A DNA stretch of 63,627 nt, counting the filler, from an uncultured Myxococcia bacterium (GTDB taxonomy: Bacteria; CAZTWC01), in assembly GCA_964617105.1 (NCBI GenBank). It is 3 parts of 3 records of this genome, joined end to end, with 100 filler letters (N's around TTAATTAATTAA, not from the genome) between each part and the next. Parts side by side here need not be neighbours in the genome. Positions count along the whole stretch, not along the records: positions 49,081 to 63,627 come from CAZTWC010000069.1; 2 more parts are not named here. The stretch is one strand, 5' to 3'. Under the pieces are notes generated by a model that saw nothing but the letters and a program-made list of their open reading frames with translations, did no database searches and had not been told where the DNA came from. Below, piece after piece: positions 1-63,627 of the stretch (the stretch's first letter is position 1; the number at the start of each line of letters is the position of its first letter). The position numbers were made by a program, and so were the translations under genes.

Positions 1-1
1 T

Positions 2-3000
2 CCCAGCGATGACCCCAGCACTCCAGCCCCGGATGATCCCACCTCCTTTATCGTCCAATCCGCTGCGGTCCTCACAGTTTTCAAAGAGGCCCGCGATTTA
101 AATGGTGGTGATCTACGACCCAACGACCAGGTGGAATATACCATAACTATGGAAAACCTGGGTACTGGTCCCGCCCGGGAACTACAGATATCTGACCGCA
201 TATCTCCACACCTGACCGGGGTTAAAACCAGCCCCGGAGGAAATCTGGTGGGCAATACTCTCAACTTTAAGGTGCCCATGCTGCAGGTGGGTGACAAAAT
301 AAAATTGGTCTATACCGCCGCCATCTCACCGGCAGTAGTGGAAGGCACTGCTATCAGCAATCAGGCAGAGATTACTGGACTCGGTTTTTCCGGGACTATG
401 CTGAGCGATGACCCGGCCACTGCCGCCCCCAGAGATCCTACAGTGATCACAGTGCGGAAACAGGCTGTGCTGGAAGCCTATAAACAGGTGGAGAACCTCT
501 CTCTGCCTGGAGGCGGAGATATCTTTCGGCCTTTAGACAACATCAAATACACCATCACCCTGGTTAACAGCGGCAGCCTGGCGGCCCAGGATATTTTTAT
601 CCAGGATCTCATACCTCAATCTTTTCTGGAAGATATTGTCCCTTCCAACCCCGGGCTTTACACCAACGGCAAAGTAACCTGGCAAAAGGCGGAACTAAAA
701 GCGGGCCAGGCAATAAAATATACTATCCAGGCAAAAATCAAGGCCGGAGTGGCCGATGAAACCCAGGTTAGCAACCAGGCCTTGTTCACCAGAAATAACA
801 GCAGCCAGACACTCTATTCCGATGATCCAGCCACCACCCTGGAGGGCGACCCCACTCTGTTTACAGTTACCGCCAAAGCGGAGTTAAAACCATTTTACAA
901 AGAGGTTAAAAACCTGAGCCGCCAGGATGGAACTTTTCAGCCCTCGGACCAGGTGGAATATACTATCTCTATTACCAACAACGGATTGGGACTGGCTGAG
1001 AATATCGTGGTATCCGACCAGATTGATACTGCCGCCCTGGAAAAAATAGAGGTGTTAGACCAGGGCAGTTTCGACCAGAATAAAATTACCTGGAATCCTC
1101 AAAATCAGCCCCTGCTGGCTAAACTGCTGCCGGGAAAAAGTATTAAACTAAAATTTAAGGCCCAAATAAAGAGTTCTATTGACCAAAGCCGCTGGGTAAA
1201 AAACCAGGCCACAGCGCAATTCGACAAGGGACCGGGCCAGATAGTCAGTGATGATCCAGCCACCCCCAATCTTGCCGATGATTCCACTAATTTCAGGATT
1301 GTGGTTGGTCCAGACCTGGCTTTTTCCTTCAAATTAGCCCAGGACAACGAGGGTAACAGTATAGACACAGTAACACCGGGCCAAAGATTCCGTTATGAGA
1401 TAACTGTTACCAACCAGGGGCTCGGGCAAGCCAAAAATATTTATGTAAAGGATAAGTTGCCCAAAGAGTTGGAGTTTGTCCAGGCTGACTCTGGCGGCAA
1501 GTTTGATGGCCAGAACACCGTCACCTGGGACCAAAACACTACCTCGCAGTTGAAGCAACTCTTACCCGGCAAACAGGTCTCCCTGTTGCTCCAGGTCAGG
1601 GCTACCCGTCCCCTGGACAATGGTCTGGTAATCTCCAACCAGGCCTCAATTGGGGCGGAGAATCATCCCTCCACGCCCAGCGATAATCCAGGTACTCCAC
1701 TCCAGGGAGATGCTACTCGGGTGACCGTGCTGTCAGCCCCCAAACTGAAACTGTTCAAAGGGGCCATTGATCTTAACGGCGGTATGTTCGAACCCGGAGA
1801 TCAAATTAAATACCAGATAGTGGTAATCAACTATGGCAATATGGTAGCCAAAAATGTGTTTCTCTCCGACAAATTGGATCAAAACCTGACCGATATCAAG
1901 GTGGAGCAGGGCACCTTTGATCCCTCCACCAGGACTGCCTCATGGCAAATCAACTCCCTGGGGCTAAATCCCTCTGGAAATGTAAACGTCACCCTGCTGG
2001 CCAGGATTAAAAAACCTCTGGCCGACGGTACGGTGATAGCCAACCAGGCCATGCTTAAATATCAAAACCAAAAAGAGATCCCCAGCGATGACCCTAATAC
2101 TCCGCTCAGTGATGATCCCACCCTGATCTCGGTCTATTCCCAGCCCAATCTTTCTACCAGCGAAAAGAGCGTGACTGATCCAAATGGACCGCCGGTTTCA
2201 CCGGGGGACACCCTGATATACACCATTTTACTGCGCAACAACGGCGGAGCCGCCGCCACCCAACTGGAGGTGGAAGATAAACTCAGTCCGCTGCTGCAGG
2301 ATGCTAAAGTCACTTCCGGCCAGTACAACCCCAATACCCAGCGGATCTCCTGGAGTCTGCCCAGTCTGGATAGCGGCCAGTCTACGGCTTTGACTTACAG
2401 TGCCAGGATAAAACAGGATGCAGCCGATGGGTCTATTGTAGAAAACCAGGCCTTTATCAAAAGCCGGGAGACTCCGGCCGTACCCACCGACGATCCTGCC
2501 ACCACGGCCATGGATGATCCCACCCGGGTCGAGGTAGTGGCCGGTCCCCGTTTCAACACCTCTATTAAACTGGTGCAAAACCTGACTGCAGACAGCAAAA
2601 GGGGGTACGCCCTGCCTGGAGATCTGCTGCAGTATACCATCTATGTGGAAAACAGCGGTTCGGTCAGGGCTAATCAAGTGGTCCTGCAGGACGCCATCCC
2701 GGTTGGCACCACCTATATATCCGGTTCCACCACCTTGAATAAAAATACGGTGGAGGATATTGACGGGCACTCTCCCCTGGAGGAGGGGATGAATATCAAC
2801 TCCTATCAAAAGGGGATTCCCGCTGGGGTGCTGACCCCAAAACAACCTGACAGCAACCAGCATCTGGCCCTGATAACCTTTCAGGTGATAATCGATCTGC
2901 AGGTGCGTATTGGCGCCATCATCGCCAACCAGGGGTGGATCTCCTGTAAAGAGGGGATCAGGGGAGTAACCGATGATCCCAACACTCCTATAGATGGAGA

Positions 3001-6000
3001 CCCCACTGAATTGGTAGTGGGGGGTGGACCTAATCTGCATGCTGCCATCAAGCAGGTGGAACTGGTGGAGGACAAGGGGAAAACCGGAGTGGCAGAGGTG
3101 GAGGATATCCTGGAGTATCGGGTGACTATTTACAACTCGGGCACTGCCAGCGCCGAAAATGTTACCTTAAGAGATCCCATTCCGGAAAATGCCAGTTATC
3201 AAAAAGATAGCACCTATCTGAATGGGGTCCAAAAGGCTGACCGGGATGTCTTTTTCCCTGGCCTTGACCATCAGGGCTCTATGGTGGTAAATGGAGGCAG
3301 TCTGAGGCCAGGCAAAACCATGGAGGTCAAATTTCGGGTTAGAGTAGAAGCGGGACCGCAGATCAGCAACCAGGGAATTGTTTCCAGCGACCAGTTTCAC
3401 GATGAACTCACCGATGCGGACGGTAACCAGGCCAATGGTAATCAGCCCACTGTAATCCAGGTGGGGGAAGGAGTAGAAACCTCCCTGGAGGTAAACAAGT
3501 GGGTAAACGATTTAAACGGCGGCAAAATTGCATCTGGTGATAAACTTCTATATATCATCCAGGTAAAAAACCCCAGCCAACAAGAGTTGTCAAATTTAAC
3601 CTGGCGCGACTCCATTCCCCAACTGACCAATTATCTCCCTCAAAGTCTAAAAAGCGATTCCGGAGAGATGAAATTCCTACCTCTGCCAGCGGGAAACAAC
3701 GGTCGGGGTGAATTGCTGGTGGAGAAGGTGAAGATAAAGGCCCAGGGGGAGACACAGTTCTCCTTCCTGGTGGTGATAGATGAGGATGCCCAGGCCGGAG
3801 CCCGCATCAGCAACCAGGCCCTGGTTATTGATCAACCGGGTAATCAATTCCTCTCCCCGCCTGTGGAAGTTACAGTGGGCACCATGCTGGGCAGCGCTTC
3901 CATCTCCGGACATATCTTCCATGATATGGATTACAAAGGTGAGAAGTTTGACCCCCAAACCGACCATGGCATGCAGGATTTTAGCCTTATTTTGGTAAAA
4001 CGGGGCCAGCCCTGTTCCAGCCAGAGCAAAATAATAAGCGACACTGGATACGGCGGCTCTTTCCTGATCAATGATTTGCCCCCGGGTGACTACCAGGCTT
4101 GTCTATACAGCCGCAATGCAGCAGGGCTGGTTTTGTTTGAACCGGGGTTAGATAACCGGGAAGATTTTCAGTTCAGTCTGCCCCAGGGCCAGGCTCTGAA
4201 CCAGGATTTCAAGGTGCAGGCTTCGGGCATGATCTACGACTCTCAAAAACTGAGTCCCATAAAAGGGGTGGAAATTTTTTTAAAATATGTAGGAAATGGT
4301 GGTGAAAATAACAATCTGAAGAGCAGGCTTCCCGCTGATAAATTGCTTGAAGGACAGCAAGGTCAGGTAACCGGCCGGCACGGGCTCTACAAGTTCAACC
4401 TGGAAAAGTTGCCGGGAAATTTTGCCGATTACCAAATTGAGGTAGTTCCCAGAACTCCTCTTTATAACTACCCTTCCACTCAATATCCGCCCCAGGAGGG
4501 ACACACTGTTTTCCATACCGAAAACCGGGTGGTCAGGGAACCCTGGCCAACGGTTACTTCTGCTAAAAGATACTACCTTATTTGGAGGCAAAGCCGCGGG
4601 GAGGAGAGTTTCTATAACAACCATATCCCCCTGGACCAGCGTAAAAACTTTGTTACTCTGTATAAACGGGCGGATCGGGCCGAAGTTTCAGTAGGGGAGA
4701 TTGTTACCTATACTCTTACTCTGACCAACAACTCTGGCATCGATCTTTTGCCGGAAGATGATTTGGACATCCAGATTCACGACCGTATCCCTCCTGGATT
4801 TCGCTATATTAAGTTGAGTAGTGTCAACAATTTCTATGGAGCCGCTGTCCAGCATAACCCCAAACGCCAAAGGATGCAGCCCGAGGTGGTGTTGGACTCT
4901 GAAAACCGCTTTTTATTGAAATTCGGCTACTTTGCTCTGCCCTCCAATTCCCGGATTATTATTCGCTACCAATTGGTGCCTGCCGGGATGCTCAAAAAAG
5001 GGAAATATACCAACCAGGCAGTGGTTAAACTGGAAAACAACCGGGAAATATCACCAAGAGTTTATAACCACATCAAATATATTCCCGACCCGATTTTTGA
5101 CCAGGGTTTTATCTTTGGCAAAGTGTTTTGCGATCAAAATGAAAACAGTCATCAAGACAGCGGCGAGAGGGTTGTCTCCTTTGCCAGGATTTTCATAGAC
5201 AGCGGCTATTACGCTCAGGTGGATAGTTTTGGCAAATTTCATTTCCGCGGAGTTCCTCCGGGAATGCATGCCGTAAAAATCGATAAACAGAGCCTGCTGC
5301 CCAACCTGGGTCTGACCAGTGACGAAACCCGGCTGGTTTACATCAGCCGCGGATTACCGGCCAAGGTAAATTTCGGAGTTAAGTGCAATACCCAAAAGAG
5401 CGGAGCCGACTATTATAAGCCTCCGCCAGAACCTCCGCTGCCCCCGGAAAAGAAAAAACTACAGATAAAATACCAACCAAAAAAGGGGATGGTGGAGATC
5501 CACGACCTGGCCAGAGAAAAGAAATACAAACTCTCAATGCCAAAACTTTTCTGCCAGGTCAACCCCAAAGGCTTCAAATGGAAAACGCTGAAAGCTCCGC
5601 CCGGCCAGGCTGGTTTGAAAATTAGAAAAACCGCTAAACCTCTGGATAGCAAATCGATTTTATGGCAATTGCTCCAACCGCTGGAAATTCAATGCCGCCT
5701 GCAGGACCAACAAAAACTTTTGGCAGCAACCAATCGCAAAAATAGGAGCCGATGGCTTCTGCAAGTAAGAAACACAAAAGATAAATTAATCCACCAATTA
5801 AAGGGCCAGGGACCTCTGCCCAAAAAAATAACCTGGAACGGCTGGCATAGCAGAAACTTTGTGCTCAACCCTAATCGAGTTTACTTTTTACAGATGACTT
5901 TCCAGAGCCGCCGGGGAAAAGTGATTTCTCCCCTTGCTCCGTTAGCAACCTTTGCTTTGCCTCCAAAAAAAGGGGTGGAAAGTATCATTTCCCTTGACCA

Positions 6001-9000
6001 TGCTTTTGACCAGAATAGCAACAAACCTTTGCCTCGATTCAAAGCTCAACTGCAGAAACTCTTTGCAACTGCAACCTTTTTTAAACCGGTTAAAATCACT
6101 CTGACTGCCCATTCAGACAACCGGGGCAAAAAAGTTGAAAACCTGCTAAAAACTCAAATGATGGCCACCCGGATAAAAGAACTTCTGGTTCAGATGGGGA
6201 TCTCCAAAAGTGAACATATCACAGCCCGGGGTGAGGGTGAGCAATCTCCTATTGCCCCAAACAATTCTTCCCGCAACCGGGCCAAAAACCGGCGGCTGGA
6301 GATAGAAACTACCTTTCCGCTTCAACCGGAATTCCTTACCCCCTCTATGCCAGAATCTCTTTCTAAACAGCAACCATCCCTGGTGATAACACCGGTTAAA
6401 ACCGCAAAAAATATCCCCGGCCAAAAGGGCAAAACTTTAACGCCGTCAAAGTCAGACCAGGCATTTAGCACCAGTCTGCCCCTTACTTACCAAAAGATCA
6501 TTATTAACACCAAAAACCATCAAGGCGGCGCCACCCAACTATACTTTATCCCTCCGCCCCAAAAGAAAAAAAAGTCCCGAATTAAAAATTATAATCTCCC
6601 CTTTATAGTAGAAATGGTTCCAGATGGAGCCAAAGTAAACCTGGAGTACCTGCCCATCCGGGGCCATACCAGTCCCAAAAACCAGGTGTCAATAAACGGC
6701 CAAACCATAAAAGTAGAAAAAAACGGCGATTACAGCACCCAGGTCAAGTTGAAAACAGGAAAAAATCTAATCCGCCTGGAAGTTAAAGATAAAGCCGGTT
6801 ACCAGGGGATCCTGGAGCGACGGGTTTTCTATGACCCCAACCGGTTTTTCCTGTTGGCCATGGCCGAAGGGGCGGTAGCCCAATCCACCGCCAATTTGGA
6901 TGGTTTCACTACCTCTTCAACCTATCGTTATAATCTGGTAGACAATAAAAACTACCAGCAACAGTTGCTCTTACACGGCCGTGGGACTTTTTACCTGAAA
7001 GCCAAAGTAAAACCAGAGCAGTATTTTGAAGATGTGGATATTACCGCCCATTTTGATAGCCAAAAGCAGCGGCAACAGAATTTCATCGAACAGATAATCG
7101 ACCCGGAACGCTATTTTCCAGTATATGGCGATGCCAGCGAAGAAGTGGAGGATGTTAAGGCCGCCGATAAACTCTTTCTCAAGGTGGCGGCCGATGACTC
7201 TACCTTGCTGGTAGGCAACTATCAGGCTGATTTCAGCGGTGACCTGGTGGGTTACAACCGGGCTTTTTACGGTTTGAAAACCGATTTAAGCCGCAATTTT
7301 GCCCAACATTACCATACCCACCTGAAAACCTTTGCCAGCCATGGTCAGGCGGGATTAGCCCACCGGCAAGTGGTGCTCCAGGGTACGGGCGGCTCACTAT
7401 ATTACCTGCAGGATCGAAATATCAGCCAGGGAAGCGAAACCGTAAAATTAGTTGTTCGCCACCGGGATTCCGGAATTCTGCTGAGCGCCAGACCTCTGCA
7501 GAAAAATATGGACTATACCTTTGACTATATTAGTGGCTGGCTGCTCTTGACCAACCCGCTCCCCTCGGTGGATGGCTCCGGTGCTCTGCCAGGTGGTGGT
7601 GCAGCGGCCAGCGGCAACCCCATTTTTCTGGAGATAGATTACGACTACCGCCAGCAAGAGGGGATGGAGGAACGTTCCTGGGGAGTTCAATTACGAGAAA
7701 CCCTATTTAAACAACTGACCCTTGGAACCACTTATATCGCTGATGGCAACAACGGACGCAAGGGAGGCAAAAATACGATTTGGGGAGTCGACCTTAAATA
7801 TCAGCCCTTTGAAGAAACATATCTCAAGGCAGAGTTCGCCCGCAGCCTGGCTAATGAAAACCAGAGTTTGATAAGCACTGACGGCGGTCTTACCTATCAC
7901 CATTCCCGGTTCAACCTCTCCCGGCACGGCACTGGTATTAAACTGGATAGAGGCAATGCTTTCCGTCTGGAGATGGGCGGAGATGTGGAAGAATTACTGG
8001 CCTGGTACAGCCCCAAAAAGGCAAAGAGCAAAGGCAAGGACAAGGGCAAGAAACAAAATTTTCTAAAATACCACGGCTATTATCACTTTCAATCACCCGG
8101 ATTTTACTCTGCTGCTACTCCCATGGAGCAGGGTCAGGAAAAATTTGGCGGTATGCTCCACTATTTTTGGGGCCGCCACCAGTTTATGCTCAATCACAGC
8201 GGAGTGTGGTCAAAAGTTCCCGAACAGGTGGTGGATGCTACTAATCCCCAGGGCTCCCGCTGGCTTTACCGGCGCTTAGAAAATCAAATTTCAACTTTTA
8301 AATACTTGTATAAAACAGATGAGATGGCAGCTGCCTTTGATTATATGCACGCCTTTAACCGGGACAATATGATTCATGGCTCCAGACTTTCAGATGCCGC
8401 CGCTGTCCGGCTTGATTATATCTACAACCAGGACTTAAAAGGTTATATCAAACAAGAAGGGGTGCTGCAAAAAGATAGGGTTTCCCACCGTTCTCCCTGG
8501 GACCAGGCCTCCACTTCGCTGGGACTGGACTATAGATTGCCTGACCGCCTGGGCGATTTTCTCAGCCTCAACCTGAATGAATACCTGCGCTGGTCCGGAG
8601 ATAACTCCACCGCTTTGGGCCTTAAAACCAAACTGGAGGGGAGCACCTTTTACGTAAACCAGCGTTTTAACCGCTACCTGGGACAGGATAGCACCACCAC
8701 CGTGTTGGGCGCTCAAAACGATATCCCCACCAATGGTTTAGGCCAAAGCAGCGCCTATGGTGAATACGAGTTTGAAGGGGGTCTCCAAGGTAAACACTCC
8801 AGGATGATCATGGGGATGAACAACCGCTGGAAGATCACCCGGGGACTGTTTTTTAATCTTTTTTACGAACGCACCCAGGTCACTGATCAGGGGAAAAGCA
8901 CTTTTAACTCTTTTAATCCGGCTTTGTACAGCGCCACTAACAGCAATTTAAATCCAGCCATTTACAGTGCCGCTAACAACGATTTTTTAGATGAGGGCTC

Positions 9001-9787
9001 CCGGGATGCAGTCTCCTTTGGGGTAGAATATTTGGCTAAAGATTATATCAAAGCCGGGGGCAAATACGAGTTCCGTTACCATAATCGGGATGAGAGCAAA
9101 CCCCAGCACTTTGATTACTACCAGTTTACAACCCTGAACACTCTGGGAATCCAGGTTAGCCGGGATTTAACCTTCCTGTTCAGATTAAACTACGCTCAAA
9201 CCAGAAATGTCACTGAAAAATGGGACCAGGCCAAAAACCTGGAAACCAGCGTCGGATTGGCTTTGCGTCCAGTCAACTACGACTGGGCCAACCTGGTAGC
9301 CAAATACTCCCGTCTTATCTCCCTGCGGCCGATAAGCCTGGAAAATCAACTGAAGCAAAAAAGCGTCAGCGATATTTTTACCGTAATGCCGGTGTTTGAA
9401 CTACCAATGAGATTGCAGTTGGTGGAAAAGGTGGCAATAAAACTGGTGCAGGAGCAATATGAAGATTTGCCTGGAGCTAAAAACGTGGTGGTTTTATGGA
9501 TCAACCGGCTAAACTTTCACCTTACCGATTTTATCGATTTGGGCACCGAATACAGGCTGCTGCGCCAGAGTTGGGGCTCCAATATCCCTATGGGAGAGCT
9601 CTTTAAAAGCAAAAAAGGAAAAAGTTCTATTGTTGAAAGCGGTTTTCTATTTGAGTTGGCTTTTTTGCCGGTGAAATATTTGAGCCTGGGAATCGGATAC
9701 AATTTCACCTCTTTTAACGACAATGAATACCAGGATGTCAACCGTGATGCCTCGGGGATGTTCTTCCGGATGGTGGGCAAGTACTAA
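2..9787 (+). CDS. Giant surface protein (5' partial, >3260 aa): tandem DUF11 repeats, SdrD-B-like and FlgD-Ig-like domains, OmpA-like peptidoglycan-binding domain, C-terminal outer-membrane beta-barrel
   Basis: Frame is open from base 2 (PSDDPSTPAPDDPT...). Repeated ~130-150 aa modules K..(V/L)xYTI..N.G..A..D..NQA..SDDPxT..DPT. OmpA motifs HSDNRG and RGEGE..PIAPN..RAKNRRLEI. Amphipathic beta-strands end in ...FFRMVGKY. Confidence 0.85.
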   Translation, partial: PSDDPSTPAPDDPTSFIVQSAAVLTVFKEARDLNGGDLRPNDQVEYTITMENLGTGPARELQISDRISPHLTGVKTSPGGNLVGNTLNFKVPMLQVGDKIKLVYTAAISPAVVEGTAISNQAEITGLGFSGTMLSDDPATAAPRDPTVITVRKQAVLEAYKQVENLSLPGGGDIFRPLDNIKYTITLVNSGSLAAQDIFIQDLIPQSFLEDIVPSNPGLYTNGKVTWQKAELKAGQAIKYTIQAKIKAGVADETQVSNQALFTRNNSSQTLYSDDPATTLEGDPTLFTVTAKAELKPFYKEVKNLSRQDGTFQPSDQVEYTISITNNGLGLAENIVVSDQIDTAALEKIEVLDQGSFDQNKITWNPQNQPLLAKLLPGKSIKLKFKAQIKSSIDQSRWVKNQATAQFDKGPGQIVSDDPATPNLADDSTNFRIVVGPDLAFSFKLAQDNEGNSIDTVTPGQRFRYEITVTNQGLGQAKNIYVKDKLPKELEFVQADSGGKFDGQNTVTWDQNTTSQLKQLLPGKQVSLLLQVRATRPLDNGLVISNQASIGAENHPSTPSDNPGTPLQGDATRVTVLSAPKLKLFKGAIDLNGGMFEPGDQIKYQIVVINYGNMVAKNVFLSDKLDQNLTDIKVEQGTFDPSTRTASWQINSLGLNPSGNVNVTLLARIKKPLADGTVIANQAMLKYQNQKEIPSDDPNTPLSDDPTLISVYSQPNLSTSEKSVTDPNGPPVSPGDTLIYTILLRNNGGAAATQLEVEDKLSPLLQDAKVTSGQYNPNTQRISWSLPSLDSGQSTALTYSARIKQDAADGSIVENQAFIKSRETPAVPTDDPATTAMDDPTRVEVVAGPRFNTSIKLVQNLTADSKRGYALPGDLLQYTIYVENSGSVRANQVVLQDAIPVGTTYISGSTTLNKNTVEDIDGHSPLEEGMNINSYQKGIPAGVLTPKQPDSNQHLALITFQVIIDLQVRIGAIIANQGWISCKEGIRGVTDDPNTPIDGDPTELVVGGGPNLHAAIKQVELVEDKGKTGVAEVEDILEYRVTIYNSGTASAENVTLRDPIPENASYQKDSTYLNGVQKADRDVFFPGLDHQGSMVVNGGSLRPGKTMEVKFRVRVEAGPQISNQGIVSSDQFHDELTDADGNQANGNQPTVIQVGEGVETSLEVNKWVNDLNGGKIASGDKLLYIIQVKNPSQQELSNLTWRDSIPQLTNYLPQSLKSDSGEMKFLPLPAGNNGRGELLVEKVKIKAQGETQFSFLVVIDEDAQAGARISNQALVIDQPGNQFLSPPVEVTVGTMLGSASISGHIFHDMDYKGEKFDPQTDHGMQDFSLILVKRGQPCSSQSKIISDTGYGGSFLINDLPPGDYQACLYSRNAAGLVLFEPGLDNREDFQFSLPQGQALNQDFKVQASGMIYDSQKLSPIKGVEIFLKYVGNGGENNNLKSRLPADKLLEGQQGQVTGRHGLYKFNLEKLPGNFADYQIEVVPRTPLYNYPSTQYPPQEGHTVFHTENRVVREPWPTVTSAKRYYLIWRQSRGEESFYNNHIPLDQRKNFVTLYKRADRAEVSVGEIVTYTLTLTNNSGIDLLPEDDLDIQIHDRIPPGFRYIKLSSVNNFYGAAVQHNPKRQRMQPEVVLDSENRFLLKFGYFALPSNSRIIIRYQLVPAGMLKKGKYTNQAVVKLENNREISPRVYNHIKYIPDPIFDQGFIFGKVFCDQNENSHQDSGERVVSFARIFIDSGYYAQVDSFGKFHFRGVPPGMHAVKIDKQSLLPNLGLTSDETRLVYISRGLPAKVNFGVKCNTQKSGADYYKPPPEPPLPPEKKKLQIKYQPKKGMVEIHDLAREKKYKLSMPKLFCQVNPKGFKWKTLKAPPGQAGLKIRKTAKPLDSKSILWQLLQPLEIQCRLQDQQKLLAATNRKNRSRWLLQVRNTKDKLIHQLKGQGPLPKKITWNGWHSRNFVLNPNRVYFLQMTFQSRRGKVISPLAPLATFALPPKKGVESIISLDHAFDQNSNKPLPRFKAQLQKLFATATFFKPVKITLTAHSDNRGKKVENLLKTQMMATRIKELLVQMGISKSEHITARGEGEQSPIAPNNSSRNRAKNRRLEIETTFPLQPEFLTPSMPESLSKQQPSLVITPVKTAKNIPGQKGKTLTPSKSDQAFSTSLPLTYQKIIINTKNHQGGATQLYFIPPPQKKKKSRIKNYNLPFIVEMVPDGAKVNLEYLPIRGHTSPKNQVSINGQTIKVEKNGDYSTQVKLKTGKNLIRLEVKDKAGYQGILERRVFYDPNRFFLLAMAEGAVAQSTANLDGFTTSSTYRYNLVDNKNYQQQLLLHGRGTFYLKAKVKPEQYFEDVDITAHFDSQKQRQQNFIEQIIDPERYFPVYGDASEEVEDVKAADKLFLKVAADDSTLLVGNYQADFSGDLVGYNRAFYGLKTDLSRNFAQHYHTHLKTFASHGQAGLAHRQVVLQGTGGSLYYLQDRNISQGSETVKLVVRHRDSGILLSARPLQKNMDYTFDYISGWLLLTNPLPSVDGSGALPGGGAAASGNPIFLEIDYDYRQQEGMEERSWGVQLRETLFKQLTLGTTYIADGNNGRKGGKNTIWGVDLKYQPFEETYLKAEFARSLANENQSLISTDGGLTYHHSRFNLSRHGTGIKLDRGNAFRLEMGGDVEELLAWYSPKKAKSKGKDKGKKQNFLKYHGYYHFQSPGFYSAATPMEQGQEKFGGMLHYFWGRHQFMLNHSGVWSKVPEQVVDATNPQGSRWLYRRLENQISTFKYLYKTDEMAAAFDYMHAFNRDNMIHGSRLSDAAAVRLDYIYNQDLKGYIKQEGVLQKDRVSHRSPWDQASTSLGLDYRLPDRLGDFLSLNLNEYLRWSGDNSTALGLKTKLEGSTFYVNQRFNRYLGQDSTTTVLGAQNDIPTNGLGQSSAYGEYEFEGGLQGKHSRMIMGMNNRWKITRGLFFNLFYERTQVTDQGKSTFNSFNPALYSATNSNLNPAIYSAANNDFLDEGSRDAVSFGVEYLAKDYIKAGGKYEFRYHNRDESKPQHFDYYQFTTLNTLGIQVSRDLTFLFRLNYAQTRNVTEKWDQAKNLETSVGLALRPVNYDWANLVAKYSRLISLRPISLENQLKQKSVSDIFTVMPVFELPMRLQLVEKVAIKLVQEQYEDLPGAKNVVVLWINRLNFHLTDFIDLGTEYRLLRQSWGSNIPMGELFKSKKGKSSIVESGFLFELAFLPVKYLSLGIGYNFTSFNDNEYQDVNRDASGMFFRMVGKY

Positions 9788-9811
9788 CCTGGTTCCCGTC
9801 CGAGAATTCAC

Positions 9812-10771
9812 CTAAGAACGCATACAAAAATAAACCTTATTTTCGCCGGTTTGGGGGCAGGGCATTTTTTGGCGGCTGAGAACCCCCTCTTTGCTCTTTT
9901 GGTCAAGAAAATGCTTCACCACTTTTAGCTCAATATCAAACACTTGAGAGAGTTCACGGGCGGTGCAGGGACGCCGTTTCAAGGTTGTCAGCAACTGTTG
10001 GCCAAACTCCATCTCTTTGCTCTGACCCTGATGAGTGTAACTGGACACTACCACCTTAGCTTGTGGGCCTATCAATTCAGCAAACCTACCAAGACTCTGG
10101 TTGGAGACCGGATAAGCAGACCGATAAGCAGGCGGGCGGGTAACCGTATTGATTTGCACCTGAAGACACTCTAATTGAGAGATAAACTCCTGCAGCCGTC
10201 TCATCTCCTCCTGGCTATCATTAATTCCCCGAGCCAGCAACACCTCCAGAAACAGTTTTCCCTCAAACTGGCGGGAAAATTCAATAAGTCCTGCTTTTAA
10301 TTGCTGAAGATCCACATCTTGATGGGGCTGATTAATCTTCTGAAAAGCATCCTGGCTGACGGCGTCCAGAGAGGGAGCCACCACATCAAAAGCCTGACAC
10401 TCCTTCTGCACATCTTTCAGGTGGAACAAAGAACCATTGGTGAGCAGGGCCAGGGGAATAGGGGTTATGGTTTTTATCTCCCGGGCCAGTTTTTCCAACT
10501 GCAAATTCAAGGTGGGCTCACCTGACCCGGTTACAGTGATATAATCCACTTTACCGGAAAAATTTTTTAAAAAGTGTTTTAATTCCGCCAATATCTCCTC
10601 TGGAGGATAAAACTCCCGGCGTTGGCTGGTAAGTTGAGTGGTCGAACCGCATTCACAATAAAGGCAATCAAAAGAACAAATTTTAAAGGGGATTATATCA
10701 ACTCCCAGAGAGGAACCCAGCCGTCTGGATCCCACCGGGCCGAACAGATATTTGTAAGTTGATGATGCCAT
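9812..10771 (-). CDS. Radical SAM protein (TYW1-related bacterial family)
   Basis: CSFDCLYC motif; FGPVGSRRLGSSLGVD N-terminus; GSGEPTL. Confidence 0.85.
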   Translation of the reverse strand: MASSTYKYLFGPVGSRRLGSSLGVDIIPFKICSFDCLYCECGSTTQLTSQRREFYPPEEILAELKHFLKNFSGKVDYITVTGSGEPTLNLQLEKLAREIKTITPIPLALLTNGSLFHLKDVQKECQAFDVVAPSLDAVSQDAFQKINQPHQDVDLQQLKAGLIEFSRQFEGKLFLEVLLARGINDSQEEMRRLQEFISQLECLQVQINTVTRPPAYRSAYPVSNQSLGRFAELIGPQAKVVVSSYTHQGQSKEMEFGQQLLTTLKRRPCTARELSQVFDIELKVVKHFLDQKSKEGVLSRQKMPCPQTGENKVYFCMRS

Positions 10772-10792
10772 TTGAAGAGTTGAAGTTTATGG

Positions 10793-10877
10793 TGGTGCGA
10801 GAGGGGGGACTTGAACCCCCACGAGTAACCTCACTGGATCCTAAATCCAGCGCGTCTGCCATTTCCGCCACTCTCGC
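10793..10877 (-). tRNA. tRNA-Leu (anticodon TAG), CCA encoded
   Basis: Reverse complement reads GCGAGAGTGGCGGAAATGGCAGACGCGCTGGATTTAGGATCCAG...GGGGTTCAAGTCCCCCCTCTCGCACCA: cloverleaf with long variable arm. Confidence 0.97.
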
Positions 10878-10897
10878 CCAATAGTGCTCTGGATGGA

Positions 10898-10926
10898 ATT
10901 GTAAAGATAAGAGTTCAGTTTGTCAA
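10898..10926 (-). promoter_or_regulatory. Sigma70 promoter for tRNA-Leu (probably also the radical SAM gene)
   Basis: TTGACA-17 nt-TACAAT about 20 nt upstream of the tRNA 5' end. Confidence 0.8.
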
Positions 10927-11062
10927 TTGGAAATTGTATAGAGCAGTTTCATTGTTGTATTAAAAATAGAAATTTATCTTGACGATTGAACCTATTGGTG
11001 TTAGTGTTTATCAGATTATACAAAGCATTTGCATATAAGACTCGCGTTAAGGGGAGGCGAAA

Positions 11063-11551
11063 GTGAAAATAGAACAAATCGATACTTTCATTGAACCCAT
11101 GCTCAACACCTTCAAACAGGAAGCAGGAATCGAGTTAAAAGAACAAGAGAGACACTTTGAATCCAAACTCGCTTCATCTTCCCTTATTACAGTGTTGGTG
11201 GGTATTTCCGGTCGGCTGCAAGGCGTGGTGACATTTAGCTACACCAAAGATGTAGCATCGAAAATCATATCCAAAATGACCAACAGAGAAGATATTGGCG
11301 ATCTTGATGAATTAGGCCGAGACTGCCTCTGCGAACTGGCCAATATAGTGGTGGGAAATTCCACGGTTCAATTTTATAATGCCGGTGTCAAGTGTAATAG
11401 TTCTCCACCTACAATTATTATTGGCGGTGAAAATTCAACTCTTTGCATCCAAAATGTGGAGAAAGTCACGGTTATCCCTTTTGACTCCGAATTCGGCATT
11501 ATTCACATGAACTTAGCCATGCTTGACATCGAAGAGATGCTTGCCAGTTAG
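11063..11551 (+). CDS. cheX: Chemotaxis phosphatase CheX family
   Basis: VGISGRLQG and LCELANIVVGN (ExxN) motifs, PPTII; GGAGG RBS. Confidence 0.85.
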   Translation: MKIEQIDTFIEPMLNTFKQEAGIELKEQERHFESKLASSSLITVLVGISGRLQGVVTFSYTKDVASKIISKMTNREDIGDLDELGRDCLCELANIVVGNSTVQFYNAGVKCNSSPPTIIIGGENSTLCIQNVEKVTVIPFDSEFGIIHMNLAMLDIEEMLAS

Positions 11552-11658
11552 TGCCCGTCCTTAATTCCCCCTTCTTCGCTCTAGATCAACTGCTTTACCA
11601 ATAATCAAATTGTATTTTTTCTCTTTTTTTACCATCTTAATCCCGGTGGGATCTAAAA

Positions 11659-12879
11659 TTGATACTTCACTTTGACTGCCCGTCTGGTGCCAGCGGCGAC
11701 ATGATACTAGCCTCCCTTTTGGATCTTGGCTATAGCACTGCTCAACTGGAAAAAGATATAAAAAGTTTTCTGGGTGACCTTCCTTTTACTCTGGAAATAA
11801 CTACCCAGGAACGCCATCAACTGTTTGGCAAAAAACTGTCGGTAAACACGCCTGTTCACAACCATAAACACCGCACCTTTAAAAGTATTGCCCAAAAATT
11901 GGAAAACTCTCGATTACCTGAACAAGTATGGAAAAACAGCCTCCAAACCTTTGAAAGAGTGGCCCGGGCTGAAGCCAGAATACACGGCACAACCATCGAT
12001 AAGGTCTCTTTTCACGAAGTGGGCGCCCTTGATTCAATAGTAGATATTGTGGGCGTCATGTTATTAGTTGATATGATAAATCCAGACCATATCAGTTGTT
12101 CACCGCTTCCTCTGGGGAGAGGGTTTACCCGGTGTCAGCATGGTAATATTCCTCTACCAGCTCCCGCCACCCTGGAGATCCTCAAAGGTGTGCCAATAAA
12201 GGGGGAAAATGTGGATGAAGAGATGACTACCCCCACTGGAGCGGCCATATTACGCACCCTGAGTAAATCTTTTGGACCAATACCTGCCATGCAGATAGAT
12301 ACCATTGGCTATGGAATAGGAAGCAGTAACTTTAAATGCCGTCCCAATATTTTACGTTCCCTGAAAGGGCAAAAGATCCCGAAAACAGATCCCCCTTCCC
12401 CTGGAGATGAGGTACTTTTTCAACTGGAGAGCAATATAGATGACTGTACTCCGGAAATTATTGGACAGGTAGTGGAACAAATTTTCCACACCGGGGCCCT
12501 GGATGCCTGGACAGAAAACATTGTTATGAAAAAAGGACGGCCGGCGGTGAAACTGTGCGCTCTGGCCAGAGAAGATAAATTGGCGCCGATAACAGAAGTG
12601 GTATTTAAACATAGCAGTTCTTTAGGGTTGAGATATCACCGGGTTTTAAGAAATGCCCTGGATAGAAAAGAGATTTTAATTACCACTTTATGGGGGAAAA
12701 AGGTAAAAGTGAGGGTAAAGGTGGGTATCCTGGCCAACCAGGTGGTAAATATCAAACCAGAGTATGAAGATTGCCTGCAAATAGCCAAAAAAATGGACAA
12801 GCCATTAAAAGAAATTATCCTGGCTGTTAAAGCAGAAGTTATCCCCAGGATTTCTGCTTCTAACTTGACAAAAAAGTAA
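11659..12879 (+). CDS. larC: Nickel pincer cofactor Ni-insertion protein LarC
   Basis: DCPSGASGDM, FHEVGALDSIVD, HGNIPLPAPAT, TTPTGAA, KPEYEDC motifs. Confidence 0.92.
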   Translation: MILHFDCPSGASGDMILASLLDLGYSTAQLEKDIKSFLGDLPFTLEITTQERHQLFGKKLSVNTPVHNHKHRTFKSIAQKLENSRLPEQVWKNSLQTFERVARAEARIHGTTIDKVSFHEVGALDSIVDIVGVMLLVDMINPDHISCSPLPLGRGFTRCQHGNIPLPAPATLEILKGVPIKGENVDEEMTTPTGAAILRTLSKSFGPIPAMQIDTIGYGIGSSNFKCRPNILRSLKGQKIPKTDPPSPGDEVLFQLESNIDDCTPEIIGQVVEQIFHTGALDAWTENIVMKKGRPAVKLCALAREDKLAPITEVVFKHSSSLGLRYHRVLRNALDRKEILITTLWGKKVKVRVKVGILANQVVNIKPEYEDCLQIAKKMDKPLKEIILAVKAEVIPRISASNLTKK

Positions 12880-12940
12880 AAAGGACTAAACTATCAAAGC
12901 ATAGTAGATAATATATGTTATGAGCACAATTGAGTAAACT

Positions 12941-13243
12941 GTGAAAAAAACTTTCCAGATATCAATACAAGGTTTAAATTTTTCTATTGCCAGCAGTGAT
13001 GATGAAGAACACATCCGCGATCTGGTTAAATATCTAAACCATAAAATGGAAGAGATCAAAAGTAAAACCAAAACCAGCACTACTCAAAATTTAGCCATAT
13101 TATCCGCTTTAAATATAGCCGATGACTTTTTGAAATTAAAACGGCAACATCAAGGATTAAAACAAGATATTAATAACCAGTTAGAAAGGGTCTCATATCA
13201 AATAGATAATTATATCAATGGTGAGGTTGACAACTCTCAGTAA
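12941..13243 (+). CDS. zapA: Cell division protein ZapA
   Basis: LAILSALNIADD motif plus C-terminal coiled coil; classic position upstream of 6S RNA and rny. Confidence 0.85.
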   Translation: MKKTFQISIQGLNFSIASSDDEEHIRDLVKYLNHKMEEIKSKTKTSTTQNLAILSALNIADDFLKLKRQHQGLKQDINNQLERVSYQIDNYINGEVDNSQ

Positions 13244-13295
13244 CACTATCTATAACAGTCTGTAATTGGCTTTTATATATTTTTTTAACATGTTA

Positions 13296-13486
13296 TACCC
13301 CCTGTATTAGACGAAACGAAGAAGGATTAATTGAACCAACACTATTAATCAGGGAGTTATCCCTTAGTGGACAGCGCAAGCCCTCATTATTTATAATGAG
13401 AAGGACGTAAAAGCCATTAATATGACGCCCACCTTGTTTACAAGGTTCGCCAAACTTCTTTATATTTACGCTAACAGCGGGGGGTT
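13296..13486 (+). ncRNA. ssrS: 6S RNA
   Basis: ~190 nt between zapA and rny; ends pair (CCCCCTGT / ACAGCGGGGGG); internal GAACC/GGTTC, GGGAG and CCCACC elements; followed by a terminator. Confidence 0.85.
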
Positions 13487-13491
13487 CCTAT

Positions 13492-13529
13492 AAAGGGTTG
13501 TCAACTTGCGTTGACAACCCTTTTTTTTT
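13492..13529 (+). terminator. Rho-independent terminator after 6S RNA
   Basis: AAAGGGTTGTCAAC-TTGC-GTTGACAACCC followed by T9. Confidence 0.9.
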
Positions 13530-13618
13530 GCGAGTAATGAGAGCGGCGCATCTGCGGCGTCCGTCACCGTATTGGGATGGGCTTTTATATATATTTTATA
13601 TTTTAAAGGAGAACTATT

Positions 13619-15163
13619 GTGGAGAATATATGGATTTTCATTGCTCCGGTTTTAGCCGGCATTGTCGCTTTAATACTGGGGATATTGCTCCAAAAAAAGA
13701 GGGCGGAAAATGACATTTTACTGAGCAAACAAACTGGGCAAAAAATTGTTGCCGATGCGCAAAATGAGTCAAAAAGTATTGTTAAGATGGCAGAGATTGA
13801 TGCCAAAGATTATGTTTATAAAGCAAAAAACGATTTTGAAAACGAATGTAAATCCAGGCAACAAGACCTTCAGAAACAAGAGAAGAGGCTAATTTCCAGA
13901 GAAGAAAATGTAGATCGCAAACTGGATCTCATCGACAGAAAAGAGTTGGATATTATCAAGCGTGATAACAAACTGAACAAACGGGAGCACTACTACGATA
14001 AAAAACAAACGGATTTATCAAATAAACTAGAGGAAGTTTGCCAGCAATTGGAAAAAATTTCGGGTATGACTCAGTCTGATGCCAAACGGGAATTGATTAA
14101 TAACCTGGTGGATGAGGCCAAACACGAGGCTGCCAAGCATATTAAACAAATTGAGGATGAAGCCAAAGAGCAGGCGGATCGCAAGGCAAAAGATGTAATT
14201 GGTCTGGCCATCCAACGATATGCGGGAGAATATGTTTCAGAAAGAACGGTATCAGTGGTGGATTTGCCCAATGACGAGATGAAAGGCAGGATTATCGGCC
14301 GGGAGGGACGTAATATCAGGGCCCTGGAGTCAGCTACCGGGGTTGATTTAATTATTGATGATACTCCCCAGGCAGTGATTATCTCCAGTTTTAATCCGAT
14401 TCGCCGGGAGGTAGCCCGTCTGGCGCTGGAAAAATTGGTGACCGATGGGAGAATTCATCCGGCCAGAATAGAGGAAATCGTAAACAAAACCAGTCAGGAA
14501 GTTAGCCAATTTATAAAAGAGATGGGAGATAAAGCTACTTTTGACCTGGGACTGCACGGTATCCACCCGGAATTGATTAAATATTTAGGACGGCTTAAAC
14601 TGAGAACCAGCTTTGCCCAAAATCAATGGCAGCATTCTATTGAAGTCGGTTTTCTGTGCGGAATTATGGCGGCTGAACTGGGAATTAACCAAAAACATGC
14701 CAAACGGGCCGGACTTTTACACGATATTGGCAAAGCCATAGATCACGAAGTGGACGGGTCTCATGCGGTTATTGGAGCGGAATTGGCCAAAAAATATGGC
14801 GAATCCCCCAAAATAGTCCACGCTATCAGGGCCCATCATGAAGATGAAAAGCCCAACAGTTTGCTGGCCGTTATGGTGCAGGCTGCCGATGCCCTCTCCG
14901 GAGCCCGGCCGGGAGCCAGGCATGAAGCGCTGGAAAGATATGTGTCCAGGCTGGATGACCTGGAAAAAATATGCAAGAGTTTCAATGGAGTGGATAAAGC
15001 CTATGCCATCCNNNNNNNNNNAGCTAGCCCCAAGGTCTCCGATAATGATGTGGTGGTGTTGTCTAAAAATATCGCCCAAAAAGTTGAAACCGAATTAACC
15101 TATCCCGGGCAAATTAAGATTACTGTAATAAGGGAGACCAGAGCAGTGGAATATGCTAAATAG
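13619..15163 (+). CDS. rny: Ribonuclease Y (10-N scaffold gap at 15012-15021)
   Basis: N-terminal TM, coiled coil, KH motif ([13 protein letters not shown]), HD motif (LLHDIGK), [12 protein letters not shown]. Confidence 0.96.
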
Positions 15164-15188
15164 GTCGAGATTACTCTGGAGAAATTAG

Positions 15189-15989
15189 TTGAAAATACTA
15201 TTTATTGGCGATGTGGTAGGTAAGCCAGGTAAAAATACCCTGAAACAACTCTATCCGCACCTTCTGGATAGATATAACATCGACTTTTCGATTGTTAATG
15301 CGGAAAATGTTGCCGGCGGGATGGGCGTTACTCCCAAGTTGGCCAAAGAGATTCTTAACCTGAAAATAAACTGCCTTACCAGCGGCAATCATATCTGGAA
15401 AAAGAGAGAGATCATCCCTTTTTTAGATGAAGAGGGAAAGATCTTAAGACCTGCCAACTATCCTGCCGTCGCTCCTGGACGGGGGTATAAAATCTTCACC
15501 ACCAACGAATCTATCAATGTTTGCGTTATAAATCTGGAGGGACGAATATTTATGCGTCCTCTGGACTGCCCCTTTAAGACAGCCTCCGAAATCATCTCGT
15601 CTCTGCCTCCCCTGGTAAATATAATTATAGTTGATTTTCACGCCGAGGCTACTAGTGAAAAACAAGCTATGGGCCGATACCTGGACGGCAAGGTAACAGC
15701 GGTTCTGGGCACCCATACTCATGTGCAGACCGCTGATGACGTTATTTTACCGGGCGGCACCGGCTATATTACCGATGTGGGTATGACTGGCGGCGCCAAA
15801 TCGATAATTGGCATGACCATCAGAGCGGGTTTGGCCAAGATGCTATCCCAACGGCCGACCAATTTCGAAATCAGCAATGAAGAACTTCGAGTTCAAGGCG
15901 TAGTGGTTGAGGTTGAAAAGAAGAACGGCAAGTGTCTATCGATAGAGCGGATTTCCTTACCTTTAGAGGAGTTCGGTAATATACCTTAG
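15189..15989 (+). CDS. ymdB: YmdB-like metallophosphoesterase (TIGR00282)
   Basis: GDVVG, TSGNH, DFHAEATSEK, GTHTHVQTAD, TDVGMTG; follows rny. Confidence 0.93.
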   Translation: MKILFIGDVVGKPGKNTLKQLYPHLLDRYNIDFSIVNAENVAGGMGVTPKLAKEILNLKINCLTSGNHIWKKREIIPFLDEEGKILRPANYPAVAPGRGYKIFTTNESINVCVINLEGRIFMRPLDCPFKTASEIISSLPPLVNIIIVDFHAEATSEKQAMGRYLDGKVTAVLGTHTHVQTADDVILPGGTGYITDVGMTGGAKSIIGMTIRAGLAKMLSQRPTNFEISNEELRVQGVVVEVEKKNGKCLSIERISLPLEEFGNIP

Positions 15990-16065
15990 ATTAGCTTGAA
16001 AATTACTATGAATTAATGGTATAAAATTCAAAAATTTGTTGGTGTTCATTATAGGATCGATTTTA

Positions 16066-16929
16066 ATGAAACTAATCTATCTTTTTCTATCGCTATTTCT
16101 GTTATTTTCCATCTCTGTTCAGGCTGATCAAACTGGCCGGACTATCATTGACCATGAAAAACCAGGACAGCGAATATTTGCGCCTGGTGATATAAACGAC
16201 CGTCATTGCCTGTTTTGCCACGCGGACCCTACCCTCCACCAACCCCAGGCCGGAGGGGGAGTAAAAAGCCTTTACGTGGACAAAAAAGGCTGGATGATAG
16301 ATATTCACAACCGCAACCAGTTATCTTGCGTTGATTGCCACCAGGGCTTTACACCATACTCTCACCCTATGGGCAAAAGCAGTGACAGTCAAGTGGACTG
16401 TCTGAAATGCCATGCTGAAGTTTCCTTTTCCCACCCCAGCAAAGCCCACCAGGATGCCCAACTCAATAATGTAGCCGATGCACCTCAATGCTATGATTGC
16501 CATAATAAACACCGGGTTATTGAAGCCGAAGACAGCAACTCCTCTGTAAATCCGGCCAATTTACAGTCTACCTGTGGTCAATGCCACTCCCAGGCGTCCA
16601 GCCGGGATGGTTTTAGCGGCTTATTGCTGTTCAATTTTTCCGGCCACAAAAAAGGCAATGCTGCCGAAGATTATGACCAGTCAAACTGTTTCAAATGTCA
16701 CCAGAAAGACTTGCCTCCCGATAACCGGTATGGACATAACAATAAATCCCAGTGTATCAATTGCCATTCGCCGCAAACTACGGTTTCAAATATGCGCCGT
16801 ATGCACCCCAACCAGGATGGTACCAATCAATACGAATATCTCTTAAGGCTGTTTCTCAACCTGGGAGGGCTGCTATTATTAGGCGGTGCTTTGACTTTGG
16901 GTGTATTTAAATGGAAATTTTCAAAATAG
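16066..16929 (+). CDS. Periplasmic 7-heme cytochrome c with C-terminal membrane anchor
   Basis: Signal peptide; CxxCH x7 (CLFCH, CVDCH, CLKCH, CYDCH, CGQCH, CFKCH, CINCH); C-terminal TM. Confidence 0.88.
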   Translation: MKLIYLFLSLFLLFSISVQADQTGRTIIDHEKPGQRIFAPGDINDRHCLFCHADPTLHQPQAGGGVKSLYVDKKGWMIDIHNRNQLSCVDCHQGFTPYSHPMGKSSDSQVDCLKCHAEVSFSHPSKAHQDAQLNNVADAPQCYDCHNKHRVIEAEDSNSSVNPANLQSTCGQCHSQASSRDGFSGLLLFNFSGHKKGNAAEDYDQSNCFKCHQKDLPPDNRYGHNNKSQCINCHSPQTTVSNMRRMHPNQDGTNQYEYLLRLFLNLGGLLLLGGALTLGVFKWKFSK

Positions 16930-16940
16930 GACTTTAAAAA

Positions 16941-18092
16941 TTGAAATTACCTAGTATCTTTACCCCAAGACAACTCCTTTTCAGCGGTTGGGTGATATTT
17001 CTACTTTTGTGCCTGTTGCCGCTGGGCTATACTGCCGCTATGCGTCTGTTAACCAATCAGGAATTGTTTGGCACCACCCAGTTGGTGCCTTTAGGATTAT
17101 TGATCTCCAATTACATGTTCTTTGTGGTAACCAGCACCGGTCTGTGTTTTCTCACCTCTTTCGGCCATGTCTTTGGCATCCACCGCTATGAAATTATTGC
17201 TAAAAGAGGGGTGTTTTTAGCCATTGTCACTCTAGTTTGCGGATTTATCTCCATTGGAATGGAGGTGGAACATCCATTTCGCTTAATGGTCTACATGGCA
17301 GTTACCCCCAATTTTACCGCCCCTATTTTTTGGATGGGACTCTTCTATACCCTCTATCTGGTGCTGCTGATAATAGAACTTGTCCTCCTCTTCAAAGGTA
17401 GCATCAAATACGCATTTTACGTGGGGCTGCTGAGTTTTGTCTGTGATATGGCGGCCAACAGTTGCCTGGGTTATGTATTGGGTTCTCTATCTGCCCGTCC
17501 CTTTTGGTACGGTCCCTATTTGCCAATAATTTTTATTGTTTCCGCCTTTGCTTCAGGAGCCGCATTTTTACTTTTTGCCACCTATGTCGCCTTTTATGCC
17601 AAAAAAGAACCCTTGCCCGAAAAATTGGCATCTTTAACCGGAGAGATCGGGCGCTTACTGGTAATGTTCCTGGGCGTGATGGCCTTTTTTATACTCTGGA
17701 AAGTTATAAGTTCCCTATACGGTTCGCCGCCTAACCGCTATGAAGCGATTATGGCCATGTTGACCGGACCTTTGGGCGTACGTTTCTGGTTTTTCGAAGT
17801 GTTGCTGGGTTTGGCTATTCCCATGGGATTGCTAATCTGCAAACGTAATTTGTTCACGGTTCTGATCGCTTCGGTTTGTTCCCTGGTGGGATTGTTTATC
17901 TGGCGGTTAGACGTGGTTTATTCAGGGCAGATGATCGAGTCTTACAGCCGATCTCTGGCTCAATATTCCCCCTCTGCTTACGAGTGGTTTGTGGTGCTGG
18001 GCTGTGTAGCCCTCTGCGCCCTTCTGACTACCCTGGGAGAGAAGTTTTTACCCCTCAATTCTCCTATCGAATCTTGTGAAGATAAGGGATGA
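16941..18092 (+). CDS. nrfD: NrfD/PsrC-family membrane anchor (quinol-interacting)
   Basis: ~10 TM helices; VPLGLLISNYMF, EHPFR, ARPFW, RLDVVYSGQ. Confidence 0.88.
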   Translation: MKLPSIFTPRQLLFSGWVIFLLLCLLPLGYTAAMRLLTNQELFGTTQLVPLGLLISNYMFFVVTSTGLCFLTSFGHVFGIHRYEIIAKRGVFLAIVTLVCGFISIGMEVEHPFRLMVYMAVTPNFTAPIFWMGLFYTLYLVLLIIELVLLFKGSIKYAFYVGLLSFVCDMAANSCLGYVLGSLSARPFWYGPYLPIIFIVSAFASGAAFLLFATYVAFYAKKEPLPEKLASLTGEIGRLLVMFLGVMAFFILWKVISSLYGSPPNRYEAIMAMLTGPLGVRFWFFEVLLGLAIPMGLLICKRNLFTVLIASVCSLVGLFIWRLDVVYSGQMIESYSRSLAQYSPSAYEWFVVLGCVALCALLTTLGEKFLPLNSPIESCEDKG

Positions 18093-18735
18093 GATTGCCA
18101 ACAGTGCCAAAGTGGTGATACAAGTGAAAAAAGAGTGGAAAAAAAGATATGTAATGCTTATCGATCTCAGCCGTTGCACCGGTTGTTCTACCTGCTCTAT
18201 TGCCTGCAAAAGTGAAAATGACGTACCCCTGGGATGTTTCCGTACCTGGGTAAACCAATATGAAAAGGGTAACTTTCCGGTAGTAAACCGTTTCTTTCTG
18301 CCTCTTATGTGCAACCAATGTGATAATCCACACTGCGTTAGGGTTTGTCCGGTCAAAGCCTCTTTTCAGAGAGATGACGGGATTGTAGATGTCAATCCCC
18401 ACACCTGCCTGGGCTGCAAAATTTGCATGGTCTCCTGCCCCTACAATATGCGCTACCTGAATCCGGAACGCCGTTACGTGCAAAAATGTAACTTTTGTCT
18501 CCACCGGCTAGATAAAGAGATGAAACCTGCATGCGTTGAAGCCTGTCCTTCTCAAGCCCTGATTTTTGGTGATATTCAAGATAAAAACAGCCGGGTCAGC
18601 CAGATGATTAGATCTAAAAATACTCAAAAGATCAAAGTAGAGTCTGGAACCGGCCCCCAGGTATATTACCTCCATCTGGATCAGGATACGGTAGTAAAAG
18701 GTGAAGGAGTCAGAAATACCGGGATAGTAATTTAA
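18076..18735 (+). CDS. NrfC/PsrB/TtrB-type 4x[4Fe-4S] electron-transfer subunit (start uncertain)
   Basis: CTGCSTCSIAC, CNQCDNPHCVRVCP, CLGCKICMVSCPY, KCNFC..PACVEACP. Confidence 0.92.
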   Translation: MKIRDEIANSAKVVIQVKKEWKKRYVMLIDLSRCTGCSTCSIACKSENDVPLGCFRTWVNQYEKGNFPVVNRFFLPLMCNQCDNPHCVRVCPVKASFQRDDGIVDVNPHTCLGCKICMVSCPYNMRYLNPERRYVQKCNFCLHRLDKEMKPACVEACPSQALIFGDIQDKNSRVSQMIRSKNTQKIKVESGTGPQVYYLHLDQDTVVKGEGVRNTGIVI

Positions 18736-18784
18736 GAATGAAAAAAATTTCAACCTAAAAACAACGTTTACGTTTGGAGTTTAA

Positions 18785-21280
18785 ATGCTTGAAATAAGCA
18801 GACGTAATTTTTTATTGATGACCACCGGGCTTGGTGCTTCCCTCTGTTTTGACGGCGCTACTTACGGCTCTCTCTCCAAAAACGGAGCTGTGTCCCGAGG
18901 CAGTTCGCGCCAATTGCTTCCTGTGCCTACCACTTGTGGTGAGTGCCCCAATTTCTGCAGTTTAATATGTTACCTGCACGAGGGCCAGATACACAACATC
19001 ATGGGCAATGAACAGCACCCTTTGAGCCGGGGCAAACTATGCGCCCGGGCCATAGCCGGAGAAAACCTGCAAAATGATACTGAGAGAGTGCTGTATCCTC
19101 TCCGCCGCAAAGGACCCCGAGGCGCCAAGGGAGGGGCTGATTGGGAGAGAATCGGCTGGGATGAAGCTTTATCCGAGATTTCCGGAATAGCAGCAAATTC
19201 ATCTAACCGGGAATTTGGCATCTCTATGCTAACCGGGGCAAACTCCTTGATTCTACCTGGCCTGGCGGCTGCCCAAAAGAATATCAGCCTGTTGTTGGAA
19301 GAAGATTTCAGCCAATTGGCGGCTCTGCAGCAAGAGATGAGTATCTACGGCGCACCTTGCTTTCCAGACCTGGAAAAGTCCAAGTTTATCCTCAACTTCG
19401 GTGCCAATCCTCTAACCGGTGGCGACCACTTTCCTACTGCAGCGGGTCTGCTGGTAGATAGGTTGAGCCGGGGTAAACTGAGGATGGTCACCTTTGATCC
19501 CCGCCTCTCCAACACTGCGGCCAAGGGAAATTGGATGCCCATTATACCCGGTACTGACGGAATAGCGGCCTTGGCCATGGCCCAGGTTATTCTGCGGGAA
19601 AATCTACATGACCAAAATTTTATCCAACAGCATGTAAATATTTCCAGCCAGGCACTCCAGAGTTATCTAAAAGATTTTGAACCCAGGCGGGTAGAAAATA
19701 TCTGCGGAATCCACCATCAGGCTCTGGAAAAAATAGCCCAGGAATTTGCCTTAACAAAAAGGAGTTTGGCGATAATCGGCGGCGGTGCTCTTAAAAACAG
19801 CCGGGGACAGGAAAGCAAACGCTGCCTGGAGATTCTCAATATTATCTGCGGAAAAATAGACCAAAAAGGCGGCCTTATTATTAACCGGCAGTTGCCCTGG
19901 CTCAAGAGTTTGGGTCTCGATAATCTCCTGCAGTCCTCTTATGAACAATCCAGTAATCAATATAAAAGTTACAACTCCTTTCTGGAGCATATCACCACCA
20001 AAAAAGGGAAAACCGATCTCTTAATGGTGTTAAATGCCAATCCTCTATACCAACATCCCCATAGGTGGCAGGATCTACAAGCCCTGGCGGAAAAAGAGAG
20101 GGTAGGACGACTGGTGGTATTTGATACTCATATAACCGAAACCGCCTTAATGGCCGACTTGATACTGCCCGCTGCCACCTGGCTGGAGAGTTGGTCCTTG
20201 AAATGCAACCAACACAGCAATGGCAATACCTACCTTAATTTACAACAACCAGCCGCCCAGGTTATGGGTCAAACCGCCTATTTAAAACAGTTAAGGCAAA
20301 AAATCGGCAATTTGCAGTTTCCAGGGACAAAACCCCGGGGTCAAAGTATATCTTTGGATGATCTCCTGCTAAAGATGGCCAGACGGATTGCCCTTAGGAG
20401 TAAAAACTCAGCCCTGGCTGCGCTGGCAAACTATAAAAACAGTCGGGATTTCCTCTTCTCTCTGGTAGATTCATCCAAAGAGTTACGTCGGCACGGCGGT
20501 ATGTCCAGCCTGCGCCAAAAGGGATTTATTGAACTTAAAGCCCCGGGACAATCTTTTAAAAAATTTCCCACTCCAGATAGCAAAATTGCCCTTCCCCTGA
20601 CTAATAAAACCGCTCCCAGAGTTTTGAGCGGGTATAAAAAACTGGGCCAGGAGATGAAAAGTTACGCCAGTTCCACTGATATTGCTCCGGGAATGCCGAC
20701 CGAAAAAACCGGCGGACAAAGACCCTCTCCGGCCAACTCTTCCACAATGGCCCAGGCTGGTGGAGCCAAAGGTAGATCAAAAAAAGATATCCGTACTATT
20801 AAGATGGATAATTTGCCCTTCCTGAAAGATAGCAGCCTATGGTTAAAAAATCATCAACTGGGCAAGAGCGAAGCCTTTATGGTCACTTTTCGGGGACCTT
20901 TGGCCAGCAACCAAACTTTCAACCGAAAATGGCTGGCCGAATTTGGCCGTTTTAACCCTCTGTGGATTAACAGCGACTTTGCCGCCACCTTAAAAATCAA
21001 AACCGGAGACCAGGTGGTGGTGGAAACCAATCATGGTAAATTTGAGGTCACCTGCCGCACCTCCCAGGCTATTATACCCGGAGTGGTGGCTCTGGCCGAA
21101 GGTTTTGGGCACAGCGCCTGTGGAAAAATATCCCAGGCCACCCCCTATAAAAGTGCTGATCCTGATACCCACTTAATATGGTGGCAAAAAACCGGCAACG
21201 GGGTAAATCCAATTCAATACCTCACCAGAAAACAACGGGATCTATTACCAGGAAACAAAGTCATTATAAGAAAGGTCTAA
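18785..21280 (+). CDS. Tat-exported molybdopterin oxidoreductase catalytic-type subunit (Psr/Ttr/Arr-like, divergent)
   Basis: SRRNFL Tat motif; CGECPNFC..LCAR Fe-S motif; DPRLSNTAAK, PGTD, TETALMADLILPAATWLE. Confidence 0.85.
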   Translation: MLEISRRNFLLMTTGLGASLCFDGATYGSLSKNGAVSRGSSRQLLPVPTTCGECPNFCSLICYLHEGQIHNIMGNEQHPLSRGKLCARAIAGENLQNDTERVLYPLRRKGPRGAKGGADWERIGWDEALSEISGIAANSSNREFGISMLTGANSLILPGLAAAQKNISLLLEEDFSQLAALQQEMSIYGAPCFPDLEKSKFILNFGANPLTGGDHFPTAAGLLVDRLSRGKLRMVTFDPRLSNTAAKGNWMPIIPGTDGIAALAMAQVILRENLHDQNFIQQHVNISSQALQSYLKDFEPRRVENICGIHHQALEKIAQEFALTKRSLAIIGGGALKNSRGQESKRCLEILNIICGKIDQKGGLIINRQLPWLKSLGLDNLLQSSYEQSSNQYKSYNSFLEHITTKKGKTDLLMVLNANPLYQHPHRWQDLQALAEKERVGRLVVFDTHITETALMADLILPAATWLESWSLKCNQHSNGNTYLNLQQPAAQVMGQTAYLKQLRQKIGNLQFPGTKPRGQSISLDDLLLKMARRIALRSKNSALAALANYKNSRDFLFSLVDSSKELRRHGGMSSLRQKGFIELKAPGQSFKKFPTPDSKIALPLTNKTAPRVLSGYKKLGQEMKSYASSTDIAPGMPTEKTGGQRPSPANSSTMAQAGGAKGRSKKDIRTIKMDNLPFLKDSSLWLKNHQLGKSEAFMVTFRGPLASNQTFNRKWLAEFGRFNPLWINSDFAATLKIKTGDQVVVETNHGKFEVTCRTSQAIIPGVVALAEGFGHSACGKISQATPYKSADPDTHLIWWQKTGNGVNPIQYLTRKQRDLLPGNKVIIRKV

Positions 21281-21283
21281 AAT

Positions 21284-22624
21284 ATGGAGCCAAATTTTAA
21301 GGCAGCCAAAAATCTCGGTTTTTTATCTCCTGGCACCTGGCCGCTGGTGGCTATTATCCTGTTTTTATTTGGAGTAGCACCGGCGCCGGCCAAAACTCCA
21401 GATGCCAATTTTAAAGTTAGCCGCATAATCAATGCCGGCCTCACCGAGAGAGTGCTCTATCCCACCATGGACGGAAAGGGCAAATTTTTAATCTATTACC
21501 GGGACCGGCTGCTAAAAGCGGGTGGCAGTGTAAGGTCTCTGTTTGTATATGATCGGGAACAGAAGCAGGAAAAACGGCTGTTCAAAAGCGGAGTCAAGGC
21601 TGCACCGGCCCCATTTAAAGGGGAAAAACTGATAATCAGTCAAAATCCTCCTAAAATCAGCACCAAAGGCGATAAAGTTATTTTTCCTCTCAGTCTCTCT
21701 GGAGCAAATTCACCGACTAACCATTATCTGGGCCTGGTAAACCTGGATGGCAGCGGTTTTATAGCCCTGAGTTTAAAAATTGAGGCTTTAGAGACCATAG
21801 ACTGGAAAAAACTGGGCTTTAAAGGGCCTTTTTGGGAAAGATTTTCAGCCTACGATATCAGCGCTGACGGAAAAACCATTGCCTGTGTAGTCAAGGGTGA
21901 CCTGGGACCGGGAACTTACCGGCAACCAAGCGCCATTGCCATCATAAACACTGACACCTTGAAGGTAAAATACTTTCTGGCCCCCACCTGGCAAAAAGGG
22001 GAATGGAAATATAGCCGATTGCCGATGAAAGTGCTGACCGGCGGTGGCTGGAGTTTTGACCTGGATGACCGGGGAGAGTTACTGCTATTCGGAGGAAAAC
22101 CTACCCCCAAAAAAGGGGAATATGACCTTTATTTATTAGATACCTCCAACGGAAACGTATCCCGGCTCACCGATTTTTTAGATCGTCCCTTTGCCAGAGG
22201 AAAATTGATGGCCGGAAAAAAAGTGTTCTTCTTTTATGGCGGCGCCAAAAAAGAGGGGGTGGGCACCTATTTTATCAACCCCAACAAGCCCAAATCTTTT
22301 TATTTTGGCGGAAAGGGCAGCAGAAGTTTCCTGCAAGGCTTTGGCGCCGGCGGCGAAAATCTATACTACACCAGCGGCGATAGGGGAGCAGTCTACAATC
22401 TGAAATCGGGGCTGGAGACCACTATTTTTAAGCGGGGAAATTTAATTGGAATAAATTCCAATATCCAACCATGTGAAGGTTGGCGATTTCCCTTTTATCC
22501 CTCGGGATTTACCCCGACCATAGCCACTGCAGGAGGAAGTCGTTTTTTAGCCACCGCTATCTGCGAGCAGGGGCAGACTCCCCAGTTTTTTTTAATCACC
22601 CTTGACAAGGCAGGGAAACAATAA
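21284..22624 (+). CDS. Exported hypothetical protein, probable TolB-like beta-propeller
   Basis: Signal peptide; repeated PxIS/ISADGK/DLYLLD blades; within the respiratory operon. Confidence 0.6.
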   Translation: MEPNFKAAKNLGFLSPGTWPLVAIILFLFGVAPAPAKTPDANFKVSRIINAGLTERVLYPTMDGKGKFLIYYRDRLLKAGGSVRSLFVYDREQKQEKRLFKSGVKAAPAPFKGEKLIISQNPPKISTKGDKVIFPLSLSGANSPTNHYLGLVNLDGSGFIALSLKIEALETIDWKKLGFKGPFWERFSAYDISADGKTIACVVKGDLGPGTYRQPSAIAIINTDTLKVKYFLAPTWQKGEWKYSRLPMKVLTGGGWSFDLDDRGELLLFGGKPTPKKGEYDLYLLDTSNGNVSRLTDFLDRPFARGKLMAGKKVFFFYGGAKKEGVGTYFINPNKPKSFYFGGKGSRSFLQGFGAGGENLYYTSGDRGAVYNLKSGLETTIFKRGNLIGINSNIQPCEGWRFPFYPSGFTPTIATAGGSRFLATAICEQGQTPQFFLITLDKAGKQ

Positions 22625-23190
22625 TGAGAGGTTGGCAAATCTCTAAAAAGAGTACTATAATAGTTACCCTGGCCATTTTGGTAATGGTCTTTGGCGCTGG
22701 TTTTATTGCTGTGGGACCAGCTTTGAAATATACTTTTTTCAATCCAGCGGTCTGCTTTTATTGCCATCACCAGGAAGAAAAAAACTGGCAACCGCCCAAC
22801 TTTGATCATGGACATTGCCTCAACTGCCACAATCTAAATCTTTCTATGCTGGGCTCACCTCCTCCCACCGAATTTTTGGCTGATTCTGAGGCAGTAAACC
22901 GTCATTGCCGCAATTGCCACCACCAAATAGGCCAGATCACAGAAAATACACCTCAAAATGCTGAGAAGAAAACTGCCATTAAAAGCAGCATTTTATTTTC
23001 TCATCGTATCCACTTAGTTGAAGTTGAGCAATGCACCGACTGCCATTACAATATTGCCCACGACCGGGGCGATCCGGGCACCGGGCGGCCGCCGAAAAAA
23101 CTGTGCCACCAGTGTCACATGCTGGATATCGAGAGGCCGGTAGACGATCTCTCCTGCCAGCGCTGTCACCAGGTTAGATTTATAAGATAG
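22624..23190 (+). CDS. Membrane-anchored 6-heme cytochrome c
   Basis: N-terminal TM; CFYCH, CLNCH, CRNCH, CTDCH, CHQCH, CQRCH; TAATG stop-start overlap. Confidence 0.88.
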   Translation: MRGWQISKKSTIIVTLAILVMVFGAGFIAVGPALKYTFFNPAVCFYCHHQEEKNWQPPNFDHGHCLNCHNLNLSMLGSPPPTEFLADSEAVNRHCRNCHHQIGQITENTPQNAEKKTAIKSSILFSHRIHLVEVEQCTDCHYNIAHDRGDPGTGRPPKKLCHQCHMLDIERPVDDLSCQRCHQVRFIR

Positions 23191-23231
23191 TGCCAGAAAT
23201 AATAAAACTTTGAGATAATGGATTTAATAGA

Positions 23232-24504
23232 ATGTTGAACCAAGTTGATCTGTTACTTTTGATTGTAGCCCTGTTATGCTTTTCCCATGGAGTATTCAGG
23301 AGGGTCAGGCTGTGGTCGGTTGGCGTGCCTGATATTATTCCCTCTGTTTTTGACCGGCAAATTTTCAAGCAGCGGCTAAAAAATCTGGCGGCCCAAATTT
23401 TTAGTCACAAAAAAATTCTGCAGCAACCCTATCCCGGGTTGATGCACCTGTTGATCTTCTACGGATTTTCCATCCCTTTGCTGGTGATAATTTTGGTCAA
23501 CCTGGGTATTTTTCCCCGTTTGCCAGGACCGATCTCCTCTATTCTATCGCTGCTTTTAGATATATGCGGCCTGGCCGGCTGCCTGGGAATTCTTCTGGCT
23601 ATGGCCCGCAGATACATTATCAAGCCAGATAACTTGCTGCAAAAAAGTGAAGACAACCTGATATTAGCCTTGATTTTATCTATATTGGTTTTTGGCTTTT
23701 TGGTAGAGGGCTTTAGGATCTATATCACCCTTCCGGAGATGCGCCCCCTGGCACCGGTAGGCCTGATCATAGCCAAATTTATCTCCATCTTTTCACCCTC
23801 TCAAAGTGTGGTGGCGGTGCTGCACCAAATAAGTTGGCGGCTCCATCTTTTCTCTGTGCTGTTTTTTATCGGCTATTTGCCCTATTCCAAACTATTTCAT
23901 TTGATTTCCGCGCCGCTAAATATCTTTTTTGCCGACTTAACTCCAGGTGGAGTTCTTAGCAAATACGATGATCTGGAGCAGACCATCGAAGATGGCAACA
24001 ACATCGGGGTTTCCGTTTTAAAGGAGTATCGAGACAAAGATATCATGGACTTTGACGCCTGTGTCAAGTGCGGCCGCTGCGAAGACTTCTGTCCCTGCCA
24101 TATCTCTGGTAAACCACTGAGCCCCAAGCAGGTAATTGAGGACTTTCACCAACATTTGCAGGGTTATGGCCCCAAAATTTTGGCTGCCAAAGGTGAAGAT
24201 GTGGAACTGCCCATGCTATACGATGAGGCGGTAAAAGAGGACGCTATTTGGGCTTGCACCACTTGCCTGGCCTGCCTAGAGCAATGTCCGGTTAATATCA
24301 GGGTGCCCAACAAACTGGTTGATATCCGCCGCTATCTGGTCACCATGGAGGGACAACATCCCAACGAGATGAACCTGGTATTCAAGGGGCTGGAAAACAA
24401 CTCCAATCCCTGGAACCTGGGGATGAATATGCGGGCCGACTGGGCCGAAGGGCTGGATATAAAAATATTGGGTGATACTGATGATACCCAGATAGATATA
24501 CTCT
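23232..24504 (+). CDS. NarI-like cytochrome b fused to a 4Fe-4S/HdrD-like domain (FadF/HmcEF/DsrMK-like), 3' truncated at contig end
   Basis: MHLLIFYGF, LHLFS, PYSKLFHL heme-b His motifs; CVKCGRCEDFCP, CTTCLACLEQCP; NSNPW. Confidence 0.85.
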
Positions 24505-24604
24505 NNNNNNNNNNNNNNNNNNNNNNNNNNNNNNNNNNNNNNNNNNNNTTAATTAATTAANNNNNNNNNNNNNNNNNNNNNNNNNNNNNNNNNNNNNNNN
24601 NNNN
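24505..24604. other. Artificial contig-joining spacer
   Basis: N44-TTAATTAATTAA-N44 (stops in all six frames). Confidence 0.97.
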
Positions 24605-24678
24605 ACCATTGTCAATAAGCCTTGCGATCTGGAGATTCTGCTCTATGTGATTGCAAAGTTATTCAAAGAGGATTCAAA

Positions 24679-27570
24679 GTGAAATCATCCGGTCTCTCTT
24701 TTTGGGGAAATAAAAATTGGACACTAAAGTTAATTCTCCTATGGTTAATGTTTTCTTGTCTTGGTATTTTATCCTGCCAAAATTCTTTCTCAGAGGTTTT
24801 GGTAAAGAACGGGGTTTTGGACCTGAGCCAATGGGATTTCGACCGTCAGGATTCTCTGGAGCTAAATGGGCAGTGGAAGTTCAAATGGAGAGAGGATGAT
24901 CTTCGGTTCGCCCAGCCTGATTTCCCGGATCATTCCTGGCCGTTGTTAAAAGTGCCCTCCTATTGGAATAAAGAGTTGCAAGAGGGTCACGGGTTCGGTT
25001 GGTATAGGGCCAGGGTAAGGGTGAAGCCCGGCAATTATGAACTGGGTCTATTTCTTAGTCGGATCAAGACGTCCTATCAACTATATGTTAATGGCCGTTT
25101 AAAGGCAGCAAATGGTACACCGGGAAACAGCGCTTCAACTACAGTGCCTAACTATACTCCCAGGTTAATACCATTGAAGGTGAGCGGGCCAGAGATATTG
25201 ATAGCTCTGAGAGTGGCCAACTTTCACCATAACCTGGGAGGTCTACACAAGGCGCCCAGGCTGGGTAAACTCACAACCATACAGCATCAATTGTGGCTAA
25301 ATGACCTGGCCGATTTTGCCGTGCTCGGAGTTCTGTTGGTCATGGGTCTTTACCATTTGATACTGTGGGCTGGCAGGTCCAGTTCGAAAGAGAGTCTTTG
25401 GTTTGCCCTTCTTTGCCTGGATATTTCCATAAGGCACCTGACAGTGACCTTTATGTTGCCACGCATGTTTACCCAGTCTAACTTGCTGGAGTTGAATTGG
25501 ACCCTGGACTATATGAGCATATCCGTGGGAGTAATCTGTCTTCTCATGTTTATTCATACATTATTCCCGCGCGAGGCTTCCCCAAAATGGCAAAAACTGT
25601 TTGTTGGCGCCGGGTTACTCCTCACCATCATGGTTATGTTTACCAAGACGCCTTTTTTTAGTAAGTTTCTATTCTTATTCCAAATTCTTTCTGCGGCTAC
25701 GGTAATTTTATGCTTTTGGGTGACTTGTCTGGCGGCGAAGCGGAAACGGCAGGAATCAAGGCTGGTTCTGACAGGGTTGATAATCTTTTTGCTTACAGTG
25801 GGCAATGACATCCTCTTTGCCAGTCAAATTATTGATACCGGATTTCTTTTCTCCTTTGGTCTGGTATTATTCATATTTTTTCAGGCTTCAGTTATCTCTT
25901 TGCGTTTTTCCAGGTCTTTTCAAACTGTGGAGCATCTGACCCATAACCTGCAGCAGGAGGTGGAAAAACAAACTGATGAATTAAGCCAGTCCAATCAGTG
26001 CCTGCAAGAGGAGATACACGAACGGCGACGGGCTGAAGAAGCGGTGCGGGAGAGCGAGCGGCGTCTCCATTCAATTTTTAGCAACTTGCAGGCTGGCATT
26101 ATTTTGGTTGATCCGGAAAACCGCCAGATTGTAGAAACCAATCAGGTAGCGGCAAAATTGATCGGTGCGAAGGAGGAGGAGATCAACGGCTCGCTTTATA
26201 ACCAATATTTTTCTCTCCCCGAGGGAGAGCAAAGTGAGAGTGTGCCTGACAATCAACTTATCGCTAACCAAGAGGTGATTTTACTTAATAGTAAAGGGGA
26301 AAAATTAGATATACTTAAGACGGCGGTACCTCTTTCACTGGACGGGAAGATGTATTTGCTGGAGAGTTTCATCGATATATCTCATCGTAAAGTAACCCAG
26401 GATGAATATCTGAAAGTGCAGAAACTGGAGTCTATCGGTCTTATGGCCGAGGGGATCGCCAACCAGTTCAATAACCAATTGCAGGCAATTTTGGGAAATA
26501 TTCAATACTCTAAAATGCATTTTCAGCCCGGGGAAGAACTCTTTGACGCCTTGACCGATTCTGAGCGGGCTGCTTTGATCGCCAAGGATTTGACCGGGCA
26601 GTTACTCTCTTTTGCTCGTATCAGCAAAGATAACAAAGAGAAGATTTGGCTACCTGATATTTTGGAACAAGTGTCAACCCAGGTATTAAAGGGCACTGAC
26701 TGCACCAGGTTTTTTTCTCTGGCCGATGATTTATGGCAGGTGGAGGCGGATAAAGACAAAATCAAACAAATGATAGAGATTGTGATTACCAATTCTGTGC
26801 AGGCTATGCCCCAGGGAGGTGAGATACTGATTCGGGCGGAAAACAAGATTGGCGGACAGGGAGATACTTCCAATCTGATAAGACCGGGAAACTATGTAAA
26901 GATATCTATTCAAGACCAGGGCACTGGGATTCCCGAAAAATTTATCCGGAAGATCTTTGATCCATATTTTACCACCAAGCAAAGGGGAAGCGGTTTGGGG
27001 CTGTCCATAGCATTTTCCATTGCCAGGAATTACGGAGGATATATTTTTGCAGAATCAGTGCCAAACCAGCATACTATTATTACAATTTGGTTGCTGGCCT
27101 ATGATGACAGCGTATTTATTGAGCCCCAAAAAATGGTCAAACCAAAACCGGAGAAAGCCGAGCCAGATCAACCAGATGACCTGTCTGGTATGAATGTGCG
27201 GATTCTGTTTATGGACGATGATGAGATGGTGCGCAATTTTGCCGGCCGGGTGTTGAACCGGTTTGGCTATCAGGTTGAATTGGCTAGTGACGGTGGGGAA
27301 GCAATAGAACTATACCAAAAATATTTTCAAAAGGGGGAGCCTTTTACTGTGGTTTGTCTCGATTTGACTGTGCCGGGCGGTATTGGGGGACAACAAGCAA
27401 TGGAGGAGATCCTCAAGGTGGATCCCAGCGCCATGGTGCTGGTAATGAGCGGATACAGTGATGATACGGTTATGTTGAATTACTCCAAATATGGATTCAA
27501 AGGAGTGATCCACAAACCTTTCAAAGTAGAGGATATTGAGGCCGCACTTAAGCAAGTGAGAAACCGGTAA
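24679..27570 (+). CDS. Hybrid sensor kinase-like protein: sugar-binding ectodomain, 7TM-DISM, PAS, HisKA (His replaced by Asn), HATPase, REC
   Basis: LNGQWKF/VPSYWN/GFGWYR ectodomain; 7 TM; H-box reads EGIANQFNN; FDPYFTTK..GSGLGL; REC with MDDD..LDL..KPF; GTG start after a GAGGA RBS. Confidence 0.88.
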   Translation: MKSSGLSFWGNKNWTLKLILLWLMFSCLGILSCQNSFSEVLVKNGVLDLSQWDFDRQDSLELNGQWKFKWREDDLRFAQPDFPDHSWPLLKVPSYWNKELQEGHGFGWYRARVRVKPGNYELGLFLSRIKTSYQLYVNGRLKAANGTPGNSASTTVPNYTPRLIPLKVSGPEILIALRVANFHHNLGGLHKAPRLGKLTTIQHQLWLNDLADFAVLGVLLVMGLYHLILWAGRSSSKESLWFALLCLDISIRHLTVTFMLPRMFTQSNLLELNWTLDYMSISVGVICLLMFIHTLFPREASPKWQKLFVGAGLLLTIMVMFTKTPFFSKFLFLFQILSAATVILCFWVTCLAAKRKRQESRLVLTGLIIFLLTVGNDILFASQIIDTGFLFSFGLVLFIFFQASVISLRFSRSFQTVEHLTHNLQQEVEKQTDELSQSNQCLQEEIHERRRAEEAVRESERRLHSIFSNLQAGIILVDPENRQIVETNQVAAKLIGAKEEEINGSLYNQYFSLPEGEQSESVPDNQLIANQEVILLNSKGEKLDILKTAVPLSLDGKMYLLESFIDISHRKVTQDEYLKVQKLESIGLMAEGIANQFNNQLQAILGNIQYSKMHFQPGEELFDALTDSERAALIAKDLTGQLLSFARISKDNKEKIWLPDILEQVSTQVLKGTDCTRFFSLADDLWQVEADKDKIKQMIEIVITNSVQAMPQGGEILIRAENKIGGQGDTSNLIRPGNYVKISIQDQGTGIPEKFIRKIFDPYFTTKQRGSGLGLSIAFSIARNYGGYIFAESVPNQHTIITIWLLAYDDSVFIEPQKMVKPKPEKAEPDQPDDLSGMNVRILFMDDDEMVRNFAGRVLNRFGYQVELASDGGEAIELYQKYFQKGEPFTVVCLDLTVPGGIGGQQAMEEILKVDPSAMVLVMSGYSDDTVMLNYSKYGFKGVIHKPFKVEDIEAALKQVRNR

Positions 27571-27583
27571 ACAGGTATTTTTT

Positions 27584-30127
27584 ATGAAACAGGTTTTAAA
27601 AAATATAGCATCGTCAACCTGGTGGAGCCAAAAGCCATTTAGATTAACTTTTGCAGTTATTTCTATAGTGCTGGGAACATCACTTTTTTTTCTATTTTGC
27701 CACATTGTTTCCAGTGGTGTTAAAGGGCTTGGTTGGCATCAGGATATTCTTAACTATATGGTAGGTGGAATATTGCTGATGATGTTTATCTATCACTTGT
27801 TGCTCTGGGTGGGACGGAGCGAATATAAGGCTGGTTTTTACTTTGCCTTTTGTTGTCTGGCGGTTTTGGTTTTTCATATAGGAGGCCGCAACTTTTTGGG
27901 AAAATTGCTACCCGCCTATGACCTGTTTAAGTGGAACCACAAATTGGTATTCCTATCCCTCACCCTGGGGAGCCATCTGTTTCTCGTCTTTTTCTTCTAT
28001 CTGTTTTATAAAATTCTTCCCAGGCTTTTAGTGCGTATAAGTCAAATTTACACCACTTGTCTGTGTTTGTTGGCCATATTGACGCCGGAAGATTATTTCC
28101 TTTTGTTTATTCCTATGTTTTATACCCAGTGCGCTATTACTGGGGTTATCTGTTTCTATAGTGGTCTGCGTGGTATAATCACCAAAAGAGCAGGGTCCCA
28201 TCTGGTGATTGTGGGTATATTGGTGATGATACTCAGCCTGGGAAATGATCAACTCTTTGAGATTTATCATCAGTCGTTTATATGTTTAGTTCCTTTTGGC
28301 CTGGTGGCTTTGATTTTTTCTCAGTCAGCGGTGTTGGCTATTCGTTTTTCTAACGCTTACAGCCGGGTGGATCAGACTCTGGAGTTAAGACAACACCGGG
28401 ATAATCTGGAGGAATTGGTGGGAGAGCGCACTGTCAGATTAAATGATGCCAATCGTAGTTTGCAACAGGAGTTGGCTGAAAGACTGCGGATTCAAAAAGA
28501 GTTGTCCCAAAGTGAAAAGCGTTACCTGGATCTTTTAGAAGCGATTCCAGATTTGGTTTACATGGTTGATAGCCAGGGCAACTTTGTTTATTTGAACAGT
28601 ATTATTGAGAAGGTGTTGGGTTATAATAGGGACGAATTAATAGGTCGTCATTTCAAGACTATTTTGCATCCCTATGACTATCGGAACTGCAGTTGCCAAA
28701 ACGTGTTACCCCAATACCAGGGAAAAATCACCGGTTCTTCCAATTCACCCAAATTATTTGATGAGCGCCGGACCGGAAAACGGATGACCCGGGATTTAGA
28801 AGTGAGGCTGATTTCCAAAGGGAGCCAGATTTCGGATGAAAATGATGATGTCACGTTTGGATCGGTTTTTTCTTACGGCGAGATCAAGGCGGTGGGTTTT
28901 TACCTTGGTACTGATGGGGATACAAATCAATTAGTGGGTTCAGTAGGGATAATCCGTGATACCACCGAGCGGAAAAAATATGAGAACGAATTACAAAAAT
29001 CACAAAAATTGGAAACTTTGGGGATTTTAGCCGGCGGGATTGCTCACGATTTTAATAACTATTTGCAAAGCATACTGGGCAATCTTCAGTTGGCAAAAAT
29101 GTTCAGTGATGAAGAGGAAGAGAAAGATTCTGAATTTATGCAGATTTTAGAGGATGCCATTGCGGTTTCCTTGCGGGCCAGGGATTTGACTCAACAACTG
29201 CTGGCTTTTTCAAAGAGTGGGATTCCGGTAAAGAAGAATGTCGATATCTCCAATTTGTTAAAAAAAACAGTATCTTTTTTAATTCGTGGAACCAATGTTA
29301 AATCCCGGTTTGAGGTGGATGAGAATTTAAAATGGGTCTGTATTGACGAAGGTCAAATCGATCAGGTGATTAATAATATAATTATCAACGCGCTGCAGGC
29401 AATGCCTGAGGGGGGGGAAATTATTGTTAAGGCGCAAAATTATCTGCCCCATGGTGATGAAAAGATAAAGTTGGATCAAGAAATCTATATAAAAATAGAG
29501 ATTTCAGACCAGGGATGTGGTATGCCCGAAGATCTTTTGGATAAGATATTTGATCCATTTTACACCACCAAGCAGACCGGCAGCGGTTTGGGGTTGGCCA
29601 TCTCCTACTCTATAATAAAAAAACATGAAGGCTATATTGTTATTGATTCCCAGCTGAACCAGGGAACCACTTTTACCCTCTATCTTCCCGGTATAATTGA
29701 GCAGCCAGAAGAGGTTCTACCTGGGCAGCAGGAGTCTATGGCAATCAGTAAAAGAGTGTTGATAATGGATGATGATAATATTGTACTCAAAACGGTGAAA
29801 CGGATGTTGACCAGACTGGAACACCAGGTGACCACTGCTTCTGAAGGTCAGGAGGTGGTAAATATCTACCGGCAGGCCCTGGACCAGGGCGATCCTTTTG
29901 AAGCGGTGGTACTAGATTTGATCGTGGTGGGAGGCATTGGTGGCCTGGAAACTGCCGAATTACTCCTGAAATTGGACCCCCAGGCAAAGCTTATTATTTC
30001 TAGCGGGTACAGCAACAATCCAGTGATGGTCGATTACCGCAAGTATGGATTTGTGGCCGCTATTATCAAGCCTTTTACCATGAATAACCTAAATGATGCT
30101 ATAATAGGACAACAGGACTTGATTTAA
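27584..30127 (+). CDS. Hybrid histidine kinase 7TM-DISM-PAS-HisKA-HATPase-REC without the large ectodomain
   Basis: GGIAHDFNN, FDPFYTTK..GSGLGL, C-terminal REC. Confidence 0.9.
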   Translation: MKQVLKNIASSTWWSQKPFRLTFAVISIVLGTSLFFLFCHIVSSGVKGLGWHQDILNYMVGGILLMMFIYHLLLWVGRSEYKAGFYFAFCCLAVLVFHIGGRNFLGKLLPAYDLFKWNHKLVFLSLTLGSHLFLVFFFYLFYKILPRLLVRISQIYTTCLCLLAILTPEDYFLLFIPMFYTQCAITGVICFYSGLRGIITKRAGSHLVIVGILVMILSLGNDQLFEIYHQSFICLVPFGLVALIFSQSAVLAIRFSNAYSRVDQTLELRQHRDNLEELVGERTVRLNDANRSLQQELAERLRIQKELSQSEKRYLDLLEAIPDLVYMVDSQGNFVYLNSIIEKVLGYNRDELIGRHFKTILHPYDYRNCSCQNVLPQYQGKITGSSNSPKLFDERRTGKRMTRDLEVRLISKGSQISDENDDVTFGSVFSYGEIKAVGFYLGTDGDTNQLVGSVGIIRDTTERKKYENELQKSQKLETLGILAGGIAHDFNNYLQSILGNLQLAKMFSDEEEEKDSEFMQILEDAIAVSLRARDLTQQLLAFSKSGIPVKKNVDISNLLKKTVSFLIRGTNVKSRFEVDENLKWVCIDEGQIDQVINNIIINALQAMPEGGEIIVKAQNYLPHGDEKIKLDQEIYIKIEISDQGCGMPEDLLDKIFDPFYTTKQTGSGLGLAISYSIIKKHEGYIVIDSQLNQGTTFTLYLPGIIEQPEEVLPGQQESMAISKRVLIMDDDNIVLKTVKRMLTRLEHQVTTASEGQEVVNIYRQALDQGDPFEAVVLDLIVVGGIGGLETAELLLKLDPQAKLIISSGYSNNPVMVDYRKYGFVAAIIKPFTMNNLNDAIIGQQDLI

Positions 30128-30223
30128 CTACTGATTGAGAATGTAGAGGGTTATATATTTAATTTCCGTCATTTTAATGCCGGGTAGATTTGTATCCGGA
30201 AAAGACACCATTAGGAAAAGAGA

Positions 30224-31930
30224 ATGTCAGAAAAAAAAGAGGAAAAAATATTATTGGTTGATGATCAGGAGAGTGTACGGACCATGTTGAGCAGGGTGTT
30301 GAAATACCACAATTTTGCTACGTATACCGCTGATGGTGGTAAAATGGCTCTGGAGATGATGGCCGAGGAGAGATTCGATGTGGTGGTCACCGATTATAAG
30401 ATGCCCGGAATGAACGGAATGGAGCTGATTGAAAAGATAAAGGAACTTTATCCAGAAACCGAGGTGTTGATTATGACTGCCTATGCCTCGGTGGACGGGG
30501 TAGTTAGCGCTCTTCGGGCTGGTGCTTTTGATTTTTTACTTAAGCCTTTCAACCTGGAATTGGTTTTGAGTAGTGTGCAAAGAGCCCTGCAGAAAAAAAG
30601 GTTGGAGGAGCAGTTAAAAAATTACCAGGAGAGCCTGGAAGAGATGGTGGAGCAACGCACCGCAGAGATACATAAATTGAACCAGAAATTGGAGCATAGA
30701 ATTGCCACCGAAGTAGCAAAAAGCAGGGAAAAGGATCACCTTATCCTGCGTCAATATCGTTACGCCGCTATGGGTGAAATGATGAGCAATATCGCCCACC
30801 AGTGGCGCCAACCCCTGGCTGCCCTGGGCCTCATCATAGATGATATCAAGGATGCATTCCGGTTCGGTGAGTTAGATGAACAATATATCGACCTGTGCGT
30901 TCAGAATAGCAGGCAAATAACCAGTCAACTTTCGAAAACCATAGATGAGTTTAGAACTTTTTTCAAATCTGATAGTAATCAGCACCATTTTTCTCTAAAC
31001 CAATCAATAAAAAAAGTATTATCCCTGGTGGAGAGCACGCTAGAGGATAAAGAGATCAAACTTGAACTGAATTTGTCAGAGGAGATCTCCATTTACGGTT
31101 ACCCAGGAGATTTTGAGCAGGCGTTGATGAACATTGTGGACAACTCCAGAGATGCTCTGTTGAGCAGATGGGTGTCTTTTCCCGGTATATTAATTAGTTG
31201 TCGCAAGAGCGATAAGAAGGTGTCAATTTTTGTCAGAGATAATGCCGGTGGAGTGGATGAAGAGATTGCTCACAAGATATTTGAGCCTTATTTTACCACT
31301 AAGGACCAGGGAAAAGGGATTGGGGTGGGCTTGTACATGGCCAAAACCGTAATCGAGAAGAACATGAACGGGCGCCTGGATTTTTGTAATACGGAAGAGG
31401 GAGCCGAATTCAGGATAGATTTGCCCTTTTCTGTTCTGACCAGCACTTTGGACAAGGCTGAAAACAAATATAAATTGCGGGATGATTTAACCGGTTTACT
31501 AAGTTCGCAGGGATTTTTCAATATCTGTACCAAACAGTTGGAGATAGTTGAGCAATTAGAGGGAAAGCCGCTCCTAATGGTGATGCGCTTGGATAATGTT
31601 GCAAGCAAGGAAACCATGGAGTTGGCTGAATTGGAAAAACTGGCAATATGTGAAGCATCAAAAATATTTAAGGAATGTTTGCGGCGCACCGATTTTATAG
31701 CCAGGCTGGATGGCTTCAGATTTGCGGCCTTAATCGCAGAACCTTTAGCCTGCGGGGACGAGATTATTACTCATCGGATGGAAGCCAGGCTAAAGGATTT
31801 ACAGGAAGACCAAACTAATAGATGTAAGTTTGATTTAAAACTTGGTTTTATCCATTATGATCCAGTTCAGCCCAGCAGTGTCAGCAACATGATCACCATA
31901 GTTGAAGATAGATGGAATACTACAAAATAA
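30224..31930 (+). CDS. REC-histidine kinase with a degenerate C-terminal GGDEF domain
   Basis: LVDD..TDYKMPGM..KPF; IAHQWRQPL; FEPYFTTK; DDLTGL..RRTDFIARLDGFRF. Confidence 0.85.
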   Translation: MSEKKEEKILLVDDQESVRTMLSRVLKYHNFATYTADGGKMALEMMAEERFDVVVTDYKMPGMNGMELIEKIKELYPETEVLIMTAYASVDGVVSALRAGAFDFLLKPFNLELVLSSVQRALQKKRLEEQLKNYQESLEEMVEQRTAEIHKLNQKLEHRIATEVAKSREKDHLILRQYRYAAMGEMMSNIAHQWRQPLAALGLIIDDIKDAFRFGELDEQYIDLCVQNSRQITSQLSKTIDEFRTFFKSDSNQHHFSLNQSIKKVLSLVESTLEDKEIKLELNLSEEISIYGYPGDFEQALMNIVDNSRDALLSRWVSFPGILISCRKSDKKVSIFVRDNAGGVDEEIAHKIFEPYFTTKDQGKGIGVGLYMAKTVIEKNMNGRLDFCNTEEGAEFRIDLPFSVLTSTLDKAENKYKLRDDLTGLLSSQGFFNICTKQLEIVEQLEGKPLLMVMRLDNVASKETMELAELEKLAICEASKIFKECLRRTDFIARLDGFRFAALIAEPLACGDEIITHRMEARLKDLQEDQTNRCKFDLKLGFIHYDPVQPSSVSNMITIVEDRWNTTK

Positions 31931-34531
31931 AATCGTATGTGCTTCCTCTACCAGTATTAATATTATTATTGGCAGCCGCGTCTATTTTTTGTTCCTGCCA
32001 GGTGGCGGATATACCTCCCAGGGCTAAAAATGGCGTATTGGATGCCAGAAGTTGGGATTTTTCCAGCCAGGGTGGAATTGAATTGAAGGGAGAGTGGAAA
32101 TTTGTCTGGCAGCAGGATGAAGAGCAATTCAAACAGCCTGATTATGACGATTCTACCTGGCAGAACTTTAAGGTGCCAGGATATTGGAACCACATTGCCG
32201 GCCAGGGACAGGGTTACGGATGGTTTCGGCTGAGGCTGAAACTGGCGTCTGCCACCTGGAAGCGAATACAGCAATATGGTTTTTTTCTTAAGCATGTTCA
32301 CAGCACTTATACATTATATATAAACGGCAGAAAATTTATGTCCGATGGTGTTTTCGGACAGGACCGTACAACCTCAACTCCCATTTACCAGGTCCGTCAA
32401 AAGTCTTTGGCAAAATTGTTCTATACTCAACCCCAGCCAAAAGAAAATCAGAGCTCCGAACTAGTGCTGGCCTTGCGGATCTCCAATTTTCATCACGCCC
32501 GGGGTGGAATATGGCAGGCCCCCAGGCTGGATATCTTCCAACGTTTGGAGCGGGAGAGGCAACTCGATGAGATTATAGATGCCATGGTGGTGGGTATTTT
32601 ACTGGTTATGGCCATCTACCATCTCTTGCTCTACTACTTGCGCCGCCAGGATGTGGCCAGCCTCTATTTCAGCCTTTTGTGCCTGTCTTTGTCCTGCTAT
32701 TTGATAGCCTACCACCCTTTTGGCAATATCTTATTTTCTTTGTCTACCTGGCGATTTAACTTAGGCTATTTCAGTATCCAGTTAGCCATACTGTCTCTCT
32801 GCTATTTTATATATCACCTCTTTCCCAGCCCTGTGGTCGGTAGGGTAAACAGATTTGTTCTGGGGTTCTTTCTGGTTTGCACCAGCATCATTTTTATAAC
32901 CGAACCCCTGTTTTTTACCGCCTATGTACTGGTCAACGAAACAGGAGCTGCGCTGGCTGTAGTCTGGTGCCTGTCAGTAAGCGTGCGGGCCATGGTGAAA
33001 AAGAGAGAGGGGGCGATAATAGTTTTTATTGGGCTGTTGGTCGGTCCCATATTAGTGCTCAACGATATTCTCCATACCCAACAGGTGATCACCAGTCAAT
33101 TAAGCGCTCCCTTTGGATTCTTGTTTTTTATTTTCACCCAATCCCTGGTGCTGTCTAACCTGTTTGCCAAAGCCCATAGGCGGAAGGAGCAATTGGGGGA
33201 GCAATTACAGCAAAAGATCAGGGAGCAGAGTACGGAATTGAATAGACACCGGATTCGGTTGGAGCAGTTGGTGGAGAAGAGAACCAATATGCTAAACCAG
33301 ACCAGTACCCGTTTGAAAGATGAATTGCAGGAAAGACGGCAGGCGGAAGATGAACTGAGAATAAGTGAACAGAAGCATTACCACCTTTTGGAAGCCATCC
33401 CCGATGTGGTGTACGAAATCGATGAGCAGGGAAATATTCTCTATATGAATAGGATAGCAGAAGAGGTCTTTCTCTGTCCGCTCGATCGCCTGGTGGGAGA
33501 AGATATCCGCCAGTTAATTCTGTAGATTTAACCTGCCAGAGCAAGAGTCCAAGAAAACCGGAATGATGACTGAACAGAAGGTATGCGGTTCGAAAAAAAA
33601 CCTGGAACTCGAGGTCGACCTCAAGTTACGGTTGAAGGTGATTGGAGATCTGACTGAAGAGGATAAGAAGGCAGGGATTAAAAAACCAGAATTTATCCAT
33701 GGGGAGATAAAGGCGGTTGGCTCGTACAGTTCCAAAAGAGAGGATGGCTTAAAGATTTTTAGATCTGTGGGGATCATTCGTGATATTACCAACCGTAAAA
33801 AGATGGAGCAAGAGGTCAAGAGAGCCTATCAAATTGAATCGGTAGGGGTACTGGCTGGTGGTATAGCCCATGATTTCAACAACTATTTGCAGAGTATAAT
33901 GGGCAACACCCAATTGGCCAAGATGATCTCCTCAACCAATGAAGATATTGTAAAAATGCTGGATGAAACCATGTTAGCCGCTCACTATGCCAAAGATTTG
34001 AGCCAGCAACTTCTAACCTTCTCAAAAGGGGGTTTACCTTTGAAAAGGGAGATATCTCTTTTTCTCTTTTTAAAGGATGCTGCCAATTTTGCGGCCAGTG
34101 GTTCAAAGACGAAGTGCACTTTTAATTTAAATAATGATCTATGGGAGGTAATGGGGGATCAAAATCAGTTGCAGCAGGTGATTCATAACCTGGTTCTCAA
34201 TGCTCAGCAGGCTATGCCGGATGGTGGTACTGTGGAGATAGAGGCGATAAATTATATTAAGGATGAAAATAGCAGGATTCCTCTGTCCGGCAAGTATAAT
34301 GTTATGGTTTCAGTCATTGACAGCGGAGTAGGGATTCCAGAGAAAATTCGTGACAAAATATTTTTTCCCTTTTTTACTACCAAGCAGAGCGGTCGAGGCT
34401 TGGGTTTGACCGTTGCCCAATCAATCATAAAAAATCATAGCGGTTTTTTAACGATAGAATCCTCTTCTGGAGAAGGTTCCACGTTTAGATTTTATTTACC
34501 CGCCTTAGTTTCAGCTGATCAGAATAGTTAA
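31912..34531 (+). pseudogene. 7TM-DISM-PAS histidine kinase split by a frameshift near 33516-33525 (ORFs 31912-33525 and 33563-34531)
   Basis: First ORF is ectodomain + 7TM + half of PAS; the next frame is open from 33518 and holds the rest of PAS, GGIAHDFNN and HATPase; collinear with the 27584 paralogue. Confidence 0.8.
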
Positions 34532-34543
34532 GGGAGCCCTAAG

Positions 34544-36145
34544 ATGGGAATGTCCGATTTTCAGATAAACCAGGTGGTAAAAGAGTTGGCCCTCCTGTGT
34601 CCATGCCAATTGGATAATGTTTACCAACCTCATCCCCGCCGCCTGTATCTACGGTTAAAATCGGGGAGGAAAAAGAGATTGCTGCTCATGGTGGTGCGGG
34701 AGAAGATGTCGCGTCTTCATCTGACCGCCATCCGTCCGGCCAATCCGGCCTCCCCCTTGGCTTTTCAGATGTTTTTACGCAAGCACCTATCGGGTGTTTC
34801 GCTTCAGGCGGTGGAAAAATATTCCCACGACCGGCTGGTTTCCTTGCAGTTTAAGAACCAAAAGAATTCCCGGGATTTCAATGCCGGGTTGACAAAAAAG
34901 TCTCCAGATATGGAGGCTCACATCTTACAGGTGGAATTGATCCCTCGGGGTAATATATTCGTGCTTGATTCTAACCGCAATATTGTCAATTCCATGTTGC
35001 CCACAGACCAAGAAGACCGGGATTTGGCTCCAGGTCAGAGATACCATGAACCGGCAGTTCCTCTTGCAGGCGGTCCAGGGCAGGAGAGAGGGAAAAATCA
35101 GATATCTCCTGACGCCACCAACCGTGACTTGGCACCTGTAGATATGGAGTGTGAACCATACCCGTATAATCGGGCTATGGAACTGTATTTTCAGCGACAA
35201 GAGGAAGTCGAGATATTTACCTCCAGGCGCTCAAAGTTGTTGAAAGTGCTAAAACAACGGATAAAAAAAATAGGCCGGAAGATTACCAGACTTGAAGCGG
35301 AGCGGAAAAAAACCGCTAATGCGGATACTTACCAACAATACGGTGAATTGCTAAAACCGCTGTTGGGCCGAATAAAGAGGGGCCAAAGAAGTGTTAGAGC
35401 CTTTAACTATTTTCAACCTCAGGAGGGAGAGATTGAGATCCCCTTGCAATTGGAATTAGACAGCCGGGAAAACCTTAACCGGTTTTTCAAATTAGCCAAA
35501 AAATATAAACGCGGCCGGGAGATGGTGGAGAAAAATTTAGAATCAACTAAAGAAGAGTTGAGAAAATTGACAATGATCAGAGATGAGATAACGGAGATTG
35601 CCAATAGAGAAAAATTATCTGAAATAGAGACGAAATATGCAATTCTCCTGAATGGGCTTGGGTTGGCGCAAACAGATCTGGGGAAAGCCCGGGGAAAAGC
35701 AACTTCGGGCCGGAGAGGAGAAGCCGGAGGGCAAAAGGGGAAAAGAGAGTGTTTCCACCTGTTTGAAAATAACTGCCAGCAGCGGATCATGGTGGGCAAA
35801 GGTGGGGCAGACAATGATAAATTGACTTTTTCCAAAGCCCGGGGAAATGATCTATGGCTTCATGTCCGGGGTTTTGCCGGCGCCCATGTAGTGATTCCCC
35901 AGGACAAGGAGAGGGAGATCTCTTCGGAAATCCTTTTGGACGCCGCTTACCTGGCCCTTAATTACAGTAAGGTAAAAGAGGGTGAAAAGGCAGAGGTACT
36001 CTATACCAGGTGCAAGTATGTAAAAAGAGCGAAAAGTGTAGGGCGAAAAACCACCGCGCCTGGTCGGGTATTGATTAGCCAGGAGAAAGTAATTTTTTTA
36101 ACCAAGGCTAAAAAACGACTGGAAAGATTGAAGCGGATAGGATAA
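34544..36145 (+). CDS. rqcH: NFACT/RqcH (FbpA-like) ribosome quality-control protein
   Basis: FQMFLRKHL, DRLVSL, ELIPRGN; NFACT-R domain VGKGGADNDKLT..DLWLHV..GAHV. Confidence 0.85.
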   Translation: MGMSDFQINQVVKELALLCPCQLDNVYQPHPRRLYLRLKSGRKKRLLLMVVREKMSRLHLTAIRPANPASPLAFQMFLRKHLSGVSLQAVEKYSHDRLVSLQFKNQKNSRDFNAGLTKKSPDMEAHILQVELIPRGNIFVLDSNRNIVNSMLPTDQEDRDLAPGQRYHEPAVPLAGGPGQERGKNQISPDATNRDLAPVDMECEPYPYNRAMELYFQRQEEVEIFTSRRSKLLKVLKQRIKKIGRKITRLEAERKKTANADTYQQYGELLKPLLGRIKRGQRSVRAFNYFQPQEGEIEIPLQLELDSRENLNRFFKLAKKYKRGREMVEKNLESTKEELRKLTMIRDEITEIANREKLSEIETKYAILLNGLGLAQTDLGKARGKATSGRRGEAGGQKGKRECFHLFENNCQQRIMVGKGGADNDKLTFSKARGNDLWLHVRGFAGAHVVIPQDKEREISSEILLDAAYLALNYSKVKEGEKAEVLYTRCKYVKRAKSVGRKTTAPGRVLISQEKVIFLTKAKKRLERLKRIG

Positions 36146-36189
36146 AATGAGTCCAATTAGGGAATAGATTTTAAGAGGAGAATTATCTT

Positions 36190-36669
36190 ATGCATTGCCG
36201 TTTTAGTATGATCGAAACTATGCGGGGATTACATCATTTTGTGGACAAGAGTTACGGGGATGTCGAAGACAAGAAATTCTATTTTAAAATTGATTGGGGG
36301 CAGGAATTATTCAAATTTATAAATCCCTTTTCTCCGGAGTTTATGCTCAATGAAGCAGAAGGCGTCATCTATGTTGAGGGCTTGACTGACGGAGAGATAG
36401 CCTGCCACGGCTCCCTGGAATTGAGTTACCTGTCGGAATACAAACTACGCTATAACCTTTACTTTGAGTATAACGGAGATAATTACTCCTATGTAGGAGA
36501 AAAGGTGGATGTTAAATTGTGGAAACCTATTAATCTGGTTAAAACCCACACCATTTGCTATGGAACTCTCTACGATCAACATCACCAGGTGATCTCCAAA
36601 TCTATTACGCACTTTGAGTTGGGGGATATGGTGTCGTTTTTAACTAGCCTACGGCTGAGATTACTATAA
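36190..36669 (+). CDS. Hypothetical protein
   Basis: 159-aa ORF with a strong AGGAG RBS. Confidence 0.7.
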   Translation: MHCRFSMIETMRGLHHFVDKSYGDVEDKKFYFKIDWGQELFKFINPFSPEFMLNEAEGVIYVEGLTDGEIACHGSLELSYLSEYKLRYNLYFEYNGDNYSYVGEKVDVKLWKPINLVKTHTICYGTLYDQHHQVISKSITHFELGDMVSFLTSLRLRLL

Positions 36670-36704
36670 ACGACCGCCGATAGCGGCACATCATACCACT
36701 TTTA

Positions 36705-38333
36705 TTATTTATTTTCCAAACAGAGATTTACCCAATTGGAGGGGCTTTCTTCGTTTGGGGTTGGTAGGCATTTGAAGCCAGTGGGACAATGACTATCCTG
36801 GCAGCAGGCTTTGACGCACTTTCCTTTGTAGCAGAGTCCACTTTTACACTCTTGGGAGTTTACTATTGAGCAGGGTTGGCCATAATCCTTAGTGCCAACT
36901 TCTTTAACACAGGCCATGGTAAAGGAGCGGTTGAGTCCACTAATCTGGCTGCAAGAAAATCCCGCCGGACAATCGCCGTCATAGCAGCACAAATCACCAC
37001 AAAAACCGCTACCGCCTCCTTGCCACCGAACACAAGTTTGGCTGGCGCAATCCATCTGACTGGTGCAACTGGAACCAGTGCTACCATAACCCAGGGGTAT
37101 ATTGCAGAGATTTAGCAATCTGGCCGTAGTGGATATACCAATCTGAGACCAGATACATTGCAGCCCGCTGCAGTTGGAGTTGGTGCAGCAGGATGCCAGG
37201 CATCTATTTTTGTTAGTGTCACAAATATTGGACTTGCAGTGGTTTTGCTGGGCAGAACAGGCGCCTCCGGCCGGAGTGGTAAATTTAATAGAGGGGGGGA
37301 AGATACGTTCTGGCAAACAAAAATTTAGGCCATTGTGAAGTATGCAACCAAAGTTGCTGGGGCATTCATTCTCATGACAGCAGGATTTGGTGCAGATAGC
37401 ATACTCCTGTTGCATCACTGCCAGTCGCAGGCAGGTTTCGCTGCTACACTCCTGGTGAGTAGTACAATCCTGACCTAAATTTTTTATTCCCGTCTCTAAG
37501 CACCGGCCGCTGGCCTGGTTGCAGGTTTTTCCGGTTGGGCAGGAGGAGTTCAGGCAGCCGTTGGCGCAACTGTTGTTTTGACAGATAGTATAGGGAGGAT
37601 TGCACTCCTGGTCGGTGGTGCAGCCTTGACCTTCACAGCGTCCATCTTGGCCGCAGACACCGGTGGCGCAGCCAGTGAGTGAACAGGAGGGCAGACATCT
37701 GCTATTGGGATCGTTGAAGCCGCCTTTGGTATAGCAATTATAATCTACCAGGCAATCTTTGTCGGTGTTGCAGTAGTTGTTGGGATAGCACCGGCCCGAG
37801 GTTAAATCGCACTCCCGTCCAATACCGCAGGAACCCTGTGAACATCCCGGTTCGCATAAAAGATTTTCACATATTGTTTTGGGAGGGTGGCAGTTTTGGT
37901 CGGTGGTGCATTTACATACACTACCCAGGGGGCACTTTGGTTCAGAGGTGGTTTCATCCTTAAGACACTTGCCGCTGGCCGGGTCACATTTTTCCCCTGA
38001 CCCACATTGCTGCGCTTCACAATTAAACACACATATGCCACCCTGGCAGATTTGCCCCTTTAATATGCAATCAGAGTCTTGAGTGCAGCCTACAACCTCT
38101 AGGCACAGTCCGCTCTCCTGGTCGCATTTTTTACTGCTGGGACAACCTTCCACCAACCTGGAGCAGTGATTTTGGCAAAATCCTTCATGGCAGAATTGTC
38201 CATTTAGACACTGGTAATCAGTGGTGCACTTTTTCCCCGTGCCGGAACGGGAAGGGGCATCTCCATTGGAACAGGCCCAAAAGATTAGAGTTAATCCAAT
38301 AACCATGATGGCAATATGTAAAATTGTTTTCAT
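36705..38333 (-). CDS. Cysteine-rich repeat lipoprotein
   Basis: Lipobox FWAC; 79 Cys in 542 aa (manual count) in repeated CxxDxxC modules. Confidence 0.85.
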   Translation of the reverse strand: MKTILHIAIMVIGLTLIFWACSNGDAPSRSGTGKKCTTDYQCLNGQFCHEGFCQNHCSRLVEGCPSSKKCDQESGLCLEVVGCTQDSDCILKGQICQGGICVFNCEAQQCGSGEKCDPASGKCLKDETTSEPKCPLGSVCKCTTDQNCHPPKTICENLLCEPGCSQGSCGIGRECDLTSGRCYPNNYCNTDKDCLVDYNCYTKGGFNDPNSRCLPSCSLTGCATGVCGQDGRCEGQGCTTDQECNPPYTICQNNSCANGCLNSSCPTGKTCNQASGRCLETGIKNLGQDCTTHQECSSETCLRLAVMQQEYAICTKSCCHENECPSNFGCILHNGLNFCLPERIFPPSIKFTTPAGGACSAQQNHCKSNICDTNKNRCLASCCTNSNCSGLQCIWSQIGISTTARLLNLCNIPLGYGSTGSSCTSQMDCASQTCVRWQGGGSGFCGDLCCYDGDCPAGFSCSQISGLNRSFTMACVKEVGTKDYGQPCSIVNSQECKSGLCYKGKCVKACCQDSHCPTGFKCLPTPNEESPSNWVNLCLENK

Positions 38334-38551
38334 AACATTAATATAAATAACAGATGTTCATCAGAGATACAAGAGGGGAGCATCGGATCATTGCAAATTA
38401 TTCCTCTTCTACCCTTGACAAATGCCAAATTATGATTATCTTCTTTGGTGAAACCTATATGGTAACCGCCCGAGAATTCACTTCGTCGCAGAAGGTGGTT
38501 TTCGGATGGAAAAGATGATAATTAATGAACTCGTTTCAAATGGAGGATATT

Positions 38552-40483
38552 ATGGGTAAGATTATCGGAATAGATTTGGGTACAACCAATTCAGTGGTGG
38601 CGGTAATGGAGGGGAAAGAACCAAAGGTGATTACCAACCAGGAGGGAGGCCGGACCACCCCTTCGGTTGTCGCCTATACTGATGATGGCGAGATCTTAGC
38701 CGGGCAAGTGGCTAAAAGGCAGGCCATCACCAACCCTGACAATACTATTTATTCCATCAAGAGGTTTATGGGTCGTAAGCATAACGAAGTCAAGGAGGAG
38801 ACTGGTATTGTCCCTTACAAAGTGGTTGCTGCAGGTAATAACGATGTAGTGGTGGATATTAAAGGAAAAACTCACTCCCCGCCCGAAATTTTTGCTAAAA
38901 TTTTGCAGAAATTAAAAACCGCGGCTGAAGATTATTTGGGCCAAAAAGTGGCTGATGCGGTTATTACTGTACCGGCTTATTTTAACGACAGCCAGCGTCA
39001 GGCTACCAAAGATGCCGGTAAGATAGCAGGTTTAAATGTTAAGAGAATCGTCAATGAGCCCACTGCAGCGGCGTTGGCCTATGGGCGGGATAAGAAAAAA
39101 GATGAGTATGTTGCAGTATTTGATTTTGGCGGCGGCACCTTTGATATTTCCATTCTGGAGGTGAGCGAGAACGTGGTGCAGGTGGTTTCCACCAACGGCG
39201 ATACCCACCTGGGCGGTGATAATATCGACCAGCGGATTATCGAGTATTTAACCGAAGAGTTTAAAAAAGATCAGGGAATAGATGTAACCAAAGACAAGAT
39301 GGTCTTGCAGCGACTCAAAGAGGCAGCTGAAAAAGCCAAAATCGAACTCTCCTCTGCCATGGAAACCGATATCAATTTGCCTTTTTTAACGGCAGATGCC
39401 TCTGGCCCCAAACACATGAACATTAAGATGACCCGGGCTAAGTTGGAATCGTTGATGGAAGATCTGATTAATCGGACTTTGGAACCCTGCCGGCAAGCCC
39501 TTAAGGATGCCAACAAGAATCCCAACGAGATCGATGAAGTGATTTTGGTGGGAGGCTCCACCCGTATTCCCAAAGTGTTGGCAGAGGTAAAGAAGTTTTT
39601 TGGCAAGGAGCCTCACAAGGGTGTCAACCCTGATGAGGTGGTGGCCATGGGGGCGGCGGTTCAGGCTGGAGTTCTCTCTGGTGAGGTGAAAGACCTGCTG
39701 CTTTTGGATGTGACCCCGCTTTCTCTGGGTATCGAAACCTTGGGCGGTGTGATGACTTCCCTGATCCAACGGAATACCACCATTCCTACCAAGAAAGGTG
39801 AGATATTTTCAACTGCCGCAGACAACCAAACCTCAGTAGAGGTACACGTATTACAGGGCGAGCGGCCCATGGCCAGGGACAATCGTACCTTAGGACGTTT
39901 TCATCTTGATGGAATTCCACCGGCACCCCGAGGAATGCCCCAGGTGGAGGTAGCCTTTGACATCGATGCTAACGGTATTGTAAATGTCAGCGCTGTGGAT
40001 AAAGCCACCAACAAGGAACAGCATATCACTATCACTGCTTCCAGTGGTTTGGACGATAAAGAGATAGACCAATTGGTGAAAGATGCCCAGGAGCATGAGG
40101 CGGATGATCTGAAGAAAAAAGAGGAGGTGGAGGTAAAAAACAATGCCGACACTTTGATATACTCGATAGAGAAAAATCTAGGAGAGCACAAAGACAAACT
40201 GGATGCCGATACCATAAGTAATATCGAGAAAGCTATGGAAGATGCCAAAAAGGCAGTGTCCGGCGGCAATGTTGATGAGATCAAAACTGCAATAGAGAAT
40301 TTAACTAAGGCTTCCCACAAAATGGCCGAAATTATGTACCAGCAGAGTGCACCTCCTCCGGGAGCAGAAGGCGCAGGTCCGGGAGCACCAGGCCAAGATG
40401 CCGACCAACCCGGCGAAGATGTTCCGCCTCCCCCAAAAAGTGATCCGGGGGTAGTGGACGCCGAGTACGAAGAAGCCAACTAA
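38552..40483 (+). CDS. dnaK: Chaperone DnaK
   Basis: [51 protein letters not shown]. Confidence 0.98.
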
Positions 40484-40606
40484 GAATTCGGATGCATCTT
40501 CACCAGCTAGGCGCCGGCTCAAAAATTATCCTCGGAGTATTATTTATACACCTTGCGGTAATTTTTGAGCCGGCGCCTAGCTGGTGAAGCGCCTCCAAAT
40601 TCTTAG
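40480..40606. repeat. Palindromic REP/MITE-like element between convergent dnaK and the Crp-family gene
   Basis: Perfect 31-bp inverted repeat 40498-40528 / 40559-40589 (CTTCACCAGCTAGGCGCCGGCTCAAAAATTA) with imperfect outer arms CTAAGAATT../..AATTCTTAG. Confidence 0.85.
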
Positions 40607-40630
40607 TGCCCCTCCAAATTTTTCCTGAAT

Positions 40631-41314
40631 CTAATACTCTTCCAGGATCATGGTTTTGTGGATGATGATGTTTTTGCCGGAGATGGTGATATGACCTTTT
40701 TGGGCTAAATCTTTCAAGGCCCGGCTAACGGTTTCCCTGGAAGAGCCTACCATGGCTGAAATCTCTTGATGGGTGGGGCGGTTTTCAATAAGCACGCCCC
40801 CCATTATAGGTTTGCCGTGATCACGAGCCATCTGGAGCAAAATATGTCCCACCCGGCCATAAACATCCAGTAAAACCAGGTTGCCGATTTTCTCATCTGC
40901 CTGGCGTAATCTCTTACACAACTTTTCAAGCAAAGAGAGGGTGATTAAGGGATGTTGCAACAGGTGGCTTTTAAACACCTTTCTTTCCAGCACCAGTATG
41001 GTGGATTCTTCAGCAGCCATCACGTTGGCGGAACGGGGTTTACCGTCTAAAAGGGACATTTCACCAAAAAAATCGTTGGCATTCAAGATAGACAAAACTA
41101 TCTCCTTGCCGTTTTCTCCGTACAGAACAACCTTTACCCGCCCCTTGATAATTAAAAACAGTGCATCTCCCTTACTGTATTGTCTGAGGATCAATTCTCC
41201 CCGGTTGTAGCGGCGGCTGATAAAAAGACTCAGCAGAGATTGTAAATCCTGGTCATCAAGATTTTTAAACAGGGATATTTTTTTTAAGATATTTATTTGA
41301 TCGATTTGGCTCAT
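40631..41314 (-). CDS. Crp/Fnr-family cNMP-binding transcription regulator
   Basis: FFGEMSLLDGKPRSA; HTH THQEISAMVGSSRETVSR. Confidence 0.92.
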   Translation of the reverse strand: MSQIDQINILKKISLFKNLDDQDLQSLLSLFISRRYNRGELILRQYSKGDALFLIIKGRVKVVLYGENGKEIVLSILNANDFFGEMSLLDGKPRSANVMAAEESTILVLERKVFKSHLLQHPLITLSLLEKLCKRLRQADEKIGNLVLLDVYGRVGHILLQMARDHGKPIMGGVLIENRPTHQEISAMVGSSRETVSRALKDLAQKGHITISGKNIIIHKTMILEEY

Positions 41315-41321
41315 TGGTTAT

Positions 41322-42245
41322 CTACTTGACAAGATATTTTTTTAAAAGCGGGTCTTTTTTCATCTGTGTGATTATTGATTGCAGATCCGGGTCCTGGTTA
41401 ATGTTTTGCACGTCAATATACCCATTTAAGAGGGAAATTTTTAAAAACTGAATAGCCATCCCAGACTTGTCCATTAAAGCATAAATACAGGCTAAATTGT
41501 AGTAAGCATCAGGAAAGTCGGGGTCAATATCCAAGCTTTTTTTATACCACTTTTCCGCCTTTTTCAACTCCTTGCGGGCGTAGAAGGTGACGCCAACGCC
41601 ATTATACGCTTCTACCCGAGCCGGATTTATTTGGATGACTTTGATAAACAGTTTCCTGGCTCGTTCGAAATATCCTTCCGATAGATAGTTGCCCGCTTCC
41701 TGCATTAAAATCTCTTGCTCAGTGCTTTTAATTTTATAATTCAAGGGATTGTAATGCTCTTTCCCGGGCTCGGTTCGTCCTTTTTTGCCCAGGTCCACGG
41801 CCATTTCCAGGGTATTGGCTTTTAAACTCTTAGTTTTTTTACCACTTTTTTGCGCTCTTTGTTTGGTCAGAATAACACTCTTCTGCCGTTTTAGTTTCAA
41901 AGGGCATTTTGAACTTATGGCGCCTTTAAATTTTTTACCATTTTTTCCCAAAATCAGTAATATAAAGTGCCATTGTGAGCCCCCAGGGCATTTTTTTTGC
42001 AGGCAAACCCTCATTTTTCCAGATAATGTATCTTCCTCTATGGTGCCCTGCAACACCTTAACCCCTTTTTTAAAGGGACAAAGATGGCTATCTTGGAGTA
42101 GTGTTCCTTCTACCTTATTACCATTTATTTTCAGAGAAATAGCCCCCAATTCCCATGACCAGGCGCCTTCTATTTTCTCCTGATCAGCCATAGCGCCCCC
42201 AACCGTCAGGCAAATAAACAGGAGATAGGAAAATAATTTTATCAT
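41322..42245 (-). CDS. Exported TPR-repeat protein
   Basis: Signal peptide; TPR motifs AYNGVGVTFY and AYYNLACIYA. Confidence 0.8.
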   Translation of the reverse strand: MIKLFSYLLFICLTVGGAMADQEKIEGAWSWELGAISLKINGNKVEGTLLQDSHLCPFKKGVKVLQGTIEEDTLSGKMRVCLQKKCPGGSQWHFILLILGKNGKKFKGAISSKCPLKLKRQKSVILTKQRAQKSGKKTKSLKANTLEMAVDLGKKGRTEPGKEHYNPLNYKIKSTEQEILMQEAGNYLSEGYFERARKLFIKVIQINPARVEAYNGVGVTFYARKELKKAEKWYKKSLDIDPDFPDAYYNLACIYALMDKSGMAIQFLKISLLNGYIDVQNINQDPDLQSIITQMKKDPLLKKYLVK

Positions 42246-42246
42246 G

Positions 42247-43173
42247 TTAACTGCAAACCCTGTCACCACCATCCATTTTAGCTTTGCGCAGAGCCTTGGT
42301 AGCCTGTAATATCATGTTGCTAAAACTCAAATCTTTGGGATCGTCCATACCAGCCACGCCCAGGGAAACTTTTACCTGTATAGAGACACCTTCCCGTTGA
42401 AAAATAGCCTTTTTCATTGCTGTCCGTAATCGTTCGGCACAATTGATAGTCCCCTCCAGGCCGGTATGAGGAAGAACTATCATTACGTTTTCTTCTGAAT
42501 AGGAAACTGGCAGGTCAACATCCCTGATCTGCTTGGTTATCAGCAGTGAAAGACCGCCAAACAGTTGGTGGCAGATATTGCGGGGATATTTCTCTTGCAA
42601 GTTGCGGAAATTATCATAGGAAAGCAGAAGCAGGGAGAAAGGATACCGGTAACGGCGGGCACGCTTGATTTCGATTATCAAATACTTTTTAAGATATTTA
42701 AAGCGGTAGAAATTGGTTTTGGGATCAATAATTTCCAGGTCTTCCACATTTTGGCTGGAGGATTTTATTTGATTTTCCAGGGTATGCACATATTCCCGCA
42801 GTCCCTTGATGGTTATCATGTCTCGGATGCTGTTGATCAGGGTGGAATATTTCAAAGGAAAGACCAAAAAAGTGTCGACACCGGCTTTAAGGGAGTTCAA
42901 TTCATTTTGTTCATCTTCCTGGTTGTAGATGATTATTATGGGGATAAAGGTTTCTGTGCAGCGTTTGAGTTGGTTTATCCCGTTAATATCCAGGTCTTCA
43001 ACTCTTTCCACCGAAACCAGCACTACATCAGGGTTAAAAGAGGTAATTGTTTCAATCCCATTTTTCAGGGAATTGGTCATCATGGATTTGAAATTAGCCT
43101 GGTCCAGATATTTCATGATGTTAGCGGAGGAATTTAAATAGGTGGCAATAAACAGTATCTTTTCATCAGCCAT
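42247..43173 (-). CDS. Atypical REC domain plus degenerate GGDEF domain
   Basis: DPKTNFY..EIKRARRY..IRDVD..YSEEN (replaces GGDEF)..AKMDGGDRV; REC lacks canonical acidic residues. Confidence 0.75.
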   Translation of the reverse strand: MADEKILFIATYLNSSANIMKYLDQANFKSMMTNSLKNGIETITSFNPDVVLVSVERVEDLDINGINQLKRCTETFIPIIIIYNQEDEQNELNSLKAGVDTFLVFPLKYSTLINSIRDMITIKGLREYVHTLENQIKSSSQNVEDLEIIDPKTNFYRFKYLKKYLIIEIKRARRYRYPFSLLLLSYDNFRNLQEKYPRNICHQLFGGLSLLITKQIRDVDLPVSYSEENVMIVLPHTGLEGTINCAERLRTAMKKAIFQREGVSIQVKVSLGVAGMDDPKDLSFSNMILQATKALRKAKMDGGDRVCS

Positions 43174-43252
43174 ATTCGCCCCTTAGTTTATTATGGTATA
43201 CCAATCCCCCTAAGCACATTGTTCTTTAGTTTGCTATAACTATGCAGGAGTG

Positions 43253-43911
43253 TCAACCAATTATGCTTTTTATCTTTTTTACCCGTGCTCCAATTTTTCC
43301 TTTCTTGGTGAGGTAAGAACCGATTACCAGGGTATCGGCCCCTTTTTCCACTACTCTAGCACAGTTATTGTCTTTGATGCCGCCATCTACCTCCAGCCGG
43401 ATTTTCGTCTCTTTATACCTATCCAGCATTTTTCTCACTTGAAAGATTTTATTTTCCATGGTTCCAATAAATTTTTGGCCGCCAAAACCAGGGTTCACCG
43501 TCATCAGCAAAACCATATCCAGGCAATCCAGCAGAAAAGGCAGTCCCTCGATAGAAGTGGAGGGATTGAAGGCAATTGCCGATTTGCAGCCCAACTCCCG
43601 AATTCGGTTCAAACTTCGGTGGATATGTGGGTCTACTTCTGGGTGGATGGAGATATAGTCGGCGCCCGCTCGGGCGAAATCTTCCAGATAGGCGGCGGGG
43701 TCGGCGATCATCAAATGAACAGGCTGGTAAAATTGCGGATACTCTCCACTACTTTTGGCCCGATAGTGATGTTGGGGACAAAATGGCCGTCCATCACATC
43801 CAAATGGATCATTTGAACTCCCTCATTTTCCAGATGCTTGATAGTATCAGCCAGGCACAAAAAATCGGCGGACAGAATGGAGGCAGAGATTATCACCTGA
43901 TTCATGGGCAT
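43253..43911 (-). pseudogene. rpe: Ribulose-phosphate 3-epimerase, frameshifted near 43720
   Basis: 5' ORF has SILSADF and HLDVMDGHFVPN; another frame continues VHLMI..MTVNPGFGGQKF..EVDGG. Confidence 0.85.
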
Positions 43912-44010
43912 TTCCTTTCGCAGTTTCTTTGCATATAAGCAGTGAAAAAATCATTGCTGGTTTCGATTTCGTTAAGTATTGAGGCCGCCAGGCTTCGCGG
44001 TTTAAGGGCT

Positions 44011-44958
44011 TTATTCTTGTCCAAGATTATCACCAGCTGAGATTTTATGTCCCCTGAGGAAATCATTAGCCTTCATCATCTTTTTTCCAGGCGCCTGTAT
44101 TTCCTCAATACAGATCATCCCATTCATCCCTTTCATACCTGGGCCGCAGCCCACCAGGATTTCTCCGCTGGCAGTGAGATGCACCTGGCCTGGAATACCA
44201 TCTCCGGGTTCAATTCTGACTTTCCCTATTTTAAGTCGTTTACCCTGGTGGAGAGTAAAACTACCAGGCCAGGGATGGAGCCCCCGGATTTGGTTGTAGA
44301 TCTCTTTTGCCGTCTTATCCCAAATGATGTACCCGTCCTCTTTTTTTAACATCGGGGCCATAGTGGCCAATTGATGTTCCTGAGGGGTGGTGGTTATCTC
44401 CCCTTTTTCTATTAGGTCCAGGCATTTCACCAACAAATCAGAGCCCAAAACCGCCAGGCGATCATGCAGTTGGCCCGCAGTTTCCTCCGGACCGATGGCG
44501 GTTTTTTTACTCAGATACATATCTCCGCTGTCCAATCCCTTTTCGATTTGCATAATGGTGACTCCAGTCTCTTTTTCACCATTGACAATGGCCCAGTTTA
44601 TCGGGGCCGCTCCGCGGTAGGCTGGCAAAAGCGAGGCGTGCAGGTTGATGGTTCCTTTGGCCGGTAGTTCGAAAAGGGAGCGTTTCAATATTTTACCATA
44701 AGCCACTACTACAATTATATCCGGTTCCATCTCTCTGATTTTCTGCAGGAAAGCCCGGTTTTTGGGGCTTTTAGGCTGCATAGTTTCAATTCCCAACTCC
44801 AGGGCCTCTTTTTTCACCGCCGGAGGAGTCAACGTCCGACCTCTTCCAGCTGGTTTGTCCGGCTGGGTAACCACTGCCATAACCTGGTGTTTGCTTTGGC
44901 AGATGGCTTTTAAAGAGGTCACTGCAAAAAGGGGGCTTCCCATAAAAACTAATCTCAT
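44011..44958 (-). CDS. fmt: Methionyl-tRNA formyltransferase
   Basis: FMGSP, VTQPDKPAGRG, NLHASLLPAYRGAAPI, LDSGD. Confidence 0.96.
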   Translation of the reverse strand: MRLVFMGSPLFAVTSLKAICQSKHQVMAVVTQPDKPAGRGRTLTPPAVKKEALELGIETMQPKSPKNRAFLQKIREMEPDIIVVVAYGKILKRSLFELPAKGTINLHASLLPAYRGAAPINWAIVNGEKETGVTIMQIEKGLDSGDMYLSKKTAIGPEETAGQLHDRLAVLGSDLLVKCLDLIEKGEITTTPQEHQLATMAPMLKKEDGYIIWDKTAKEIYNQIRGLHPWPGSFTLHQGKRLKIGKVRIEPGDGIPGQVHLTASGEILVGCGPGMKGMNGMICIEEIQAPGKKMMKANDFLRGHKISAGDNLGQE

Positions 44959-45038
44959 TTTTATACCTTATATTAAATTAGACAGGATAAATTGGATAAT
45001 TAATATCCGGTTCCATCTCGTTAATCCTGTTAAAATTA

Positions 45039-47504
45039 TTATTTTATTTTCACCACGGTTACTCCGTCTCCACCTTCTTCTCTTTGGCCGGCCCTAAAAG
45101 ATTCTACGTAACGGGACTCTTTTAGCATCTCTCTAATTCCGTTTTTTAAGGCGCCGCTGCCGTGTCCGTGTATGATATAGATCATATCCATACCATTCAA
45201 AAGCGATTTGTCCAGATAATCGATAACCGCTTCTTTGGCTTCATCTAATCTCAATCCCCTGATATCCAGAGAGGTTTGGCTGGTTTGTATGGTTACTTCC
45301 GACCTACTTTTTGGGGAAATCTGGGCAACTGGTGTTGTCTTTAGGCCGGTTTTAACTGCCTGGTTGGTGCCCCTGGGACTGGCGGCAATCTCTTGGGCGT
45401 TAACCTTCATTTTGATTTCTCCAACCAGGATGGTCACTTTTTCCCGGATCAGATCGATCTCCAGCACTTCGCCCTCTCTCTTTAAGGATGGTAAATAGAT
45501 TGATTGGCCAGGTATAAGGCCTTTAATTTCAATGGCTTTAAAAGGTGGTTTTTGCCGGGCTATTTTGTTTTTTATTTTGCGGCCGCGGCGGGATAGTTCC
45601 TCCTCGGTGCGGATCAATACTTTTCGGGCCGGCCTTTTGTTTTGTTTTAGGTCGATTAAAATGGTGCTTATTTCGCGCCTTTCGTGTTCGATCTCTTGCA
45701 GTAATTCTTGCTGTTTCCCGGCTACAAAGGCTTTTTCCCGGGCATTTTGCCGGTCTATTTTTTCTCGAAGGATATTGCTATCTCTTTCAACCTGGGCCAC
45801 TAACTTCTGGTATTTTTTTTTCTGATTCTCATGTTGAGCACAAATATCGGTTAACTCCACCAGGATCTTTTCCAGCCGGGCTCCCTCTTGATGAATATAA
45901 TTTCTGGCTCTGGCGATTATACGATCCTCCAGTCCCAATCGACCGGCAATTGCCAGGGCTCTGGATGATCCGGGAATTCCCGGGGTTATCTTAAAAGTAG
46001 GGGATAAATCGGCCAGGGAAAAACCAACCGCCAGGTTGTAATAACGCTCATCTTGGAGAGAGAGAACTTTAAGTTGTTGATAGTGAGTGGACACAAAGGT
46101 GAAGATATTGCGTTGGCAGAGATCTTCTAAAATACTTCTGGCCAGCGCCGCCCCCTGGTCAGGATCAGTATCTGACACTAGTTCATCGACCAGGACCAGG
46201 CTGCCAGAATTCGCCTCCTGCAGCAAGTTTTGGACAGCCAGTAAGTGGCCTGAAAATGAGGAGAGTCCCCGCTGTAAATCCTGATCATCTCCAAAAGCGG
46301 TAAAAATGCCGTTAAAAATGGGAAGAGATGAACCTGTCTCTGTAGTAATGGGCATTCCGGCTTGCATCATCAATAAGCAGAGCCCTAGCCCTTTGAGAGA
46401 AACGGTTTTGCCTCCGGTGTTGGGCCCACTGATTATCACCGTCTTTTTGCCGGCAGGGATGATAATATGGTTAGCCACCACCTCTTGAGACTGAGGGGAT
46501 GTGGTGGCCTGGGTTGCCGAAGAGTTATCGGGTGAAAAAGTTTTTGGCTGTAACTTCTTTAGCACCAACAGAGGGTGTCTCATACTTTTCAGGCAGATAG
46601 CCCCATCCCGGTTTATGGCAGCAAGAGTTGAATCCATTTGAGTAGCCAGACGGGCCTGGGCCAATAGCAGGTCCACCTGCCCAATTTGATCTAGCAGGTG
46701 TAATAGATCAATTAAGGACTGGCTGGCCCGCTTGGACAGTCCGGTTAAAATGGAATTTTCCTCTTCCTTAACCCGGGATTGAGCAATTTTTAACTGGTTT
46801 CCCACTTCTACCATGGTGGCAGGTTCTAAAAAAAGTGTTTGACCGCTTTGAGAAGTGTCATGAACTATACCGTCTATTTTGCTTTTACAATCGGTACGCA
46901 CAGGCAGGACGTAGCGGCTGTTGCGGATGGTATAGTAGTTATCCATCAACGAATCGGCCTGGTTGCCTTTGAGCATTTTTTCCATTTTGGTTTGGATAGA
47001 TTCCTGCAGTTGGCGCATTTTTACCCGAAGTTGGGCCAGATCAAAGGATGCATTGTCAGAGATAGTTCCAGTTTCATCAAAGCAGGCCTTGATATGGGAG
47101 AGTAGGTCTGGCAGGTGATCGATTTTAGAGGTATCTTGCCAGAGTAGAGGCGCTATCTGGCAATGTTTTCTGAAATATTGTTTAATGGCCAATGCCCATT
47201 GGAGATGTTCAGCCAGGGACAGCATCTCTTCTCCGGGCAGGATGGCATTTTTTGAAAGCAAAGAAAGGGTAGGGCGCAAATCGTTAAGATGCCCCAGTTG
47301 CAGGAGTTGATCTTCTGATGCCAACTCCTGCAACTCTTTTATCCGCGCTTGCCGGGACAAAATATTTTCTGCATCGATAAAAAAGGAAATTTGACCGCAG
47401 AGTTTTTTGCCATAAGTAGTTGCAGTCAAGCCAGCCAGGATATCGCACAGATCAAACCAACCTAAATCGCGGAGTGACTTGTGAGAAACAGTAAAAGTAG
47501 ACAT
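45039..47504 (-). CDS. mutS2: Endonuclease MutS2 with Smr domain
   Basis: HDTSQSGQT, ISGPNTGGKT, LSSFSGH, DE, STH; Smr domain LDIRG..IIHGHGSG..EGGDG. Confidence 0.95.
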   Translation of the reverse strand: MSTFTVSHKSLRDLGWFDLCDILAGLTATTYGKKLCGQISFFIDAENILSRQARIKELQELASEDQLLQLGHLNDLRPTLSLLSKNAILPGEEMLSLAEHLQWALAIKQYFRKHCQIAPLLWQDTSKIDHLPDLLSHIKACFDETGTISDNASFDLAQLRVKMRQLQESIQTKMEKMLKGNQADSLMDNYYTIRNSRYVLPVRTDCKSKIDGIVHDTSQSGQTLFLEPATMVEVGNQLKIAQSRVKEEENSILTGLSKRASQSLIDLLHLLDQIGQVDLLLAQARLATQMDSTLAAINRDGAICLKSMRHPLLVLKKLQPKTFSPDNSSATQATTSPQSQEVVANHIIIPAGKKTVIISGPNTGGKTVSLKGLGLCLLMMQAGMPITTETGSSLPIFNGIFTAFGDDQDLQRGLSSFSGHLLAVQNLLQEANSGSLVLVDELVSDTDPDQGAALARSILEDLCQRNIFTFVSTHYQQLKVLSLQDERYYNLAVGFSLADLSPTFKITPGIPGSSRALAIAGRLGLEDRIIARARNYIHQEGARLEKILVELTDICAQHENQKKKYQKLVAQVERDSNILREKIDRQNAREKAFVAGKQQELLQEIEHERREISTILIDLKQNKRPARKVLIRTEEELSRRGRKIKNKIARQKPPFKAIEIKGLIPGQSIYLPSLKREGEVLEIDLIREKVTILVGEIKMKVNAQEIAASPRGTNQAVKTGLKTTPVAQISPKSRSEVTIQTSQTSLDIRGLRLDEAKEAVIDYLDKSLLNGMDMIYIIHGHGSGALKNGIREMLKESRYVESFRAGQREEGGDGVTVVKIK

Positions 47505-47506
47505 TC

Positions 47507-47532
47507 CCTGACTCCTGACTCCTGACTCCTGA
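47507..47532 (-). repeat. 7-bp tandem repeat (TCAGGAG x3.7) forming the mutS2 RBS region
   Basis: Plus strand CCTGACT CCTGACT CCTGACT CCTGA, ending 2 nt before the ATG. Confidence 0.85.
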
Positions 47533-47552
47533 TAGATGATCCTGGTCAGTAT

Positions 47553-48224
47553 CTATTTCCAGGTCAGTCCGCTGCTGATAATTTCGGCTCCCTTTTCAGC
47601 ATCGATTTTCTCGGTATTGATCAGCAAATCATAGTTAATAGGATCAGCGATATCTTTTTGGAAATAGCGATCCACGAATTCAAAGCGATTATTTTCCACC
47701 ATTTCCATCTGGTTTTTGGCTTCATCCTCCGAAACCCCGTATTTTTCGATAACATTTTTGATTCTACTATCCAGAGGCGCAACAATTCTTACCCGGAACA
47801 GTTTTGGACCGGAGAGGATAAAGTTTGAACCCCTTCCCAGGATGACAGCATTTCCCACCTTGCCAAGAGCGGTTATCATCTTTACCAGGTGTTCTGAATA
47901 TTCATCGGAAGTGAAGTGGTATTTGACTTCCAGCATAGAAAACAGGTCATTGATAAAGGAGCGGGGTTGTTCGTCAAAGGTTTTTACCACCACTGAACGC
48001 ACATCTGCATCCTTGGCAACCTGATCGATAATGATTCCGGAGATAAAGTCAAATCCCAGTTTTTTGGCCAGCAATGAAGCAATTTTTCGTCCTTTGCTGC
48101 CGGGCTGTCTGGAGATAGTGACCACCGGGCGCTCTTCTTCGGTTTCCAACTTTTTGACAGCAACCTGCCACTTTTGGCACTGTTCTTCTACCAGTGCTTG
48201 TAGTGAACGGCTTCTCTTTTTCAT
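47553..48224 (-). CDS. Cytidylate kinase-like family protein
   Basis: VVTISRQPGSKG..IA..LAKKLG; VILGRGSNFIL; YDLLINT. Confidence 0.85.
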   Translation of the reverse strand: MKKRSRSLQALVEEQCQKWQVAVKKLETEEERPVVTISRQPGSKGRKIASLLAKKLGFDFISGIIIDQVAKDADVRSVVVKTFDEQPRSFINDLFSMLEVKYHFTSDEYSEHLVKMITALGKVGNAVILGRGSNFILSGPKLFRVRIVAPLDSRIKNVIEKYGVSEDEAKNQMEMVENNRFEFVDRYFQKDIADPINYDLLINTEKIDAEKGAEIISSGLTWK

Positions 48225-48255
48225 AAAGACTCCTCCTGATTTTGAAAATGAATAT

Positions 48256-48980
48256 TTATTCTGATTTTTGGTAAATCACATCATTGGCCAGGGGTAAAGT
48301 TTTAAAAGGCGCCTGGACATTGAGTAAGTTCTCGGAATGACCCAACAGCAGGTAACCACCCTGGTAAAGTTTATGATAAAAAAGTTCAATCACTTTATTT
48401 TTAACCTTTTGGTCAAAGTAGATGAGCACGTTGCGGCATACGATTAGATCCTTGGATTTAATTTGCCGGCATTTCGGGTCCAGAAGGTTCATTTGTCCAA
48501 AAAGCACCATCTCTTTAATATCTTTATTGATTATAAAGGTGTCTTGGCCCGATTTTTTAAAATATTTATTGAGCCGGTAATGGTCGGTGTTTCTAAAAGA
48601 GTTGGTATGATAGATCCCTCTGCGGGCGGTTTCCAATACTTTTTTACTGATATCGCTACCGAAAATTTCAATATTCCAGTCACCAAAGGGTAATTTTGAT
48701 TCTTTGATCAAAATTGCCAGGGTATACGGCTCTTCCCCGGAAGAACAGCCTGCCGACCATATACGCAAATTTTTTTTGGTATGGTTTTGTCGGAATAATT
48801 GCGGTAGAATATGGCGGGAAAAGGTTGCCAACTGGTAGTCGGTTCGGAAAAAGTAGGTTTCGTTATTAGTTATTAAATCCACGATGGCGTCTAGTTCGTT
48901 GGAGACCCTTTGATTATTGTTCAGATATGAACAGTATTGGGAAAAATCCCGCAACTTTTTCTTCTGGAGCCGCTGATTTA
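48256..48980 (-). CDS. cheR: Chemotaxis methyltransferase CheR (5' truncated at contig end)
   Basis: TNNETYFFR, RIWSAGCSSGEEPY, CRNVLIYF, LLLGHSE. Confidence 0.93.
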
Positions 48981-49080
48981 NNNNNNNNNNNNNNNNNNNN
49001 NNNNNNNNNNNNNNNNNNNNNNNNTTAATTAATTAANNNNNNNNNNNNNNNNNNNNNNNNNNNNNNNNNNNNNNNNNNNN
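48981..49080. other. Artificial contig-joining spacer
   Basis: N44-TTAATTAATTAA-N44. Confidence 0.97.
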
Positions 49081-49081
49081 T

Positions 49082-49981
49082 TTTCTGTATGTAGAGCGAA
49101 TCCTTTTATCAAGTTCTTTTTTTGATGGGAATTTTCCTTCGGACTTATCTATCAACCATTTTTTATGTCCTTCGCAGTCCTCTTGGGAGCCTTTTTTTCT
49201 ATTATTAATCCTGTTTGCTTTGATTGCTTTCTTCACTTTATGGCATCAGAGGAAATATGGGTGGACCTGGGGCAAAATCGGCTTAATGGTTCTGCTGGCT
49301 CTACACCTGGGACTACTTTTTTTGGGGAATTCATTACAGACGGTTTTGGTGGCTTTTCTTAAAAAGGAGGACGGTATTTTTGAAACTATTGGCGCTGGCA
49401 GCCTGCTTTTGACAGCAGTTGTGGCCATTTACCTGTTTTTTAAGATAACCATAAGATGGCGGTGGGGTTTTCTTTTTATAGGGGTCTTATTTTTATTGGG
49501 ATTTTTAGAGGAAATTAGTTGGGGATTTAGATGGTTCTCCATAGATATGAACTGGTTAATAAATCAGGAAATATTATACAATATTGTTGTAAGCGCCTTT
49601 GAGAGAGATCTCACCGGTGAGTTCAATTTTCACAACCTTCCCATAGTTGAAGATACTGAAGTGGAATCGATTTTTTGGCTCCTAAATTTTTTGGGTGGTT
49701 TTTTAGTGCTTAATATCTTGATTTACAAAAGAATAAAGATTCCGCTGGTTCAGAATTTGCTTGATTCTATTTTTCACAACCAGGTGTTATCCCTCTGGAG
49801 TCTTGGTATATTCTTATGTTCCAGCGGTTATTATCTGCGTGGTCCAATGGTTGAACCCAAAGTACGCTGGTTAATTTATCAGGAGTACTTTGAGGAGTTG
49901 GCAGAACTATTTTTCTCAGTCTATATTTTAATTCTTTTTCTATATATAGGTTGCTTTTGGTTAAAAAAAGTGCGCCAATAG
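49082..49981 (+). CDS. Multi-TM hypothetical membrane protein (5' partial)
   Basis: Frame is open from the contig start; KEDGIFE, EEISWG and NFHN motifs. Confidence 0.7.
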   Translation, partial: FLYVERILLSSSFFDGNFPSDLSINHFLCPSQSSWEPFFLLLILFALIAFFTLWHQRKYGWTWGKIGLMVLLALHLGLLFLGNSLQTVLVAFLKKEDGIFETIGAGSLLLTAVVAIYLFFKITIRWRWGFLFIGVLFLLGFLEEISWGFRWFSIDMNWLINQEILYNIVVSAFERDLTGEFNFHNLPIVEDTEVESIFWLLNFLGGFLVLNILIYKRIKIPLVQNLLDSIFHNQVLSLWSLGIFLCSSGYYLRGPMVEPKVRWLIYQEYFEELAELFFSVYILILFLYIGCFWLKKVRQ

Positions 49982-50033
49982 CCAGAGGGGATCATTCGAT
50001 CTCAGTTGGTACTCCGGATGGAAGGTAATAACG

Positions 50034-50450
50034 TTGTTTGATACCAGAAACAAATTAACTGAAGATTCGCCGTTGCCGCCGGATGGATGTACCGCCCTGG
50101 GAAGACACTTGACCATTGAGTATTATCGATGTACTTCAAAAGTCCTCTTAAATGAAGTCCTGGTTGAAAAGGCGTTGTTAAAAGCCGCTAATGAGAGTGG
50201 CGCCACTATTATCAACTCCTCCTTTCATAACTTTAATCCTCCGGGCGTAAGTGGAGTTGTTCTGATTGCCGAGTCCCATTTTACGGTGCATACCTGGCCC
50301 AAATACCATTATGCCGCCGTAGATATTTTCACTTGCGGAGAGAGCATAGACCTGGAAAAAGCCATAGATTCCATGAAGAGATCATTTGAATCGGATAATG
50401 TCTTCATTTCTTCTGATCAAAACCGGGGGATTATTACTAAGGGCGCTTAA
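50034..50450 (+). CDS. speD: S-adenosylmethionine decarboxylase proenzyme
   Basis: LGRHL, GVSGVVLIAESHFTVHTWP, AAVDIFTCG. Confidence 0.9.
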   Translation: MFDTRNKLTEDSPLPPDGCTALGRHLTIEYYRCTSKVLLNEVLVEKALLKAANESGATIINSSFHNFNPPGVSGVVLIAESHFTVHTWPKYHYAAVDIFTCGESIDLEKAIDSMKRSFESDNVFISSDQNRGIITKGA

Positions 50451-50493
50451 TTTGTGTACCTCGTTCACTGTGAGAGTGCAGGCGCCGAACTCC

Positions 50494-51027
50494 TCAACTG
50501 TTTTTTACTGCCTGGGAAAAAGGTGCATAGGCCCGCTGGTATTGGCGGGTATCCCGGAGGAAAGCCTTGGCAGGAGCCACATTTTCCGGATCAAAGGGAT
50601 CGAGCCGGGACAACTCGGTTTTGATGGCTCGGTGCAGCCGCCAGGCCATATCTCTGGCCGGCCCGAAAAGGGAAGATGAACAGGTTACGTCCATGAACAG
50701 GTGTCCCTCACCTTTACCCTTTTCCACCAGAGGGGTAATAGTCAGGGCCTGCTTCAGCAACTCCCGCATTCCCAGGGCGTAGAGCCCGTGGTTGGGAGGC
50801 AGCACTATCGCTCCCGGACAACGGTGGTGGGCCCGGGAAAGGAGCATCCCTTTGCGCACTCCTTCTTTGAAGGCCTCGTTGCTCATATCAAACACCAGAG
50901 CCCGGGCGATTCCAGCCGGCGCCACCACCACAGGCCGGCGTTTGAGAGAGGGGTCTTCGGCCTGCTCCATGGCCACTGCGAAGTGGGCGGCATTGATATG
51001 AATAATACGGCGATTTTGGATAAACAT
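50494..51027 (-). pseudogene. Truncated Y-family polymerase homologue (ImuB/DinB-like N-terminal fragment)
   Basis: RIIHIN..FAVAME..PSLKRRPVVV..GVRKGM..CP..TPLVE..GHLFMDVT; catalytic acidic residues absent; ends after ~175 aa. Confidence 0.7.
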
Positions 51028-51253
51028 GCTAATATCAGGCTGAAAAATTAAAGTTCGCTCCAAGATAGTATATTTACTACCCATCTTTAAGTTAGCACAC
51101 AAATGAGTGGTTTGCAGGTGAAGGTTGGAATTCTTGAGCTGTCATCCCCAGAAATTGGTTGAATGAATTATCATATAGTGGCAAGATATGTTCTTAATTT
51201 GTAGAATAAGGTTTAATCTTCTACGCCCGTTGCATACGGCCAGGAATCTAAAA

Positions 51254-52771
51254 ATGATAATTTATCGAGCAGTTATAATTTTGTTGATCCTGTTTTCATA
51301 TTCTTTCTATATATTTGCTCAGCCGGCAGAGGAATGGGATTTTAACGGCAAAGAGGATGAGTGGGTGGTAAAATTTATCTCCCAACCAGCCGGGGCAGTG
51401 GTGCTAAAGGATGGGGTGCTGTTATGCGCCAAGACTCCATGTTCAAGGCTGCTGACCAAAGGCAGGTGTGAAATATCCATGCAGGCGGAAGGGTATTTGG
51501 AACAGAGGAGGTCTATTTCAATTAGAAAGCATGAGATGATTTCCTGGAAACTGTTGCCCAATTTTGGCCTGCTGACAGTAAAGTCGGAGCCTGCCGGGAT
51601 CGATGTCAGTATAAATGGCGAAAATGTAGGACAAACACCACTTGTACGCAAGGAGATAGCGCCAGGAGGTTACCAGGTGTTGGCGACTTCACCTTGCTAT
51701 TACGATTCGGGTAAATTGGTGCGCATAAGTCGCGTTGGGGAGCATCAACAGGTTGAGTTTAAGTTAAACGAGCGTTACGGCGGAATCAAGGTAACGGCTG
51801 AGGATACTAAGGGCAACGCTTTAGAGGCCATGGCTTATGTGGATGGCAACTTTCTGGGTAATGTTCCCGGTAAATACAAGATATCGGTATGCGCAAGTGA
51901 TTTGGTGGTGAAAAGTTCCGGGTTTTTAAGTTTTCATACCAAGTTGGCCTTGCAGGAGAAGAAAGTAACCAGGATAACCGCCCGGTTTGATAAAATTGGC
52001 AAGCCCATGGAGTATATTTATTTCAAAGGAGGTTCTTTTTGGATGGGCAGCCGAACCTATGAAAAGGGGCGGGATTTAGATGAAACCAGACATCGGGTGA
52101 GATTAACCTACGGCTTTGATATGCTGCGTACCGAAGTTACTCAGGGGCAATACCTGGAGATTATGGGGTACAATAATTCTTATTTCTCCTTATGTGGTCA
52201 TGATTGTCCAGTGGAGAATGTCAGCTGGCATCAGGCGCTGCAGTTTTGCAATAAACTATCGCTCAGTAAGGGATATAAAGCCTGTTTTAATTGTTCTGAC
52301 AACAATAATAGCCAAATCATCTGTAAACTGAAAAAGAATTATAAAAAACCTCAAGATTGTCCGGGATTTCGTTTGCCCACCGAGGCGGAGTGGGAGTATG
52401 CCGCCAGGGCGGGTTCTAAGACCGCCTATTACTGTGGTAATAACAGCCGGTGTTTGGAAAAAATAGGCTGGTATTTTGGCAATTCAAAAAGCAGTACCCA
52501 CCGGGTAGGTCAGAAAAAGGCTAATGCCAGGGGTCTGTATGATATGAGCGGAAATGTATGGGAGTGGTGTTGGGACTGGTATTGGGACTATAGCCTCAAG
52601 GTGTTGGATCCAGTGGGACCGGCAGCAGGTTCTGGCAGGGTGGTAAGAGGAGGTAGTTGGCCAGGGATCGCCAAGTTTAGTCGATCTGCCAGCCGGGGCA
52701 AAGATTCGTCCGGGCGGCGTGGCGGTGCTTTGGGTTTTCGGGTGGTGAGGACAATTCCTACAAAACGCTAA
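51254..52771 (+). CDS. Exported PEGA-repeat protein with an FGE-sulfatase (SUMF1/C-type lectin fold) domain
   Basis: SQPAGA and SEPAG PEGA repeats; RLPTEAEWEYAARAG, GLYDMSGNVWEW, RGGSW..GFR. Confidence 0.9.
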   Translation: MIIYRAVIILLILFSYSFYIFAQPAEEWDFNGKEDEWVVKFISQPAGAVVLKDGVLLCAKTPCSRLLTKGRCEISMQAEGYLEQRRSISIRKHEMISWKLLPNFGLLTVKSEPAGIDVSINGENVGQTPLVRKEIAPGGYQVLATSPCYYDSGKLVRISRVGEHQQVEFKLNERYGGIKVTAEDTKGNALEAMAYVDGNFLGNVPGKYKISVCASDLVVKSSGFLSFHTKLALQEKKVTRITARFDKIGKPMEYIYFKGGSFWMGSRTYEKGRDLDETRHRVRLTYGFDMLRTEVTQGQYLEIMGYNNSYFSLCGHDCPVENVSWHQALQFCNKLSLSKGYKACFNCSDNNNSQIICKLKKNYKKPQDCPGFRLPTEAEWEYAARAGSKTAYYCGNNSRCLEKIGWYFGNSKSSTHRVGQKKANARGLYDMSGNVWEWCWDWYWDYSLKVLDPVGPAAGSGRVVRGGSWPGIAKFSRSASRGKDSSGRRGGALGFRVVRTIPTKR

Positions 52772-52799
52772 TTAATAAAGTTGACACCCGGCTTTGCCC

Positions 52800-54296
52800 C
52801 TAAGGCATTGACCTCACGACACGTAAACCCAGGCGGGGGTGACGGGTGATGGGCGATTTGCTGCTGCGAGACGCCGACCGGCATTTGCGGGCTAAGTCGT
52901 CCCAACTACCGCCGCGCATAACCCGTTTTTGTGTGTCACTAGAAGGTCCCACAGGGTCTGTTACATCTCCTCCATAACTATCATACCAATCCCACGCCCA
53001 CTCATCAACATTGCCGCTCATATCATACAATCCCCCGGTATTGGCATCTTTGCTTCCCACATCATGTGTCGTAGCATCGAAATTATAACAATACCATCCT
53101 ATCTTATCAAGATTGGGATCATGTTTACAAGAGTACCCTGAAGAAGTAATCCCACCATTATAAAACGCCGTAGTCGTACCCGCACGAACTGCATACTCCC
53201 ACTCCGCCTCTGTGGGTAATCGATAGCCACTGCAATCCTGTGGTTTGCTGAACTTGGACTTTAAACTGCATGTCAAACAAGTTACGTCACAATATCCACG
53301 ACGGCACGGAGCCTGACTGCAATCTCCTGTACAGTCAAAACATTCTTCAACTCCTTTACTAATAGACAATTTGTTGCAATATAATAACGCTTCATGCCAA
53401 TTCACCTTCTCTGCCGGACAATCATCTCCACAAGATGAAAAATAACTAGGATTATAGCCCATCAATGATTTAAACTGACCCTGTGTCACCTCGGTGGACT
53501 GCATCTCGAAGTTGTACGTCAACGTCACCAGGTGCTCAGTTTCATTAGAATAGCGGCCAGCCTCGCCAGAGGGGCTGCCCATGGTAAAGGTGCCCTTGGT
53601 AATGCTTACAAATCCGGGGGTTATACCACTTGAACCATCTTTACAATTCGAGTTATCATACCCAGTACAGTCACTCTTGCACTTAGCATCTCCGCTTGTA
53701 TATGTTGAATTTATGTCCTTACAACCCTTTGTGTCACCGTCACAGACTTCATTTTTGCCTTTATGACCATCTCCACACACTGTTTGGCATTTTGAATCCT
53801 TACATTGCAAGGGCTCAATACAATTGGCAGTTTGGGAACATGTATCACCCTCAACACTATTTGTAGTAGTCGGCTGACAATTACCATTTATACATTTCTC
53901 TTTCTCCCCACACTCCTTATCCTCTGCATAGCCACTTTCGTCCGACTTGCACACCATAACCTTATTGCCATCGCATTTTTTCTGGCCAGCGGTACAGATT
54001 TGATCTTCACTCCCACCATCTGTATTTCCCGAGTTACCTTCTTTACTCCCACCATCTGTATTTCCCGAGTTACCTTCTTTACTTCCGCCATCTGTATTGC
54101 CAGAGTTACCTTCTTTACATACACAAATATCCCATCCACTTCCATCTGATTTACAGGCCTGAACACCCTTTTGAACAGCAGTACAGTTACAAACCTGCGT
54201 TGCACTTGGCGTACAAGCCTTGTCAACCTCAGTTCCGCAGTTTGCTAAAAACAGACTCAGAGCAATCAATAAAAACATTGTGAATGATTTTTGCAT
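52800..54296 (-). CDS. Cys-rich lipoprotein with a C-terminal FGE-sulfatase domain
   Basis: Lipobox LANC; Cys-rich stalk; RLPTEAEWEYAVRAG, GLYDMSGNV, RGGSW; AGGAG RBS. Confidence 0.9.
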   Translation of the reverse strand: MQKSFTMFLLIALSLFLANCGTEVDKACTPSATQVCNCTAVQKGVQACKSDGSGWDICVCKEGNSGNTDGGSKEGNSGNTDGGSKEGNSGNTDGGSEDQICTAGQKKCDGNKVMVCKSDESGYAEDKECGEKEKCINGNCQPTTTNSVEGDTCSQTANCIEPLQCKDSKCQTVCGDGHKGKNEVCDGDTKGCKDINSTYTSGDAKCKSDCTGYDNSNCKDGSSGITPGFVSITKGTFTMGSPSGEAGRYSNETEHLVTLTYNFEMQSTEVTQGQFKSLMGYNPSYFSSCGDDCPAEKVNWHEALLYCNKLSISKGVEECFDCTGDCSQAPCRRGYCDVTCLTCSLKSKFSKPQDCSGYRLPTEAEWEYAVRAGTTTAFYNGGITSSGYSCKHDPNLDKIGWYCYNFDATTHDVGSKDANTGGLYDMSGNVDEWAWDWYDSYGGDVTDPVGPSSDTQKRVMRGGSWDDLARKCRSASRSSKSPITRHPRLGLRVVRSMP

Positions 54297-55341
54297 AATT
54301 AAGACTCCTGTAAGATTTCACATTAGTTGATATAAATTAAAGCATAAATCACATCACTAATGCAAGCAGTATGATATTTTTCATACACATGCCCAGAAGT
54401 TTCTTCATACTGTGCAGTAGTTGCAATTTCTATATCACCACTAACCACACCGATATTTACAGGGATTTTAAATCTACAAGCGCCGACTGACTCCCCAAAG
54501 CAGACCAAAAACAGAAAAATTCTCAGACTTTTTAGAGACTATTCTGAGACTTCTCTTTTCCGTTTTCGGGTTGGGACCGATACGGTCTCAACGCTCCTAG
54601 AAATTGGCAAATCTCTGGTTAACAGCGACAGCGAATATGTTAATACCCATTCTCCGCTGACCAACTGCTGGGTCTTTGATGTCCACTGTTTGCCCCTTCA
54701 CTTCACCTCCTGTCACCTTCAACTTGCGTTTATTTTCAAAGAACTTTTGGCCGCAAAAACGATCAATTTTTCATGTTTTGTGGTGTCTCGCTCGTGGTTG
54801 GCAAGTACAGTGAGGATTATTATCTTGGGCATAAATCGGAATGGGTGATGGGAGATGACCAGGAGTGTGGAATGTGAGTTTGAAATTTTTCGGTAATTAT
54901 GATAATTGTCAAAAACAACTTGATGCCTGAATTTATATTGTTTGAAATATTCCCAGTGAGGTGATTATGCGTAAGTTATTTGGATTGAGTTTATTAGTTT
55001 TTTTGAGCATTGTTTTGACTTATTGTGGTTCATCAAGTGATGGCAAAAAGACTTGTGAATCGGGTGCAACGCAGGTTTGTAACTGTACTGCTGAGCAAAA
55101 GGGTGTTCAGGCCTGTAAATCAGATGGAAGTGGCTGGGATATTTGTGTATGTAAAGAAGGTAACTCTGGCAATACAGATGGTGGGAGTGAAGAAGGTAAC
55201 TCGGGAAATACAGATGGCGGTAGTAAAGAACAAATCTGTACCGCTGGCCAGAAAAAATGCGATGGCCAAAAGGTGATGGTGTGCAAGTCGGACGAAAGTG
55301 GCTATGCGGAGGATAAGGAGTGCGGGGAGAAAGAGAAATGT
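53892..55341. repeat. Long inverted repeat pair, 53892-54205 and 55064-55341
   Basis: Near-identical sequence on opposite strands (314 vs 278 bp); the difference is one 36-bp unit. Confidence 0.93.
54009..54116 (-). repeat. 36-bp coding tandem repeat x3 (KEGNSGNTDGGS); x2 in the copy at 55153-55224
   Basis: Units 54009-54044, 54045-54080, 54081-54116. Confidence 0.93.
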
Positions 55342-55356
55342 CAGGAGGTCAAATAA
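54967..55356 (+). pseudogene. Truncated paralogue of the 52800 lipoprotein (different signal peptide, no FGE domain)
   Basis: Lipobox LTYC; ~90 aa almost identical to the 52800 stalk; homology stops at 55341, directly at the next gene's AGGAGG. Confidence 0.75.
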
Positions 55357-55357
55357 T

Positions 55358-56287
55358 ATGCCAGGGATTGGAGTAGTATCAAATCCAAACTCCCGACAGA
55401 ATCGCAAAAATCCAAGGCGGATCCCTATCCTGGGATATATTGTCGGTGAAATGGGGGCTAATGAGGCTACCAAGGATGTGGATGATATCAACAGAGTGGC
55501 GGTAATTTTCAAACAGCATGATATAGATATCCTATGCCTCAATGGCGGTGACGGAACCAACCACTGCACCTTAACCGCTTTTATTAAGGCATATAAAGAA
55601 AAGCCCTTGCCTCTGATAGCTTTTTTGCGCGGCGGAACCATGAACACTATCTCCAATTCTATCCGGATAAAGGGCAACCCCGCCTCTATCTTACATAACA
55701 TTGTGGAGAAATACCATTACCATGAGCCTTTTCAGTTGGTAGAGCGAGATACCATAAAAATTGGCGATGATTATGGCTTTATTTTTGGCAATGGTGCCAC
55801 CTACAACTATCTGGATGAGTATTACAGTACTGGAAATCCCTGTCCATGGGTGGGATTTACTACTTTGGTGAGGTGTCTAACCGCTGTTGTTACCCGTAAT
55901 GCCATGTTCAAGAGGTTGGTAAAACCTTTTAATGCTGAGGTTTATGTTGATGGTAAAAAATGGCCCCATTCGACTTATATCGCGGTTTTTGGTGCCACCA
56001 TCGAGCAGTTGGGTCTTGGTTTCAAGCCCTTTCATCGCTGCGATGAGCAGTCCAGAACTTTCCATTTATTGGGAGTGGTAGGTTCACCATTGCAGACATT
56101 ACGTCATTTTCCTACCATGTATAAAGGGAAGCAGGTTCCCAGAAATGTGATGATAGATGCAGTGGCCAAAAAGGTTAAGTTTCGTTCCCGGGAGCCTATA
56201 AACTATATGATCGATGGTGATTTGCACCAGGGGGGCAATAGTTTGGATCTGGAAGTGGGGCCGCGGTTAAAACTGATAGTCCAGTGA
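55358..56287 (+). CDS. Diacylglycerol/lipid kinase family protein
   Basis: NPNS, NGGDGT, GGTMN, IDGD; AGGAGG RBS before the ATG at 55358. Confidence 0.88.
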   Translation: MPGIGVVSNPNSRQNRKNPRRIPILGYIVGEMGANEATKDVDDINRVAVIFKQHDIDILCLNGGDGTNHCTLTAFIKAYKEKPLPLIAFLRGGTMNTISNSIRIKGNPASILHNIVEKYHYHEPFQLVERDTIKIGDDYGFIFGNGATYNYLDEYYSTGNPCPWVGFTTLVRCLTAVVTRNAMFKRLVKPFNAEVYVDGKKWPHSTYIAVFGATIEQLGLGFKPFHRCDEQSRTFHLLGVVGSPLQTLRHFPTMYKGKQVPRNVMIDAVAKKVKFRSREPINYMIDGDLHQGGNSLDLEVGPRLKLIVQ

Positions 56288-56289
56288 TC

Positions 56290-56709
56290 TCAATTATCAA
56301 GCTTGTCCTGGTCATCGGAAAATATTTGCTCCAGTTTTTTCTCTTTGCAGAATACCACATATACCACTGGAGGTAGAATGACCGAACTTATTATGCCCAG
56401 GTAAAAGCCCAGGCCTGGTTGGAAATCTGGATAGGTAAAAAATAGCCACCAGGCGGTGCAAAACTCCAGCAGGGAGAGTATGGCGAGCACCAGGTCCAGG
56501 TGCCATTTAAAGATGTAAACTGATATGGCCATAGCCAGGATAATGGCGGCCAGGAGATAGTAGATAAACCCGCCCACGCCCATTTGCAGGGGTTTTATCA
56601 GCAGGATATGTCCCGAGTTCGGATCTATCTGGATGGTCCAGTATATGTCAGCGCTACCAAAGATAAAAACCGCCAAAACGGCATAGATTATTTTTAGATG
56701 TTTATGCAT
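56290..56709 (-). CDS. Hypothetical 4-TM membrane protein
   Basis: Hydrophobic ORF; start at MHKHLK avoids overlap with the next gene. Confidence 0.6.
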   Translation of the reverse strand: MHKHLKIIYAVLAVFIFGSADIYWTIQIDPNSGHILLIKPLQMGVGGFIYYLLAAIILAMAISVYIFKWHLDLVLAILSLLEFCTAWWLFFTYPDFQPGLGFYLGIISSVILPPVVYVVFCKEKKLEQIFSDDQDKLDN

Positions 56710-56785
56710 AATAAATAGTTCGATAACATCATTGACAACAAAGATCAATAAAAGGCTTTCGACTTTTATAAAAGGCAAATAGATT

Positions 56786-58300
56786 ATGGATAGAAATAAG
56801 ATAAATATTACCCGGGCCAAAGGGATGCAGGATGTAGGGCCGGAGTTGCAACTGGAACGGCAGAGTGTGGCTGACCAGGTGATTCAGTGTTTTCGTTCCT
56901 ATGGCTATGATCCCATTGATCTGCCTACCATAGAACCCTATGAATTATATTCTGGTATTTATGGAGATTACACCAGGCAGCAATTATTTACCCTGGTAGG
57001 ACAGCGGGAATACTCCCTGCGTCCCGATATGACCGCTTCAGTGGCTAGAATGATCAACCATAACCTGGTTCAGGGAAAAGAGGAAAACTGTCGCGGGATG
57101 TCCCGGGTATATTATTCGGGCAAATGTTTCCGTTTTATAAACCCCAGGAGATATAGGTTCAGGGAATATTGGCAAGTGGGCGGTGAATTATTTGGCAGCC
57201 CGGAACCTTTGGCGGAGATAGAACTTCTGAGTTTCATCAGCAGCCTGATGGTTAAACTTAACATAGATAATTATTACCTGCTGGTGGGTGATGTAAAGTT
57301 GTTCCGCACCATCTTGGAGAAGGTATCCCCATTACCATACAAAGACACCTTGTTCAGGGATTTAATCAGGCTGGGAGGGATAATCCATCGTCTTTCACGG
57401 GCCGATGAGCATTATCTCAAATCATTATTGCAGCAACTTACCAAACTGAGATATTCTCTTTCAACCATGTTTAATGATGTTCCCAAAGCAGAATTAAGTG
57501 AAGAATCTTATGATTTGTCACCAGGGGATAAACAGGAAATTGAAGCCCTGAGCCAGTGGGCTTTGGACCTGTTCAAATACAAATGGAATAAAATATTTTC
57601 TGTTTCTCAAGAAGATTGCCAACTTTTGGGCCAGTTAATAAGTATTAAAGGAGATTGGCAGGAGATTAAATCTATGCTTTTGGATTTGCAAAAGAGATAC
57701 AGTCTGGATATTTGTCTGGATAGGCTGGAATCTATCAGTAACCTGAGCGTTGATTTAAAAATAGGCTCTTTTGTAATTGCTCCGGCCATGTCCAGGGGGC
57801 TAGACTATTACAGTGGAGTAGTTTTTGATCTTCATGTGCCGGCGTTGGGAGTAGATTCAGATGTTTGCGGAGGTGGGCGGTATGATAATTTGATCCCCTG
57901 GCCGCAACCAGGGGACGGGTACCTGCCGGCCGCGGGTCTATCCTTTGGCATAGAGCGTCTTACCGAAGCAGTAAGAGCCTGCCGGGGAGAGGTAGATATT
58001 TCTGGTCCTCCACGGGTGATTGTCAATATGGGTGACCAACAACACTATTGGAAAATGATAAAATTAGCGGATCGATTGCGCCAAAGATCTCTAAATGTGG
58101 AGTTGCAAATTGAGCCGCAAACCGAGAGTAAAACCATATTTAAATTACCAGATAGAGAACCGGATTTAATTATTCATCTTTTAGACTCTGGTGAGGGTAA
58201 GCAGTTGAATATTTCTACCGGCAAAGGCCGGCAATTGGCCCAGGTTGAGGAAAAAGAGATCTATAATTACCTGGATAACTACTTTGCCAATAGAGGTTAA
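56786..58300 (+). CDS. Divergent histidyl-tRNA synthetase / HisZ-like protein
   Basis: KGMQD, LRPDMTASVAR, FR..P..RFREYWQVGGE, RGLDYYSGVVF, GGGRYD, AAGLSFGIERL; degenerate anticodon-binding domain. Confidence 0.8.
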   Translation: MDRNKINITRAKGMQDVGPELQLERQSVADQVIQCFRSYGYDPIDLPTIEPYELYSGIYGDYTRQQLFTLVGQREYSLRPDMTASVARMINHNLVQGKEENCRGMSRVYYSGKCFRFINPRRYRFREYWQVGGELFGSPEPLAEIELLSFISSLMVKLNIDNYYLLVGDVKLFRTILEKVSPLPYKDTLFRDLIRLGGIIHRLSRADEHYLKSLLQQLTKLRYSLSTMFNDVPKAELSEESYDLSPGDKQEIEALSQWALDLFKYKWNKIFSVSQEDCQLLGQLISIKGDWQEIKSMLLDLQKRYSLDICLDRLESISNLSVDLKIGSFVIAPAMSRGLDYYSGVVFDLHVPALGVDSDVCGGGRYDNLIPWPQPGDGYLPAAGLSFGIERLTEAVRACRGEVDISGPPRVIVNMGDQQHYWKMIKLADRLRQRSLNVELQIEPQTESKTIFKLPDREPDLIIHLLDSGEGKQLNISTGKGRQLAQVEEKEIYNYLDNYFANRG

Positions 58301-58301
58301 A

Positions 58302-60407
58302 TTGAAAAAGAGAAAGTTGAAAAAAACAGCCAAAATAGAGGACCGTGATTGTCTTTTTTTAGGTCAGGACAATTTGTCTATTGAGCAGGTGGTGGAGGTA
58401 GCCAGGTTCAGACAACGGGTTAAACTTCATCCGCAGGCAAAAGAGCGGATGATGATCTCCAGACAGGTGGTTGATCAGTTGGTAGACAGAAAAATAAAAG
58501 CCTACGGGATAACCACCGGTTTTGGTTCTTTACGCGATGTGGTGATTGATGATCCAGAAGAGAGCAGGCAACTGCAGGCCAACCTGATAAGGAGCCACTC
58601 CTGTGGTGTAGGCGATCCATTGCCCGAGGATACTGTGCGGGCCATGATGCTGCTGAGAGCCAATACTCTGGCCCAGGGATATTCAGGCGTCCGCCCCCAG
58701 ATAGTGGAAAGGCTGCTGTTTTTCCTGAATGCTGATATCTACCCCTATATTCCGGAAAAAGGCTCGGTAGGCGCCAGCGGGGATTTGGCGCCCCTATCCC
58801 ATTTGGCTCTGGTGCTTATTGGCGATCAAGAGGGATTGGTATATGCTCCTTCTGGCCATGAATCACCCACCCTTCGGGAAGGTGATTTTATCTCCCACCC
58901 ATTGCCGGTGAATTTTAAAATCACTGCTGCTCAACTGCACCAAACCATGGAGATAGAACCCATCCAATTATTTGCCAAGGAAGGATTAGGTCTTAATAAC
59001 GGCACTCAGATGATGGCTGCTGTGGCTGCCTTGAATATCTATGATTGCCAGCGTTTGATTCAGATGGCAGAGTTGGGTTTTGCTATGAGCCTGGAGGCCT
59101 GTAAAGGGGTAATTGACGCCTATTTACCAGAGATCCATCAAGCTCGGGGTTTGCGGGGACAAATAGAGTGTGCTGCTCGGGTTATGGATTTTATCAGCGA
59201 CAGTGAACTATTGCGATACCCCATTAATTTGGCCTACTTATACCGGGCGATCAACAACTTGCAGGGTATATTCCAGGTGTTGGATAACTACCGCCAGATA
59301 GATTGGAGTGCCGATGAGTCAGTCATTCCCGAAGCCCAGGAGATGGTAAAAAAGATCAAAAGGGAGTTGGAAGAGTTGTATAACTCTCCTCTCAAGGTTT
59401 TTAAACAGCAAACCGGCCTGAACCCCGGCAAATTATCCAAACATGATCTGTGGCGAAATTTTCGGATCATAACCATGGAACATTTGCGCCGCCTAAACCG
59501 GGTATTCCAGTTTATATGTTCCCCCTCGTTTCCACCAGAAGTAGCCAGTATACAAAATTTAATGACTATTGCCCTGAACGAGGTGGAAAAGGTAGTGCCC
59601 AGTATGATGCCAGTTCAGGATGACTATTCCCTGAGATGTACTCCCCAGGTTTATGGAGTTATGCGGGATACTTTGCGTTTTGTAAACGATATTGTTACTG
59701 CTGAATGCAATGCTGCCAACGATAACCCCTTGATATTTCCGCCGCCGGAAATGGCGAGGAGAAGAGAGGGCGCCTCAGAATGTACCAATGAGATGTTGCT
59801 TAACTCTTTCAAATCGGGAGGCAATTTCCACGGCGAGCCTTTGGCCACGGCCATGGATTATCTGGGTATTGTCACTTGCCAATTGAGCAATATTATCGAG
59901 CGGCGAATAGCCCATATGTTGGACAGTAACCGCAATAACGGTTTGCCCACATTGCTGGTGGAGCATTACGGACTAAATTCTGGTTTTATGATACCGCAAT
60001 ACACTGCCGCCGCCCTGGTGAGCGAAAGTAAACTACTCTCCCATCCGGCCAGCGTGGATTCCATCCCCACTTGTGAGAACGCCGAGGATTATGTTTCTAT
60101 GGGGCCTATTGCTGTCCAGAAATGCCGGCGGATTATAGAGAATACCGAGCACATTTTTGCTATAGAACTTATCTGCTCCTGGCAGGCTCTTCACTTCAGA
60201 GGAGTCAGGCCCAGCAAGGTCAGCTTGCAACCCTCCTGCAGCGTAAGAAATCTCTATGAATTGATTGTGCAGGAAGGTTTTGAATTTGTGGAAAAAGACC
60301 AGGTCCCCTACAGCAAGATCAACAAAATGGTGGCCATGATCCGCAGCAATAAGATCGTCAACTTGGCCAGGCATATGAGTGATCTATGTAAGATAGACTA
60401 TTTATAG
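58302..60407 (+). CDS. hutH: Histidine ammonia-lyase (MIO-dependent) with a large insertion
   Basis: YGITTGFG, LIRSHSCG (SH = His specificity), GSVGASGDLAPL, KEGLGLNNGT, QDDYSLRC, GGNFHG; probable TTG start after GAGG. Confidence 0.85.
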   Translation: MKKRKLKKTAKIEDRDCLFLGQDNLSIEQVVEVARFRQRVKLHPQAKERMMISRQVVDQLVDRKIKAYGITTGFGSLRDVVIDDPEESRQLQANLIRSHSCGVGDPLPEDTVRAMMLLRANTLAQGYSGVRPQIVERLLFFLNADIYPYIPEKGSVGASGDLAPLSHLALVLIGDQEGLVYAPSGHESPTLREGDFISHPLPVNFKITAAQLHQTMEIEPIQLFAKEGLGLNNGTQMMAAVAALNIYDCQRLIQMAELGFAMSLEACKGVIDAYLPEIHQARGLRGQIECAARVMDFISDSELLRYPINLAYLYRAINNLQGIFQVLDNYRQIDWSADESVIPEAQEMVKKIKRELEELYNSPLKVFKQQTGLNPGKLSKHDLWRNFRIITMEHLRRLNRVFQFICSPSFPPEVASIQNLMTIALNEVEKVVPSMMPVQDDYSLRCTPQVYGVMRDTLRFVNDIVTAECNAANDNPLIFPPPEMARRREGASECTNEMLLNSFKSGGNFHGEPLATAMDYLGIVTCQLSNIIERRIAHMLDSNRNNGLPTLLVEHYGLNSGFMIPQYTAAALVSESKLLSHPASVDSIPTCENAEDYVSMGPIAVQKCRRIIENTEHIFAIELICSWQALHFRGVRPSKVSLQPSCSVRNLYELIVQEGFEFVEKDQVPYSKINKMVAMIRSNKIVNLARHMSDLCKIDYL

Positions 60408-60444
60408 AATGCGGATGCATCTTCACCGGCGCCTCCACATTCTA
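60405..60444. repeat. Short internally deleted relative of the 40480 palindromic element
   Basis: TAGAATGCGGATGCATCTTCACC-GGCGCCTCCACATTCTA shares both ends with the dnaK element. Confidence 0.75.
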
Positions 60445-60593
60445 ATCCCCAATTTGTGCGAACTAATTTTTGAGCAAGCCCTAAGGGCGAGCCTAAAATT
60501 TTATCGTTGATATGGGTAAACAATCAGTTCTTGATTCGTAGCAATAAAATCTATAATTTGGTCAGGCAGATGAGGGGTAGAAACTGTGAGATG

Positions 60594-60938
60594 TCACAAA
60601 CCAATAACTTTTGTTAAGGCCATTGATACAGTATTTAAGTCATAAAGAGACAGTAACTCTATTTCCGACAACAAACGACTTTTGTCAATTGCCCTTACTT
60701 GGTCAATTATCGCTATTACATTTTTGTTCATACATTCTACATTGACTGTAATTGGAGGAAAAGCATTTGTTGACGAGGATAAAGGTATAACAATAACTGT
60801 TCGCCGCTTTTCATTAATGACATTGTTGCCAATAATGACCACAGGTCGTTTCTTTTTTATCTCTGAGCCACGTGTAGGATCCAGGTCTGCCCACCAGATA
60901 CTTCCGCGCAAAAATTCTTTTTTCACGCTTTCTCCCAA
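60594..60938 (-). CDS. mazF: MazF/PemK family toxin
   Basis: RGSIWWADLDPTRGSEIKKKRPVVII..DQVRAIDKSRL. Confidence 0.92.
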   Translation of the reverse strand: MGESVKKEFLRGSIWWADLDPTRGSEIKKKRPVVIIGNNVINEKRRTVIVIPLSSSTNAFPPITVNVECMNKNVIAIIDQVRAIDKSRLLSEIELLSLYDLNTVSMALTKVIGL

Positions 60939-61180
60939 GGTTCAGTGACAGTATTTTCTAGTGCTTGGAATTCGGTTTCAACTATTTTTAAATCAGATTC
61001 TTTGTTCGCTGCTTCACAGGCCTTGGCCAGAGCGAGTTCTTGCTTTTTGATTTCTTGTTCCATAAGTGTGGCTATTATTTTACTCCTTTTTCTGTTTGGG
61101 ATCAAAGCAGAGAAGCGAAGAAAAATAGTTTGCGGGATAGTAAAAGTGGCTCTTACTTTATGCTCATGTGATCTGTTCAT
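60923..61180 (-). CDS. Putative cognate antitoxin (RHH-like)
   Basis: 85 aa, overlaps the toxin start; beta-helix-helix N-terminus, acidic C-terminus. Confidence 0.75.
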   Translation of the reverse strand: MNRSHEHKVRATFTIPQTIFLRFSALIPNRKRSKIIATLMEQEIKKQELALAKACEAANKESDLKIVETEFQALENTVTEPWEKA

Positions 61181-61201
61181 ACTTCATACTTATCATATGC
61201 G

Positions 61202-61849
61202 TCATAAAAAGTCAACAGTGGATTTCAGCCAGTCACACCACGGGCTTAGTCCTTCGCCGGTTTTGCAGGAGAGGGGAAAAGCGTTAGCCGTGGGATTTAT
61301 TTTCTTTAGTTTTTCCAAAAAATCGGGGACATCAAAATCTACATAGGGGACCAGGTCAATTTTATTGACGATTACCACCTGGCTTTCCATGAACATCAAA
61401 GGGTATTTGTCTATTTTATCCAGCCCTTCGGGTGTGCTGGTAAGCATTACCTTGCAGTGTTCACCCAAATTGAATTCCGCCGGACAGACCAGGTTACCCA
61501 CATTTTCGATGAACAGCAGATCCAGTTCTGCGGGCAGGTCAGCGCGGCATTTGGCGATCATATTGGCATCAAGATGACAGGCGCCGCCAGTGTTGAATTG
61601 CACCACTGGTATTCCTAATTCACCCAAAAGACGGGCATCGTTATCTCCCTGGATATCACCTTCAATAACACCGATTTTGACCTTCTCTTTCAGAGGGGAT
61701 ATGGTTTTGGCCAAAAGACTTGTTTTACCCGCACCGGGTGAGGACATTACGTTGATCACAAAAGTATGGTCAGCATCAAATCTTTTGCGGTTGTCCAGGG
61801 CTAATTGGTCGTTAGCAGCCAGAATATTTTTTACTACTTTTATTTTCAT
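61202..61849 (-). CDS. hypB: Hydrogenase nickel incorporation GTPase HypB
   Basis: SSPGAGKT, GGACHLDA, ENVGNLVCPA, NKID. Confidence 0.96.
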   Translation of the reverse strand: MKIKVVKNILAANDQLALDNRKRFDADHTFVINVMSSPGAGKTSLLAKTISPLKEKVKIGVIEGDIQGDNDARLLGELGIPVVQFNTGGACHLDANMIAKCRADLPAELDLLFIENVGNLVCPAEFNLGEHCKVMLTSTPEGLDKIDKYPLMFMESQVVIVNKIDLVPYVDFDVPDFLEKLKKINPTANAFPLSCKTGEGLSPWCDWLKSTVDFL

Positions 61850-61862
61850 AATATTTTCCTTC

Positions 61863-62207
61863 TTAATCCTCTACTTCCACCGAAATGATTTCCAACTCCC
61901 TGCCGGCGATAAGTTCAGTGTCTATACTGGAACAGTTGGGGCAAACCGGACTGTAATCGCGGGGAGTGAATATCTGGTGGCAATCGCGGCAACGGCTTTG
62001 GGCTTGCACTTTATCAAAGTTGAGGGAAGAGTTGCAAAACTGTTTTGATTCCGCAACCATCACCTGATAAACAAAGTTTAAATTATCTTCTTTCAAGTGG
62101 CTCCACTCACCCAGACGGATATTGATCCCAATAATTTTTTTTTCTCTGACTTGCTTTACTTGCCGGACAGAATCAATTATGGCTTGAGCGATGGAAACTT
62201 CGTGCAT
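61863..62207 (-). CDS. hypA: Hydrogenase nickel metallochaperone HypA
   Basis: MHEVSI; CRDC..CPNC; GREL. Confidence 0.95.
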   Translation of the reverse strand: MHEVSIAQAIIDSVRQVKQVREKKIIGINIRLGEWSHLKEDNLNFVYQVMVAESKQFCNSSLNFDKVQAQSRCRDCHQIFTPRDYSPVCPNCSSIDTELIAGRELEIISVEVED

Positions 62208-62219
62208 GGTAAGTGGGGT

Positions 62220-63557
62220 TCAATAATATTTGGTAAAACTTGTTACTATATCTCGGAGCAGGTCCTCCACCTCTATATTGTTCCGGGAGGCAATTTGGAT
62301 CAGGTTGTCATACTCCATTTCTGAGAATTTTAACGGTAATTCCTGGTTTAAATGTGCTTCCCGGTTGAGAGCTTTTACCTGCGATTCAACAATTTCCTCC
62401 GCATCTTCTATAATTTCGATATCGTCTGAAATATTTTTTCCAGTCTCCGAGTCCTTCAGTTCTGTATAACCGCCGGAAGAAAATTGTTGAGTGGCAGAAA
62501 TCTTTAATTTGCTTATTTTGCCTTTTATCCTTTTTTTGTCCCGTTCCATCTCCTGGTTGAACAACTGGCGGATAAAATTAGCCAAATGGAGATTGCTGGG
62601 GGTGAAAATATGTTGGGATAAAAAGGAATCTATATCGTATTGCATATCCCAGGCGTTTTTGTAGCGTTGGCGTTTGTCGNNNNNNNNNNCCAGGGCTTTC
62701 ATAATAATATGTTCAACTGCCTCGGGAATATCAGCCTTAAAGTAACTGGGCGGGTATATTTTTCCTTCCATTACCGACTTGAGAATCTGCATTTCGTTAT
62801 CACCGGTAAATATTTTATACCCGGTCATCCACTCGTAGAGAACTACCCCCAGGGAGAAAATATCGGAACGATGATCCAGGAGTTCGGCCCGGCATTGCTC
62901 AGGTGACATGTAACACAATTTTCCTTTGATTTCGCCGGCTTTGGTATGCTCCAGTTGAGTATGAGCCTTGGCTATACCGAAATCGGTGATTTTTACATTA
63001 CCGTCAAAAGAGACCATGATATTTTCCGGTGAAATATCACGGTGAACAATGGTTAACGATTTTCCTTCGGCATCGGTTTTGTTGTGGGCGTAATATAGAC
63101 CCTCGCAGACGCTGCTGGCTATCTTGAGGGCGTATTCCATAGGAAAGGGGATCTCCAACTCCTGCGAGCGGGGGAAAATTTGGCGCATGTCGCGGCCAAA
63201 GACGTATTCCATGGCAATGAAGTGCCATCCGTGCTGCTGGCCCACTTCGTAGACGCCCACCAGGTTTGAGTGGCGCAGCTTTGCGGCAACCTGCGCTTCA
63301 CAGAAGAACCGCTCCGTATCCGCCTGCGTGGCCTGCTGGCCCGCCAGGATCATCTTCACGGCGGCGATGCGGTCGAGGCCTTTTTGCTCGGCCCGGTAGA
63401 CGATCCCCATGCCGCCGCGCCCGATTTCGTCGAGGAGCACGTAGTTGCCGATGTCCGTTCCCTTGAGCGGTGGCCAGACGATCTTCTCGCGTATGATGGG
63501 ACGGACGGGGGCTCTGCGATCCGAGTTCTCAGCGAGAACTGTCTCCGTTCCGGTCAT
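62220..63557 (-). CDS. Hanks-type Ser/Thr protein kinase (N gap at 62680-62689; 5' part probably chimeric)
   Basis: GRGGMG, AVK, HRDISPEN, DFGIA, YMSPEQ, DIFSLG. Confidence 0.85.
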   Translation of the reverse strand: MTGTETVLAENSDRRAPVRPIIREKIVWPPLKGTDIGNYVLLDEIGRGGMGIVYRAEQKGLDRIAAVKMILAGQQATQADTERFFCEAQVAAKLRHSNLVGVYEVGQQHGWHFIAMEYVFGRDMRQIFPRSQELEIPFPMEYALKIASSVCEGLYYAHNKTDAEGKSLTIVHRDISPENIMVSFDGNVKITDFGIAKAHTQLEHTKAGEIKGKLCYMSPEQCRAELLDHRSDIFSLGVVLYEWMTGYKIFTGDNEMQILKSVMEGKIYPPSYFKADIPEAVEHIIMKALXXXXDKRQRYKNAWDMQYDIDSFLSQHIFTPSNLHLANFIRQLFNQEMERDKKRIKGKISKLKISATQQFSSGGYTELKDSETGKNISDDIEIIEDAEEIVESQVKALNREAHLNQELPLKFSEMEYDNLIQIASRNNIEVEDLLRDIVTSFTKYY

Positions 63558-63627
63558 TTCCTTCAGGGTCTGCAGATGCGGGGCTTTCCCATCGAGATCA
63601 GGGAGCGTCTCGTCCCGTGTGCCCCTG

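Follow-up and report, generated by a model that had tools for sequence, protein, structure and literature searches.

The divergent pair of lipoprotein genes described here is probably a static, recombination-prone arrangement, in which the right copy is truncated, the coding repeats common to both genes were homogenised by past recombination, and flips of the DNA between them would be rare by-products rather than the work of a programmed switch. The locus belongs to a known and common kind of structure, and a real inversion, counting all conceivable routes together, appears unlikely. The window, i.e. the whole stretch of 63,627 nucleotides that was analysed, consists of three contigs joined with N spacers. 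The locus lies on contig C69 (CAZTWC010000069.1, 14,547 bp), which ends 4.8 kb to the left and 8.3 kb to the right of the repeat arms. The genome is a 4.07-Mb draft in 489 contigs (N50 12 kb) and was found, as contigs, in marine metagenome runs from two studies (eight DNA runs, with no RNA run listed); it is itself the one genome of its phylum in our comparison set.

The interior of the locus is bounded by two inverted arms, both of which are coding (Table 1). The sequence-only reading of this DNA had described them as ~280-bp inverted repeats around an interior of ~860 bp; both arms and the interior were recovered, the arms being 95% alike rather than identical. Thirteen mismatches were counted over 278 aligned bases (95.3% identity), with perfect runs of 30, 38, 54, 28, 36 and 32 bp, and a 36-bp tandem unit is present in three copies in the left arm vs two in the right. 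Outside the tandem units the arms differ at 9 of 204 nt, affecting four synonymous and three non-synonymous codons; the arms have drifted. A genome-wide BLAST search retrieved three intra-contig inverted pairs of at least 80 bp, the other two being 76% identical and 15–17 kb apart. The arms are the sole close, highly similar inverted pair in the assembly and are not a product of chance.

Both arms encode the same stalk, composed of Cys module 1, 12-residue units and Cys module 2. Beyond them, the left gene continues with the FGE body, while on the right just four codons and a stop codon precede a lipid-kinase gene. The two genes, each of which has an RBS-like site, an ATG and a lipobox-type signal, do carry different leaders in front of this shared stalk: their signal-peptide DNA is identical at 35 of 60 positions, vs 104 of 107 in the first part of the arms. 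The predicted geometry of a flip also held, since, wherever in the arms a crossover falls, both products stay in frame, and one of the two is matched exactly by a database protein.

Table 1. Coordinates of the features of the locus, in positions of the window.
Feature	Positions	Strand	Description	Basis
Left arm of inverted repeat	53892-54205	-	coding, 314 bp	sequence alignment
Right arm of inverted repeat	55064-55341	+	coding, 278 bp	sequence alignment
Perfect 30-bp stretch	54176-54205	-	inner edge of left arm; crossover interval implied by P0003	
Interior invertible by crossover in arms	54206-55063		858 bp; both leaders, both RBSs, 670-bp intergenic gap	
Left gene	52800-54296	-	predicted lipoprotein, 498 aa	ORF, Pfam, PDB match
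FGE-sulfatase domain (PF03781)	52812-53618	-	residues 227-495, E 2e-41	Pfam
Left leader and 5' UTR	54206-54336	-	common to third paralogue on C335	94% over 131 bp
Variable-region-like 3' segment of left gene	52821-52925	-		comparison with the genome's TR-like copies
Right gene	54967-55356	+	predicted lipoprotein, 129 aa, no Pfam match	ORF
RBS of kinase gene (AGGAGG)	55343-55348	+	directly after right arm	
YegS/DAGK-family lipid kinase-like gene (DAGK_cat)	55358-56287	+	309 aa	Pfam
Upstream motif, 33 bp	54875-54907	+	right gene and C335; same distance from ATG	31/33
Repeated non-coding piece with short hairpin	54546-54625		82% to C106	
Repeated IS-end-like piece	54733-54810	+	copies on C16, C106, C327, C323, C419	77-90%

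The left protein consists of a signal peptide (LANC), Cys module 1, three 12-aa units, Cys module 2, a Cys-rich linker and an FGE/C-type-lectin domain, in this order; its length is 498 or 486 aa depending on the assembly, as unit counts differ. It is indeed the left gene alone that continues into the FGE domain (PF03781, E 2e-41). The closest of 20 PDB matches to this domain is TvpA (2y3c, E 1e-35), which in Treponema denticola is a DGR target and, according to the available part of the source, a binding protein without FGE activity (PMC5758913). The look-alike clusters retrieved were FGE clusters, most commonly from the phylum Myxococcota, which may serve as a lead only.

The 3' segment of the left gene bears the adenine-biased change characteristic of DGR targets of the TvpA type. 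Compared with two TR-like copies, it is changed at 18 of 30 A positions vs 15 of 72 non-A positions (p 2e-4). The third base is kept in 8–9 of 12 AAY codons, as it is in 9–11 of 12 in the genes on C335 and C336, vs 3–5 of 12 in four other FGE genes. The genome does hold DGR machinery: an Avd on C121 passes NF033474, the RT ORF on the same contig is only 174 aa long, longer RTs are encoded on C219 and C435, and TR-like copies are found on C121, C484, C476 and C167. A genome-wide scan yielded no cognate template with A-only changes, the best candidate having 15 non-A differences among 33 mismatches; at most 11 are reported for DGR targets in the part of the source available (PMC5758913). For this reason, and in view of the identity of the segment across P0004–P0006 (three assemblies), an active DGR target was rejected. 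We read the segment as a putative former DGR target, or as one whose template is unassembled. TvpA and its remote paralogues (DGR class 'b', CLec1/FGE; PMC5758913, PMC4891356) likewise combine, as far as described there, a lipoprotein-type leader with a C-terminal FGE/C-type-lectin domain and have scattered paralogues; the left gene departs from them in its unmatched template and its unchanged target segment. We predict that its product is a surface ligand-binding protein of the TvpA type, the tip of which would once have been diversified by a DGR.

The right protein begins with a different signal peptide (LTYC), followed by Cys module 1, two 12-aa units, a Cys module 2 that breaks off after the fifth cysteine, and a four-residue tail. 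Y at position −1 occurs in 3 of ~120 lipobox-like leaders of this genome. The gene ends, as had been observed, at the RBS of the kinase gene, its TAA stop occupying 55354–55356; since the kinase gene starts 1 nt after this stop, co-transcription of the two is likely. Whereas module 2 of the right gene contains five cysteines, that of the left gene contains six, and so do 40 of 40 homologous stretches (11 proteins), which were filtered for the first three cysteines and for coverage and not for the sixth. Because its sixth cysteine is missing in comparison with all these homologues, the right gene is a truncated paralogue. The missing cysteine, together with a third paralogue that has a mosaic pattern of its own (see below), supports what the earlier reading had kept as its alternative, namely a deleted paralogue.

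The right protein was matched by 179 library proteins at E ≤0.001. In an alignment consisting of the left protein and 108 of 150 listed proteins picked for N-terminal matches, the 109 proteins carry 28 different Pfam families, and judging from this variety module 1 is a widespread N-terminal lipoprotein module. Forty 'relatives' share the domain only: a kinase homologue is present in four of them (best matches 27–34% identical), and their neighbours are, by eye, unrelated. No matches resulted from searches of the stalk alignment against metagenome contigs, of the kinase against genome contigs and of the arm motif against metagenome contigs, collections in which the records of the source genome may be missing.

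The third paralogue, on C335, is a full-length gene with the left leader and the FGE body, and it lacks the tandem units and module 2. It is identical to the left gene over the first 60 coding nucleotides, which encode the signal peptide (60/60), and matches it at 53/60 and 55/60 positions in windows of module 1 and at 31/54 to 59/60 in windows of the body; upstream of the ATG the homology fades after ~40 nt. The 33-bp motif upstream of the right gene and of the C335 gene, a possible promoter or operator, is absent upstream of the left gene. The start of module 1 is common to the left and right genes, with the C335 gene differing by 6 mismatches in 30 nt. The three genes thus form a mosaic with sharp edges, in which the right gene agrees with C335 in the upstream motif, the left gene agrees with C335 in the leader, and left and right agree in the stalk. 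Since the mosaic includes a gene outside C69, and a local inversion cannot account for this, we infer that exchange among family members, and not a local flip alone, must have shaped the three genes.

The gap between the divergent genes contains two repeated, IS-end-like pieces (Table 1), which we consider a probable sign of past mobile-element traffic. An ORF located ~180 bp before the IS-end-like copy on C16 resembles what we take to be a transposase fragment. A scan of the locus for promoters and terminators remained at chance level (promoters, 11 sites vs 8.6 ± 2.9).

A plausible history can be outlined on this basis. One ancestral gene, comprising promoter, leader, stalk and FGE body, would have been duplicated. 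The repeat units and module 2 would then have disappeared from the C335 copy, and a deletion ending at the kinase RBS would have removed the body of the right copy, with gene conversion homogenising different segments between different pairs. The upstream region of the right gene would now drive the short lipoprotein together with the kinase.

One sign of an inversion is P0003, an ENA protein from a contig of 739 bp, which consists of the left leader, right-type residues and the short tail. It equals the predicted flipped product letter for letter, with the crossover within residues 31–40, in the first 30-bp identical run. In addition, 53966 and 55266 are linked on opposite strands in a Logan contig of run X1, inside a 36-bp identical run that a 31-mer graph is unable to resolve, and in run X2 the left arm contains right-type letters; the two runs may represent a single data set. 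P0002, found on two contigs, corresponds to a right gene that has a single unit and carries one left-type residue. All these junctions (P0003, X1/X2 and P0002) fall in runs of 23–36 identical bases, which de Bruijn graphs collapse at low k, and the word depth of the stretch in public runs is ~2–5. Among eight contig records in which both a leader and an exit are visible, and whose samples may be shared, the two are paired as in the window in seven (P0001, three; P0002, two; P0004 and P0005, one each) and flipped in one (P0003). The reciprocal protein, in which the right leader would precede the FGE body, was found neither in the near search nor in a longer, weak search, nor in the three-member cluster.

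We simulated assembly of the locus from reads of the window orientation and of the C335 paralogue, using a toy assembler (a multi-k graph with tips and simple bubbles, and no read pairs) whose chimera rates may exceed those of real assemblers. In a first series, contigs with left leader and short tail emerged in 4/40 trials at 4x and 6/40 at 6x coverage, vs 0/80 at 10–20x. A further 860 trials gave 24 such products, all at 4–6x and three of them identical to P0003, as well as 24 reciprocal ones; the 200 of these trials run at 8–12x gave no chimeric products. Since reads of a single orientation produced such chimeras at 4–6x, P0003 alone is not decisive for a flip, and in the history outlined above it would be an assembly chimera from a thinly covered sample. 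P0002, in contrast, was reproduced in 0 of the 860 trials, so that real recombination between the arms may be ongoing. A single-k (31) simulation generated no contig through the arms in 160 trials, and for this reason Logan contigs cannot settle the orientation. An amplification chimera was also considered and rejected, because the arms differ at 13 sites.

The absence of a recombinase gene nearby, claimed earlier, was confirmed by tblastn, in which six recombinase matches from this genome served as queries and none had a hit on C69. The genome has seven tyrosine- and four serine-recombinase matches (11 Pfam matches), all on other contigs, and two RecA-family genes, likewise located elsewhere. 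Nor does the locus have the short dyad crossover site of site-specific invertons: no stem of at least 5 bp was detected in 55051–55110, the inner-edge stretch folds no better than shuffled sequences, and the genome contains no further copy of the inner 30-mer with fewer than 6 mismatches. A swap would change the signal peptide and ~10 mature residues only, so that any effect of a flip would be on expression, which the lack of the 33-bp motif at the left gene keeps open. Lipoprotein sorting is subject to the +2 rule; a sorting switch was rejected, as both leaders carry Gly at +2.

Several known systems resemble the locus in part. In Campylobacter fetus, inversion in homologous parts of oppositely oriented surface-protein genes (sap) puts a silent gene behind the active promoter. 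In Lactobacillus acidophilus, inversion at slpA/slpB likewise places a silent surface-protein gene behind the active promoter, in 0.3% of chromosomes (PMC3666127); judging from the portion of that report available, both slp partners are full-length, unlike here, and the silence of the left gene at our locus is a prediction only. Inversion at Ureaplasma UU172/mba and Mycoplasma pulmonis vsa moves promoter, RBS and 5' part between alternative 3' bodies, one 5' end serving silent bodies via 21–36-nt repeats with a measured switching of 1–2% (PMC3047005, in the part available). Our locus has instead two complete leaders, 278-bp imperfect arms, and a body of four codons on one side; both genes possess a 5' end of their own, so that leader juxtaposition of the vsa/mba/UU172 type was not found. 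At spnIII (hsdS) of Streptococcus pneumoniae, 333-bp and 85-bp repeats in coding sequence, of a length similar to ours, invert partly without the local recombinase, CreX; spnIII also has a shared 10-bp core (PMC6620402). There, according to the sections available, whole specificity domains are swapped, vs the signal peptide and ~10 residues here.

The locus also resembles gene-altering programmed inversions and partial intergenic invertons (Milman et al. 2023, PMC9881135; Chanin et al., PMC10028968), in which the inverted repeats also lie in two oppositely oriented CDSs. The attributes given in the available part of PMC9881135 are an inverted repeat of at least 44 bp in such CDSs, a CDS distance of ≤2588 bp, an orientation matching of ≥0.58 and an asymmetry of ≥0.87, the last (one partner without its 5' region) being the strongest predictor. 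Our locus shares three of the four: its repeats are long enough (278/314 bp, with up to 54 bp of perfect identity), its CDSs lie 670 bp apart, and its orientation matching is 0.76. Its asymmetry is 0.06 (91 vs 97 bp upstream of the arms), far below the threshold. It differs from those candidates also in having no recombinase nearby and in being known from contigs, not from reads showing two orientations. Such CDS pairs are common, with 120,686 in 35,366 genomes (PMC9881135).

How the arms came to recombine, if they do, admits more than one account. It is rather improbable, in our estimate, that homology-driven recombination at any point of the arms, with no invertase devoted to it, flips the interior in the population; the FGE receptor would thereby acquire the 33-bp motif and the right leader, and the left upstream region would come to precede the kinase. 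Such a process would be expected to use more than one crossover interval, and P0003 and X1 imply two (the 30-bp and 36-bp runs); the mosaic nature of P0002, the 858-bp spacing of the arms and the two RecA-family genes also agree with it, as does the precedent of spnIII, where the 333-bp and 85-bp repeats are reported to invert without CreX or RecA (PMC6620402, in the part available). The 333-bp repeat of spnIII, or else the slp inversion (0.3%; PMC3666127), comes closest in mechanism to what a real flip would be here. However, every one of these signals falls in an identity run that short-read graphs merge, products of the P0003 type arise in simulation with no flip at all, our searches returned no protein joining the right leader to FGE, and frequent exchange should have erased the 13 mismatches. 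A programmed phase-variation switch, in which a site-specific recombinase encoded elsewhere would act at the 30-bp perfect stretch and toggle which upstream region and leader drive the receptor and which the short lipoprotein-kinase operon, is less probable still. P0003 does have only right-type residues after the left leader, placing its crossover in the first 30 bp as in only 3 of 24 simulated products, and homology begins abruptly at this stretch; recombinases are encoded on other contigs, and invertible regions without one nearby are known (PMC9881135). Against this, neither a dyad nor a repeated site is present in the 30-mer, such a switch would have no need of long arms, and the X1 joint implies a different interval. 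Each gene, in contrast to vsa/mba/UU172, retains an RBS and a signal peptide (PMC3047005), and variants were seen in only 128 of 6,092 comparable candidate pairs (PMC9881135, in the available part). The phase-variation switch of the sequence-only reading is not demonstrated, given the possible chimeric origin of P0003, the missing reciprocal product, the low asymmetry and the lack of a dyad and of a recombinase on C69.

The assembly itself might be at fault, at 55341 or in the second arm, with a full-length gene at 54967 in the organism. The draft is fragmented, C69 carries a kinase gene that shows a sudden rise in GC (0.39 to 0.62), with an N gap near its far end, and unit counts differ between assemblies. 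We nevertheless regard such an error as very improbable. The same four-residue tail ends P0001 (NCBI, JGI/IMG and ENA; three contigs), P0002 (two contigs) and P0003, samples again being possibly shared, and it is because of this recurrence that the mis-join at 55341 raised earlier is unlikely. Moreover, there is no repeat at the junction that could cause a mis-join, no orphan stalk-plus-FGE body was found elsewhere in the genome, and a simple duplication of the read path would not contain 13 mismatches. Among contig pieces listed from four of the eight runs, at a low word depth (~2–5), none bridges 55341. A static pair with a truncated right copy and homogenised arms remains the explanation that we favour.

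If this explanation holds, the locus matters little, given that divergent paralogues with inverted repeats are common, and it illustrates that a database protein equal to a predicted flipped product can be made by an assembler. We consider it doubtful that a DGR-sculpted, TvpA-like receptor is switched on and off by recombinase-free inversion via the 280-bp coding repeats. Equally doubtful is the corollary that the receptor gene, having lost the upstream motif of its family, stays silent until a flip hands over the right promoter and signal peptide, with the lipid kinase re-wired too. Among the papers listed by a literature search, at the level of titles and abstracts, there was no report of inversion-based phase variation joined to a DGR-type receptor. 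Were the switch nevertheless real, it would link these two variation systems on one protein, in a phylum represented by one genome, and would add, from a free-living marine bacterium, a case of inversion at long repeats with no local recombinase, the mechanism of which is still unexplained at spnIII.

A signature of the type left by diversity-generating retroelements (DGRs) was found in three FGE-domain genes of the genome, one of them the left gene of the inverted-repeat locus, with the third base of the AAY codons unchanged in 8–11 of 12 codons when the target segments were compared with template (TR)-like copies. The latter are located on contigs C121, C484, C476 and C167, the C476 copy containing an insertion; a cognate template for the three genes was not found in the assembly. 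The PEGA-plus-FGE gene, whose FGE domain meets that of the left gene tail to tail, with inverted matches of 72–77% between 52346-52582 and 52983-53246, lacks the signature (third base kept in 3 of 12 AAY codons). In two DGR-like reverse transcriptases (L014 and L015), a MutS_I domain forms the C-terminal end. Immediately upstream of the C219 enzyme lies an AAY-rich TR-like stretch of another class.

Coordinates of the features considered
Feature	Location	Remark
DGR-type signature segment	window 52821-52925	FGE-domain gene
DGR-type signature segment	C335:745-858	FGE-domain gene
DGR-type signature segment	C336:3809-3922	FGE-domain gene
PEGA-plus-FGE gene	window 51188-52771	convergent with left gene
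DGR-like reverse transcriptase	C219:164-1669	terminal MutS_I domain
DGR-like reverse transcriptase	C435	terminal MutS_I domain
AdoMet decarboxylase gene facing IMS/DinB-like ORF	window 50034-51102	
Ser/Thr kinase ORF	window 62220-63627	

The junction of the truncated right gene (55339-55344) resembles the left gene (53874-53894) with the 15 bases that separate a pair of similar hexamers missing; the next three bases match as well. This likeness is possibly the trace of a microhomology deletion, for which three matching bases are weak evidence. Elsewhere on the contig, the Ser/Thr kinase ORF has a GC content of 0.56–0.62 in its N-terminal part and 0.39–0.43 in the remainder, and contains a 10-N gap at 62680-62689; the region may represent a chimeric contig end. 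The IMS/DinB-like ORF, which is GC-rich (0.55–0.60) and matches its profile only over positions 3–128 of 148 before an unrelated tail, is a broken gene or a junction.

Cys module 1 of the right protein, for which Pfam and NCBIfam searches returned no match, is common to many different proteins (P0008–P0156), in which it sits immediately after the lipobox; its consensus, CxPGxTQxCxC...GxQxC...GxxWxxCxC, contains six cysteines. In a crude genome-wide pattern scan for lipobox-like leaders, the lipobox cysteine was preceded by G, S or A in 88 cases and frequently also by other residues, namely N in 12, F in 9, and Y and T in 3 each; judging from these leaders the lipobox of this organism may be relaxed.

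Follow-up and report, generated by a model that had tools for sequence, protein, structure and literature searches.

A divergent histidyl-tRNA synthetase paralogue directly upstream of histidine ammonia-lyase: a possible histidine-binding partner of histidase in an apparent histidine auxotroph

In a marine bacterium, a divergent paralogue of histidyl-tRNA synthetase (HisRS), here called P0001, is encoded directly upstream of a long histidine ammonia-lyase (HAL, histidase). We hypothesize, with somewhat less than even confidence, that P0001 binds histidine without charging tRNA and serves histidase as a partner or sensor. This reading is supported by the anatomy of the operon, the residues that were retained or lost, the his genes that were not found, a separate hisS, a hutU-hutI pair and the recurrence of the linkage in other lineages. 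Such a pairing in an apparent histidine auxotroph suggests a novel means of sensing histidine ahead of its breakdown.

The window, i.e. the whole stretch of DNA analysed (63,627 nucleotides), joins three contigs with N spacers, so only positions 49081-63627 represent the true neighbourhood of the pair. This contig of 14.5 kb belongs to a genome that is 96.5% complete (G000). The two genes and their upstream surroundings are:

56290..56709, minus strand: divergently transcribed ORF of 139 aa, hydrophobic, small membrane protein; context only (sequence read)
56710..56785, plus strand: AT-rich intergenic region of 76 bp, presumed promoter region of the two-gene unit (sequence read)
56786..58300, plus strand: P0001, 504-aa HisRS/HisZ-family paralogue with catalytic core, enlarged helical insertion domain and diverged C-terminal domain (PF13393, E 2.6e-43)
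58292..58304, plus strand: coupling junction with AGAGG at 58292-58296, TAA at 58298-58300, one base, TTG at 58302-58304 (ORF reading)
58302..60407, plus strand: long-form histidine ammonia-lyase of 701 aa, from the sole PF00221 locus of this genome (PF00221, E 1.6e-168)

The original prediction placed the TTG start of HAL 1 nt past the HisRS-like stop, with no hisG or hutU/I/G adjoining. Both statements agree with our reading: the ORFs run from ATG at 56786 and from TTG at 58302, and none of these his or hut genes lies on the 14.5-kb contig. The AGAGG, a putative ribosome-binding site for HAL, sits inside the P0001 ORF, and together with the spacing of one nucleotide it fits translational coupling. 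The unit is bounded by the divergent gene upstream, in whose product Pfam found nothing significant, and by a convergent MazF-like gene downstream. Promoter and terminator scans of the unit did no better than shuffles, and no T-box, riboswitch or other leader RNA matched Rfam at E<=1 across 55000-61500. Contigs from four public DNA runs of two studies span the junction with 0 differences; the runs are not fully independent, because one may be the source sample. Population variation across the locus, sought for a selection test, likewise came to 0 differences among the contigs of four runs, at low depth. Eight public runs are listed for the locus, RNA among them 0.

The lyase carries two features of importance:

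58773..58781, plus strand: Ala158-Ser159-Gly160, the MIO-forming tripeptide (GSVGASGDLAPL aligned with P. putida HAL)
59214..59582, plus strand: helical insertion of ~123 aa, residues 305-427, which defines the long-form HAL family (breaks in Pfam and PDB alignments)

By its motifs, HAL looks catalytic. AYGI, RSHS, GASGD, NGTQ, QDDYSLRC, GGNFH and ENAEDYVSM align with P. putida HAL, with the catalytic motifs unchanged; we take these to hold the MIO Ala-Ser-Gly, the histidine-specific Ser-His and the catalytic Tyr, Asn, Gln, Arg, Phe and Glu. Among 21 long HALs, Ser159 and Gly160 never vary and Ala158 hardly does. The protein scores 563 bits with the NF006871 subfamily model (above 524) and 527.1 bits with the TIGR01225 equivalog model (cut-off 539.15), which it narrowly misses because the insertion splits the match. 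Pfam and PDB alignments are interrupted between residues 304 and 428-437, where the structural model (pLDDT 86.6 for the whole protein) places five helices (310-429), for the most part at pLDDT >90. No PDB HAL covers this insertion (TMq 0.65 against TMt 0.89-0.90), and an ESM Atlas search with it returned aromatic-lyase clusters only, all <0.9.

The following parts of P0001 are essential for the argument:

57125..57175, plus strand: motif 2 with the adjoining loop (residues 114-130), CFRFINPRRYRFREYWQ (column comparison with 263 relatives)
57341..57754, plus strand: enlarged insertion domain, all-helical, about 140 aa, residues 186-323 (AlphaFold2, pLDDT mostly >90)
57794..57886, plus strand: histidine-binding RGLDYY (residues 337-342) and motif 3 GGGRYD (362-367) (motif reading)
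58001..58297, plus strand: alpha/beta domain at the C-terminus (residues 406-504), in the position of the anticodon-binding domain, sequence strongly diverged (AlphaFold2, block-mean pLDDT 68-94)

P0001 stays below the cut-offs of both relevant models, with 220.5 bits for hisS (TIGR00442, cut-off 286.75) and 181.6 bits for hisZ (TIGR00443, cut-off 271.65). A canonical hisS resides on another contig (321.7 bits with TIGR00442); P0001 is thus a divergent HisRS/HisZ paralogue, as proposed, and the idea that it is the genome's only HisRS is rejected. Contamination as the origin of a second hisS was rejected as well, since contigs C27 and C69 have GC content and tetranucleotide make-up typical of the bin. 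AlphaFold2 predicts the full three-domain HisRS fold with confidence (pLDDT 92.1, pTM 0.90), and the best Foldseek matches of the model are full-length HisRS structures. Orthologues of P0001 were not found; the closest non-self match is 30% identical.

The histidine loops were said to be kept, motif 2 altered, the insertion domain enlarged and the anticodon domain eroded. The first three descriptions are accurate. The fourth stands for sequence, with PF03129 undetected by Pfam even at E<=10, but not for architecture, as AlphaFold2 still predicts an alpha/beta C-terminal domain, in which Arg432 is retained. PF03129 is present in all other full-length HisRS-type proteins scanned and absent from the 386-aa HisZ of genome G104. 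The insertion region aligns in hhalign with the insertion domain of a profile of ~500-aa HisRS-like proteins, which we call clade X (a working name, not a curated family).

In motif 2, P0001 reads FRFINPRRYRFREY where relatives have FRYERPQxGRYREF. Arg116, Arg124, Arg126 and Gln130 are retained, while the acidic residue became Ile118, the Gln Arg121 and the Gly Tyr123. Across 263 relatives the acidic position holds E/D in 94% and Ile in 0/263, and Gln and Gly reach 88% and 89%; the substituted residues of P0001 occur at 0-2%. The acid is missing in 17 of 273 aligned rows, and nine of these 17 are P0001, the G104 HisZ and seven members of clade X. In E. coli HisRS, the motif-2 loop reads the G-1:C73 end of tRNA-His. 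Judged from its sequence, P0001 is probably no longer a normal ligase. Its binding core tells another part of the story. RGLDYY and GGGRYD lie in columns with at least 91% conservation among relatives. Of the 34 columns whose conservation reaches at least 90% in the 263 HisRS relatives, P0001 retains 31, including T83, R116, R124, R126, Q130, R337, Y341, Y342 and GGGRY. It thus has three mismatches, as many as the canonical hisS of the genome (3), whereas the G104 HisZ has 8. Since these columns are kept despite a long branch (2.3-2.6 changes per column; median 0.62-0.68), we conclude that the binding core is under selection and the gene not decaying.

Because all ATP-binding arginines are kept, P0001 may still have an enzymatic role. 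It could be a second, divergent and active histidyl-tRNA synthetase, co-expressed with histidase, which would let tRNA charging keep up at times when histidine is abundant and being degraded. We regard this as unlikely. Conservation of the core, with all ATP- and histidine-binding arginines and equal to that of canonical hisS, speaks for it, as do the predicted three-domain architecture, the less-diverged clade X members that exceed the hisS cut-off (349-381 bits) and the single tRNA-His of the genome, which is ordinary (G-1 encoded, C73). However, P0001 itself does not reach that cut-off, Ile at the acidic position is without parallel among the relatives, the motif-2 loop is rewritten and PF03129 is undetected. 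Moreover, the genome already possesses a canonical hisS, and the very long branch of P0001 argues for changed constraint.

Histidine metabolism of the host brings us back to the histidase partner. Neither hisG (TIGR00070) nor hisD or hisB (IGPD) was found in the 96.5%-complete genome, and HisA/F gave nothing above cut-off, while 14/14 control genomes were positive in these searches. The organism is therefore probably a histidine auxotroph. On contig C50, hutU (943 bits) is followed by an amidohydrolase, the probable hutI. HAL, described earlier as stand-alone, is so only with respect to its own contig; the genome has the next hut genes elsewhere. Because HAL keeps its motifs, is the sole aromatic lyase and is complemented by this hutU-hutI pair, the gene next to P0001 controls entry to a real catabolic pathway. 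With canonical hisS present and the his genes not found, P0001 is needed neither for charging nor for ATP-PRT. It is not a HisG partner either, as hisG was not found, and a classical HisZ role is rejected on the same his-gene results.

HisZ nevertheless offers a close analogy. In this classic example, a paralogue of a tRNA synthetase has become an allosteric subunit, which works at the entry to histidine synthesis. HisZ comprises about 320-390 aa, with the HisRS catalytic core but no anticodon-binding domain. Like HisZ, P0001 is a HisRS paralogue with the histidine pocket kept and the motif-2 acid lost (as in the G104 HisZ). It is not the tRNA ligase of the cell, and its gene lies tight beside that of the first enzyme of a histidine pathway. 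There are also clear differences. P0001 has a C-terminal domain, absent from the G104 HisZ, keeps far more of the HisRS core than that protein and misses the hisZ cut-off; its genome has no detected hisG, and the neighbouring enzyme is catabolic instead of biosynthetic. From canonical hisS, with which P0001 shares the predicted three-domain fold and both histidine motifs, it differs in its score, the motif-2 acid and loop, the undetected PF03129 and its being a second copy.

In the phylogeny, P0001 falls into an 18-row clade together with clade X (SH-aLRT 97%), on a very long branch and with a long-branch warning involving P0258. Comparison of profiles by hhalign points the same way, giving 331 against clade X (420 columns) and 239 against the group of HAL-adjacent hisS. 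That P0001 is a fast-evolving descendant of the latter group was rejected by the AU test (p 0.006, for a group chosen with the tree already in view), and hhalign favours clade X. Loci of clade X contain a short hisG in 5/13 cases, a further likeness to HisZ, and an EF-1alpha-like GTPase in 8/13. HAL is nearby in only 2/13, which argues against the histidase-partner reading.

The GTPase bears on a second enzymatic possibility. P0001 might be an aaRS-like ligase that activates histidine as histidyl-adenylate and then, in place of tRNA-His, loads the histidyl group onto a small molecule or a protein, within a short pathway that includes the MIO enzyme. Some aaRS paralogues do transfer amino acids to other acceptors, and in P0001 the adenylation residues are kept and the elements expected to contact tRNA changed, which would suit such a ligase, as would the GTPase beside its relatives. 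Yet the closest match to this GTPase in G000 is 30% identical, so no close homologue is there. Also, the 14.5-kb contig has neither a carrier-protein or NRPS gene nor one for a transferase or tailoring enzyme, and a HAL with the Ser-His signature and all HAL motifs in a genome with hutU-hutI fits plain catabolism. We consider this ligase improbable.

The hisG-containing loci of clade X instead raise the question of descent. P0001 could be an orphaned HisZ-like relic of a histidine gene island (hisS-HAL-hisZ-hisG) that survived the loss of the his pathway. Its proximity to HAL would then be historical and the two proteins non-interacting, with P0001 serving an unrelated role or being slowly lost. 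An island of exactly this order exists in G104, the his biosynthesis genes were not found in G000, and the clade that P0001 joins is often located beside a short hisG; the very long branch and lack of detected orthologues are also in line with it. We still hold it to be a minority explanation of rather low probability. The ORF is intact over 504 codons, the binding core has persisted through about 2.5 changes per column, the gene is still coupled to HAL at 1 nt and no decay is visible in the low-depth contigs of the four runs. Further, the G104 HisZ falls in a different clade and sits downstream of HAL, whereas P0001 is upstream.

A possible course of events under the preferred reading, in which P0001 is a partner or sensor of histidase, is as follows. 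P0001 would have arisen as a HisZ-style offshoot of the HisRS family, any HisG partner being lost. Its active site would still bind histidine, and probably ATP, but would no longer charge tRNA-His. Produced together with the cell's only histidase from one putative two-gene operon, it might bind the HAL tetramer or control HAL otherwise. Histidine would then be degraded only when the free pool is high, and translation would thereby be protected in an organism that presumably imports all its histidine.

Linkage between HisRS-family genes and HAL is not confined to this genome. A HisRS-family gene directly adjoins HAL on the same strand in ten others (G104, G415, G402, G403, G169, G033, G045, G041, G209 and G360), compared with 0/80 loci in a background set of ordinary ~500-aa HALs, taken from the contig scan with the long-HAL alignment. 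In G104, G415, G402 and G403, the hisS has the same position and strand relative to the long HAL as P0001. The neighbourhood survey that had been proposed thus gave a divided answer: the adjacency recurs, but with housekeeping hisS, and without a detected orthologue of P0001. In seven other genomes the HAL neighbour is the only hisS that passes TIGR00442, which counts in favour of an active HisRS, and the arrangement may simply be a matter of co-regulation. Among long HALs of family f266, 0/5 have a HisRS-family neighbour, so a long HAL does not need such a partner. Full-text literature searching found no description of hisS-HAL gene pairs.

A physical link between the two folds is known from plants. 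Cytosolic HisRS of plants carries an N-terminal HAL-like domain, as the original prediction stated for some of them; this domain is described as without the Ala-Ser-Gly triad and thought to be non-catalytic, and the HisRS part as the working enzyme (PMC7564348). By that description, the plant protein resembles our pair in linking a HisRS fold to a HAL fold, with two distinctions: P0001 and HAL are neighbouring genes instead of one chain, and here it is HAL that looks catalytic and the HisRS-like part that is degenerate.

One could go further and imagine HisRS-fold proteins as general physical partners of histidase. Housekeeping HisRS in several bacterial phyla, and in the present genome a dedicated paralogue that does not charge tRNA, would attach to HAL and apportion histidine between translation and catabolism, and the plant protein would be a fused fossil of this complex. 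This is speculative and we judge it quite unlikely. If it were true, it would be the catabolic mirror image of HisZ-HisG. Apart from this wider idea, a related paralogue tied to the start of histidine breakdown in a cell unable to make histidine would carry the paralogue-as-subunit principle of HisZ over from synthesis to catabolism, and would illustrate how such an auxotroph safeguards an amino acid in short supply. For the puzzling HAL-like domain of plant HisRS, the hisS-HAL gene pairs that recur in bacteria offer a way in by experiment. Even without binding, P0001 and HAL present a clean case of a synthetase paralogue under selection after the loss of its known partner.

Fused HisRS-HAL proteins were not found among proteins of 883-2520 aa (weak evidence), where the one match was a HisZ-HisG-HisD fusion. 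An apparent HAL-aminopeptidase fusion in G370 proved to be two adjacent genes in different frames. In the HAL tree, the rows of G370 and G433 were left out of consideration because their reading frame was wrong. Another known reuse of the HisRS fold as a sensor instead of a ligase is GCN2, a eukaryotic protein whose HisRS-like domain is fused to a kinase and senses uncharged tRNA; nothing on P0001 points to tRNA binding. Foldseek also lists this GCN2 domain (8t7t) for P0001, at rank 44 with E 2e-23.

Contig C20 occupies positions 1-24504 of the window, C21 positions 24605-48980 and C69 positions 49081-63627 (the entire 14,547-bp contig). Since the three contigs, all from one metagenome-assembled genome, are joined by N spacers, genes flanking 24505-24604 and 48981-49080 are not neighbours. 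The HisRS/HisZ-family paralogue P0001 and the long-form histidine ammonia-lyase gene (HAL) form a pair on C69, and the relevant features are the following:

15012-15021, 24505-24604, 48981-49080 and 62680-62689: runs of N
56290-56709, minus strand: 139-aa hydrophobic ORF directly before the pair
56786-58300, plus strand: P0001, 504 aa, from ATG at 56786 to TAA at 58298-58300
58302-60407, plus strand: HAL, 701 aa, with TTG start at 58302, one base past the P0001 TAA

Upstream of the pair lie, in order, an AdoMet decarboxylase, an IMS/DinB fragment, two FGE-sulfatase-domain proteins, a weak DAGK_cat-like protein and the hydrophobic ORF; downstream follow a MazF-like toxin, HypB, HypA and a Ser/Thr kinase, each on the minus strand. 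Because of this gene order and strandedness, we regard the pair as a unit of two genes, preceded by 76 bp of AT-rich sequence. An AGAGG sequence is located at 58292-58296, within the 3´ end of P0001; no site of this type precedes TTG 58317, the next candidate HAL start, and conserved HAL sequence starts at about residue 17-25. The junction of both genes is spanned, with 0 differences, by contigs from four public DNA runs, which belong to two studies of marine/seawater metagenomes and one of which may be the source sample. When re-read, the ORF coordinates, the 1-nt gap between stop and start and the TTG start of the original prediction, like its other sequence-level statements, were all correct. 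Two of the surrounding genes deserve a separate remark. The toxin ORF (60594-61180, minus strand) is MazF/PemK-like (PF02452, E 3.4e-26) and is directly preceded by an 85-aa ORF without Pfam match, possibly an antitoxin. The 202-aa IMS/DinB ORF (50494-51102, minus strand) contains no more than the N-terminal portion of the polymerase domain (PF00817 positions 3-128 of 148) and may be a truncated gene.

P0001 matches PF13393 in Pfam and scores under both curated cut-offs (220.5 against 286.75 for hisS, 181.6 against 271.65 for hisZ). AlphaFold2, run with an 83-row alignment, confidently predicts full HisRS architecture (pLDDT 92.1, pTM 0.90). Besides the catalytic core, the model shows an insertion domain of ~140 aa composed entirely of helices (186-323) and an alpha/beta domain at the C-terminus. 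Foldseek ranks structures of full-length HisRS first (human 4phc, T. acidophilum 1wu7), with HisZ (3od1) and the HisRS-like domain of GCN2 (8t7t) lower in the list. We aligned P0001 with 263 relatives and considered the 34 columns conserved in at least 90% of them. P0001 retains 31 of these, which equals the canonical hisS of the same genome, and the genuine HisZ of genome G104 misses eight. The retained residues include T83, R116, R124, R126, Q130, R337, Y341, Y342 and GGGRY, and the acidic positions 81 (Asp) and 134 (Glu) carry residues common among the relatives. In motif 2 (fRxE), the acid, which is E/D in 94% of relatives, is replaced by Ile (found in none of the 263), Gln (88%) by Arg and Gly (89%) by Tyr. 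The acid is absent from 17 of 273 aligned rows: P0001, the G104 HisZ, seven members of clade X, as we call the HisRS-like clade closest to P0001, and eight further proteins (five of 474-502 aa, three of 423-429 aa). PF03129 is present in all other full-length HisRS-type proteins scanned and was not detected in P0001 even at E<=10.

In short, the sequence points to a preserved ligand pocket combined with a rewritten motif-2 loop and anticodon domain, which we take to be the two parts of HisRS that contact tRNA-His. P0001 might be a ligase handing histidyl-adenylate to another acceptor; we find this improbable.

The second gene of the pair encodes a histidase (PF00221, E 1.6e-168). Its score exceeds the NCBIfam HAL subfamily model (563 against 524) and stays just under the hutH equivalog cut-off (527.1 against 539.15), the latter because an insertion splits the match. 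Alignment with P. putida HAL revealed retained GASGD (MIO triad), RSHS (Ser-His pair), AYGI, NGTQ, QDDYSLRC, GGNFH and EDYVSM motifs, whose residues presumably have the same roles as in the P. putida enzyme. Residues 305-427 are predicted with high confidence to form an additional five-helix domain, which has no counterpart among solved HALs. Long-form HALs constitute a large family: the best 120 matches listed among 90%-identity clusters are nearly all 615-752 aa long and 38-48% identical, some bearing names of Myxococcota, Planctomycetes, Ca. Alcyoniella, Ca. Lernaella and Fermentibacteria.

The genome harbors no other aromatic lyase. The original prediction called the histidase stand-alone; this is true of C69, where hutU, hutI and hutG are missing, but not of the genome, as contig C50 carries hutU (943 bits) and, after it, an amidohydrolase gene, probably hutI. 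Most simply, HAL thus catalyses the first step of an ordinary Hut pathway. A search for a separate hisS, suggested at the outset, yielded a canonical gene on contig C27 (321.7 bits, PF03129 present), so P0001 is not the sole HisRS; neither C27 nor C69 stands out from the bin in GC content or tetranucleotide composition. Aragorn found 36 tRNAs, among them one ordinary tRNA-His(GTG) with encoded G-1 and with C73. The likewise suggested search for hisG (TIGR00070) returned no match in this draft genome, rated 96.5% complete, nor did those for hisD (TIGR00069) and IGPD (PF00475), and PF00977 (HisA/F) had no match above cut-off; all 14 control genomes were positive for each family. Because four pathway genes are missing together, the organism is likely a histidine auxotroph and HisG is removed as a partner of P0001, although absence from a draft genome falls short of proof. 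On C27 (L226:9391-10107, beyond the window), ~3 kb from the canonical hisS, there is also an NpmA-like 16S rRNA (adenine1408-N1) methyltransferase (PF24675, 194.6 bits).

We tentatively suggest, at somewhat less than even chance, that P0001 is a histidine-binding subunit or sensor of HAL, in putative contact with it. Its reading frame is uninterrupted, the binding core has persisted over a very long branch and the tRNA-facing parts are rewritten. Further, there is no HisG, a separate hisS exists, the arrangement fits translational coupling to the only histidase and the host is a probable auxotroph. P0001 would then be a HisZ-style subunit either re-partnered with HAL or acting as its sensor, and histidine catabolism would begin solely at histidine surplus.

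P0001 is an orphan: beyond a 307-aa fragment that is nearly identical and lies on a contig of 1.5 kb, its best match among 1.84 billion cluster representatives is 30% identical (E 8e-46). Samples of 40 and then 400 genomes across the bacterial domain gave canonical HisRS only, plus one 514-aa protein of G054. Trees built from 65 and from 68 rows give P0001 a terminal branch of 2.3-2.6 changes per column, where the median is 0.62-0.68. P0001 nests inside clade X (~500-aa proteins) with 95-97% SH-aLRT, a placement that comes with a warning from the tree program about contact with the long branch of P0258. The placement agrees with hhalign (331 against clade X, 239 against the HAL-adjacent hisS group), whose alignment with clade X extends through the insertion domain. 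Canonical hisS of the genome falls into another well-supported clade, shared with every HAL-adjacent hisS. Joining P0001 to the HAL-adjacent hisS genes, a group named after the tree was seen, was rejected by the AU test (delta lnL 63.6, p 0.006).

Among 13 metagenome loci of clade X (from the set L145-L157, L174 and L182), short-form hisG is adjacent in five and an ordinary-length HAL is near in two (L174, divergent at ~270 bp; L147, at 3.3 kb). Because less-diverged members, at 349-381 bits, exceed the hisS cut-off and the motif-2 Glu persists in some of the clade, clade X may comprise HisZ-like proteins, bifunctional ones or true ligases. The G054 gene, in the order paralogue-hisG-hisS, comes from neither clade X nor the hisS clade; its own clade also includes the G104 HisZ. 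With hisG beside some clade X genes and missing from the host, P0001 may be a HisZ-like remnant of a histidine island, orphaned and placed beside HAL for historical reasons only; we consider this unlikely, the preserved binding core and the tight junction with HAL being the features on which the subunit or sensor reading draws. In eight of the 13 loci, an EF-1alpha-like GTPase (NF008969, 423-479 bits, cut-off 502) lies directly downstream of the clade X gene. This linkage of a HisRS paralogue and an elongation-factor paralogue may be a separate system.

Pairing of HisRS-family genes with HAL is conserved at the family level, in a form different from that of P0001. From the 400-genome sample we fetched nine HAL loci, eight chosen for long open frames and one (G033) since both genes had already been seen on one contig. 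A HisRS gene immediately adjoins HAL on the same strand in seven of them, and in all seven genomes it is the sole gene passing TIGR00442 (350-385 bits). In the phylum of G104, three further long-HAL loci (G415, G402 and G403) all have an upstream hisS-type gene, its aligned part stopping 69-84 nt short of HAL; a fourth contig does not extend far enough for a judgement. Long HALs of this type have a HisRS-family neighbour in 6 of 12 loci and in five of six families; of the six loci without one, that of G323 is on a contig that stops 690 bp past HAL. None was found in the five long-HAL loci of family f266. A second HAL clade (G033, G045, G041, G209, G360; three of the five genomes are one family) likewise has hisS upstream. 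As background, 8 of 80 ordinary HAL loci with flanks up to 6 kb contain any HisRS-family match, the closest ~2.2 kb from HAL. Among the unselected 30 best HAL loci with 1.5-kb flanks, four have a match: G104, G169, G243 (opposite strand) and our genome. The most telling case is G104 (L135), with a tight row hisS-HAL-hisZ-hisG whose junctions are very short or overlapping in longest-ORF calls. Four of five HAL-bearing genomes checked (G169, G370, G323, G033) lack hisG. Altogether, at least 10 genomes of several families have a housekeeping hisS that directly adjoins HAL in the same orientation (L135, L227-L229, L137, L133, L138-L141), the only-copy check covering all but G415, G402 and G403.

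This recurrence raises the alternative that P0001 is an additional HisRS which still charges tRNA-His and is co-expressed with HAL in the manner of hisS in other genomes. The conserved columns, retained as in the canonical hisS, speak for it and the rewritten tRNA-facing parts against it; we hold it to be unlikely. Anything else about P0001 takes the leftover probability. A bolder general reading, that HisRS and HAL form a complex, is possible but improbable.

Plant cytosolic HisRS, mentioned in the original prediction as carrying a HAL-like domain in some cases, is indeed described in print with such a domain, ~400 residues long, N-terminal, without Ala-Ser-Gly and of unknown function (PMC7564348). 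Linkage of bacterial hisS or HisZ with hutH was not described in the literature searched, judged mainly from titles and abstracts. Both kinds of components, a HisRS/HisZ paralogue and a histidase, are already known; within that literature, the novelty is their combination, in which an orphan paralogue lacking a HisG is coupled to a HAL of the long form, amid recurrent hisS-HAL synteny and the plant fusion.

Some long HALs have other neighbours. In G370 (L134, ~10.8-12.1 kb) an aminopeptidase-P-like gene (AMP_N and Peptidase_M24) directly follows HAL, and in family f42 a clostripain-family peptidase of 1,079-1,107 aa adjoins it, which hints at a peptide-degrading setting. We also encountered a 933-aa HisZ-HisG-HisD fusion (P0392), in which a HisRS-like domain is joined to HisG and histidinol dehydrogenase; its record, assigned to a freshwater mussel, may stem from a contaminant or symbiont.
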